From the NCBI GenBank assembly GCA_964016885.1, contig OZ024742.1, forward strand, positions 18,600,001-18,664,000: DNA of 64,000 nucleotides, in the 5' to 3' direction. The translations under genes were made by a program, and so were the position numbers. The stretch is from Eledone cirrhosa (taxonomy: Eukaryota). This document shows positions 1-64,000 of this stretch, piece after piece (within the stretch, counting starts at the first letter, position 1; the number at the start of each line of letters is the position of its first letter). Below the pieces are notes generated by a model that worked only from the letters and a program-made list of their open reading frames with translations, searched no databases and was not told the DNA's origin.

Positions 1-420
1 ACACAGGGGTTGTACACACCCCGAAAAAATATACAACTCTCATCTCCAGGAGCACCAAGAGTGAGTACTCCCTTCCTCTTTTTCCTCAACCTACAGGCTT
101 ATATAGAGAGAAGGCCCAACCACTCGGGCCATCTTTGCCACATTCACCCACCTTTTATAAAATTTACTGGGTAGAGCACCTCTCTCTCCATCCTCATTCT
201 TCTTCCAAAATGATAGTTGAAAAAACGAATCAGTTGCTCGCCGGAGAGAAAGGTGTCTGACCTCAGCCCTTTTAACCTCGTCCACCATATAACCTCTTTC
301 ACCATAGCCATAACACATAGGAAAACCTCCTCTCCCTCGTTTTTGAAGGAGGGTGGCGGTTTGATCATGACAATGGACTCGGTGGTCAACCGGATTGGTC
401 CCACCCGCGACAATAGTTTA
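1..420 (-). mobile_element. 3' end of an L1/Tx1-type LINE ORF2, frameshifted, plus 3' UTR
   Basis: Two overlapping minus-strand ORFs (144..461, 91..318) join into ...MVKEVIWWTRLKG...LIRFFNYHFGRRMRMERE.../ F.KRWVNVAKMARV...L*, which resembles the C-terminus of Tx1-type ORF2. Confidence 0.55.
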
Positions 421-495
421 TTATTATTTTCATCAAAATACATACACATATGATAGTACATATATGAGTTAGTAGAATATATCGGAGGTACGTGT

Positions 496-955
496 AAAAG
501 CTAAACTCGCTACCTTTAATTCGTTATTCGCGCCAACCCTTACCTATGGTCATGAATCTTGGGTAATGACCGAAAGAATATGATCACGAATACTAGCGGC
601 CGAAATGGGGTTCCTCCGAGGGGTCTTTGAAGAAATGGGATTCGATAAAGTTCGTAGCTCAGAGATAAGAGAGTCACTCCAGGTAGAGCCGCTACTTCTC
701 CGAATTGAGAGATCACAGCTCCGATAAGATGAACATGTAGTTAGAATGTCTCAGGAAAGAATCACTGGACAGATTTTACGAGTAAAACCAACCACCAGGA
801 GACGCATAGGTAGACCACGAGCACGATGATTGGATAAAATCCATGAGCTTGGCTGGTCAAGCTTGGGGATCCAGCCGGATCAGCTGGAGACGGTTGCTTC
901 TGACAGGACCCAATGGAAGGAGTGTTTGAGGATTCTGCATCTACGACCTCATGAA

Positions 956-986
<31 letters not shown>

Positions 987-1037
987 AAGAAGAAGAAGAA
1001 GAAGAAGAAGAAGAAGAAGAAGAAGAAGAAGAAGAAG
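496..1037 (+). mobile_element. RTE-clade LINE 3' fragment (Rex3/Expander-like) with (GAA)n tail
   Basis: Translates as KAKLATFNSLFAPTLTYGHESWVMTERI*SRILAAEMGFLR...VRSSEIRESLQVEPLLLRIERSQLR...GRPRAR*LD...LGIQPDQLETVASDRTQWKECLRILHLRPHE*, followed directly by about 27 GAA repeats. Confidence 0.9.
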
Positions 1038-1059
1038 ATATCGTCTAAAGTCTGTTTGA

Positions 1060-1347
1060 AGCCAGGAGGCTCGCCATGCCGGTGCCTATCCCGTTTTCGT
1101 GAAGCGACTAGGAGTACAAGACTCCTCACTGGACAGGACGCCAGTCCATCACAGGATTAACCCCTCCCAGACATTGCTGTTACTTATTTTCAGCTGAGGA
1201 TATTGGAGCAACGTGCATGAAATATTTTGATAAAAAAACACACAACACTAGGCCATACCACATCTCCACAACACCCAACCAAGTCCAGGAATCGAACCCA
1301 CGACAATATTAAGTCCAATACCCTTACCACTAAGTCACGAGCTTCAC
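1060..1347 (-). mobile_element. tRNA-derived SINE (CORE/V-SINE-like)
   Basis: Minus-strand head GTGAAGCTCGTGACTTAGTGGTAAGG (A box) ... GGTTCGATTCC (B box), followed by a conserved-looking SINE body. Confidence 0.7.
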
Positions 1348-2004
1348 ATCAATATAAAGGGGATGGGATTTTGTTTCAAATTTTCCTTAATTAGTCACGA
1401 AAATTGTTCTGCTGTGGGCAGCATAGAATAGTAGTTAGCGGGCAGCATGCGGCCCGTGGGCCATGTGAACTGACGACTGTGACGATCTCAACACCCCATC
1501 CGCCACAACACAACTACAACCAGGTCTTACAGGAGTGCTGTTTATTCACTTCCACAACCACTACATCATTCTTTGCTCATCTGATCTTATAAACTTCATA
1601 CCACTTCCACTCTACATACACTCCTCTCCTCAGCCACTAGTTCTCGCTCTAAACATGCCGTCCAATCATTCCTTCCCGAATTACAGCTCCCCCTGGAACA
1701 TTTTTCTCCGTTTTTCCTGAAGATATCGACCTAGATCAGTTCAAAGTAAATACATCGATCTCATCAATCTAACTAATTGGAGATTATCGGTGAGAGTAAT
1801 GGACACTTCTCTTCTTAACTAAAAATAACCTAACTCAGAGAAATATATTCAATTATTTGCTATATTTCTAGATACACCTCTTGATTAAGATTCTGCTACA
1901 TCGAATGCAATTAAGAAATACCACTTTGAAGTTTCCTTAATAACGCAAATCTAATATTTTAGTAATCATGGTTTACAGATTTAGACATTATCCTATACTG
2001 AAAT

Positions 2005-2165
2005 ATTGGTTTCTAATTTAGGCACAAGGGCATCAATTTTCAAGGAAAGGGAAAGTCAGTTACACTGACCACAGTATTTTACAGGTACTTTATTTTATTG
2101 ACCCCTTAAAGATAAAAAAGCAAAGTTGACTGCATCAAGATTTGAACTCAGAAAGTAAGGCGCCT
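2005..2165 (-). mobile_element. SINE family A, degenerate copy
   Basis: Matches the motif ggcacaagg...ggtactttattttat.gacccc...caaagttgac...atttgaactcag that recurs throughout the window. Confidence 0.7.
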
Positions 2166-2299
2166 TAAATAAATACAGGAATGTATTTGGGGTGCGACCG
2201 ACACTGATAATTTTCCCCAGGGAGAATATGGTTGAATGGGTGGTAAACACAGGATTTGTCACCCGAGAGGATTAGGATAGCAAGTGCATAATATAACAG

Positions 2300-2511
2300 C
2301 TACTGCTTGATAGATATATGTTGCAGTGGACACAGCTGGAGTCCCGGACGCACGAACTACTTTACTCAGTTTGATAGGGATGGAGATGACCATCCACAAG
2401 TATCTGAACACAAACCCAAATGGTGAGGACCAGTTCTTCCAACATATCCCTCTTATCATCCTTCGGGGTAAGGCATTCACCATTTTGTCCACCGCGAGGA
2501 CGAAACAGTAG
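2300..2511 (+). mobile_element. CRE-type (RLE endonuclease) non-LTR retrotransposon, C-terminal fragment
   Basis: VAVDTAGVPDARTTLLSLIGMEM...QFFQHIPLIILRGKAFTILST fits the CRE C-terminal pattern P.A.ET.G...L..IG...LFQR.S..I.RGNA..VL.T. Homologous to the copy at 3140-3400. Confidence 0.6.
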
Positions 2512-2972
2512 CATTGCCTACTGAGGTTTATTTGACTAACTGTGTATATTGAAATTATACACAAGTATATATGCATGTAGATATGATACATCAAATAAAA
2601 TCGTAATTGACAATATCCACAGTAATTGAAGAGAGACTGTGTTACACTGACTTATGTCATCAGTAACGTAATCCATGATACATTAAAAAAGATGATATAT
2701 ATAAACTGCATTAGGAGAAAATTAGTGACGGAAATATATGAATGTTTATTTAAGCGATGGCTAACCGAAAGTGTTGACATTTGAAAATTTTAAAGAAGTG
2801 AATCTTAAAATAATCAATAAAATATATTTAATCAACATCTACGAAATTTAGCAGATAAATTATGTAATATTCATTCGTTATTTATTCAAAGTAATCCAAC
2901 TTATTTTACAAATGGGATAACAAATTATATTCTGGACGCAGTCCCGCACTCCTTACTTTATTATAGTTAAGA
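2509..2972 (-). mobile_element. Non-autonomous Helitron, older copy of the family at 51127-51613
   Basis: About 430 bp align in the same orientation with 51174-51613. The minus-strand 5' end is A|TCTTAACTATAATAAAG; the 3' hairpin/CTAG end is degraded. Confidence 0.7.
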
Positions 2973-3139
2973 TTGTTCGAAAAAATATTAATAAAATTAG
3001 CAGCTTTTATTCTGTAGAATAAATACACAAGTTATCCAATTACAAGACCATTAGAGAATATTTCTTCTTTAGTAAATAATTCTTGCTTTTCTAAATGGAG
3101 AGTAGTTTTAGTGTCATTGTTTGTCCAGTAGAGTGTTGA

Positions 3140-3400
3140 CAGTAATAGTCAGTGGGCCCACGTCCTGGCCGCCCCGCGGCACCAGTGGACAGAACAGTGA
3201 AGGCGTTTCCCCGGCTGATGGTGAAGGAGATGCGCTGGAAGAGCTATTCCATCTCGCGAATCTCACACCTACGAGTATCCAACTCCATGCCGATGATGGT
3301 AAGTAGGGAAGTAGTCCTAGGGTCAAGGACACCAGAAGTCTCCACTGCAATTGGATATTAAAGTTAAAAACCAGCCTGCAACGACGCCATACTTGATTCA
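3140..3400 (-). mobile_element. CRE-type (RLE endonuclease) non-LTR retrotransposon, C-terminal fragment
   Basis: Minus strand reads PIAVETSGVLDPRTTSLLTIIGMELDTRRCEIREME*LFQRISFTISRGNAFTVLSTGAAGRPG, with one in-frame stop. Confidence 0.75.
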
Positions 3401-3454
3401 TTCGTTGGTGATTTAGAGAAATAAACTCCAGCAATCTATTGTGGATAAAGGTGA

Positions 3455-3593
3455 AATAAGAGAGAGGGAGAAAGTGAGAGATAGAGAGAGAAAGATATAT
3501 CTATACATGCAAGCACATGCAAACACACACATAGACACACATATATATAGAGAGAGTGACAGAGAGAGAAAGAGAAAGGGAGACAGAGGCAGA

Positions 3594-3635
<42 letters not shown>

Positions 3636-3724
3636 AGAGAGGGAGACAGATGCAAACAGTGAGAGAAAAGGAACACACACACACACATATATATATATGA
3701 ATAGTAACAATAAACAATCTGTAA

Positions 3725-3798
<74 letters not shown>

Positions 3799-3835
3799 TT
3801 ATATATATATATGTGTGTGTGTATGTGTGTATGTG
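3455..3835. repeat. Compound (GA)n/(CA)n/(TA)n microsatellites
   Basis: Seen directly. Similar tracts occur at 4618-4790, 9225-9318, 9672-10137, 32385-32895, 37700-38149, 48948-50280, 56958-57113 and 60460-60800. Confidence 0.95.
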
Positions 3836-4613
3836 TAATCCAAAATGTATTTTAAGCAGACGTGTCTCTTCTGAGGAGTTCGAAAAGAAAAGAGAAAAAT
3901 ATTAATAACTACAATTTATCTCTAGCTGTATTAAAATTGCTGTGGTTCATTGGCAACTTTCCATTCAGTTGCCCTTTAAGGACCTCGTGGGATTGAGATT
4001 TGGCAGCAGTTCAACAATAGATTTCTGCCAAATATTTACTTTACGATGACGATTGTAAAAGGCAGTTTTCTTCAAGACCCGAAAATTATCAGTCATTTTC
4101 TCTCATCCAAAGTATATGCATTGTTAATCATGATAATAAAAAAAGTAAAGCTTCTGGAAGAGCCATCTGAAGTAGAGATATTAACTTGTCGAAACATTTA
4201 TCGTAGGCTGATAGCCAATAGAAAGCAATAAAATTGAAAGACACTTTCAGTTGCGTCTCTTCTTTCTCGTATTATAAACAATAAAAGCTCCCACAGTTTA
4301 TTTACATGTCATGTTACAGTCCACCATTTCCATGTGTGAAAGTGTTTTTTGCAGAAAATTTTATTTTCACAAAAGAAATAAAAAAAAGAAAGTTACGTGT
4401 GTTCCAATATCTAAGACATCAATTCTCCATATCTTAGTGTATATCATAAATATTTCTTTCGATATTTTTTTTATTTCATTTTTTTTTTCATGATTTATTT
4501 CGGTAAAGCATCGTGTCCACACAATTAGAGAAGTAATTAAACTTATTAGCTATGGCAGCGTTCCAAGTCTGTGAAATCTGGACGAAGAATCCATCACATA
4601 CGTAAATAGAATC

Positions 4614-4791
<178 letters not shown>

Positions 4792-5250
4792 CATGTATGT
4801 ATATAATTTACGTATTTAAGTTCTAGCATATTTTCTCATTGGGATGTTGAAGACAGGTTCAATAAACGCTTACACAGTTCTGGTATGTTGATTTCTTGTT
4901 CAGGAACAAGACAAACCCGTATATAGAATGTGGGCATATCCAAACATATCGACCCCACCCCGTCCCCTGTTGCATAATTAATCGATCCTAGATAAATTAT
5001 AGACAATACATCATGATGGAAGTTAATGTCACAGCACAGAACATTCCAAACTTTTTACATTGGTTACTCATTTAGAAGAAAAATAACGACTCTCGAAGAC
5101 TTATTGTTAGTGACAGGAAATTAACAAAATTAATTAACATAATTAATTAACAAACAATTAAATAATATATCACCTATCACGTGTCTAACTATACATGGAA
5201 TTGTCAGATTTCAATTATATACATCACAAGCAAATATCTGTGAAAATATT

Positions 5251-6266
5251 AAAAGATTTGATACAAGTTTCACAACTCACATAAAGATTATCAGATTTGA
5301 TACAGCTTTCACAACACACCTAAAGATTATCAGATTTGATACAGGTTTCACAACACACCTAAAGATTATCAGATTTGATACAAGTTTCACAACACACCTA
5401 AAGATTATCAGATTTGATACAAGTTTCACTACACACCTAAAGATTATCAGATTTGATACAGGTTTCACAACACACCTAAAGATTATTAGATTTGATACAG
5501 GTTTCACAACACACCTAAAGATTATTAGATTTGATACAGGTTTCACAACACACCTAAAGATTATCAGATTTGATACAAGTTTCACAACACACCTAAAGAT
5601 TATCAGATTTGATACAAGTTTCACTACACACCTAAAGATTATCAGATTTGATACAGGTTTCACAACACACCTAAAGATTATTAGATTTGATACAGGTTTC
5701 ACAACACACCTAAAGATTATTAGATTTGATACAGGTTTCACAACACACCTAAAGATTATCAGATTTGATACAAGTTTCACAACACACCTAAAGATTATCA
5801 GATTTGATACAAGTTTCACTACACACCTAAAGATTATCAGATTTGATACAGGTTTCACAACACACCTAAAGATTATTAGATTTGATACAGGTTTCACAAC
5901 ACACCTAAAGATTATTAGATTTGATACAGGTTTCACAACACACCTAAAGATTATTAGATTTGATACAGGTTTCACAACACACCTAAAGATTATTAGATTT
6001 GATACAGGTTTCACAACACACCTAAAGATTATCAGATTTGATACAGCTTTCACAACACACCTAAAGATTATTAGATTTGATACAGGTTTCACAACACACC
6101 TAAAGATTATTAGATTTGTTACAGGTTTCACAATACACCTAAAGATTATCAGATTTGATACAGCTTTCACAACACACCTTAAAGATTATTAGATTTGATA
6201 CAAGTTTCACAACACACCTAAAGATTATCAGATTTGATACAGGTTTCACAACACACCTAAAGATTA
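5251..6266. repeat. 39-bp minisatellite, about 26 copies, with a 195-bp (5-unit) higher-order repeat
   Basis: Unit CACAACACACCTAAAGATTATCAGATTTGATACAGGTTT. The variant AAGTTTCACT recurs at 5421, 5616 and 5811 (period 195). Confidence 0.97.
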
Positions 6267-8137
6267 CTGGCGACAGACAAAAGTGTTGTGACACTCAGTG
6301 TGGAAGCTTCTGTCATACCCTAGTTGGAACAAAATTTAGTAAGACATTTGAAGTAATAATCAACGCCTTTTAGATTATTTCAAACTATTGCCTATTAAAA
6401 TTATTAGTAATTAATAAAAATAAAAAAGGATGCGCAGAGACATAAAATAAAACGTTATAGAAACGCAATGGGAGGAACCTCAACAATAATGACTAAAGAT
6501 GTCACAGAAATGTGTGTCGAAAGAACTTTAATAAATTATATCTATATTTTTAACTGTTGGTTATTCAATGATAAACATTGATTGCCAGCTAAATTATTTC
6601 TAAAAATATACTGAAGCGAAAACCAAACCAAACAGTGAGTGTGTTTTACTAGTTTTTGACAATATTAGGACAACATGACCCTCCCCAAATGTAAAAATAA
6701 AATAAACCCTCGTATTCCAAGCATCGTCGAATTATAGCAAATGATATTTCAGTTAAATATATATTTCTCTTCGTAAAGGCTGTTTTAGCAACAAGGAAAA
6801 ATTGTGTTTAAAATAATTTCATGGAAAGTTTGCTTTAGAGACCCGTTCATCTTAACATATCTTAATGTGAACTAAAAATATGTGTTATTCCAATGAAGGA
6901 AAACACTAGGTGTCTATAATTAGTAGGAAATTCATTGTAAGCCATTGCTATGTACTATACTTTCAATTTAAAGAAAATGGACCAAATTTTATTAAAATTA
7001 GTAATCTTCTAAAGTCAGGAACTAAATTTAATTCTAGATTTGAAGTTAACACGTAAATACAAAACAGAAATGAAATTAACAGGCATATTATTTCGTACGA
7101 TAGAAAATATAGAAATTAATTATTCGAACAAAAGAATAAGTTGTGTTAAAGTAATTGAAATGAAAAGGTAACATATTCGATATACAAAATCTCACAATGT
7201 CGTGAAATGTCATTGACATTATATTAAAATTATTGAGCAGTATCTAATAAAAGCAGAACACTATTGAAGGGAACAAAAAAAGGGAGAGAGAGAGGGGGGG
7301 GGGGAGAGGAAGAGGAAGAGAGGAAGAAGAAACAATGGATCAAGCAATGAAAAAAGAAAGGGAGGGGGAGGGACACGACACACCAATCTGAGTGGTGTCT
7401 CAGCCGCGCTCCAAGGACAAAATAGCAAAAGTGTTACCACAGAGAATGACCAGAAACACTCGCCCTAACTGCCACCCCACCTAACGGAACTCACATTGGT
7501 CTTGAATTTCCGAGCAAATACACAAATAGCGAATACTTAAAACATGTTTTTGTTTCCTTTCCTAATGTCTAAAAAACATTGCTGTTTTCCTGATATATTT
7601 TCCTGACAGGTAAGACAGAGCTTCAGGTACATATTGCTGGAGCTTGACAATCTATATATATTAGTCCAGTATATATTGGAAAGTTCTCTTTTAGAGCACG
7701 TATGTTTATCATATGTGACATACCATTATTGATGTTATAAATCAATACGTGATGCTGAACAGCAATTTGTGAAAGATATATCTTTATGTAAAATAGAAAC
7801 TGGCTGAAAAAAACTTTGAGAAGTTTGGAATGCTCTTGCAAAAGTAACTAAAGTAGACAAAAAAAGTCAACATAAAATGACAGACTTTGTAGAACCATTA
7901 TTTTATAAAACAAATCATTTTATGGAGTACTATTATTTCTTCTTTCAGAAAACCTGTAAGAAGGATTGATAAGTCAATGAAAACACATGATTAATGGGAA
8001 GTGGACTTCTCTAGGTTAAGAAACCTTTGATAGTTAAGGGAAGAAGAAAAGTGAAAATTGTGACGGAGTCCAACAGATAAAGACTTTGTATAGTAAAAGA
8101 ATGGTTATTGCAATTGCAAGCTTTACATTTTCATTCA

Positions 8138-8295
8138 GGCCGCGAATTGTAGAGTCATCAGAATGTTAAATAGAATGGTTTGCAGCATTCATTCCATCTT
8201 TCTGAGCTCTGAGTTCCAAACCTACCGAGGTCAACATTCATCCTCTCGAGGTCGATAAAAGAAGTATTAGTCAAGTACAGTACTAGAGTCGATTA
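8138..8295 (+). mobile_element. SINE family A, degenerate copy
   Basis: ctgagttccaaacctaccgaggtcaac...catcctctcgaggtcgataaaa matches the family body. Confidence 0.6.
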
Positions 8296-8943
8296 TTCCT
8301 TTGTTTCTCTTTCTCACGTTCTCTCTATCACTCCACATCTCACCTTTTGTGGTAGAAGTTAGGCTGTGATCAGACCTGGAGAGAAGAGGGCTCCACCAGG
8401 TTAAAAAAAATACCCAATCTCACTACAGCAACCCTACTATTCCATCGTGAGATACAAGTCCATAGATACAAATGTTCATTTAGTTAGTTTGTTGAGAACA
8501 ACAGAATAAAAGACCAAGTGGAAATATTTATTAAACCTACTTAATGTTATTGTTTAGTAAGAAGTGTGTTTATATGTAGAAAGATCGGTAGTAACAGTAA
8601 TACATTTTGTTTTTTATTAATTTAGTTTTTCATTTGGAAGTGTGTTTCTTGATACGATGTTTTGGATTGTAGTATGGATTCCAGATCCTAGAAGTAGGTA
8701 TGTAATATTCTACCAAATAAATTCAACCTCAAAAATAATCTAATGCATTTGGCTTTTGCATGATGTCAGTAATTACAGGGAAAAATTCCTTATCTGCTGG
8801 AAGAGATGCTTGTAAGACGATACAGAACAACTCGAAAAATATACGGAAAATACACAGGTGAACAGAATAGGATCGAGATCTTTGTCCAACTGAAATTGTT
8901 TTACCAACACGTCTCCCTCATCCTGTATAGAGAATTTGTGGTA

Positions 8944-9211
8944 ATGTTTATCTATATTGTTTTCTTCAAACTTACATTTTAGACTCAGCTCCGTTTAATT
9001 GATTATTTGTCTAGTTAATTTCTACGGACTAAGAGGAAAGACTAGGTAAATTTTATCTGACTGTTCCTCATAGAGAAATATCGATAACATTTATCTGTTA
9101 TTTCTTCAAAGTTACATTTTAAACTTAGCTCCGTTTAAATGATTATTTATCTGGTTGATTTCCACGGACTATGGAGACAAAATTGGATGAATTTTGTCTG
9201 ACTATTCTTCA
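8944..9211. repeat. Old tandem duplication of about 145 bp
   Basis: tttatct...ttcttcaaa.ttacatttta.act.agctccgtttaa.tgattattt...cggacta...aatttt.tctgact.ttc.tca occurs twice, at about 8944 and about 9088. Confidence 0.85.
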
Positions 9212-9223
9212 AACTTATAATTT

Positions 9224-9317
<94 letters not shown>

Positions 9318-9322
<5 letters not shown>

Positions 9323-9669
9323 TAAAACAGGAAAACATGATATCAGATAAAACAGGAGAACATGATATGAAGGCTAAAAAACACTTGTGGATAGTGCAGT
9401 TTTAAATCAACATATGTTGATTTAAAACTGCACTATCCACAAGTGTTTTTTAGCCTTCATATCATGTTCTCCTGTTTTATCTGATGAAAACACAAATATT
9501 ATTGCATGATGATGTTTGTTTTTGAAATGCGCATAATAAAATACATGGAACTCCTTTAACCATCTTTTGATCTTATATATTATGTATACTCCAGTCCTAC
9601 AAACTGTAGAGTGCTTCTTATCCGATATCTGCATTGCTTTATTGTACTACAATAAAACTCACCTCCTAC

Positions 9670-9671
<2 letters not shown>
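9318..9671 (+). mobile_element. PLE pseudo-LTR relic between (TA)n tracts, with a 144-bp perfect palindrome and a hammerhead
   Basis: Palindrome at 9342-9485 (72-bp arms, no spacer), hammerhead motif at 9476-9540, and (TA)n on both sides. Confidence 0.75.
9476..9540 (+). ncRNA. Type I hammerhead ribozyme motif, canonical core
   Basis: TTTAT-CTGATGA-AAAcACAAATATTATT-gcat-GATGATGTTTGTtTTT-GAAA-TGCGCA-TA-ATAAA. Stem I is 5 bp, stem II is long, stem III is palindromic, and the cleavage triplet is AUA. Confidence 0.75.
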
Positions 9672-9706
<35 letters not shown>

Positions 9707-9716
9707 AATATAATAT

Positions 9717-9770
<54 letters not shown>

Positions 9771-9841
9771 TAATAAATTTAGGAAAATTCTCTTTCTTTC
9801 TCTCTCTCTCTCTATATATATATATACACATATATATATAC

Positions 9842-9916
<75 letters not shown>

Positions 9917-9923
9917 TACATAT

Positions 9924-10647
<724 letters not shown>

Positions 10648-11148
10648 AGGAGGTTACTATATAAATGTGTGTATTGTTACACTAAACTGCACTTTGTTAC
10701 ATTCCTGTACTTGTTCCCAGATTTCTTAGGAGACCATATTGAGGAATATTATTCCTGAAATTCAACTTTATTCACTATTAAGTTTCGACTTTAAATGACA
10801 TTTGGGATTCAGATATCGATTAATCTTCTAATTTACGGGAATCTTATTCTTAAGATTTCAAAATTCCATCTATTCAATTCTCATTTGATCTGTTTATTAT
10901 ATTTTTTGCCTTCCTTGAATTTAGTTATAACATTTTCAATTTCTTTCCCTAGAGTATATAGACAGTTGACTCTGCTAAAAATTATATGGAATATTTCACA
11001 CACACTCTTTAAATCGATCAATGGATCTGCGTCGATTTCGACGATACGCGTTCCTGTTGTTCCCTGCTTGTAAAATATTTTCTATAATACCCATCTTTGA
11101 GACGAAGATATTATTAAAAAACAAAACGGCGATACAATAAAGTTAACT

Positions 11149-11462
11149 GGCGGTGAATTGGCAGTATCGGTAGAGGGTCGGACGCCATGCTTTTCAGCAT
11201 AGTTACGTCCCTTTACGGTCTGAGTTCAAATCCCACCGAGGTTAACTTTGCCTTTCATACTTACGGGGTCGATAAAATAAAGTACCAGTAATGCACTGGG
11301 ATAATTGCTGGCCTTGAGTCAAAAGTAGAAGCAATACGGCCCTTGTCATTCTGAGTTCAAATCCCGTCGAGGTGAACTTTGCCTTTCATCCTTACGGGGT
11401 CGATAAAATAAAGTACCAGTAATGCACTGGGATAATTGCTGGCCAAAAGTAGAAACAGTTAT
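11149..11462 (+). mobile_element. SINE family A: full copy plus tandem 5'-truncated copy
   Basis: GGCGGTGAATTGGCAGTATCGGTAGAG (A box) ... GAGTTCAAATCCC (B box) ... GGGGTCGATAAAATAAAGTACCAG...AAAAGTAGAA. The body repeats from about 11350. Confidence 0.85.
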
Positions 11463-11468
11463 TAAATA

Positions 11469-12084
<616 letters not shown>

Positions 12085-12116
12085 TAGATAGATATCAAAA
12101 CATTCGATATTATTTT

Positions 12117-12301
12117 GTCGGTAGAGCGTCGAACACCATGTTTCGCGTCAGAGAGTTACGGCTCTTTACGTTCTGAGTTCAAATCCCGGTGAGGTTAGTT
12201 TTGCCTTTTATCCTTACAAGGTCGACATAATAAAGTACCAGTAACGTACTGGGGTCGATTTAATCGACTTTCCCTCCCCCAAAAATTGTTGGCCTTGTGC
12301 C
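12117..12301 (+). mobile_element. SINE family A
   Basis: tcggtagagcgtcg...ctgagttcaaatcccggtgaggtt...taaagtaccagtaacgtactggggtcgatt...ggccttgtgcc. Confidence 0.8.
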
Positions 12302-13014
12302 TCCATCGGGAGGGGGTGTGGGAGTAGGGGGAGAGTGTGTGCTCATACACAAAAAACTAAAATACACTGCAACACCTCAATTTTACATATCAAAGTTAGC
12401 TTGGCGTAAGTAAATGGAATTGAAAAGTGATACATACAAGTATTAAATTCAAAAGTTTTAACCATCCTAAAACTAAACAGCTCAGCTGAGGGTACACATA
12501 AATTGCTACGGCTGTCACTTCCCACGCCCTCCACTACAAGTGCCCCGGGATAAAGAGACATGTTTCAACGTATACATGTACACTTATTTACAAGAAATCT
12601 CGTCGTAGTATCGAACACAGAGCTTCGTATTCAAGAAACAAACTACTTCTTACATACATGTCTCGTGCAGTTGTCAGAATAACTATAACTAATGGAACAT
12701 TATGATAGTAATGTTGTTGTTAGTGATGATGGTGATGATGAAGATGATGATGAAGATGGTGATGATGAAGAAGATGATGATGCTACCGAAATACTTTTTT
12801 TTAATTCGAAATATTCAAATGTAATCATATAATTCATTATTGAAATATATAATTGCTATATTAATTATAATTGTAATATGTTATTGTAATATGTTATTGT
12901 TGAGCAACATATGGATATATTCATTCTTCTTTCTGTCCTATTGAGGTATTGTTTGCGTTTTTATTGTCTTTGGACCAACTGACAATGTACACAACTGATT
13001 AGAATTGACTATCA

Positions 13015-13236
13015 TAAAAGGACTGGACATAATTATAGGGACAAAAAGAGGGGACCAAAGGGTAGACCAGCTGAGAAAAATGGTTGGATAACATTCATAA
13101 GCTTGGTTGGTCTCGCTTAGGGGATCCAGCCAGATCAATTGGAGAAAGTTGCTTTTGACAGGACCTACTGGAAGGTGTGTTTGAGGACTCTGCCCACCAC
13201 GATCCTTTCAGGAAGAAGAAGAAGAAGAAGAAGAAG
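13015..13236 (+). mobile_element. RTE (Rex3/Expander-like) 3' fragment with (GAA)n tail
   Basis: Homologous to 790-1037: tggataacattcat..gcttggttggtctcgcttagggatccagcc.gatcaattggag...gacaggacc.actggaagg.gtgtttgagga, followed by (GAA)n. Confidence 0.85.
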
Positions 13237-13377
13237 TGTACACGTGTCTATGGAATGTTTTAGCCCCTTTAACATTAATTTTACAAGCTTGCTGTTCCAT
13301 TGATCGAACAACTTCAACACTTGACGAATACGACGGAGATCCACTTTACTTCTACACATGATTCATCATGGCATGAA

Positions 13378-13806
<429 letters not shown>

Positions 13807-14535
13807 CATACTAAAAAAGCCTACTTCAAAAATTACTGACTATTCATAAATGTACGTAAAATACAGCTTGCATACAAATTGAGAGATCAATTAATTGAAA
13901 TACGAAAGTATTGCATATTTTACAATTTAATTTTCAAAATATTATTTTAGACACTTTTCAAAATGTCAAATTTGATTTTGATTTTCTTTGAGAATATTTA
14001 CATCGTTATTAAAATATCCATCACGTATGTAAAACTTTTAAGTTGTCAGACCCAGCTGGAGGTAATTAGGTTGGTATACAGGAATTTTAATTAACTTTCA
14101 TCAAATAGTGTTCAGAAGAATTGAGTACGAATTATTGTGTGATTATTTAGCCCTCCTGCACATGCTTATAGATGATTATTACCTGTTTCTTAATAAAAGA
14201 GACAAAGATAGAACTTTTTATCTGAGATCTTATTAAATATTCTATGTAAAATGTTAATGATCTGACAAAAATGTTAGAATGTATTTCAAGTGTCGTGTTT
14301 TTTAATGGTAAAACATCGTTACAATATCTTTTAAATTTATGAAAAAAAATTGACTTCTAATTAGTTTGTGCTAGTCTACATGATATGAGTAATTATTAAT
14401 TTTCCTACAGATAATTATTATCTGTTTCATATTAGAACAGACGAAGCTAGACCTTTTTTATCTCAGATTTTAAATAGTCTAGATAAAATGTTGATTTAAA
14501 CACCCCCCCCCCCCCCCAAGAAAAAGAAAGAAAAT

Positions 14536-14751
14536 GGTTTCTGATTTAGGCAAAAGGCCAACAATTTTTGGAGGAGAGAGTCGACTAAATCAACCTCCAA
14601 TGCATTACTGATACTTTATTTTATCGACCCGGTAAGGATGAAAGGCAAAGCTAACCTCGATGGGATTTGGACTCAGAATATAAAGGGACGAAACTATATG
14701 CCACAAAGTATGTTGCGCGACGCTTTACCGATACTGCCAATCCAAGCCGCC
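14536..14751 (-). mobile_element. SINE family A abutting the RTE that hosts the satellite
   Basis: Reverse complement of the family A sequence. Its 5' end (ccaatccaagccgcc) overlaps the RTE IQAAD codons. Confidence 0.8.
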
Positions 14752-17700
14752 GACATATGGTTCCTCCGAAGCGTTTTTGGAGTAACGTTACTTGACAGAG
14801 TGTGTAGCTCGGAGATCAGAGAGTCACTCCAGTTAGAGCCGCGAGAGCATGTATCTCGGGGATCAGAGAGTCACTCCAGCTAGAGCAGCTAGAGCATGTA
14901 GCTCGATAATCAGAGAGTCACTTCAGTTTGAGCCGCTAGAGCATGTAGCTTGTGGATCAGTGTCACTTCAGTTTGAGCCGCTAGAGCATGTAGCTTGTGG
15001 ATCAGTGTCACTCCAGTTAGAGCCGCTAGAGCATGTAGCTCGGGGATCAGTGTCACTCCAGTTAGAGTTGCTACAGCATTTAGATCGGGGATCGGAGAGT
15101 CACTCCAGTTTGAGTCGCTATAGCATGTAGCACGGGGATCAGAGAGTCACTCCAGTTAGAGCCGCTAGAGCATGTAGCTCTGGGATCAGAGAGTCACTCC
15201 AGTTAGATCCGCTAGAGCATGTAGCTCAGGGATCTAAGAGTCACTACTGTTAGAGCCGCTATAGCATGTAGCACGGGGATCAGAGAGTCACTCCAGTTAG
15301 AGCCGCTAGAGCATGTAGCTCTGGGATCAGAGAGTCACTCCAGTTAGATCCGCTAGAGCATGTAGCTCAGGGATCTAAGAGTCACTACTGTTAGATCTGC
15401 TAGAACAGGTAGCTCGGGGATCAGAGAGTCACTCTAGTTAGTGCCGCTAAAGCATCTAGCTCAGGGATCAGAGAGTCACTCCTGTTAGTGCCGCTAGAGC
15501 ATGTATCTCGGGGATCAGGTAGTCACGCCAGTTAGAGCCGCTAAAGCATGTAGCTCGGGGATCGGAGAGCCACTCCAGTTAGAGCCGCTAAAGCATGAAG
15601 CTCGGGGATCAGAGACACACTCCAGTTAGAGCGTCTGAGCATGTAGCTCGGGAATCAGAGAGTCACTCTAGTTAGAGCCGCTAGAGAATGTAGCTCGGGG
15701 ATCAGAGAGTCACTCCAGTTAGAGCTACTAGAGCATGTAGATCGGGAATCGGAGAGTCACTCCAGTTTGAGCCGCTATAGAATGTAGCACGGGGATCAGA
15801 CAGTCACTCCAGTTAGAGCCGCTAGAGCATGTAGATCGGGAAGCAGAGTGTCACTTCAGTTTGAGCCGCTAGAGCATGTAGCTTGTGGATCAGAGAGTAA
15901 ATCCAGTTAAAGCCGCTAGAGCATGTATCTCGAGGGTCAAAGAGTCACTCCAGTTAGAGCCGCTAGAGCATGTAGCTCGGGGATCAGAGAGTCACTTCAG
16001 TTAGAGCTGCTAGAGCGTGTAGATCGGGGATCGGAGAGTCACTCCAGTTTGAGCCGCTATAGAATGTAGCACGGGATCAGAGAGTCACTCCAGTTAGAGC
16101 CGCTAGAGTATGCAACTCTGGGATCAGAGAGCCATTCCAGTTAGAGCCGCTAGAGCATCTAGCTAGGAGATCAGAGAGTCACTCCAGTTCGATCCGCTAG
16201 AGCATGTAGCTCGGGGATCAGAAAGTCACTCCAGTTAGAGCCGTAAGAGCATCTAGCTCGGGGATCAGAGAGTCACTCCCGTTAGATCCGCTAGAGCATG
16301 TAGCTCGGAGATCAGAGAGTCACTCCAGTGAGAGCCGCTAGAACATGTATCTCGGGGATCAGTGAGTCACTACAGTTTGAGCCGCTAGAGCATGTGGCTC
16401 GGGGATCAGTGAGTCACTTCAGTTAAAGCCGCTAGAGCGTGTATCTCGGGGATCAGAGTGTCACTCCAGTTAGTGCCGCTAGAGCATGTAGCTCGGGGAT
16501 CAGTGAGTCACTCCAGTTAGAGCCGCTGAGCATGTAGCTCAGGGATCAGAGAGTCCCTCTAGTTAGAGCCGCTAGAGCATCTAGCTCGGAGATCAGAGAA
16601 TCACTCCAGTTAGATCCGCTAGAACATGTAGCACGGGGATCAGAGAGTCACTCAGGTTAAAGCCGCTAGAGCATGTATCTTGGGGATCAAAGAGTCACTC
16701 CAGTTAGAGCCGTTGAGCATGTAGCTCGTGGATCAGTGTCACTCTAGTTAGAGCCGCTAGAGCATGTAGCTCGGGGATCGGAGAGTCACTCTAGTTGGAG
16801 CCGCTAGAGCATGTAGCTTGTGGATCAGAGAGTCAATCCAGTTTAAGCCGCTAGAGCATGTATCTTGGGGATCAAAGAGTCCCTCCAGTTAGAGCCGCTG
16901 AGCATATAGGTCGGAAATCAGATTGTCTTTCTAGTTAGAGCCGCTAGAGAATGTAGCTCGGGGATCAGAGAGTCGCTCTTGTTAGTGCCGCTAGAACATG
17001 TAACTCGGGGTTCAGAGATTCACACCACTTAGAGTCGCTAGAGCATGTAGCTCGGTGATCGGAGAGCCACTCCAATTAGAGCCGCTAAAGCATGAAGCTC
17101 GGGAATCAGAGAGTCACTCCAGGTTGAGCCGCTAGAGCATGTAGCTCGGGTATCAAAGAGACACTCTAGTTAGAGCCGCTAGAGCATCTAGCTAGGAGAT
17201 CAGAAAGTCACTCCAGTTCGATCCGCTAGAGCATATAGCTCGGGGATCAGAAAGTCACTCCAGTTAGAGCCGTAAGAGCATCTAGCTCGGGGATCAGAGA
17301 GTCACTCCAGTGAGAGCCGCTAGAACATGTAGCTCGGGAATCAGAGAGTTACTCCAGTTTGAGCCGCTAGAGCATGTGGCTCGGGGATCAGTGAGTCACT
17401 CCAGTTAAAGCCGCTAGAGCATGTATCGCGGGGATCAGAGAGTCACTCCAGTTAGAGCCGCTGAGCATGTAGCTCGGGGATCAGAGAGTCCCTCTAGTTA
17501 GAGCCGCTAAAGCATCTTGCTCGTTGATCAGAGAATCACTCCAGTTAGATCCGCTAGAACATGTAGCTCGGGGATCAGAGAATCACTCCAGTTAGAGCCG
17601 CTAGAACATGTAGCACGGTGATCAGAGAGTCACTCCAGTTAGAGCCGATAGAGCATGTAGCTCGGGGATCAGAGAGTCACTCCAGTTAGAACCGCTAGAG

Positions 17701-20700
17701 CATGTATCTCGGTGATCAGAGAGTCACTCCAGTTAGAGACGCTAGAGCATATAGCTCGGGGATCAGGGAGTCACTCCAGTTAGAGCCTCTAGAGCATGTA
17801 GCTCGGGGATCGGAGAGCCACTCCAGTTAGATCGGCTAGAGCATGTAGCTCGGGGATCAGAGAGTCACTCCAGTTAGAGCTGCTAGAATATATAGCTCGG
17901 GGATCAGAGAGTCACACAAGTTTGAGCCGCTAGAGCATGTAACTCGGGAATCAGAGAACCACTTTAGTTAGTGCCGCTAGAGCATGTAGCTGGGCGATAA
18001 GAGAGTCACTTCAGTATGAACTGCTAGAGCACGTAGGTCGGTGATCAGATAGTCACTCCAGTTAGAGCCCCTAGAGCATGTATCTCGAGGATCAGAGACT
18101 CACTCAAGTTACAGCCGCTAGAGCATGTAGCTCGGGGATCAGAAAGTTACTCCAGTTAGATCCGCTAGATCATGTAGCTCGGAGATCAGAGAATCACTCC
18201 AATTAGAGCCGCTAGAACATGTAGCTCGGGGATCAGAGAGTCACTCAAGTTTGAGCCGCTAGAGCATGTACCTGGGGGATCAGAGAATCACTCCACTTCG
18301 TGCCGCTAGAGCATGTATCTCGGGGATCAGGGAGTCACTCCAGTTAGTGCCGCTGAGCATGTAGCTCGGGGATCAGGAGTTACTCCAGTTAGAGCCGCTA
18401 GAGCATGTAGCTCGGGGATCAGATAGTCACTCTAGTTAGATGCGCTAGGGCATCTAGCTCGGGGATCAGGGAGTCACTCTAGTTAGATCCGCTAGAGCAT
18501 GTAGCTCGGGGATCAGAGAGTTACTCCAGTTAATGCCGCTGAGTATGTAGCTCGGGGATCAGAGAGTTACTCCAGTTAGAGCCGCTAGAGCATGTATCTC
18601 AGGGATCAGAGAGTCACTCTAATTAGATCCACTAGAGCATCTACCTCGGGGATCAGAAAGTCTCTCCAGTTAGATCCGCTAGAGCATGTAGCTCGGGGAT
18701 CAGGGAGGCACTCCAGTTAGAGCCGCTAGAGCATGTAGCGGGGGCATCAGAGAGTCACTTCAGTTAGATCCGCTAGATCATCTAGCTCGGGGATCAGAGA
18801 GTCACTCCAGTTAGAGCCGCTAGAGCATGTAGCTCGGGGATCAGAGAGTCATTATAGTTAGAGCCGCTAGAGCATGTAGCTTGTGGATCAGAGAGTCAAT
18901 CCAGTTTAATCCGCTAGAGCATGTATCTCGGGGATCAAAGAGTCACTCCAGTTAGAGCCGCTGAGCATATAGCTCGGAAATCAGATTGTCCTTCTAGTTA
19001 GAACCGCTAGAGCATGTAGCTCTGGGATCAGAGAATGACTCCAGTTAGTGCCGTTAGAGCATGTATCTCGAGGATCAGGGAGTTATTCCAGTTAGAGCCG
19101 CTAGAGCATGTAGCTCGGGGATCAGAGAGTCACTCCAGTTAGAGCCGCTAGAGCATGTAGCTCGGGGATCGGAGAGTCACTCCAATTTGAGCCGCTAGAG
19201 CATGTATCTCGGGGATCAGAGAATCACTCCAGTTAGAGCCGCTAGAGCATGTATCTCGGGGATCAGGGTGTCACTACAGTTAGTGCCGCTGAGCATGTGG
19301 CTCGGGGATCAGGAGTTACTCCAGTTAGAGCCGCTAGAGCATATAGTTCGGGGATAAGAGAGTCACTCCAGTTAGACCCGCTAGAGCATGTTGCGCGGGG
19401 ATCAGATAGTCACTCCAGTTAGAGCCGCTGAGTTGTAGCTCGCGGATCACATAGTCATTCTAGTTAGATGCGCTAGGGCATCTAGCTCGGAGATCAGAGA
19501 GTCACTCCAGTGACAGCCGCTAGAACATTTATATCGGGGATCAGAGAGTTACTACAGTTTGAGCCGCTAGAGCATGTGGCTCGGGGATCAGTGAGTCACT
19601 CCAGTTAAAGCCGATAGAGCATGTATCTCGGGGATCAGAGAGTCACTCCAGTTAGAGCCGCTGAGCATGTAGCTCGGGGATCAGAGAGTCACTCTAGTTG
19701 GAATCGCTAGAGCATGTAGCTCGGGGATCAGAGTGTCACTCCAGTTAGTGCCGCTAGAGCTTGTAGCTCGGGGATCAGTGAGTCACTCCAGTTCGAGCCG
19801 CTGAGCATGTAGCTCAGGGATCATAGAGTCCCTCTAGTTAGAGCCGCTAGAGCATCTAGCTCGGAGATGAGAGAATCACTCCAGTTAGATCCGCCAGAGC
19901 ATGTAACTCGGGGATCAGAGAATCACTCCAGTTAGAGCCGCTAGAACATGTAGCTCGGGGATCAGAGAGTCACTCAGGTTAAAGCCGCTAGAGCATGTAG
20001 CTCGGACATCAGGGAGTCACTTCAGTTTGAGCCGCTAGAGCATGTAGCTTGGGGATCAGAGCGTCACTTCAGATTGAGCCGATAGAACGTCACTTCAGAT
20101 CAGTGCCGCTAGAACATGTAACTCGGGGATCAGAGATTCACACCACTTAGAGTCGCTAGAGCATGTAGCTCGGTGATCGGAGACCCACTCCAATTAGAGC
20201 CGCTAAAGCATGAAGCTCGGGAATCAGAGAGTCACTCCAGGTTGAGCCGCTAGAGCATGTAGCTCGGGTATCAGAGAGACACTCTAGTTAGAGCCGCTAG
20301 AGCATCTAGCTAGGAGATCAGAAAGTCACTCCAGTTCGATCCGCTAGAGCATGGATCTCGGGGAACAGAAAGTCACTCCAGTTAGAGCCGTAAGAGCATC
20401 TAGCTCGGGGATCAGAGAGTCACTCCCGTTAGATTCGCTGGAGCATGTAGCTCGGAGATCAGAGAGTCATTCCAGTGGGAGCCGCTAGAACATGTAGCTC
20501 GGGGATCAGAGAGTCACTCCAGTTAGAGCCGCTGAGCATGTAGCTCGGGGATCAGTGGGTCACTCCAGTTAGAGTCGCTAGAGCATCTTGCTCGGGGATC
20601 GGAGAGTCACTCCAGGTAGGGCCGCTAGAGAATGTAGCTCGGGGATCGAAGAGTCACTCCAGGTAGGGCCGCTAGAGCATGTAACCCGGGAATCAGAGAG

Positions 20701-23700
20701 TCAATCCAGTTTAAGCCGCTAGAGCATGTATCTCGGGGATCAAAGAGTCACTCCAGTTAGAGTCGCTGAGCATATAGCTCGGAAATCATATTGTCCCTCT
20801 AGTTAGAGCCGCTAGAGCATGTAGCTCTGGGTACAGGGAATGACTCCAGTTAGTGCCGCTAGAGCATGCATCTCGAGGATCAGGGAGTTATTCCAGTTAG
20901 AGCCGCTAGAGCATGTATCTCGGGAATCAGAGAGTCACTCCAGTTAGTGCCGCTAGAGCTTGTAGCTCGGGGATCAGTGAGTCACTCCAGTTAGAGCCGC
21001 TGAGCATGTAGCTCAGGGATCATAGAGTCCCTCTAGTTAGCGCCGCTAGAGCATCTAGCTCGGAGATCAGAGAATCACTCCAGTTAGAGTCGCTAGACCA
21101 TGTATCTCGGGGATCAGAGAGTCATTCTAGTTAGATCCACTAGAGCATCTACCTCGGGTATTAGAGTCACTCCAGTGAGATCCGCTAGAGCATGTAGCTC
21201 GGGGATCAGAAAGTCTCTCCACTTAGATCCGCTAGAGCATCTAGCTCGGGGATCAGAGAGTCACTCCAGTTAGATCCGATAGAGCATGTAGCTCGCGGAT
21301 CAGAGAGTCTCTCTAGTCAGAACCGCTAGAGCATGTAGCTCGGGGATCAGAGAGTCACTCCAGTTAAAGACGTTAGAGCATATAGCTCGGGGATGAGGGA
21401 GTCACTCCAGTTAGAGCCTCTAGAGCTTGTAGCTCGGGGATCAGTGAGTCACTCCAGTTCGAGCCGCTGAGCATGTAGCTCAGGGATCATAGAGTCCCTC
21501 TAGTTAGCGCCGCTAGAGCATCTAGCTCGGAGATCAGAGAATCACTCCAGTTAGAGTCGCTAGACCATGTATCTCGGGGATCAGAGAGTCATTCTAGTTA
21601 GATCCACTAGAGCATCTACCTCGGGTATTAGAGTCACTCCAGTGAGATCCGCTAGAGCATGTAGCTCGGGGATCAGAAAGTCTCTCCACTTAGATCCGCT
21701 AGAGCATCTAGCTCGGGGATCAGAGAGTCACTCCAGTTAGATCCGATAGAGCATGTAGCTCGCGGATCAGAGAGTCTCTCTAGTCAGAACCGCTAGAGCA
21801 TGTAGCTCGGGGATCAGAGAGTCACTCCAGTTAAAGACGTTAGAGCATATAGCTCGGGGATGAGGGAGTCACTCCAGTTAGAGCCTCTAGAGCATGTAGC
21901 TCGGGGATCTGAGAGCCACTCCAGTTAGTTCGGCTAGAGCATGTAGCTCGGGGATCAGAGAGTCACTCCAGTTAGAGCTGCTAGAATATATAGCTCGGGG
22001 ATGGGAGAGTCACTCCGGTTAGACCCGCTAGAGCATGTAGCTCGGGGATCAGGGAGTCACTCTAGTTAGAACCGCTAGAGCATGTAACTCGGTGATCAGA
22101 GAGTCACTTCAGTTAGAACCGCTAGAGCATGTATCTCGTGGATCACTGAGTCACTCCAGTTAATACCGCTGAGTATGTAGCTCGGGGATCAGAGAGTTAC
22201 TCCAGTTAGAGCCGCTAGAGCATGTAGCTCGGGGATCAGGGGATCTCTCCAGTTAGAACCGCTAGACCATGTATCTCAGGGATCAGAGAGTCACTCCATG
22301 TTAGATCCAATAGAGCATCTACCTCGGGGATTAGACCAGGTAGCTCGGGGATCAGAGAGTCAATATAGTTAGAGCCGCTAGAGCATGTAGCTCGAGGATT
22401 TGAGAGTCACTCCAGTTAGATCCGCTAGATTATCTAGCTCGGGTATCAGAGTGTCACTCCAGTTAGAGCCGCTAGAGCATGTAGCTCGGGGATCAGGAGT
22501 TACTCCAGTTAGAGCCGCTAGAGCATATAGCTCGGGGATCAGAGAGTCACTCCAGTTAGACCCGGTAGAGCATGTAGCGCGGGGATCAGACAGTCACTCC
22601 AGTTAGAGCCGCTGAGATGTAGCTCGGGGATCAGATAGTCACTCTAGTTAGATGCGCTAGAGAATCTAGCTCGGGGATCAGGGAGTCACTTCAGTTAGAG
22701 TCGCTAGAGCATGCAGCTCGGGGATCAGAGGGTCACTCCAGTTTGAGCCGCTAGACCATGTATCTCAGGGATCAGAGCGTCACTCTAGTTAGATCCACTA
22801 GAGCATCTACCTCGGGGATTAGAGAGTCACTCCAGTTAGATCGGCTAGAGCATCTAGCTCGGGGATCAGAGAGGCACTCCAGTTATATTCGCTAGACCCG
22901 GTAGCTCGGACATCAGAGAGTCATTATGGTTTGAGCCTCTAGAGCATGTAGCTCGGGGATCAGAGAGTCACTCCAGTTAGATCCGCTAGATCATCTAGCT
23001 CGGGTATCAGAGAGTCACTCCAGTTAGAGCCCCTAGAGCATGTAGCTCGGGGATCAGAGAGTCACTCCAGTTTGAGCCGCTAGAGCATGTAGCGGGGGGA
23101 TCAGAGAGTCACTTCAGTTTGAGCCGCTAGATCATGTTGCTCCGGGATCAGAGAGTCACTCCAGTTAGAGACGCTAGAGCATGTAGCTCGTGGATCAGAG
23201 ATTCACTCAAGTTAGAGCCGCTAGAGCATGTATCTCGGGGATCAGAGAATCACTCCACTTCGTGCCGCTAGAGCATGTATCTCGGGGATCAGGGAGTCAC
23301 TCCAGTTAGTGCCGCTAGAGAATATAGCTCGGGGATCGGAGAGTCACTCCAGTTAGACCCGGTAGAGCATGTAGCGCGGGGATCAGACAGTCACTCCAGT
23401 TAGAGCCGCTGAGATGTAGCTCGGGGATCAGATAGTCACTCTAGTTAGATGCGCTAGGGCATCTAGCTCGAGGATTAGAGAGTCACTCAAGTTAGAGCCG
23501 CTTGAGCATGTATCTCGGGGATCAGGGGATCACTCCAGTTAGAACCGCTAGACCATGTATCTCAGGGATCAGAGAGTCACTCCAGTTAGATCCAATAGAG
23601 CATCTACCTCAGGGATTAGACCAGGTAGCTCGGGGATCAGAGAGTCAATATAGTTAGAGCCGCTAGAGCATGTAGCTCGAGGATTTGAGAGTCACTCCAG

Positions 23701-26700
23701 TTAGATCCGCTAGATTATCTAGCTCGGGTTTCAGAGAGTCACTCCAGTTAGAGCCGCTAGAGCATGTAGCGGGGGGATCAGAGAGTCACTTCAGTTTGAG
23801 CCGCTAGATCATGTAGCTCGGGGATCAGAGAGTCGCTCCAGTTAGAGACGCTAGAGCATGTAGCTCGTTGTTCAGAGATTCACTCAAGTTAGAGCCGCTA
23901 GAGCATGTAGCTCGTCGATCAGAGAGTCACTTCAGTTTGAGCCGCTAGAGCATGTAGCTTGTGGATCAGAGAGTCAATCCAGTTTAAGCCGCTAGAGCAT
24001 GTATCTCGGGGATCAAAGAGTCACTCCAGTTAGAGCCGCTGAGCATATAGCTCGGAAATCACATTGTCCCTCTAGTTAGAACCGCTAGAGCATGTAGCTC
24101 TGGGATCAGAGAATGACTCCAGTTAGTGCCATTAGAGCATGTATCTCGAGGATCAGGGAGTACTCCAGTCAGTGCCGCTGAGCATGTAGCTCGTGGATCA
24201 GACAGTTAGTCCAGTTAGAGCCGCTAGAGGAAGTAACTCGGGGATCAGAGAGTCACTCCAGTTAGAGCCGCTAGAGCATATATCTCGGGATCAGAGAATG
24301 ACTCCAGTTAGAGCCGCTGAGCACGTAGCTCAGGAATCAGAGACTCACTCCAGTTAGAGCCGCTAGAGCATGTAGCTCGGGGATCAGACAGTCACTCCAG
24401 TTAGTGTCGCTAAAGCATGTAGCTCGGGGATCAGCGAGTCACTCCAGTTAGAGCCGCTAGACCATGTATCTCGGGGATCAGAGAGTCACTCTAGTTAGAT
24501 CACTAGAGCATCTACCTCGGGTATTAGAGAGTCACTCCAGTGAGATCCGCTAGAGCATGTAGCTCGGGGATCAGAGAGTCATGCCAGTTAGATCCGATAG
24601 AGCATGTAGTTCGCGGATCAGAGAGTCACTCTAGTTAGAACCGCTAGAGCATGTAGCTCGGGGATCAGAGAGTCACTCCAGTTAGATCCGATAGAGCATG
24701 TAGCTCGGGGATCAGAGAGTCACTCTAGTTAGAGCCGCTAGAGCATGTAGCTCGAGGATCAAAGAGTCACTCCAGTTAGTGCCGCTTGAGTATGTAGCTC
24801 GGTGATCAGAGAGTCACTCCAGTTATATCCGCTAGACCAGGTAGCTCGGGGATCAGAGAGTCACTCCAGTTAGAACCGCTAGAGCATGTAGCTCGAGGAT
24901 CAGAGAGTCACTCAAGTTAGAGCCGCTAGAGCATGTATCTCGGTGATCAGAGAGTCACTCCAGTTAGAGCCGCTGAGCATGTAGCACGGGGATCAGAGAG
25001 TCACTCCAGTTAGAGCCGCTAGAGCATATAGCTCGGGGATAAGGGAGTCACTCCAGTTAGAGCCTCTAGAGCATGTAGCTCGGGGATCGGAGAGCCACTC
25101 CAGTTAGATCGACTAGAGCATGTAGCTCGGGGATCAGAGTGTCACTCCAGTTAGAGCCGCTAGAATATATAGCTCGGGGATGAGAGAGTCACTCAAGTTT
25201 GAGCCGCTAGAGCATGTAACTCGGGAATCAGAGAACCATTCCATTTAGTGCCGCTAGAGCATGTAGCTGGGGGATCAAAGAGTCACTTCAGTATGAACTG
25301 CTAGAGCATGTAGGTTGGTGATCAGAGAGTCACTGCAGTTAGAGCCGCTGAGCATGTAGCACGGGGATCAGAGAGTCACTCCAGTTAGAGCCGCTAGAGC
25401 ATATAGCTCGGAGATCAGGGAGTCACTCCAGTTAGGGCCGCTAGAGCATGTAGCTCGGGGATCAGAATTTCACTGCAGTTAGATCCGCTAGAGCATGTAC
25501 CTCGGGGATCAGAGAGTCACTCCAGTTAGAGCCGCTAGAGCATGTAGCTCGGGGATCAGAATTTCACTCCAGTTAGAGCCGCTAGAGCATGTAGCTCGGG
25601 GATCAGAGAATCACTCCATTTAGAGCCGCTAGAACATGTAGCTCGGGGATCAGAGAGTCACTCAAGTTTGAGCCGCTAGAGCATGTACCTCGGGGATCAG
25701 AGAATCACTCCAGTTCGTGCCGCTAGCGCATGTATCTCGGGGATGAGGGAGTCACTCCAGTTAGAGCCGCTTGAGCATGTAGCGGGGGGATCAGAGAGTC
25801 ACTTCAGTTTAGCCGCTAGATCATGTAGCTCGGGGATCAGAGAGTCACTCCAGTTAGAGACGCTAGAGCATGTAGCTCGTTGTTCAGAGATTCACTCAAG
25901 TTAGAGCCGCTAGAGCATGTAGCTCGTCGATCAGAGAGTCAATCCAGTTTAAGCCGCTAGAGCATGTATCTCGGGGATCAAAGAGTCACTCCAGTTAGAG
26001 CCGCTGAGCATATAGCTCGGAAATCAGATTGTCCCTCTAGTTAGAACCGCTAGAGCATGTAGCTCTGGGATCAGAGAATGACTCCAGTTAGTGCCATTAG
26101 AGCATGTATCTCGAGGATCAGGGAGTACTCCAGTCAGTGCCGCTGAGCATGTAGCTCGTGGATCAGACAGTTAGTCCAGTTAGAGCCGCTAGAGGAAGTA
26201 ACTCGGGGATCAGAGAGTCACTCCAGTTAGAGCCGCTAGAGCATATATCTCGGGATCAGAGAATGACTCCAGTTAGAGCCGCTGAGCACGTAGCTCAGGA
26301 ATCAGAGACTCACTCCAGTTAGAGCCGCTAGAGCATGTAGGTCGGGGATCAGAGAGTCACTCCAGTTAGAACCGCTAGAGCATGTATCTCGGGGATCAGA
26401 GAGTCACTCCAGTTAGAACCGCTAGAGCATGTATCTCGGGGATCAGAGAGTCACACCAGTTAGAGCCGCTGAGCATGTAGGTCGGGGATCAGAGAGTCAC
26501 TCCAGTTTGAGCTGCTAGAGCATGTAGCTCGGGGATCAAAGAGTCACTCCAGTTAGTGCCGCTTGAGTATGTAGCTCGGTGATCAGAGAGTCACTCCAGT
26601 TATATCCGCTAGACCAGGTAGCTCGGGGATCAGAGAGTCACTCCAGTTAGAACCGCTAGAGCATGTAGCTCGAGGATCAGAGAGTCACTCAAGTTAGAGC

Positions 26701-28948
26701 CGCTAGAGCATGTATCTCGGTGATCAGAGAGTCACTCCAGTTAGAGCCGCTGAGCATGTAGCACGGGGATCAGAGAGTCACTCCAGTTAGAGCCGCTAGA
26801 GCATATAGCTCGGGGATAAGGGAGTCACTCCAGTTAGAGCCTCTAGAGCATGTAGCTCGGGGATCGGAGAGCCACTCCAGTTAGATCGACTAGAGCATGT
26901 AGCTCGGGGATCAGAGTGTCACTCCAGTTAGAGCCGCTAGAATATATAGCTCGGGGATCAGAGAGTCACTCAAGTTTGAGCCGCTAGAGCATGTAACTCG
27001 GGAATCAGAGAACCATTCCATTTAGTGCCGCTAAAGCATGTAGCTGGGGGATCAAAGAATCACTTCAGTATGAACTGCTAGAGCATGTAGGTTGGTGATC
27101 AGAGAGTCACTGCAGTTAGAGCCGCTGAGCATGTAGCACGGGGATCAGAGAGTCACTCCAGTTAGAGCCGCTAGAGCATATAGCTCGGAGATCAGGGAGT
27201 CACTCCAGTTAGATCCGCTAGAGCATGTAGCTCGGGGATCAGAGAATCACTCCAATTACAGCCGCTAGAACATGTAGCTCGGGGATCAGAGAGTCACTCA
27301 ATTTTGAGCCGCTAGAGCATGTACCTCGGGGATCAGATAATCACTCCAGTTCGTGCCGCTAGCGCATGTATCTCGGGGATGAGGGAGTCACTCCAGTTAG
27401 TGCCGCTGAGCATGTAACTCGGGGATCAGAGAGTTACTCCAGTTAGAGCCGCTAGAGCTCATAGCTCGGGGATCAGAGAGTTACTCCAGTTAGTGCCGCT
27501 GAGCATGTAGCTCGGGGATCAGAGAGTCACTTCAGTTTGATCCGCTAGAGCATGTAGCTCGGGAATCAGACATTCACTCCAGTTAGATGCGCTAGGGCAT
27601 CTAGCTCGGGGATCAGGGAGTCACTCCAGTTAGAACCGCTAGAGCATGTAGCTCGGGGATTAGAGAGTCACTCCAGTTAGAGCCGCTAGAGCACGTATCT
27701 CGTGAATCAGAGAGTCACACCAGTTAGAGCCGCTGAGCATCTAGTTCTGGAATCAGAGAGTCCCTCTAGTTAGAGCCGCTAGAGCATGTAGTTCGGGGAT
27801 AAGGGAGTCACTGCAGTTTAAGCCGCTACAGCTTGTAACTCGGGGATCAAAGAGTCACTCCAGTTAGTGCCGCTTGAGTATGTAGATCGGGGATCAGAGA
27901 GTCACTCCAGTTAGAGCCGCTAGAACATGTAGCCCGGGGATCAGAGAGTCACTCAAGTTTGATCCGCTAGAGAATGTAGCTCGGGGATCAGAGAATCACT
28001 CCAGATAGTGCCGATAGAGCATGTATCTCGGGGATCAGAGAGTCACTCTAGTTAGATCCACTAGAGCATCTACCTCGGGGATTAGAGAGTCACTCCAGTG
28101 AGATCCGCTAGAGCATGTAGCTCGGGGATCAGAATGTCTCTCCAGTTAGATCCGCTAGATCATCTAGCTCGGGGATCAGAGAGGCTCTCCAGATATATTC
28201 GCTAGACCAGGTAGCTCGGGGATCAGAGAGTCATTCTAGTTAGAGCCGCTAGAGCATGTAGCTCGGGGATCAGAGAGACACTCCAGTTAGATCCGCTAGA
28301 TCATCTATCTCGGGGATCAGAGAGTCACTCCAGTTAGAGCCGCTAGGACATGTAACTCGGGGATCAGAGAGTCACTCCAGTTAGGGCCGCTAGAGCATGT
28401 AGCGGGGGGATCAGAGAGTCACTTCAGTTTGAGCCGCTAGATCATGTAGCTCGGGGATCAGAGAGTCACTCCAGTTAGAGACCCTAGAGCATGTATCTCG
28501 GGGATCAGAGAGTCACTTCAGTTTGAGCCTCTAGAGCATGTAGCTCGGGGATCGGAGAGTGACTCCAGTTTGAGCAGCTAGAGCGTGTAGCTTGGGTATC
28601 AGAGAGTCACTCCAGTTAAAGCCGCTAGAGCATGTATCACGGGGATCAGAGAGTCAATGCAGTTGGAGCCGCTGAGCATGTAGCTCGGGGATCAGAGTGT
28701 CACTCTAGTTAGAGCCGCTATTTCTCCGAATTGAGAGGTCACAGCTCCGATACTACTGATATGTCTTCAGAATGTCTTTGGAAAGAATCATTGGACAGAT
28801 TTTGCGGACAAAACCAATAGGCGGTAGACCCAGGGTTAGACCCTGATCAAAATGGTTGTATAATATCCTTGAATTCAGTTGGTCTCGCTTGGGGATCCAG
28901 CCGGATCAATTAGAAACGGTTGCTTCTAACACAACCCACTGGAAGGAG
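14739..28948 (+). mobile_element. RTE (Rex3/Expander-like) 3' fragment split by its own amplified internal segment
   Basis: The left flank encodes IQAADIWFLRSVFGVTLLDRVCSSEIRESLQLEP. The right flank resumes at 28721 with FLRIERSQLR...GQILRTKPIGGRPRVRP...LGIQPDQLETVASNTTHWKE. Both flanks are colinear with the unsplit copy at 590-920. Confidence 0.92.
14797..28720 (+). repeat. 47-bp satellite array, about 13.9 kb and about 296 units, derived from a LINE
   Basis: Consensus GAGCATGTAGCTCGGGGATCAGAGAGTCACTCCAGTTAGAGCCGCTA. Period checked at 15124/15171. Units are diverged and block duplications are present. Confidence 0.98.
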
Positions 28949-28954
28949 AGAAAT

Positions 28955-29045
28955 TCTATTTTATCGATTGATACTTTTTTTCGACCCTTGAAGTCCGAAA
29001 GGTAAAGTTGATCTCTCTCGGCTGGATTTAATCTCAGAATGTAAG
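28955..29045 (-). mobile_element. SINE family A fragment
   Basis: tattttatcga...tcgacccttgaagtccgaaaggtaaagttga...ggatttaatctcagaatgtaa. Confidence 0.5.
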
Positions 29046-29409
29046 CAACTGGAACAAAAATATCGAATCGTTTCTTCTGGTAATAAAAAGAACACATTCG
29101 ATAATGTAGTCCTAGATACACGATTCCTAAAAATAAATGGTTATAGCAGCAAACGTATTACACTATAAACCACGTAGTTAATGTATCAAATTTCTTAACC
29201 ATGGTGGTTCCTAACATAACATTAGGTCTGTGAATATCAGAATGGTTATATCACAACTGCTTAAGATTAGTTGCGGGACGTGAAGTGTTTATTGTAACCA
29301 AACACCAGACATGTTTATCTGAGAAACGTCGCCAGATACTATATTGTTGGTATATTTAATGATAAATAATATCCCTCTTTCTTAATGTTTTCTTTTTTTG
29401 TTTGTTTGT

Positions 29410-29540
29410 TGGGTTCCGGTCGGTTTCGACGATGAGTGTTCCAGTTGTTCGATTAATGGAACGGTCTGCTCGTGAAATTAACGTGCGAGTGGCTGAAGAT
29501 TCCACAGACCCGTGTACCCATGACGTAATTCTGAGAGAGA

Positions 29541-29544
<4 letters not shown>
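29410..29544. mobile_element. SINE family B fragment (second copy at about 50789-50942)
   Basis: tcggtttcgacgat.agt.ttc.ag...tgaaattaacgtg..agtg.ctgaa.attc...acgtaattct....gagattca is shared by both copies and resembles cephalopod SINE bodies. Confidence 0.6.
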
Positions 29545-29612
<68 letters not shown>

Positions 29613-29615
<3 letters not shown>

Positions 29616-30188
29616 GGACTAATTTTATAATATGTAACCCATGTGCAACCACGCAGTATTCCTCTTTCTTCCCATGTTTTTTATACATATTTACCTCGAC
29701 TGCGATTATCTGTTTCTCTCTTTCTCTCTTACTGCTCCCCCGTTCTCTCTGTTTCTCTCACCTTCTTTCGCCCCCTCTGTCAGTTACAATTTCTCTCGAC
29801 TGACCTCTTCCTCGCACTTCCACTCACTCATTCTCTGTTTCTCCCCTTCTCACTTCCTCCCGTTCGTTAGTAGTGGGGTTCTTTCTTTCTCACATCTCAT
29901 TCACGTCGGATGGTCTGTTTTCTGACCGCTCATGAAATTCACCCAGCTTATGCTTGCTTTTTTCCTACCTTCGGTTTGCTTTTCCTTCTATGTTGTTTAC
30001 TTGTCTCACTCGCTTTACGCGATTCACTTGTCCCAATAGCTTATTTTAGTTATTGCTCGCACCAACCTGAGGTATATGATTTTTAATGCGAGGAAATACC
30101 AATGATGGTTGGCAAATCACTGATGAGGGACTAATTTGATAATATGTAACCCATGTGTAACCACGCAGCATTCCTCTTTCTTCCCATG

Positions 30189-30193
<5 letters not shown>
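29613..30193. mobile_element. Terminally redundant repeat (pseudo-LTR-like, family C) between (TA)n tracts
   Basis: A direct repeat of about 70 bp (gagggactaattt.ataatatgtaacccatgtg.aaccacgcag.attcctctttcttcccatgttttt) at 29613 and 30125. Homologous to 52576-53363 and 57990-58520. Confidence 0.65.
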
Positions 30194-30246
<53 letters not shown>

Positions 30247-30249
30247 AAT

Positions 30250-30354
30250 AATTGTTTCTACGTTTGGCACAAGGCCAGCAATTACCCAGTACATTAATGG
30301 TACTTTATTTTATCGACCCCGTAAGGATGAAAGGCAAAGTTAACCTCGGCGGGA
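30250..30354 (-). mobile_element. SINE family A, 5'-truncated
   Basis: attgtttctacgtttggcacaaggccagcaattacccagt...aaggcaaagttaacctcggcggga, next to a (TAA)n tract. Confidence 0.75.
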
Positions 30355-30461
30355 TAAATAATACAAGGACGATTTGTTAAGCCTTCATTGTAACTTCATA
30401 TTACGCTCTCTGGATATATATATACACACATATACGAGAATACCTCTGATCATGGTAGTAC

Positions 30462-30520
<59 letters not shown>

Positions 30521-30617
30521 ATATGTATATATCCAAAATTAAATTAAAGGTGTCATGTCTGAGAGACATGCGCCATATCCACTTTACAAATTATTCCCTT
30601 TGATTGTTTCATATGTT

Positions 30618-30692
<75 letters not shown>

Positions 30693-30706
30693 AATCAATT
30701 TCTAGT

Positions 30707-30756
<50 letters not shown>

Positions 30757-30758
<2 letters not shown>

Positions 30759-32097
30759 ACCAGCAGTCCAATACTGGCTTAACACACACCCATCAGAAAT
30801 ACCGACACGCATCAACACAGATTTTATCACTGACGGACTCCGCTTTATCCTACAAAATAACTACTTCACATTCAATGGTTCAACATACAGACAAGTATCA
30901 GGTACGGCAATGGGCACGAAAGTAGCACCCACATATGCCAACCTAGTCATGGGATTCCATGAACAACAAATATACAGTCAGTCCCTTCTCTTATTTGGAG
31001 ACTCTTTCCACACACACCTCAAAGCCAATTGGAAAAGATATCTAGACGACTGCTTTATCCTATGGCAAGAAGACATGAACTCACTTACTATGTTTAAAAA
31101 CATGATAAACAACATAGATAATAACATACAATTCACAATGGAATCCAATCCCAAGGAATTAGCCTTCTTGGATATTCTCATCTCTGTAATAGACGGGAAA
31201 TTAGATACAGATATATTCTATAAACCCACAGATTCCAAGCAATACCTCTTTTTCACATCAAGTCACCCAAAACATACAAAACTTAACATTCCTTACAATT
31301 TGGCCAAACGTATATGTACCATAGTATCAGATCCACCTAAACGGGAGCAAAGACTAAAGGAACTAAAAGACACCCTTATCTTAAGAGCCTTTCCACTTGA
31401 AATAATCAACAATGGAATAGACAGGGCAAAACACCTAAATCCCCATCAACTTAACAATCCAAAACAGAAAACCACACTCAACACCCTGCCATATGTATCC
31501 ACTTTCAACCCCAGAAATACCGAAATGTTTGATCACCTACACAAAAACCTCCCCATCCTACTTAAAGATGTAAAAATGAAGTCTATTCTTGAAACACAAG
31601 ATCCTTAAAAGTAAAAGACAACCCAAATCACTAAAACGCATTCTCACTGGACCAAATATACCCAAACCAATCCTCAACCCTACAGTTACCAAATGTGGTA
31701 GAACAAACTGTGGAACGTGCCTCTACCTCACTGAAGGACAAAATTTACATTTAAAGATGGCCAAACATTTACAGTAAAAAACAATTTCACCTGCAACTCG
31801 GAGAACTTGATTTATGCAATAACTTGCGGTGGGTGCAAACACAACTACATAGGACAGACGGGCTCCACATTACGCAAAAGAATGACCATCCACCGCCAAC
31901 AAATCCGGGACGCTAGCATAAGAAAAATCCCCTTGAGCAGCCATATTGCGAACTGCGCAGGAATGACACTACCCAACTTTAAAATCTTCCCCTTCTACAA
32001 GTGCTCAGATTCGTTCACACAGCAATAAAGAATAAACAAAGAAAATCTATTCCTTAACAAATTTAAACCAAAACTAAACGGGTTATCACCCCAATAG
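30757..32097 (+). pseudogene. PLE reverse transcriptase / GIY-YIG endonuclease, frameshifted
   Basis: NNYFTFNGSTYRQVSGTAMGTKVAPTYANLVMG, WKRYLDDCF, FLDI, IFYKPTDSKQYLFFTSSHP, Cys linker KCGRTNCGTC and LIYAITCGGCKHNYIGQTG...RMTIH. Split over three frames, with a stop at 32026. Confidence 0.93.
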
Positions 32098-32494
32098 AAT
32101 TGTCATAAAATATAAACACACATACGCACGGAATCACTACTATTAAAGACCAGAGACCAATTCTGTAGAATCAGGTTTATTCGTTGACAGACCATGCCTT
32201 TGTGTGACCAGCACATCCATGTTAAACCATGCACGTGCACACACATATATCTATATATATATGCGCACACAGAATTCACCACTGTCGGTTGCGGGGCCCA
32301 ATCTACATGAAGAACTCAATGTGATCAGAATGACTTGTATTTTAATTTCACTGCCCTAACTTCTTATATTATGGAAACAATATATGTGTATGTATGTATA
32401 TATATATATTTGGAGGCCATTTCTCTGTGTGTGGGTGTATGTATGTGTATATGTGTGTGTGTGTGTATGTGTGTGCATGTGGATGTATGTATTG

Positions 32495-32533
<39 letters not shown>

Positions 32534-32688
32534 GTATATCTGGATGTATGCGTATGTGTATATATATATATGTGTGTGTGTGTGTATATATATATGTGTG
32601 TGTATGTGTATATATGTGTGTGTATGTGTGTGTGCGTGTGTGTTTGTATGTGTGTATGTATATATATGTGTGTGTGTATGTATATATA

Positions 32689-32721
<33 letters not shown>

Positions 32722-32782
32722 GTGTGTGTGTATGTGCATATATGTGTGTGTGTATGTGTGTATGTATATGTATGTATGTGTG

Positions 32783-32869
<87 letters not shown>

Positions 32870-33222
32870 ATGTATATGTATATGTATGTATGTGTGGATG
32901 AAGGTATGTGTGTATATATAGGTGTAAGTGCACTAAATCCCTTTCTATCAATCTCCCCTCTCCTACCGAGCACAGGAAGATATATGTATGTATATTGCTT
33001 CCACCCCCTCACTGACCAGCAGCTGGCCATCTGGCCATTGCTAAATTTGACCTTTATAAAATAACCCACACCCCCAAATAACTTCTCATTCACTACCAGA
33101 AGCAGTCAACGAGCTGCTACCAAGATGAAAACTACTATGAAATCCCACAATGAATTTTATACTTGAATTTTCAAATCTCAAATTTTAACTCTTCTTATTA
33201 TTAATTTTTCTTAATATTAATC

Positions 33223-33270
33223 AACATTTGAAAAGATGGCTTTTGCAGACCCATCGAAACCGGTCATTTT
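33223..33270 (+). ncRNA. Minimal type I hammerhead motif with U3:A8 core
   Basis: AAcAT-TTGAAAA-GATGG-(11 nt)-CCATC-GAAA-CCGG-TC-ATtTT. Stem III is palindromic (ACCGGT) and the triplet is GUC. Confidence 0.7.
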
Positions 33271-34938
33271 TTATACCCTTTATTATTTCCTTACCTTATA
33301 AAATTATATGTTTTTTCACAAAAAAGTATTCTGTCTCTTATATATTCCATGTGCCATTACCAACCTCAATTTTCTTTCTCTCTCTCTATATATATATAAG
33401 TTATAATAATCAAAGTTTTGTTCAAATCATTTATATGCTTACAATTGTTTCCTCCAAACCGAGGTTTGGATACTTCGGAGCAATTTATTAATGAATGATC
33501 ACATATATGACCTCCTTTTCAACCCAAGAGACATACAGATACATATGCATATATTGTTGCTTGGTGGGTCGACATCCATTATAACATTTAGCGTGGCAGT
33601 ATACATTTAAAGATTACATTCATATCAAAAGAGGATAAAATTAAAATTAATGTTAAAATACAACATGAAATTAATGCGATAGGATAGTCAGAAGCAGTAA
33701 GTGTGTGCAGTAATTATACGTGTGGCAAGCACGTGTGTCTTATTTATAAATATTATAGTGCGGCAGGGTGTTACAAGTAAAACAAGCACTATAAGCGGGT
33801 AGATAAGATTATTAAGGGGGTTGTCCTGGTAATGTATCTTTTACATGAATGTTATAGAAGCTTGTGCGTAGAGAAATGTTATAAATATTAAAAATATTAG
33901 AAATGTGTAGCAAAGCGATGTTATGGTTTTCGTGTACAACACCATTTTCACAGTCCGGAGATCGTAATATCTAGATTATATGCCCCTCACATAATCCACG
34001 ACGATTCAATATTGGACGTTTGATGAATCTGTTAGAGTATCCTAGTTTGTCCAATATAGCAGGTTGTTTAGTTGCGAGAATCAACATCGTATTATTTTCC
34101 GGAAGTGTGTGTGTGACTAAGGGGAGTTAATGCGTGAGGGGAGGTAAGTCACTGATTTCTGTAACTAAATATTATCCTAATGTACATTAAATGGTGTCTC
34201 AAAAGAGTCCCTATCTTATATGGTTATAAACAGTTTCTAAAAATTTAAAGTGTCCTATCTATAATTACAGTGTATTCTATCAAGAAGTATTAATGGTGTT
34301 CATATTAGGGTGAATATCCTCCATTATAGAGTGCCACAATTGATTATTTCACACGAAGAGCCAAATCTTCAAATCAATGATCATTGTAATTGTAGTCTAC
34401 TCATAGAACCTGGCAGGGTTATTATAGAATCACTTCTATATATAATAATTCCTAGTAAGCTCTGGGTCAGTGTATGTCAGATTGGATGTCAAAGTTAACT
34501 ATCACTAGGGTACACCAGAGGTCAATCCTCACTCACCATGTCACTAATCCGACCATCAATTCATACATATATGTACAACTCATACGCCACTTGCATTTCA
34601 TTCACTGCACTCAACATATAAGTTATATAGCTCATCAATGTTACTAAATTAATTAGTCTTCCACTTATCCAACGATGGCACTCCATCCACAGAACACCAA
34701 CAGTACAATCAATTCAATGTTTAAATTTTACATTAATTATATAGTGGTGTAATGTAGTTCAAGCAATTGAAGGCAGTCACACCGAAAGTAAATGTACAAA
34801 GGGGTATTTCTACTGTAAAGGGTTCTAGAGGGATGCCACTATTTGTGTTATATTGGATCAATGAGTGTGGGGATGTGGTATAAGGTGTGCCCTTGGTGTT
34901 TGATGCTAGAGGTGGTGCCTGGTTCAAGTCTGACATTG

Positions 34939-35990
34939 CTATATATTGGGTTTAAAGTTTTGGAAGGAATGTCGGAAGCGATGCTGGCAAGACGCGAACA
35001 CTTCAGATTTTTTGTTAAGTAGGTTATGGTTTGAGAAGATAATAGTATGGGTCTCTAGTAGACAGAGGTTACAAAATTTATTAGGTGGTTTGTACGAAGC
35101 CGCGCTACCTATCACTTCCCATTTAAGTGTGTAAGATTTATTTTTAGTTTTTAGATAGTGTATGTAGCTAGATAGTGTGGTGGAGTTGGCTAGACTGTGT
35201 TTTTTGAACGAGTGGATGTGCGAATTATATCTGGTTTTGAAGCAGTTAGAAGTGGAGCCTACATAGGTTTCTGAAGAGTTGCTAGTTGTGATGGTGCATG
35301 AGTATATGATATCCTTGATTAAGCATTTTTTTTATCTAAAGGGCAGGTTCTATTTGCTCTACAGTTACAATTATTCTGGGTGTTAGTCTGCTGGTTAAAA
35401 TGTTGTGTAGAAGTCCGGGTGGTAGCTATAGGATTTTGGATATGGGGGTTGTCGTCCCCGGTATTATTGCTTATACTAGTGCTATTACTACTATTACTAC
35501 CGTTATTAGGGTTACTTTTTATAAAGTTATTTTGAAGGTTTACCCCTGTTGTGATTTAGTTTGTTGGAAGTAAGAATTAATTTTTCTTTTATTGCTACTA
35601 GGTATGTGGTATGCTATGTTAGGCGTCGTAGAGTAGGAGATTTTAATAGTGTTTTTGTTTAAAAGGTTATGGTACTTGTGTCCTGGAGGGAAGTTTTTAT
35701 CTAGTAGTGAGAAGAAAGCCCTAGGTATGTTGGTAGAGACGTTTAGGTTGAAAGGAGGGTTGAAAAATGTATTATTTCTTCTTCTATTTTTGTTTTTTAT
35801 GTCTGGTGTGTTGTTTCCTCTTAAGGTACTATGGTAGTTTCTGTGGTGTGGGTTACTTTTGATGGCATCCTCCGTTTTAGTGTGTGTGTGGTTTCTATTC
35901 TTATTACTAAGTTTCCTCATGGACATATTGTGCGAGATAATGTTGTAGCTATGTGTTTTCGTAGGTAGGAACTCAATCTCTATATTATGG
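34939..35990 (-). pseudogene. Naiad-type linker and GIY-YIG endonuclease remnant
   Basis: FFNPPFNLNVSTNIPRAFFSLLDKNFPPGHKYHNLLNKNTIKISYS, then CNCRANRTCPL..KC...IIY...YVGST..FKTRYNSH..SF...TLSSYI..LK...W...Y....FCNLCLLE...LLNKKSE...CQH, ending in a stop at 34939-34941. Confidence 0.88.
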
Positions 35991-36034
35991 CCAGATCTAG
36001 CTAATGCTATATATGTGATCATTCATTAATAAAT

Positions 36035-36081
36035 TGCTCCGAAGAATCCAAACCTCGGTTTGGAGGAAACAATTGTAAGCA
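36035..36081 (+). ncRNA. Minimal type I hammerhead motif with C4 core (mirror copy at about 33435-33482, minus strand)
   Basis: TGCT-CCGAAGA-aTCCAAACC-tc-GGTTTGGAg-GAAA-CAATTG-TA-AGCA. Stem III is palindromic and the triplet is GUA. Confidence 0.65.
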
Positions 36082-36286
36082 TATAAATGATTTGAACAAA
36101 ACTTTGATTATTAAAACTTATATATAACTGCTCTGTAAAACAACTGATGTTATTACATTGAGCTATTTATCTTACTGGTAATAAGGTAGTAATATATTAC
36201 TGCCTATCACTATTTAGGGTTTGAAAAATATATATAACTACAAAAGGTTTTTGTATATGCATAACCATAAATAGTATCCTTAATAC

Positions 36287-36814
<528 letters not shown>

Positions 36815-36889
36815 GATATATATACTCATATTCCAGCCGACTGATATCACGTGATATCACCGGCTGCGCAAGTCAATCAGGTTCATGGA

Positions 36890-37139
36890 GATATGAACAG
36901 ATCACAGTCCCGATACTACAATTATATGGTTAGAATGTCCCAGGAAAGAATCATTTCACTGATTTTAGGGTCAAAATCAAGAGCAGGAGAGATGGTTGGA
37001 TAACATTCATGAACTTGGCTGGTCTCGCTTGGGGATTCAGCCGGATCAATTACACACGGTTGTTTCTGACAGGACCCACTGGAAGGAGTGTTTGAGGACT
37101 CTGCCCCCACGACGCTCTTAGGAATAAGTGGGCGAAGAA

Positions 37140-37141
<2 letters not shown>
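36890..37141 (+). mobile_element. RTE (Rex3/Expander-like) 3' fragment
   Basis: Homologous to 705-960, with an internal deletion. Ends in gaagaaga. Confidence 0.85.
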
Positions 37142-37190
<49 letters not shown>

Positions 37191-37936
37191 CTCTCTCTCT
37201 TTCTCTCTAAATATATATATACATACCCCCCCCTCTCTCTCTCTATATATATATATATGCATACACAACCGTAAATGTCCTTGGTGATGTACAGAATGAT
37301 ATATTAATAAAGTACTTCTCCGTCCGTCCGTCCATCCATACATCCATACATCCATACATCCATACATTCGTCCATCCATACATCCATACATCCATACACA
37401 TGAAAGCAGTGAAGGGATGTTAGTATTTGGTGATTAGTTTGGGTATACTACTATGTTTATGGTTGAAGTTATCTGTGGTAAATGTAAAAGAAATTGTAGC
37501 TGTTGATTGTGATGGAGTAGTGGGAAGTTAATATGGTTTTGTGGAACTGGTTGTATTGATGTTAAGTATCAGCCAGCAGCATACATGCATAACCTATTCC
37601 CTGTATCCATAAAGCAATTTGTAGATACGAAATATTCACATTTAATTTCAATTTCTAGAGAGAAATGATCATACAATTATTAATGGGAACACGCGATATT
37701 TACACACACATACACACGTACACACAGACAGATACACATACACACACACAGACAGACATACAGACATACATACATACAGACAGACAGATACACACACACA
37801 CACACATTCACGTACACACAGACACATACACACATACAGTCAGACATACAGGCAGGCAGACAGACACACACACACATACCCACAGACAGACAGACAGACA
37901 GACGCACACACATACACAGTGAGCAAAAGGAGGACG

Positions 37937-37971
<35 letters not shown>

Positions 37972-38599
37972 TGTATGTATGTATGTATGTATGTATGTAT
38001 GTATATATATGTACACATATGTATATATGTGTATATATATATATGTACATATACCTATATATATGTATATATATATATATATGTATGTACATGTATGTAT
38101 ATATGTATATATATGTATATATATATATGTGTGTGTGTGTATATATATGTGTAACGGAATATTATGTGTGGTTGTAACGATAAGTGGATGGATAGATGTA
38201 ACTGTTGGTATGGTGGTTTCGATGTAAAGAAAAATACCAGGATTGTGTTGTTACAAAGTTTATTTTATTATAACAATATTCAATTTGAATATTGAATGAT
38301 AAAATCAATGACACAAAATATTCATACAATAATTTGGTGGCTCCTCGAGCCACGTAAATTCAAGTATCACAGAATACGATTATAATATGTGTAAACAGAA
38401 ATGAATGGTGCGTGTACAGATGCTGGACTCACTATGAATGCGTGTGTTCGGCGTATTAGTATATTTACTTATTTGTATTGCAGGAGTCAGCGATCAGCCA
38501 GGACTGGTTTTTCGTGACGAGGGCTTGTAAATGCGACTTGTCTTGTCTGTATATCACTTCTTTTCTATTCGAGGCGTAAACAATCCCTGTATTTATAAG

Positions 38600-41500
38600 T
38601 GTTGTATGGACTGGGAATCGAACTCACAACCTCATTGTTGTATGGACTGTTAAATTCGTTTTGTTCGGTTTGCACGTGCTCACACATTTGCATATGGGTC
38701 ACGTGACCTGGGCAGTCGGTCAGCGTTGGTATTAAAAACTCGGTCACAGACTACTTACTTACTTTATGTTATTCTGCTACTGCGAGGAGGGACGTTTTGG
38801 TTGTTTCGCAAATTACACAAATTATTTGATATAACTCGTTGTGTTTTTTCTGCGAGTACCGAGAGGAATACAACAGAGTTTACTGGCGTCGCCGATAGGA
38901 TTTACCTACATTGCCGATAGGATTTACCTACATTGCCGGGAAATTGTTTATCATAAAAACATGGCGGAACAACAAACAGCGGACCTAATAAAGTTGTTTA
39001 GAGAACAGATGGAACAACAGAGTTTATTGGCGTCGCAACAAATGCAACAACACAAGAAAGATATGGACACTCTAATAAAACTGTTTGGTGCTCGAGATTC
39101 TGAACAACAGAGTTTATTGGCGTCGCCAGTTGCTTCGACAGCAACATCATTCATCCCACCATTTGCTGCTTTTAATTCAACAACAGAACTATAGCCTGAT
39201 TACTGGTCAAGATTCTGCACGTTTGTGGCTGCTAACGCTGTACCTGAGCAACGCATGACACAAGTGTTCCTGACTAATCAGACGGCTGCTATCTACAAAC
39301 AACTTGCAAATCTGGCTGCTCAACAAAGTCCGCCTAAGAATATCAACAAGTTGACAATGGACGAAATTGTTGACTTCATGAAAGAACAGTTCGACCCAAA
39401 ACTTTTCATTGTGAGAGAACGTTTCAAGTTCTGGAGTGACATGCAACGGAAGCCAGGCGAAACTCTCCAGGAGCTGGCAGCACGTATACGTCAGGATGCA
39501 GCTACCTGTAATTTTCCTTCGATCACACATCCACAAGATGAAGCTCTAAGATAGAGATTTATATGTTCTGTCAATAATGAAGCTGTGTTGAAGGCTATTT
39601 TCAAGATCAAGGATACAGAACTAGATTTCGCCCGTGCTGTCCAAGTTGCCATCGGGACCGAAGACGCAGCAAAGGTTGCCAAGGAAACTGTTTACGATTC
39701 CAAAACCAAGCAAGTCTACAAGGTCCAGCAGAACAAGAACAAGGGTCCTCGAAAGAACTATCAGCAGTCTTATTCCACAGACCAGGAGATGTGCTACCGA
39801 TGTGGAAAGGCCCACAAAGCGACAGACTGCCCCTTCAAAGAAGCCAAATGTCATTTTTGTGACAAAAAGGGACATTTGCAAGCGGAATGTAGAAAGAAAC
39901 AACATCAGCAACGTAATCATCGCTCACAGAATTACGTAAAAAGAATCACGAAAGCTGAGCTAGTCAAGGCGATCCTTGGTGAAGTTTCCCACGATACTCA
40001 TAGTTTGAATGTGCCAATAACAATCCAGAACAGACTTTTCACAATGGAATTGGACACAGCTACTACAGGCAATTTTGTTTCCTTGTCAGTTTGGAAACAA
40101 TTAGGAAAACCGAAGCTGCAAGATGTCAAACATCGGTTTGAATCTGCCAGCAAGCACGACCTGCCCGTTCTGGGAACTTTCATGGGCCAAACCAAGGATC
40201 CAACGACCGGTAAACGGAATTCAATACCCTACATCGTCACCAAGATCCCTGATCTTAATTTGCTGGGACGAAATGTTATCCAGACTCTGGGAATTTCCGT
40301 GGACAATGCTCTAGGATTGAAAAGCATAGACAGCCAGGCCAAGAGTGAGGGTGCAGAAGTGATGCATCCAAAGACCTCAAATGAGCCCTATATTTCCATG
40401 CAACGATATTGTCACAACCAGTGTGATGAATTCCCAGATCTCTTCAAGCAAGAATCGGGATGTCTTAATGACTTCGAACTGGAAGTGAAGTTCAAGTCGG
40501 ACGCGACACCGGTCTTTCACAAGGCACGCCCGGTCCCGTTTGCTCTTCGTGATGACCTGGCCAAAGGTTACGAAGAAGGCATCGCCAAAGGAATCTGGAA
40601 GCCAGTACAGTTCAACGAATACGGAACGCCAGTGGTACCGATTCGTAAAGCACATACTTCAGGCAACCTGAAGCCCAAACTACGGATTTGTGGTGACTAC
40701 TCTGTGGGAATTAATGACCAACTTGCAGATCATCGTCATCCAATGCCACTCCCAGAGGAACTGATGCAGAAGCTCGGGGGTGGATTCGGATACACAAAGA
40801 TTGATCTTGCTGATGCCTATAATCAGATCAAGCTGGCTCCAGAAAGTCAACGCAGGCTTGCACTCAGCACTCACCGTGGGGTGCTCCTGCAGGAACGACT
40901 CCCTTTCGGAATCAAGTCAGCACCTGGTTACTTTCAGGAGATCATGGAAAACCTGACTCAAGATCTACCTGGTGTGGCCGTCTTCCAGGACGACATGCTC
41001 GTCAGTGGGAAAGATGCAAACGATCACCTGAACAACCTAAAGTGTCTGCTCACACGTCTGTGCGACAAAGGACTCAGATGTCGCTGTGACAAGTGCCAGT
41101 TTGCACTACCCAGTGTGGAATACCTTGGACACACCTTGTCGGCTGAAGGGATCGCGAAGGGATCCAAGGTCGAAGCAGTTTTAAAGATGCCACCTCCAAC
41201 GAACGTCTCAAGCTTGAAGTCTTTCCTGGGTTCAGTTCAGTTCTATGGAAAGTTTATCCCAAACCTGGCCAGCATGGCAGAGCCACTCTATTGCCTTACG
41301 AAAAATACGACTACTTGGAAGTGGGGAGATGAAGAACAGTCAGCTTTCGATCAGTTGAAAAATGTGCTTTCATCGGATCAAGTTCTGATACACTTCGATC
41401 CAAACAAAACTTTGGGACTGGCTTGCGACGCGTCAAACGTTGGTATTGGAGCAGTCCTGTTTCATCGCTATCCTGATGGAAGCGAGCGCCCAATATCCAA

Positions 41501-43531
41501 TGTGTCCAAGACTCTTACTTCTGCACAGCGTAACTACGGCCAAATTCAAAAGGAAGCCCTGGCCATCATATTTGGCTTGCAGAAGTTCTATCAGTATCTG
41601 TACGGACATCAGTTTATACTCGTAACTGACCACAAGCCACTGACATCACTGTTCAGTCCGAGGAAAGGGACGCCACTTCTCGCTGCTAACCGACTAGCAC
41701 GGTGGGCCCTGTGGCTGAACTAGTTTGACTACACCATCGAATATCGGAAAACAGCGGATCATGGCAATGCAGATGCCCTCAGTGGCTTGCCATTTGGTAA
41801 TGACATCGACTTTGACAGGAAGGAAAATGGTGAAGACATGGACATGGTGTGCGCCATCAAAGCTCTCAGTCTTCAAGTCCAACCTATCGATTCTAACGTC
41901 CTCCGTCAAGAGTCAGGGAAAGATCCAGTGATATCTACAGTGATACGCTACGTCCGTGAAGGCTGGCCACCAAAGAATACTGAAATCAATGACGAAGTCA
42001 ATAAGTTCCGGAAGTTATCGGATTCACTCAGTATCTGCCACGGATGCCTTATCCATGGATCGAGAGTTGTGATTCCACATAGCTTACAGCCAAAGATCCT
42101 CAATCTTCTGCATCTCGGACACTTTGGCATGGAGCGCATGAAACAATTGGCAAGAACTGCTGTTTATTGGCCTGGTGTCGATGCTGCTATAGAGAAAACC
42201 AGTCGACAATGTGATTCGTGTGGTGAACATCAAAACCAGCCATCCAAGTCTCCAGTTCACCCATGGATGTTACCTGAAAAGCCGTGGAGCCCCTTACACC
42301 TGGACCACGCAATAAATTTCATGGGCAGTAATTGGTTTGTGATCACGGATGCTTATTCCAAGTATCCATGCATTCATCCTACGTCATCCACGTCCTCCAG
42401 AGCCACTTTATATCTGCTTGAAGAAGACTTTGCGCACTTCGGATTTCCTCACACGCTAGTCACCGATAACGCACCAACTTTTATTTCTGAGGAGTTCCAG
42501 AGCTGGTGCAAAGAACGTGGGATCACGCACCTGACAGGGTCACCTTACCACCCATCTACTAACGGAGCAGCGGAACGTTTGGTGCAGACCTTCAAACAAG
42601 CTCTGAGGAAGACTTCTCTTCCGCCGAAGCGAGCACTTCAAGAGTTCTTGATGCAGTACCGGAGAACACCGACATCCAGTGGATTCTCCCGAGTGAACTT
42701 TTGAATCACCGGCAGATACGGACAAAGATTGATTCTCTGCTGCCTCGCCAGCACACATCGCTCAAGGCAAGCAGTCTAAGGAAGCATATAAATCTCAGAT
42801 GACTCCGGACTCGGCAGGTGTCGCTAAGGTTACCAGGCAGTACAAGGCTGGAGATCCTGTGTATGCACTGTACTACGGACTACGCCGAGACAAAGATCCC
42901 CGATGGGTACCAGCAATCATTAAGAAGTCATTGGGTACTCGCTGCTTCAACGTTAAGGTCATACCTCACGGCCCGTTGTGGAGACGACACTGGGAACAGC
43001 TGCAACCGCGGTACACTACTGAGGAAGACAATGAACCTGGTGATGCAGTAGACACTGTTTTTGAATTTGCAACAGATCACCCGACGGAGATCTCGGAAAT
43101 CGTTCCACTAACTCCAAGACAGACCAGACCCAAGACCTTGTTGCCCGTTCCAGAGTATGGACCAGACAATCGAAGACGGTCCAAGAGAACTCGTAAACCC
43201 TCAGAGAGACTTTGCTGTTGATGCTTCTTTTGTCGCATCAATTTCGGTGGGGAGGTGTTGTATGGACTGGGAATCGAACTCACAACCTCATTGTTGTATG
43301 GACTGTTAAATTTCTATTAAATTTACACGTGCTCACACATTTGCATATGAATCACGTGACCTGGGCAGTCAGTCAGCGTTGGTATTAAAAACTCGGTCAC
43401 AGACTGCTACTTACTTACTTTATGTTATTCTGCTACTGCGAGGAGGGGCGTTTTGGTTGTTTCGCAAATTACACAATTAATTTGATATAACTCGTTGTGT
43501 TTTCTCTGCGAGTAACGAGAGGAATACAACA
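38600..43531 (+). mobile_element. Gypsy LTR retrotransposon, Mag-like, full-length (4932 bp), nested
   Basis: 276-bp LTRs at 38600-38875 and 43256-43531 (TGTTGTAT..ATACAACA). 5-bp TSD ATAAG. PBS TGGCGTCGC at 38883. PPT GGTGGGGAGG. Confidence 0.97.
38961..43221 (+). pseudogene. gag-pol polyprotein with two Cys/His knuckles, protease, RT, RNase H and integrase; disrupted
   Basis: CYRCGKAHKATDC, CHFCDKKGHLQAEC, MELDTATTG, KIDLADAYNQI, RLPFGI, FQDD, LACDASNVGIGAVL, VTDHKPL, HLGHFG..CDSC, LVTDN and NGAAER. TAG stops at 39191, 39552 and 41721, plus frameshifts. Confidence 0.95.
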
Positions 43532-44161
43532 ATAAGAGTTGAAGTTAGAAGGATAGATATATCCTTTGAACTTTGGTTAGTCTCCCAAGGGATTAGTTTG
43601 CCAAGCGTAAACAAGTCAGAAAGATGGATATATCCTCTGACCTATTTTCTGTCAGGCGTAAACACCTCTGACCTGTGTTTAGCATTTCCCAAGAGGTTAG
43701 TCTCTTGAGCGTAAACAAGTTACCACGGCTTGTCCCAGAGGCGGGAAAGCTCAGATTCGGTTTCGAATCTTTGCCGCCGTTATAGTACCCCCCTTCCAGT
43801 GAGAAAGCTAAGATTGAACGATCTAGGTGCATGTGAAATTAAGATAGGTATGTCTAGGTGTGTTGTTGAAGAAAATCAGTAAAAACAAAAAAACACATGA
43901 AAGTCATTTACAAACAGGAGAAATGAAAGAAAACATGCAAAGCAAAAGAAATTTACATGCAGGAAAATGTACTGTGATGTTACATAAAATTGAAAATGTT
44001 CGTACGAAAAGTTTGTTGATTAAAAGTTCGTTCATTTCATAGAAACGGAAAATTGTTCTTTTGTCAGTTCTTTTGACGTGGGTGATGCACAGTGTTAATT
44101 GATTTGTGTGCAGCAATAGTTCATGACCACAGAAATTGGCCGATTCGTTGAAATGTACAAA

Positions 44162-47100
44162 TTAGCCGAAACAATTTGTACTTAGCCGATAAACTTGTAC
44201 GTATCGCGTGGGCCATCTGACTGTTCTTCCAGATTTGGTGTGTCGGGGTTGTGCAGAATTTGTCGTGTTTGTGTCGGGCAAAGTTGTTGGTGAGTCTACT
44301 GGAGAAACGGTGGGTACTGGTGGCAATTCCTGTTCTATGAACGCTTTTTTTAAACGATCAATGGAGACGGTATTTCGTTTCCCGTTCAAGTCGAGGACGA
44401 AATACTTAGGGCATTTCTGTATCACCTTATAGGGTCCGGAAGACGGCGGACGAAGTTGCGATGGAATACCGTCATTTCTAACGAAAACATGCGTCCATGT
44501 ATCGATGTCTTTTGGTATGTGTGGAGTAACGTGCTGTTGTTTAGGGGCTGAAGGAGACAGATGCGACATCGATGACCGTAAACGGTGCACATATTTTGTT
44601 GGGTCTGGAAGTTCTTGTGGCGAAACAGGAGCGATCATTTGTCCGGGTAGAGTGAGTACGGTGCCATACACCATTTCAGCCGGAGAATGTCCGAATCCCT
44701 TCTTAATAGTGGAACGAATACCAAGAAGAATGAGTGGGAGGTATTCGAACCAGTTAGTGGAGTCTTCGTAAGCCTTGATAGATGATTTTAGCTGGCGGTG
44801 TAAGCGTTCTACCATGCCGTTAGCGGCAGGGTGATACGCTGTTGTACGGATGTGTTTGCACCCGAGGAGACGAGTCAGCTCGGTAAATAGGTGCGAATCG
44901 AACTGACGTCCTCTACCCGTAGTGATGGTCGCGGGTGTGCCGAAACGCGAAACCCAGTGAAACACTAGCGTTTTGGCGACAGTTTCCGCAGTAATATCCG
45001 TCAGAGGAAAAGCTTCTGGCCAGCGAGAAAATCGGTCGACACAGGTGAGAAGATGAGTGTAGTTGTGAGAAGGAGGCAAAGGTCCAACGATGTCTATATG
45101 CACATGTTGGAACCGTGCATCAGGTGTTGCGAAAGAACCGATCGGGGCTTTGATGTGCCGGTGAATTTTAGCCTTCTGGCACGCGATACAGTTCCTAGCC
45201 CATTCGCGGGTGTCCTTGTTGATGTTGGGCCACACAGAGCGGGCAACCATCAGTTTCTGCGTGGCGCGGACGCCAGGATATGCCAGAGAATGCAGTGCCG
45301 AGAAAACGTCGCGTCGATGTTTCCGGGGCACGTATGGGCGCCCGTGGCCTGTGGAGATGTCGCACCAAATATAACTCGAAGAAGAGGTCAGCGGGCATTC
45401 CTTCAATTTCAAGGATGATTTCCGGAGTTGCAGCAGTTCCTCGTCATTCTGTTGATCCGCTGCAATCCTCTGGAGGTCGATAGTGGCAGTGGTGTGGATT
45501 GCGTTAAGCTCCATGCACGATAGGGTATCAGCTGCTGAGTTGGTGGCACCCTTAATGTACCGAATATCAGTAGTGTACTGAGAAATGAAGTCCAGATGTC
45601 AGACTTCCCTGGGTGAGTGTCGGTGAGGCTTGGCATTGAACGCGTACACTAGTGGTTTGTGGTCGGTGTATATAGAGAACACACGACCTTCTAGCATGTG
45701 TCGAAAATGCTTGACAGCAAGGTATGCTGCCAATAATTCACGACTGAATGTGCTGTACTTAGTTTCAGCGAGTTTTAATCGCTTAGAGAAAAAAGATACA
45801 GGTCGCCAAATATCGCCAGAGAGTTGTTGAAGCACACCTCCAACTCCGAAATCGGATGCATCAGTCAATAAACACATTAGGGCGTCAGGTTTGGGGGTAA
45901 CTCAGCATTGTAGCCTCGGACAACATTTTCTTCAACTCAGCGAAAGCGGTACATTCTTTGTCGCTGAGCTTGATGTTTGCGTTTTTGGTTGTACGCTGCT
46001 GCAGCAAATCTGAGTGGTTGGGCTGTCTCTGCACAGTGGGGTATAAATCTTCTGTAGAAGTTTACCAGGCCAAGAAATTCTCGCAGTTTGCGGAGAGATG
46101 TAGGTTGTGGAAAATCAATGATGGATTTGACTTTCTCCTTAAGTGGGCGAATACCATCTTTGTCAATGATGTGTCCCAGAAAATGAAGGGACACAACTTC
46201 GAACTCACATTTGCTGGGGTTGATAACAATTCTGTATTCACGCAAACGTGTGAATAGGAGATCCAGGTGTTTCTCATGTTCTTCATCGGAGCTGCTGGCC
46301 ACCAGTAAGTCGTCAATGTATGCGTATACAAAAGATAGACCTCTGTTGACTGTATCGATGAATCGCTGGAATGTCTGCGCTGCATTTCTAAACCGAAAGG
46401 CATACGCAGAAATTCGAACATTCCAAAGGGTGTTGTGACTGCGGTCTTTGGAATATCTGCGGGCTCAACGGGTATCTGATTGTAAGCTCGCACAAGATCG
46501 ATCTTCGAAAATATGCGAGCCCCGTGCAGCGAGCTAGAGAAGTCCTGTAGATGAGGCACTGGATAAGAATCAGGAACGGTGCAGTTGTTCAGTGCACGGT
46601 AGTCGCCACAGATTCGCCAGTCGTTCGACGACTTCTTAGGTACACAGTGTATGGGTGAGGACCAGTTGCTGCTGGACGGACGTATGATGCCGAGATCCAG
46701 CATGTGCTGAAATTCTTGTTTGACGGACTTCAGCCGGTCTGGTGGTAGCCTTCTAGGTCGTGCAGCGACAGGTGGTCCGTGTGTTTTTATGTGGTGTGTG
46801 ACGTCATGTTTTACAGGGCAAGCGTTGAATAGTGGTCGAGCTACGTCTGGGTATTTGTTGATGATGTGGTTGTGCCGGGTTGTTGTTGTCGATCGTGAAA
46901 TGACTGGACTGACTGTGGCTGTCCTAGCGGCTATGCCGCGCACAGCGAGACCAGTGGAGTTGTCAACGAGTCGTTAGTTTTTCAGATCCACTAGAAGCGA
47001 GAAGTGCTGAAGAAAATCAGCTCCTAAAATAGGGGTCGGCAGCTAAGCCACAACGAATACCCACTGAAAAATGCGGCGTAGTTCCAAATTTAGTGTCAGG

Positions 47101-47330
47101 GACTGTTCTCCGTAGGTCGGAATATGTGAGTGATTCACCGCCTGGAGCCAGGCTGGTGTCTCTCTCCTTTTTCCAGGAATGTAGGAAACCGGGATGATGC
47201 TCACTTTAGCACCGGTGTCGACCAGGAAACGCGTGTCTGTGACGCGATCCTGAATGAAAAATAGGCGACTTTGGTTATCAGGGCCAGAAACGTTCGTCGC
47301 ATTCAGTTTCTGGCTGTATCGTTTCCCTGA
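44162..47330 (-). pseudogene. pol (protease, RT, RNase H, integrase) of the CsRn1-like element; disrupted
   Basis: [62 protein letters not shown] and NGMVERLHR, spread over several frames. Confidence 0.93.
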
Positions 47331-48178
47331 TTCGTTTTCGAAACAAATGAACAGGGATGGCTGCACTTTTGCGCTCGTCTCCCGAATCTTTGGTGGTACC
47401 AACACATTTCTGGTGAATCTCGAGATGCGCTCGGACTTCTTGAGCGACCACCAAATCGGCGAGTTCGACTGTTGGACCGACGCGTGGCCGGGTTGCCCAG
47501 TGACAAGGCCTGAATTTGTTGCGTCAAGGCCTGTATCTGTGTTGCTTGCTGTGCCAGTAACTGGGGTAGATCGGGCATCTCTGTGGCACTGGAGGGCTGA
47601 AGGAAAGGATTGGTGGAAGGCACGGCTGGCGTCACATTCGCTATTTTTGAGTGCGGATGTGGTACCTCCATGATCTTATCTGCCAGCTCGGCGAGTTCTT
47701 CTATGGTGGTGGACTCCCTGGTGGATGCTAGTACAACTTGTGTAGCAGAAGGTAAACGCTGGAGGAAGAGTTGCTTGAAAATTTCATCCGGGAGTTTATG
47801 TTCACCCAGGAGTTGCTTCATTAGCCGTAGGAGTTGCGTCGGCTTTTTATCTCCTAATTCCTCCGATATGAGGAGCTGGTGCAAACGTTTCTGCTGCGAC
47901 TCCGACGTCCGCTTAACTAATGTTCTTTTAAATGTGTCATATGACACAGAGCCGGGTGGTGCTAAAATGAGGTCTCGAACATCATTCATAACCTCCGGAG
48001 ACATCGAACCGATGACATGTGTGAGACGGGATGCCTCGCTAACGATCCGGTTCGATGCGAACTGCGCTTCGATGTGCGCGAACCACAGTGTTGGATCGTG
48101 CACCCAGAATGGTGGAATCCTTAATGTCGCCCTGACTGCCATTTCTGCCGTAGATGAATCGTCGTGTGCTAGAGACAT
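47303..48178 (-). CDS. gag of the CsRn1-like Gypsy element (intact 291-aa ORF)
   Basis: LRIPPFWVHDPTLWFAHIEAQF N-terminus and the CHCC motif CWYHQRFGRRAQKCSHPC typical of the CsRn1 clade. Confidence 0.88.
   Translation of the reverse strand: MSLAHDDSSTAEMAVRATLRIPPFWVHDPTLWFAHIEAQFASNRIVSEASRLTHVIGSMSPEVMNDVRDLILAPPGSVSYDTFKRTLVKRTSESQQKRLHQLLISEELGDKKPTQLLRLMKQLLGEHKLPDEIFKQLFLQRLPSATQVVLASTRESTTIEELAELADKIMEVPHPHSKIANVTPAVPSTNPFLQPSSATEMPDLPQLLAQQATQIQALTQQIQALSLGNPATRRSNSRTRRFGGRSRSPSASRDSPEMCWYHQRFGRRAQKCSHPCSFVSKTNQGNDTARN
47321..47327 (-). promoter_or_regulatory. -1 ribosomal frameshift slippery site G GGA AAC at the gag/pol overlap
   Basis: An X XXY YYZ heptamer in the gag frame (CAG GGA AAC), five codons before the gag stop. 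The -1 frame runs into the protease. Confidence 0.75.
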
Positions 48179-49051
48179 CGTTTGTAGTGGATGATCAGAA
48201 GGTTGTGTGTCTGTTTTACGGGGTCAACAGTTGTAACGGAATATTATGTGTGGTTGTAACGATAAGTGGATGGATAGATGTAACTGTTGGTATGGTGGTT
48301 TCGATGTAAAGAAAAATACCAGGATTGTGTTGTTACAAAGTTTATTTTATTATAACAATATTCAATTTGAATATTGAATGATAAAATCAATGACACAAAA
48401 TATTCATACAATAATTTGGTGGCTATCGAGCCACGTAAATTCAAGTATCACAGAATATGATTATATATGTGTAAACAGAAATGAATGGTGCGTGTACAGA
48501 TGCTGGACTCACTATGAATGCGTGTGTGCGGCGTATCAGTATATTTACTTATTTGTATTGCAGGAGTCAGCGATCAGCCAGGAAGGTGAGAATAAGTGGC
48601 AGACTGGTTTTTCGTGACGAGGGCTTGTAAATGCGACTTGTCTTGTCTGTATATCACTTCTTTTCTATTCGAGGCGTAAACAATCCCTGTATTTATAAGA
48701 GTTGAAGTTAGAAGGATATATATATCCTCTGAACTTTGGTTAGTCTCCCAAGGGATTAGTTTGCCAAGCGTAAACAAGTCAGAAAGATGGATATATCCTC
48801 TGACCTATTTTCTGTCAGGCGTAAACACCTCTGACCTGTGTTTAGCCTCTCCCAAGGGGTTAGTCTCTTGAGCATAAACAAGTTACCACGGCTTGTCCCA
48901 GAGGCGGGAAAGCTCAGATTCGGTTTCGAATCTTCGCCGCCGTTATATATGTATATATATGTATATATATGTGTATGTGTGTATATATCCCTATATATAT
49001 GTGTGTGTGTTTGTATATATGTATATATATATATATATATGTATGTGTGTT

Positions 49052-49110
<59 letters not shown>

Positions 49111-49416
49111 TAGTAGGTGGTGGCCACCCTATTCAGCGGAGAGTGTGTAGTTAATGGATGTTGACTGGTATTAAACCCTAGGCTGTAAGGAACCACCAAC
49201 AGGACTACAAGACACTGGTCAGGATTTTCAGAATTTCTGGCAATCCACAGGGTAATAATAATAATAATAATACATGTGTATAGCTGTGTGTGTGTGTGTA
49301 TATATGTATATATGTGTGTGTGTGTATATATATATATATATGTGTGTGTATGCATATATGTATGTGTATATATATATATATATATACATATGTGTGTGTA
49401 TATATATGTGTATATG

Positions 49417-49452
<36 letters not shown>

Positions 49453-49474
49453 TGTATGTATGTATGTATGTATC

Positions 49475-49890
49475 ATCCGGGAGAGATGACCCCTTAGCCT
49501 TTGTCAAGGCAGAATTCTTGGAGAAGGAAAACTCTGATATAGCACCTGCAACCCTGATGGTATCCAATGATGTTGACTTGTTCTTCTTTTTGGTAAATAT
49601 CATCTTGGTTAAGAGAGTGGGACTGGCTTTGTGCAGTGACTTTGCTCACTATAAAAGCTTCACTGCACAGGCATTGCTTTATATCTGGAGACCTCTCTGC
49701 ACTTGTCGTCACATGGTACCATGGGCCCAGCACTATGTGTCAATAATTGTCACAAGTGTAGTCTTTGTACCAGAGTTTTCAAGTCGCTGGCTGGACTAAA
49801 AAGTCACACTCGTTCAGTGCATCGGTAGAGGTTCTCCTACATGGATATAAAGTAGTGGCCGTACTCGAAAACGAGTTGGCATCCACCATG
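49475..49890 (+). mobile_element. RTE/BovB-like LINE remnant with C-terminal C2H2 finger
   Basis: The 3' part reads [24 protein letters not shown], followed by a small CTCG/CGAG hairpin and an (ATGT)-type tail. The 5' part, ggagaaggaaaactctga, resembles RTE 5' UTRs. Confidence 0.45.
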
Positions 49891-50140
49891 TATGTGTATA
49901 TGTGTACATATGTATGTATGTGTATATGTATATATGTGTATATATGTGTACATATGTATGTATGTGTATATGTATGTATGTATATATGTATGTATATATA
50001 TGTATATATGTATGTATATATATGTATATATGTATGCATATATGTATGCATATATGTATGCATATATGTATGTATATATATGTGTATATATATATATATA
50101 CATACGGCTTGAGCTCTGTCGTCGGGGTCTTGAACATTTT

Positions 50141-50212
<72 letters not shown>

Positions 50213-51126
50213 GGGGGAGAGAGGGAGAGAGAGGGAGAGAGAGAGAGAGAGAGGGAGAGAGAGAGAGAGAGAGAGGGAGAGATATGCTATATCATCTAAA
50301 CATCTAAACATTTCATACTATTGCAAATGACAAAATGTGACTTTTCACGATCAGCTTATCTCCAATGTGTATTTAACTGATGAATCATTCATAATGGCTG
50401 CTCGTGCTTACAGAAAGAAAATTTAACATATATACAGTATAGAAACAACGTGAGGTCTGTGAAACATTCTCCAAACATTCTCTTTGCATTGTTAACAGAA
50501 TGTCAGTTCCACGGAGACTCCACTAAAAACGTGATACAAGATTAAATGGACATCTTTACTCAAGAAATCAACATTATCAATTCTATAAACGAAATGATAA
50601 ATTTTTTTTCCCATGAAAGGTTTCGTACAATTCCTGGTAATGATTAATCAGTAATTTTCATTAACAATACTAATAATTAAGTCGATCAGTAGAGGTCGAT
50701 AATTACTTCTTGTTATGTGGACACAATAATATCGAACGGTTTTCAATTTGGAAACTCAAATAGATATCACAAAGTATCATCTGAAATGGTCTTCTGTCGG
50801 TTTCGACGATCAGTATTCAAGTATGTTCATGAAATTAACGTGTAAGTGACTGAACATTCTAAGGTCACATGTATCTTAACGTAAATTCTCAGGGAGATTC
50901 AACATGGTAGTGTGAGACACGACTGCTCATTTGAATTACAGATAAAATCATTAGAACATCGGATAGAATGCTTTGTGGTATTATTTCCAGTTCTCTAGGC
51001 GTTGAGTTCAAATCCTGCTGAGGTCAACTTTAACTCTCATCATTTCGCTGCAGCGGTTGATGAACGAATGATGGATTTTGTCTGTTACGCAGTAATGTAC
51101 TTTCTCAAACATCAAATAAATGTATA

Positions 51127-51613
51127 CTAGCAGAAAAACCACGCCTCGGGAGGTTTTCTGCTAACATGTGTAGTGTGTATATTGATATTATACGCAAGTA
51201 TATATGCATGTAGATATGATACATCAAATAAAATCGTAATTAACAATATACACAGAAATTGAACGAAGACTGCGTTACACTGTCTTATGTAATCAGTAAC
51301 GTAATCCATGATACATTAAAAAAAGACGATATTCTATATAAACTGCATATGGAGAAAATTAGTGACGGAAATATATGAATGTTTATTTAAGCGATCGCTA
51401 ACCGGAAGTGTTGACATTTGAAAATTTTAAAGAAGTGAATCTTAAAATAAGCACCAAAATTATTTATATTTAATAAAGAATAACGAAATTTAGTAGATAA
51501 ATTATGTATTATTCATTTATTATTTATTCAAAGTAATCCAACTTATTTTACAAACGGGATAACAAATATATTCTGGACGTAGTCCCGCACTCCTTACTTT
51601 ATTATAGTTTAGA
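51127..51613 (-). mobile_element. Non-autonomous Helitron (487 bp) with intact ends
   Basis: Minus strand starts A|TCTAAACTATAATAAAG and ends with the hairpin TAGCAGAAAACC...GGTTTTTCTG-CTAG|T. Inserted between A and T with no TSD. Confidence 0.82.
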
Positions 51614-51769
51614 TATAGGTCAGAAGCAATGTTTTTATTGGCGGAGATGTATTTGTTTCGCAAGGTTTTTGATATGAAATCGTGTTGAAACAGATATTGT
51701 TATATTTGGAGAGGGTTCAAATACTCTATCCTAGTATATCAATGTCGTGGTATTCATAGGAGTTTATCA

Positions 51770-51897
51770 CTAATGGCACAAGGCCAACTATTTCGGAGGA
51801 AGACAAAGTCCATTAAATTGATCCCAGTGCGTTACTGGTACTTTATTTATCGACGCCGTAAGAATGAAAGGCAAAGCTAACCTCAACGGGATTTGAG
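51770..51897 (-). mobile_element. SINE family A fragment
   Basis: ggcacaaggccaac...ctggtactttatttatcgacgccgtaagaatgaaaggcaaagctaacctc. Further fragments at about 50955-51045 (+), 53436-53518 (-) and 56500-56555 (-). Confidence 0.7.
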
Positions 51898-51994
51898 GTT
51901 AGCTTTGATGAGGAGTGAGAATCAACCAATCAGATAGCGAGTAACATCAACAATTATCACTGGAATTCTATAAGAATCCAGCTTCTATAATTCA

Positions 51995-52076
51995 CGGCAA
52001 AGGCAGGCGAGTGTGTGGCTTTGATAAACGCCAAGCAGCGAGAAACAGCTGTCAGCCATTCTCCCAGCCTTTGCCG
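51995..52076 (+). ncRNA. Type I hammerhead motif with U3:A8 core and extended stem I
   Basis: CGGCAAAGGC...TGGCT-TTGATAA-aCGC-caagca-GCGa-GAAA-CAGCTG-TC-AGCCA...GCCTTTGCCG. Stem III is palindromic, the triplet is GUC, and a CCAAT motif lies upstream at 51926. Confidence 0.72.
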
Positions 52077-52172
52077 AAAGTATAAGTAAGTGACATAGTC
52101 ACTACTTTAAAACCGATACCGAATGGTCTTCTAAATGTTTTTAATTAAACATACGGTATATTGCCAAATATA

Positions 52173-52292
<120 letters not shown>

Positions 52293-52297
52293 TAATA

Positions 52298-52479
52298 TCA
52301 GGATGGATTCAGTTTGAAACTGGTTAGACTATAACTCAACCGAGTATTCGATTCTTGGGATAGCAGACTATGGTTATATTATAAAGTGTCGGGACCCGAC
52401 GGCTGAGCTCTTGCCGTTTCAACAGATGTTGGAACCAGTTGTTGAAACGACAAGAGCTCAGCCGCCGGGTCCCGACACT

Positions 52480-52489
<10 letters not shown>
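52298..52489 (-). mobile_element. Fold-back pseudo-LTR relic (family D)
   Basis: 50-bp arms at 52375-52424 and 52440-52489 with 2 mismatches. Contains GAAAC-GGC..GAGCTCAGCC-GTC and its tail is homologous to 53875-53940. Confidence 0.7.
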
Positions 52490-52553
<64 letters not shown>

Positions 52554-52575
52554 GATATATATATATAGATATATA

Positions 52576-53359
52576 TAAGCGCTCATATATTCACCTAGCT
52601 TATGCTAACAGAATAACTATGTAGCTTGTTCCCTTCCTCTCTACGGTTAGCTTTCCTCTATGTTGTTTACTTGTCTCACTCGCTTTACGCGTTTTAATTG
52701 TCCTAATAACTTAATTTAGTTATTATTGCACCGACGTGAGATATATGATTTTTAATGCAATGAAATATCTATGATCGTTGGCAAATCACTGATGAGGGAC
52801 TCATTTTATAACATGTGCAACCTGCAGTATTCTTCTGCCCATTTTTTCACATATATTTACCTAAACTGCGTTTCTGTTCTTCTCTCTCTCTCTCTTACTG
52901 CTCCCTCGTTCTCTCTGTTTCTCCTACTTTCTTTCGCCCCCTCTGCCATGTCAGTTAACTCTTCCTCACACTTCCACTCACTCACTCACTGTTTCTCCCC
53001 TTCTCACTTCACCCCGTTCGCGACGAATACATTTTCCTTCTTTCTTACATTTGGATTCATCTCGAAAGGTCTTTTTTCTAAGCGCTCATATATTCACCTA
53101 GCTTATGCTAACAGAATAACTATGTAGCTTGTTCCCTTCCTCTCTACGGTTAGCTTTTCTCTATGTTGTTTACTTGTCTCACTCGCTTTACGCGTTTTAA
53201 TTGTCCTAATAACTTAATTTAGTTATTATTGCACCGACGTGAGGTATATGCTTTTTAATGCAATGAAATATCTATGATCGTCGGCAAATCACTGATGAGG
53301 GACTCATTTTATAACATGTTATCCATGTGCAACCTGCAGTATTCTTCTCCCCATTTTTT

Positions 53360-53363
<4 letters not shown>
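52576..53363. mobile_element. Terminally redundant repeat (family C), about 1.5 units with period 503
   Basis: A direct repeat of about 285 bp starting TAAGCGCTCATATATTCACC at 52576 and 53079, with (TA)n on both sides. Confidence 0.8.
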
Positions 53364-53436
<73 letters not shown>

Positions 53437-53662
53437 TTTAGGTGACAGGGAAGTCGATTAACTCGAACCTAGTGTGTTACTGGTACTATATTTTATCGAT
53501 TCCAGTAAGGATGAAAAGTTTTTTCGGCTGAAGACTTTGAAGTTCTGAGTCTTTCATTTGTTTTTTTATTTTCGAAAAAGATTTTTCAGGTTTTCCCTTG
53601 AAAAAACTTTCTTGCGTTTTGTCTTGTTTTCGTTCGTTGTCTTTTCTTTGTTAATTTTCCTA

Positions 53663-53729
<67 letters not shown>

Positions 53730-53757
53730 GCACACATATATATATATATATATATAT

Positions 53758-54082
<325 letters not shown>

Positions 54083-55406
54083 AAAGTTAATAGTTTTTGA
54101 GTTTCTTTTTAAATGGCTAGAAGGACCTTTCATGAAGTAATTGTTTTAATTTCAGCACACGGTCTCAGATCAAATCAGTTGCCAGACAAATCGAATTTCG
54201 AAATACCTTAAACATTTTTATTGTAAACTATGATAAATCTGAGAAATCTAATAAAAAGTATTTTTCTTGAAGAGAAACACTCCTTGGAAGCTTCAAGGAA
54301 GCTTCAAGGATGACAACGAAGAAATTATATTTTACATAGCGTCAATGAAACATCAAGGATAATAATAATAAAATTTATGATGTCATGGAAACACCAAGGA
54401 CGACCACGAACATTCTATTTTATATAATGTCAAGTTTATCGACCAAATGATATTTTCCTCATTCTAAACGTTTTTTTTTAATAAAATAATTTAATAATAA
54501 TTTTCGGTTCTTCCTCACGTATCAATATTAGATTTGAAGAATGTTTCTGTTTAAATATATTTATTAAGTTTTAACAGGCTTTTTTTAAGGCAACTTCGCA
54601 AAAAATTGAAAACACTTCTTCAAAAGTAGACAGAAATTCTAAAATCGTTATAAACATCGATAGAAATATTAAGCTAACATCTTTACATATGTGCTACAGT
54701 CTGAGTAAAGTAGTTGTTGCTTTGTTGTTGTTTAACCCTAGGTCAGCCCTAACTAACCATACATGGCTATGATAATCTTGAACAATATTATCCCATGTGT
54801 AAGGTGTAATTTTGCCGGAAATTTGGCTGTCACCTCTAGCAGGTTGAGCACCCATGTAACAACTTTCTAATTCCTAGGAGCACTGAGGAGCTAGGGACTT
54901 TTAATATCTCCCCAGAAATCTGTCGTCCTACAAAGTAAACAACTGTAGTTCTCGACATGCACTTTTGGTTAGATAAATTACCATTAATATACAATAATCG
55001 TTCCAACAAAATTAATCAGTGACTAACAAAGAAGGTTTCCTCTTCTAGTAATTTATATCAAATTATATTTATCGCGATAAAGCTTTATGAAGGTAATGAA
55101 ATTATATTTAAATAAATTTCAGAAGAATGAACGAAAACTATAAATTAAATTTCGTGAGTAATTTAATTCACAAATATTATATCTGTGTCTCAAAGTTTCT
55201 ACTAATGAAAAACAGGAAACATTGCAAATTCATTGTGCTTTAAAATCATTTAGAATTTAGGCGACTAAATGTCATTTCAGAAATAGCAAAAGCCAAACAA
55301 TCATGTAAATTAGGGGTCAGTCTGAAACTCAAGGTCTCAAAAGGGCCATTAAATTCTAGGAACAACAGACCAAAACTGATATGAGGGGTGCGTATTTCAA
55401 CAAGTT

Positions 55407-55626
55407 TTAATCCTTTAGCATTTACTTTACTCTATATTTACTATCATATTTCCATGGTAAGGGCTTTATCTCTCAATTATTTCACATAATATCGAATCTA
55501 TGAGATTTTGATAATATTTATTTTGAGAACTATACCTTAACGTCAGTATGAGTGGCTGGTTACAGTCAGTTTGAACAGAAAGAGGTGAGAGAATTCTGGT
55601 CAGATACGGCCAGTTTAAATCCTTAA
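55407..55626. mobile_element. Possible degraded TTAA-type (piggyBac-like) MITE
   Basis: ttaatcctttagcattta ... gtttaaatccttaa; the ends are only partly complementary. Confidence 0.3.
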
Positions 55627-55678
55627 TCTACAATGCAGCTGATAGGCTGTTATTCATTTAAGTTTCATCAAAATTAAT

Positions 55679-55869
55679 TGTTTCTACTTTTTGGCACAAG
55701 GCCAGCAATTACCCAGTACATCGCTGGTACTTTATTTTATCGACCCCGTAAGGATGAAAGGCAAAGTTAACCTCGACGGGATTTGAACTCAGACCGTAAA
55801 GGGACGTAACTATGCTAGAAAGCATGGTGTCCAACCCTCTACCGATACTGCCAATTCACCGCCCTCATC
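55679..55869 (-). mobile_element. SINE family A, full-length, 19-bp TSD
   Basis: TSD AAGTTTCATCAAAATTAAT at 55660-55678 and 55870-55888. A and B boxes on the minus strand. Confidence 0.92.
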
Positions 55870-56576
55870 AAGTTTCATCAAAATTAATATGCATGCGATA
55901 GTAAGTGGCATATGTAAATTAGTACAAAATATAGGGGGACGAATTTTCCTTAATTCCGGTTTTACTTTTGTTTCACAATGTCTCCTTCGTTTCCTATGGT
56001 AATATTATGCAGATATATCAAGCTTTGTACCTTATCCTTTATCACTCTTACAGAATACAAATATTCCCACTTTTCTTGGAAACTTCAGTTCTCTTCGTCA
56101 GCAATTCTGCTTTTCTTTGATATCGTCGATATATTTTCTTAAAATTTCAAGTACCTGGTTGACGAAAAACACTTCTTCGAAATTTCTGTTTATTTAACAA
56201 CCTGCTTTGAATATGAGTTTTCAAAGCACCTCTTCTCAAGTTATGAAACAAACAAACAAAAGTCCCTCAAGCTTTGTTGTTTCAGTTAGTTTTCTATAAT
56301 CCTAGTCACTCTTCCATTATAATGCGTCTTTGAACCAAGCTGATGTAGATTCCATAACGTTTTTATTAAGAATCGTTTTTAAATGTATATAAAATGGATA
56401 CATATTTCTACTTTCCAGCTTTTGATCTTAAAGAGACAGCGACTGAAATATCAAAGTACATTCTACCAAACCCTGGAAGAAAAATTGTCAGACTCTAGTA
56501 AGTATATGCCACAAAGCATGGTGTCTGACGCTCTACCGATACTGCCAATCCATCACCTAGATTTGGCTGAAATAAT

Positions 56577-56760
56577 TGTTTCTACTTTAGTCAGAAGGCC
56601 AGCAATTACCCAGTGCATTACTGGTACTTTATTTTATCGACCCCGTGAGGATGAAAGGCAAAGTCAACCTCGGCGGGATTTGAACTCAGATCATAAAGGG
56701 ACGTAACTATGCTGGAAAGCATGGCGTCCGACCCTCTACCGATACTGCCAATCCACCGCC
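56577..56760 (-). mobile_element. SINE family A, full-length, 14-bp TSD
   Basis: TSD TTGGCTGAAATAAT at 56563-56576 and 56761-56774. Confidence 0.92.
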
Positions 56761-56955
56761 TTGGCTGAAATAATGTCAGCTGAACAACATTACTGATGTA
56801 GGTATGTAAATGATGCAGGAGATAAATTGATTTATGGTGTTAGATATTCAAAAGGTCAACTCTAAAGTATTGAAATATACTTGTGTTTTTTTCTTTTGTC
56901 GTAACATTTCAGACGAAGTTATTGTTTCAGAACTGAAGGTATAAAAAAAAGCATA

Positions 56956-57019
<64 letters not shown>

Positions 57020-57022
57020 TAT

Positions 57023-57113
<91 letters not shown>

Positions 57114-57114
<1 letters not shown>

Positions 57115-57985
57115 GAGGTGTGTCAGAAAAGTTCCAGGAGTGATGTCACAAAAGATTTATTTCAAACCCAAACTTCACACTAAGAGTTTTCTCCTTCAAA
57201 GAAATCCCCCTGGAGTATGTAACTGTAATCTTAGCTCTCTGCAGCGATCAAACTTTTTTCTTCATAATTTTATATACATGTCCTCTGTTTCAAGTCGTCA
57301 AGCAATGAACACAGAGCAACGAACAAACTTGAAAACTCCGTCAGAAGCACTGGGATTGCTGCAACAAGTGTATGGAGATGAGACGATGTCACGCTCACGT
57401 GTTTTTGAGTGGTGCAAGAGGTTTAAAGAAGGACGCGAGGACGTGGAAGATGACCCCAGGACTGAGATCAACGTTGAGCGCGTCAGGCAGATGGTGCGTA
57501 GCGATCGTCGGCTGACTGTTCGACTGATGGCAAATGAGCTGGGCATGAATCGGGAAAGTGTCTGGAAGATTCTCACTGAAGATTTGGACATGCGGAAAGT
57601 CTGCGCGAAGTTGGTGCCAAAATTGCTGAACGATGACCAGAAGGGTCGATGCATGCAAGTGTGCAAGGACATCCTCGAGCGTCTTGAAACCGAACCAGAC
57701 TTGCTAGGGACAGTCATCACCGGTGATGAGTCATGGATCTTCGAGTTCGACCCGGAGGGGACCCGTTTTGAAGACGTGGACGACATCAAAAAGGCAGTGA
57801 CGACTGAACTGCGGAGGATCCCGGAAGAATACTTCTAGGAGTGCATGCAAGCGTGGCAGCAAAGGATGGAAAAGTGCATTAGACTCCAGGGGGATTACTT
57901 TGAAGGCGAAAACTCTTAGTGTGAAGTTTTGGTTTGAAATAAATCTTTTGTGACATCAGTCCTGGAACTCTTCTGACACACCTCG
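57114..57985 (+). mobile_element. Mariner transposon, internally deleted (872 bp), 103-bp TIRs, TA target site
   Basis: TIRs at 57114-57216 and 57883-57985. The ORF has HTH motifs (VYGDETMSRSRVFEWCKRFKEG, DRRLTVR..A.ELG), RKVCAKLVPKLL and ITGDESW, joined in frame to GTRFEDVDDIK. Confidence 0.93.
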
Positions 57986-57989
57986 TATA

Positions 57990-58520
57990 TATCTTTACCC
58001 TCTCTAACAGTCACTCTCTCTGTTAGCCTCTTCCTCACCCTTCACTCACTCACTCTCTGTTACTACCTCTCCTCCTCCTCCTTCTTCCCGTTTGACCTGT
58101 GCGTAATTCTTTTCTTTCGCACGCTTGGCCAGGCCGGTTGGCCTTTTTTCTCTCTCTCGTCTACGATTTCACAGAACTTATGTTCACCGAATTCATGGAC
58201 TAGACCCTTCTTCCTCCCGTTAGACCTGTGCGAAATTCCTTCCTTGCTCACATTTCAACTAGGTTTGATGGTCTTTATTCTCTCTCGTTCACGATTTCAC
58301 CGAACTTATATTCATGGAAATCTGGGACTTCACTCTTTCTTCCTCACTTTTTGTTGTTTTACCATCTTTGTTTGTTTACACTCTCGCTGTTCCCTTTATT
58401 TACGTGTCCCAACGACTTTCTTTAGCCGTTGCCCGCACCAACCGGAGGTATATGGTCTTTAAAGCGATGAAATACCAATGATGGTTAGAAGATCACTGAT
58501 GAAGGACTAACTTTATTCAT
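57990..58520. mobile_element. Diverged family C repeat
   Basis: gcaccaacc.gaggtatatg...gaaataccaatgatggtt...atcactgatga.ggactaa is shared with 30059-30137 and 53231-53305. Confidence 0.6.
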
Positions 58521-58533
58521 ATATATATATATA

Positions 58534-59723
58534 TATAAAGAAAAAGGGATGAAATCGAAAATGCAACTGAAGTCTTATTTTTTTTAAAAATATATATATT
58601 TTTATTTGGTTCCTTTACCGGTTTCGCAGTTCTTCTGCTTTTCAAAAGGTGAGTTGAGATGGAGGGTCTGTGGTTTTTCTCACATCTGGTTGGTCTCTAA
58701 ATGTTACTTGTTTTATATGGAAAAAGTGGCTCGAAAACCAGGTTTTTCGAGAAGTAATTTGATTGGTTTGTCAATAATTATAATAAATTTCGCGCCAGTT
58801 CGCGTTACAATAGTTCTTCAAATAAGAGAAGGGGGGGGGGGGGTTGTCACAGGTTGTTTTTTCATATATGAGTGTTTGAATTTCTTTTTACTTGAAAAAA
58901 TAAGGCTCACGAAGGCTTTTTTTTGGTTGGTTATAAATGAAATTTGGCTGTCACGTGAACAAGTTTTCATTACATTTTTGCGCCCTTATTTGGAAAACTA
59001 TTCTGTAGTCTTTATAGTGAATGTTATGACAATGGAGAGATAGTGGTCAAGGGAAAAGGGATTGGGAGAAATGTTCTGGTTCAGTGAATATGGCCAGCTG
59101 TCAGAGTTCAGGTGTCAGAGTTCAGATTTTCTATTGAGACTGAAGATATGTGTTTATTTGTGTGCTTGTGTGTGTGTATATGTGTGTGTGTGTATATGTT
59201 TATTCAAAAATATAGACCAACATTAAATAAGGTTTAATATACATTATGTCAACACCACAATATGACATACACACACACACACATAACACCTTCTACTTTA
59301 GAAAATAAAAACCCGAACTAAATAAACCTTAAACATACGTTTGCACTGGCAATACAACAGCAAACACGAAAAAGTCAGGAAAATATGTTCATTCAAAAAT
59401 ATTCCTACTAAAGGAATCATTTTCCTACACACACACATACACACACACACAATATATATATATATATATATTCTCTTCATCTTAACATGCTAACCATACT
59501 CCCACACACATAACACCCATACACACACATAACAACCCCCACACCTACAACACCCTCCCCATTTCTACTAATAGAACCACTTTCCTACACACATATATAT
59601 ATACACACACACAAAATATATATTCTCTCTATCTAACATACTCACACACACACATAACACCCATATACACACACAACTCCCTCCCCCATCTCTACTAATA
59701 GAATCATCTTCCAATACACACAT

Positions 59724-59760
<37 letters not shown>

Positions 59761-60453
59761 AGCACACAAATAAACACATATCTTCAGTCTCAATAGAAAA
59801 TCTGAACTCTGACACCTGAACTCTGACAGCTGGCCATATTGACTGAACCAGAACATTTCTCCCAATCCCTTTTTCCTTGACCACTATCTCTCCATTGTCA
59901 TAACATTCACTATAAAGACTACAGAATAGTTTTCCAAATAAGGGCGCAAAAATGTAATGAAAACTTGTTCACGTGACAGCCAAATTTCATTTATAACCAA
60001 AAAAAAAAAAAAAAAAAAAAAAAGCCTTCGTGAGCCTCATTTTTTCAAGTAAAAAGAAATTCAAACACTCATATATGAAAAAACAACCTGTGACAACCCC
60101 CCTCTCTTATTTGAAGAACTATTGTAACGCGAACTGGCGCGAAATTTATTATAATTATTGACAAACCAATCAAATTACTTCTCGAAAAACCTGGTTTTCG
60201 AGCCACTTTTTCCATATAAAACAAGTAACATTTAGAGACCAACCAGATGTGAGAAAAACCACAGACCCTCCATCTCAACTCACCTTTTGAAAAGCAGAAG
60301 AACTGCGAAACCGGTAAAGGAACCAAATAAAAATATATATATTTTAAAAAAAAATAAGACTTCAGTTGCATTTTCAATTTCATCCCTTTTTCTTTATACT
60401 TCCACTCGTGTAGGACACCTCGGTTATTTTTCATTTTGTAAAAAAAACCTCAC

Positions 60454-60460
<7 letters not shown>
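58534..60460 (+). mobile_element. PLE 3' relic with an inverted copy of about 660 bp
   Basis: Near-identical arms at about 58534-59193 and 59730-60398 with a spacer of about 540 bp. Hammerhead at 60283-60320 (+), mirrored at 58612-58649 (-). Ends in (TA)n. Confidence 0.85.
60283..60320 (+). ncRNA. Minimal type I hammerhead motif with U3:A8 core
   Basis: CCTT-TTGAAAA-GCAG-aagaa-CTGC-GAAA-CCGG-TA-AAGG. All stems are perfect, G10.1-C11.1 is present, stem III is palindromic (ACCGGT) and the triplet is GUA. Confidence 0.8.
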
Positions 60461-60508
<48 letters not shown>

Positions 60509-60529
60509 ATGTATATATATATATATACA

Positions 60530-60692
<163 letters not shown>

Positions 60693-60761
60693 TATGTATA
60701 TACATATATATGTATGGAGCTTAATTATTGTAAACGACTGAGAGTTTATTCTCAAAATATA

Positions 60762-60811
<50 letters not shown>

Positions 60812-61016
60812 TGCAGTATTTTTGTGAGGTTTGCCAACTTATCAAGAGAATACCTCATTTAAAGTTTCAAAATACGTGCAAACCACACAAAATACTGCAT
60901 CTCTATGATGTAATGTTTTTGCATAGTAGCCACAAAACTGCGCAGTCGAGGATGTCGAAGAATATTGGGTATATATATATATTTTTAATTTATGTGTTTC
61001 TTCTTTCATTATGATG

Positions 61017-61105
<89 letters not shown>

Positions 61106-61122
61106 CATACAAACATATGTAT

Positions 61123-61681
61123 ATGTTTACAAACGCACCGAGCATTATAATAAATGTTCGGTGAATCCATACGTGCATATATGTATGTGTGCATGTATGT
61201 ATATATATATATACATACTACTGTAAGTCTGTATACATATATGTATGTACGTGTACATACTTATATTTAAGTAACAGCCGTACTAAGAGTGAGATATGAA
61301 ATATCGTTTCATTTTTTCCGTTTATCGTTTTCGGTGCACCCGGCCGATTAACCCACTCGATATGCAAATTGGGCTACTCAGCCGTTAATATGCATAACGT
61401 AAGTATATACGTTCAACAATCTGGCAGGAAGGTATACGTTGCTGACGATAGCTAACAAGCTTTAAACTAGTACAGCGTTCCTTTGTCGGTGTTGAACAAA
61501 CGAGCAACGGTGGTTGCTAGACACTACGGCTTAATACGGGATGTTTGTTTACAAACACACCGAGCATTATAATAAATGTTCGGTGGATGCATACGTGCAT
61601 ATATGTATGTATGCATGTATGTATATATATATATACATACTACTGTACGTCTGTATTCATATATGTATGTACGTGTACATA

Positions 61682-61690
<9 letters not shown>
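61123..61690 (+). mobile_element. Terminally redundant unit (period about 423 bp) enclosing a hammerhead (pseudo-LTR or retrozyme-like)
   Basis: A direct repeat of about 143 bp at about 61124 and about 61546, with (TA)n flanks. Confidence 0.72.
61411..61497 (+). ncRNA. Type I hammerhead motif with extended stem I; G12 mutated
   Basis: GTTCAACA...CGTTG-CTGACGA-tAGCT-aaca-AGCTt-TAAA(GAAA)-CTAG-TA-CAGCG...TGTTGAAC. Confidence 0.6.
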
Positions 61691-61714
<24 letters not shown>

Positions 61715-62152
61715 CTATTGTTAAGCTTAATTACAATAATTCGCAGTTGGCTGTTCACTTTACAAATAGGTGGTTTTAGATTCAGCCCCGCTGCATGGTG
61801 CCATGCGCTCTACAATAGCTTTTGATTGACCCATGCCTTTCCAGTATAATTTGGTAGAGGTGTAACTGCAGAAGCTCATCGTATATATATATAAGGAGTT
61901 GACGGACCCACCATATTTATCAACGCCAGGACCGGTTTTATCTCTGCGTACTCCATGGGCAATGTAAGATACATTCCCAGAGTATACACATAGTTATTCG
62001 TTTCAATACAACACACGTAAAACGGGTGCCTATAATAGTTCCCGGACTGGAGTTTCGGCCGAACTAATGCAGCAGTAAGGTGCACTGCACCATCAGTCTG
62101 CATATATTATGCAACAATGCACAATCGGCTTATGCGGCTTCATCAGCGGGTA

Positions 62153-62657
<505 letters not shown>

Positions 62658-62847
62658 CTAGGTATAGAATTACTCAAGTCTATAGTGGGCGAATTTTAAT
62701 ATTTATTACCATTTTCCGATCCCTTTCAACCAGCAAAAGTTGGAAACTTCGTCATTGAAAAAAAATCACCAGGAAACCCCCGATGATTTCTATTGAATGA
62801 AACAGTTCTAGTCCCGTAGATGCCTAGAAGCCATTTCTAAATTAAAC

Positions 62848-62961
<114 letters not shown>

Positions 62962-63597
62962 GTATATCCTAAACGGACGGTAGTCCGTTTAGTAATATTG
63001 TTGTGGTCGTGTTTTCGTTGGCAATCGTCTGTTTAAGACAGTACAGCGCGGCTCTACTTTATTTAACTGAGATAAAACTTATATGAGCATGAACAGTAGA
63101 TCATTACGCATCTTTTGACTTAAAAATCTAGAAATTTGGTCCAGCGGGAAAAAGTTTATAATCAAAGTTTGCTGATAAATCTTGTGTTCAAGTGAGTGAG
63201 TAGTAAGCGTGACGCTAAGGGAGGTAGTCCAGAAATGACGACGTTTGGAAAAGTTTAATTACTGCATGAAAGAAATGATTCAAAAATTGAACTTGCCCAA
63301 TCTTCACAACATTGAAAATTGGTCAAAATTTGACAAATCTGACTTCAAACCAGATATGATTCATTTGAACTATGTTGGAAATCTTAAATTGACACAAATT
63401 TTTGCCAATGTTTTTGCCACCTGATTCATGTTCTATGGCTGACTGACTAATTTTGTGACTTAATAAAATGTCATCATACTAGTAATGCACAATGGTCATT
63501 TTTAAATTTAAATTTTATTAAATAGTTGTTGCTTGCATTGCCTTAAAATAGTAACAAGAATGTACACATACTTTTTTAAAAAATACATCATTATCAG

Positions 63598-63949
63598 TCA
63601 AATGTCACTAAAAGCCAGGTGGTCGATAACAACTTCTATAAGATTAGTTACATACTCACACATTGGATCACCTCTCATCAATGGCATTGGGTGTTTGAGA
63701 TAATCGTGGAGATAACTGATGAAGTCACAAATGAAGTGATGGACTTCCAGTGTGAACAACTCCCTATATCCATTGATGGCTTCCGATTCATAGGTGCATT
63801 TTATGAGGAATTCCATGCATCCGATTTTCAGTGATTCAATGGGCATTTTATCAGAGATGATAAGGTATTTGACCACGTTTTGCTTTGTAAGTAAATTGGA
63901 GAGAATCACTGCAGTCAAAGTCATTTCTTTGCATGGGTTTTTGTCCATT
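63598..63949 (-). CDS. Probable terminal coding exon of a host gene (116 codons, product unknown)
   Basis: Non-repetitive ORF preceded by a strong acceptor TTATCATTTTAACTTTTTAG (AG at 63951-63950). Ends in TGA, with a minus-strand AATAAA at 63514-63519. No TE motif recognised. Confidence 0.55.
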
Positions 63950-64000
63950 CTAAAAAGTTAAAATGATAAAGTATTACTACTATATAACTTACATCTATTG

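What the first reader, a model, noticed from the sequence alone, without database searches (positions are those of the whole stretch)
14739..28948. A 14-kb satellite caught at its birthplace inside a LINE coding sequence
Seen: the 47-bp unit equals the RTE segment AGAGTGTGTAGCTCGGAGATCAGAGAGTCACTCCAGTTAGAGCCGCT (codons RVCSSEIRESLQLEPL). The same LINE copy continues in register on both sides of about 296 units, and an unamplified sister copy at 496-1037 shows the ancestral single-unit state. Established: satellites can arise from transposons. Inference: this is the founder locus, where a fragment of about 330 bp grew by in-situ amplification to about 14.2 kb. Array-wide changes (GAGTGT to GAGCAT, GGAGAT to GGGGAT) were fixed early, because the leftmost unit keeps the LINE state.
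Basis: partly seen in the sequence, partly recalled or inferred. Interest (0 to 1): 0.85.

Follow-up and report, generated by a model that had tools for sequence, protein, structure and literature searches.

The report
Orphan satellite grown inside a LINE
A 47-base piece of a dead LINE retrotransposon is repeated 299 times (14 kb) with the same LINE continuing on both sides, so it most likely grew in place; it occurs nowhere else in the assembly, while a neighbouring piece of the same LINE forms a far larger satellite elsewhere.

Summary
A 47-bp unit is repeated 299 times at 14797-28719, inside a 333-bp LINE ORF2 fragment whose flanks continue in register in DNA and protein.

The array is single-locus: all 200 junction matches (up to 3 mismatches) in the 3.0-Gb assembly lie in this window. 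So this is a birthplace, but it founded no family.

Units differ 8.6% from their majority and are shuffled, with recent block duplications. That fits in-place duplication after insertion, then growth by recombination (inferred).

The larger result lies outside the window. The same ~140-bp LINE segment carries tandem repeats in 10 of 65 sampled copies and none elsewhere in the element. An adjacent 65-bp unit is a real satellite: 15,757 exact junction copies, with arrays from 3 units inside intact LINE copies to over 300 kb. A 123-bp duplication was present in some copies at insertion.

TE-derived tandem arrays are well known, so this is a clean but ordinary member of a known kind. The family-wide series is the testable part.

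The parts
14739..14796 (+). Left LINE flank: 5'-truncated ORF2 C-terminal region, upstream of the repeated piece
   Evidence: Aligns to sister 589-646 and to P0005 from residue 825
14797..14843 (+). Unit 1: keeps family letters at unit columns 5, 6, 17 but already shares two derived letters (columns 7, 37) with the array
14844..28719 (+). Units 2-299 of the 47-bp array; 8.6% from column majority; 248 distinct among 294 near-full units
20955..21888 (+). Recent tandem block duplication of 10 units (133-142 = 143-152), 1 difference
23947..27219 (+). Region of recent block duplications: 23947-24364 ~ 25912-26329 (9 units, 3 differences) and 24740-25442 ~ 26517-27219 (15 units, 6 differences)
28720..28948 (+). 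Right LINE flank: ORF2 continues in register, then stops about 40 bp short of the tail
   Evidence: P0005 860-936
481..1038 (+). Paralogous single-unit LINE copy with (GAA)n tail (953-1038), used as the coordinate reference. The 47-bp unit is its 647-693, the 65-bp satellite unit its 699-763, the 123-bp unit its 654-776
14533..14738 (.). Very high-copy short interspersed repeat abutting the LINE fragment (SINE identity recalled, not tested)
   Evidence: depth up to 10^7

Best explanation
This is a single-locus array of 299 copies of a 47-bp piece of LINE ORF2, lying between the two in-register halves of one truncated LINE copy, and it likely arose in place after the LINE had inserted. Step 1 (remnant shown, event inferred): a 5'-truncated, RTE-type LINE inserted and aged. 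Step 2 (inferred): a tandem duplication of 47 bp formed at a 2-bp microhomology, by slippage or end-joining. Step 3 (inferred): the second, slightly changed unit expanded to a long array early, giving a star-like unit phylogeny. Step 4 (pattern shown, mechanism inferred): unequal exchange and gene conversion shuffled variants and duplicated blocks of 3-15 units, some very recently. The edge unit was left out of this turnover. The array never spread and has no sign of function. It is one outcome of a family-wide tendency of this ~140-bp LINE segment to form tandem repeats.
For: Flanks are colinear in DNA and protein. The junction is unique: 13 of 13 exact, 24 of 24 degenerate (LINE-state or array-state) and 200 of 200 three-mismatch hits lie in the window. 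Two derived letters are shared by unit 1 and the array, so they predate the duplication; three are array-only. Host flanks are 14.1% (42/297 non-CpG sites) from the family majority, while units are 8.6% from their own majority, so amplification began well after insertion. Differences per unit are Poisson-like (mean 4.1, variance 3.4 over 168 lineage clusters) and similarity does not decay with distance (7.2-7.4 differences at every lag). 111 of 150 common variant pairs show all four combinations. Block duplications are 0.2-4% diverged. Exact microhomology at the junction is 2 bp.
Against: Some copies of this family were inserted with a duplication already present (123-bp type), so a dimer made at insertion cannot be excluded here, and the lost 3' end removes the TSD test. 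The dating rests on 47 and 297 sites. The four-gamete pattern could partly reflect recurrent mutation. The array spectrum is transversion-rich (ts/tv 0.76, CI 0.54-1.05, against 1.71, CI 1.41-2.06, in dispersed copies), so array divergence may overstate its age. 146 of 299 units have a near-identical twin, so up to a few kb could be assembly-made duplication.
Confidence: 0.8

Rival explanations
1. The first 47-bp duplication was made during reverse transcription (template slip or jump) or was carried by a rare source element. Only the later growth happened in place.
For: In this family, 8 of 15 examined 123-bp carriers with a 3' end start with a partial unit, and 3 of these 8 are bounded by 10-13-bp TSDs, so that duplication was in the inserted cDNA (chance rate 0.45% in mismatched pairs). 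Breakpoints of the 47, 123, 111 and 29-bp types lie within 8 bp of each other.
Against: No other copy in the assembly has the 47-bp junction in either state. Unit 1 and the array share derived letters, one a CpG decay. Unit 2 onwards carries an A>G change far from the junction.
Confidence: 0.13
2. A pre-existing satellite from elsewhere inserted into, or gene-converted, a LINE copy at the homologous segment, so the flanks are not the birthplace.
For: Flank-less arrays of a LINE-derived unit exist for the 65-bp type, so such units can occur away from LINE flanks.
Against: No donor array exists in the assembly. Both joints are exact and in register, with no gain or loss of LINE sequence.
Confidence: 0.04
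3. The array length is largely an assembly artefact.
For: Near-identical blocks exist (1 difference in 467 bp). No long reads were available.
Against: 248 distinct units and 168 lineage clusters cannot come from collapsing or duplicating a short array. Short-read contigs of runs X1 and X2 carry the junction in 66 contigs each, though they may be the assembly's own sample.
Confidence: 0.03

Closest known systems
Single-locus TE-derived tandem repeats (human survey, PMC3389668; passages read)
   Same: An internal piece of a TE repeated in place. That paper counts 7,276 TE-derived repeats, most clusters single-locus, and notes TE-internal hot spots, including LTR12 where the repeat was spread by transposition.
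   Different: Here the source is the coding 3' end of an RTE-type LINE, the array has 299 diverged units (that survey required at least 95% unit identity), and the junction has only 2 bp of microhomology.
Ogre LTR-retrotransposon-derived satellites of Lathyrus sativus (10.1101/677575; abstract read) and pea PisTR-A (PMC9659126; section 6 read)
   Same: Short arrays inside a dispersed retrotransposon occasionally expand into long arrays. This matches the 65-bp and 123-bp series found here.
   Different: Those lie in LTR elements (the 3' UTR for PisTR-A); here they lie in a LINE ORF2. The 47-bp array itself was never dispersed.
LINE-derived satellites: chicken HinfI (CR1 ORF2 + 3' UTR), Phodopus PROsat and seal Pvc20 (L1 ORF2), cetacean common satellite (L1 3' end) (PMC9659126; section 6 and table passages)
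   Same: The monomer derives from a LINE, in some cases from ORF2.
   Different: In the passages read these rest on monomer similarity. Here both flanks of the host copy remain in register. That review finds no conclusive evidence that specific TE portions preferentially generate repeats, whereas here all sampled events fall in one segment.
Haber-Louis short-repeat model of minisatellite birth (as described in PMC6947457; passages read)
   Same: A first duplication followed by growth through slippage, conversion or unequal crossing-over.
   Different: The model needs 5-10-bp flanking direct repeats. Exact microhomology is 2 bp here and 0-4 bp at seven junction types.

Membership tests
TE-derived single-locus tandem array | Head-to-tail units homologous to an internal TE segment | tested here: met
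   The unit majority differs from the family majority at 5 of 47 columns
TE-derived single-locus tandem array | Host TE continues colinearly on both sides | tested here: met
TE-derived single-locus tandem array | Confined to one locus | tested here: met
   200 of 200 junction hits in the window; assembly only, unassembled DNA untested
TE-derived single-locus tandem array | Repeat absent from the typical family copy | tested here: met
   53 single-unit copies; junction absent elsewhere
Dispersed satellite DNA family (founder locus) | Daughter arrays at other loci | tested here: not met
Dispersed satellite DNA family (founder locus) | Heterochromatic or centromeric location | not testable with these tools
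   No chromatin data; neighbouring 20 kb on each side held no long satellite array
Higher-order repeat satellite | Regular multimeric period along the array | tested here: not met
   Block offsets are irregular (3, 10, 17, 35, 38, 42, 67...), no constant period
RTE-clade LINE (host) | Single ORF with AP endonuclease and RT (10.1101/2022.11.04.512097, PMC13295347; passages) | tested here: inconclusive
   Homologues P0005/P0006 are 945/1024-aa proteins with Exo_endo_phos + RVT_1. No full-length copy from this genome was examined, so absence of an ORF1 is untested.
RTE-clade LINE (host) | 3' microsatellite tail in place of poly(A) | tested here: met
   (GAA)n tail just after the ORF end in the sister and most copies printed; lost from the host copy itself
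RTE-clade LINE (host) | RT phylogeny places it in the RTE clade | not tested
   No named RTE reference was available from the tools; the RTE label rests on architecture, tail and a recalled C-terminal motif
Haber-Louis minisatellite birth | 5-10-bp direct repeats bounding the unit | tested here: not met
   2 bp exact

The most novel reading that the evidence does not exclude
One ~140-bp stretch near the end of this LINE's ORF2 is a built-in satellite nursery. Duplications form there during reverse transcription or in active source elements, and retrotransposition seeds them across the genome. They then expand in place into every stage, from dimers inside intact LINEs to this 14-kb orphan and to flank-less arrays over 300 kb, with a 65-bp satellite of at least 1 Mb. 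The genome would then hold a replicated natural experiment on why some TE-born arrays become satellite families and others stay orphans.
Probability: 0.4. Interest if true: 0.7.

Novelty: new member of a known kind. Interest (0 to 1): 0.45.

Why it matters
The array alone is an unusually clean, large example of a known process: the ancestral sequence, the breakpoint and the edge unit can all be read. It matters more as one member of a series. The same LINE segment has yielded at least seven repeat units (47, 123, 65, 99, 111, 67, 29 bp) with very different fates. Ancestor, junction and flanks are known for each, so questions that are usually untestable can be asked directly: whether certain TE segments are prone to tandem duplication, whether retrotransposition seeds arrays, and what lets one unit become a megabase satellite. 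A 2022 review (PMC9659126) states that conclusive evidence for preferred TE portions is lacking.

Tried and rejected

Pfam found nothing in three short LINE pieces. The protein atlas gave only unnamed clusters.

A subfamily signature for 123-bp carriers was sought in 15 carriers against 53 single copies. No diagnostic column was found (best P 0.003 over about 290 columns, at a CpG), so a master element and recurrent template jumping could not be separated.

RNA structure in the hot segment was not significant (z -0.83). Purine/pyrimidine strand asymmetry in the array was not significant by site (P 0.13). No regular higher-order period was found. No coding potential: longest open frame 97 aa.

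No TSD of 10 bp or more in three 65-bp, two 99-bp and one 111-bp carrier (best 9 bp, L006).

A third sample of longer copies had 0 of 9 duplications (11 loci fetched besides the query's own, 9 reached the segment), which lowers the rate from 10/56 to 10/65.

Cross-species test inconclusive: run X4 (organism B) holds the orthologous left flank 13915-14495 (47 differences), but the contig ends before the LINE. It showed no junction-bearing contig at 14843, against 66 each in X1 and X2; contigs do not prove absence. Only the left edge (13850-14940) was laid, so the array interior and right edge are untested with reads. No RNA holder listed. No long reads were available. No earlier findings for this genome.

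Six literature searches listed no paper on this satellite or on RTE-derived cephalopod satellites; the library is incomplete, and no supplements were read.
Full report
Observation. TRF reports a 47-bp array at 14803-28720 with 295.9 copies. Wrap-around segmentation gives 299 units from 14797 to 28719. The left flank plus unit 1 and the last unit plus right flank align colinearly to the paralogue at the start of the window, at about 78%. A homologue search with a natural family copy found 7 proteins among 195 candidates, including 945- and 1024-aa ORFs with endonuclease and RT domains. The window's left part matches residues 825-858 of P0005 and the right part 860-936. The array therefore interrupts the C-terminal end of a LINE ORF2 with nothing lost or gained. 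Family copies end in (GAA)n just after the ORF, which fits the RTE clade as described in 10.1101/2022.11.04.512097 and PMC13295347 (passages); no RT tree was made. The organism is not given. An octopus is my guess from a recalled SINE motif and genome size (3.0 Gb), and nothing below depends on it.

Is it a founder? A BLAST-type search missed even the window's own array, so junction patterns were used. An exact 28-mer gave 13 hits, a degenerate pattern allowing the LINE state gave 24, and three mismatches gave 200. Counts inside the window were 13, 24 and 200. The array is thus alone in the assembly. It was born here but founded nothing.

History of the array. Near-full units (294) are 8.6% from the column majority and 15.6% from each other; 248 are distinct and one equals the majority. 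After collapsing recent twins, 168 clusters remain, with Poisson-like differences. Similarity is flat with distance. This suggests an early expansion followed by long divergence. On top lie irregular block duplications of 3-15 units at 0.2-4% divergence, and 111 of 150 common variant pairs show all four combinations, as expected from unequal exchange and conversion (inferred).

Against 40-47 single-unit copies per column, the array majority differs at five columns. Host flanks are 14.1% diverged at non-CpG sites, against 7.2% for the sampled family copies, which are best hits and so biased low. Amplification thus seems to have begun part-way through the copy's life. Exact microhomology at the junction is 2 bp.

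Two oddities remain. CpG decay is 44/592 in the array against 332/816 in dispersed copies and 5/17 in the host flanks, which fits an unmethylated or younger sequence. The array is also transversion-rich (ts/tv 0.76 against 1.71), which is unexplained and may reflect only 47 sites or error-prone repair synthesis.

The family context. In two samples of family copies, 4 of 29 (query overlapped the segment) and 6 of 27 (query outside it; two duplicates and the sister removed) carried tandem duplications. All 10 fall in sister coordinates 161-300 (window 641-780) and none in the other two thirds of aligned LINE sequence. Flanking DNA had 22 arrays in 148 kb, predicting 1.0 where TRF saw 8 (P 1e-5). 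These events are not independent, since only four junction types (123, 65, 99, 111 bp) are involved. A third sample of longer copies had 0 of 9. Further types (67, 29 bp, and 104 bp derived from 123) came from the unit-biased search. The genome is rich in minisatellites in general, so part of the story is a permissive background.

The 123-bp junction has 389 exact hits on many contigs. Of 15 carriers with a 3' end, 8 begin with a partial unit, and 3 of those 8 are bounded by 10-13-bp target-site duplications, one with a 5' inversion. Matches that long occur in 0.45% of mismatched pairs and 6 of 56 true pairs. That duplication was therefore in the inserted cDNA. No diagnostic sites mark carriers as a subfamily. 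The 123, 99 and 111-bp types keep the reading frame; the 65, 47, 67 and 29-bp types do not.

The 65-bp junction has 15,757 exact hits, at least 1.0 Mb and probably more, since only 0-57% of units were exact in sampled arrays. Arrays with both LINE flanks have 3, 13 and 31 units (L091, L016, L131). Arrays of 26.5 kb and at least 19 kb on C1 keep one flank. A 5.7-kb array has no detected flank. One array starting at C1:417,443,899 without a 5' flank is continuous for 122 kb, is present in probes to 417,751,000 and is gone by 417,800,001. These arrays are more homogeneous (2-5% from majority) than the 47-bp array. Only the first 100 hits were listed, so most of this satellite was not located.

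Other genomes. Run X4 (organism B) holds the orthologous left flank at about 8% difference, but its contig ends before the LINE. It showed no junction-bearing contig, whereas X1 and X2 (one sample, possibly the assembly's) showed 66 each. If B truly lacks the array, the array was either lost there or is younger and faster-mutating than its 8.6% spread suggests. This is unresolved.

Comparison and verdict. TE-derived tandem repeats, TE-internal hot spots and spread of repeats by transposition are described (PMC3389668, passages). So are satellites from LINE ORF2 (PMC9659126, section 6 and passages) and expansion of arrays inside dispersed retrotransposons (10.1101/677575, abstract). PMC13282606 (passages) and PMC6947457 (passages) were also consulted; the first has no satellite analysis. 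Six searches listed no description of this family. The finding is real and well preserved but of a known kind, and 0.85 overstates it. Its value lies in the series it belongs to. Interest 0.45.

Noticed in passing
G000:C1:417,443,899 to at least 417,751,000 (L118-L130, L133-L136); also L116, L131, L132, L141-L142, L144-L147: A 65-bp satellite from the adjacent LINE segment (window 699-763 equivalent): 15,757 exact junction copies genome-wide (3365 forward, 12392 reverse), with arrays from 3 units to about 310-356 kb. Most copies were not located.
   Followed up: partly
L004, L034, L054-L066, L079, L086, L102: A 123-bp in-frame (41-codon) duplication family with one junction, 389 exact hits, 2 to at least 17 units; some copies 5'-truncated inside the array with TSDs; L079 has a 5' inversion.
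   Followed up: partly
L006, L100 (99 bp); L013 (111 bp); L031 (67 bp); L033 (29 bp); L069 (104 bp); G000:C2:397,660,753-397,662,371 (84-bp spacing of the 123-bp junction): Further repeat units from the same LINE segment; 104 and 84 bp look derived from the 123-bp unit.
   Followed up: partly
L147:2849-10000 (C1:30,557,849 onward): The 65-bp array abuts an unrelated 33-bp satellite of at least 220 copies.
   Followed up: no
window 5254-6266: A 39-bp x 26 minisatellite, 96% matches, open in one frame on each strand (349 and 302 aa of pure repeat); probably non-coding.
   Followed up: no
window 39555-43221 (+) and 44162-48223 (-): Two LTR-retrotransposon-like coding regions facing each other (RT and RNase H; integrase by Pfam; gypsy-like order by eye), with stops or frameshifts.
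   Followed up: partly
window 13061-13236 and 36899-37141: Two more fragments of the same LINE family (81% and 73% to the sister).
   Followed up: no
window 30706-31608 and 57014-57838: A Penelope-like RT fragment (by eye; no Pfam hit) and a mariner-like transposase remnant (HTH_48).
   Followed up: partly
family copies L002-L103: CpG decay ranges from 1/19 to 18/20 among copies with similar non-CpG divergence, which suggests mosaic germ-line methylation by locus.
   Followed up: no
window 28949-29060: The LINE's 3' end is replaced by a fragment resembling the short repeat on the left side, joined at a similar purine-rich motif; possibly a deletion junction.
   Followed up: no
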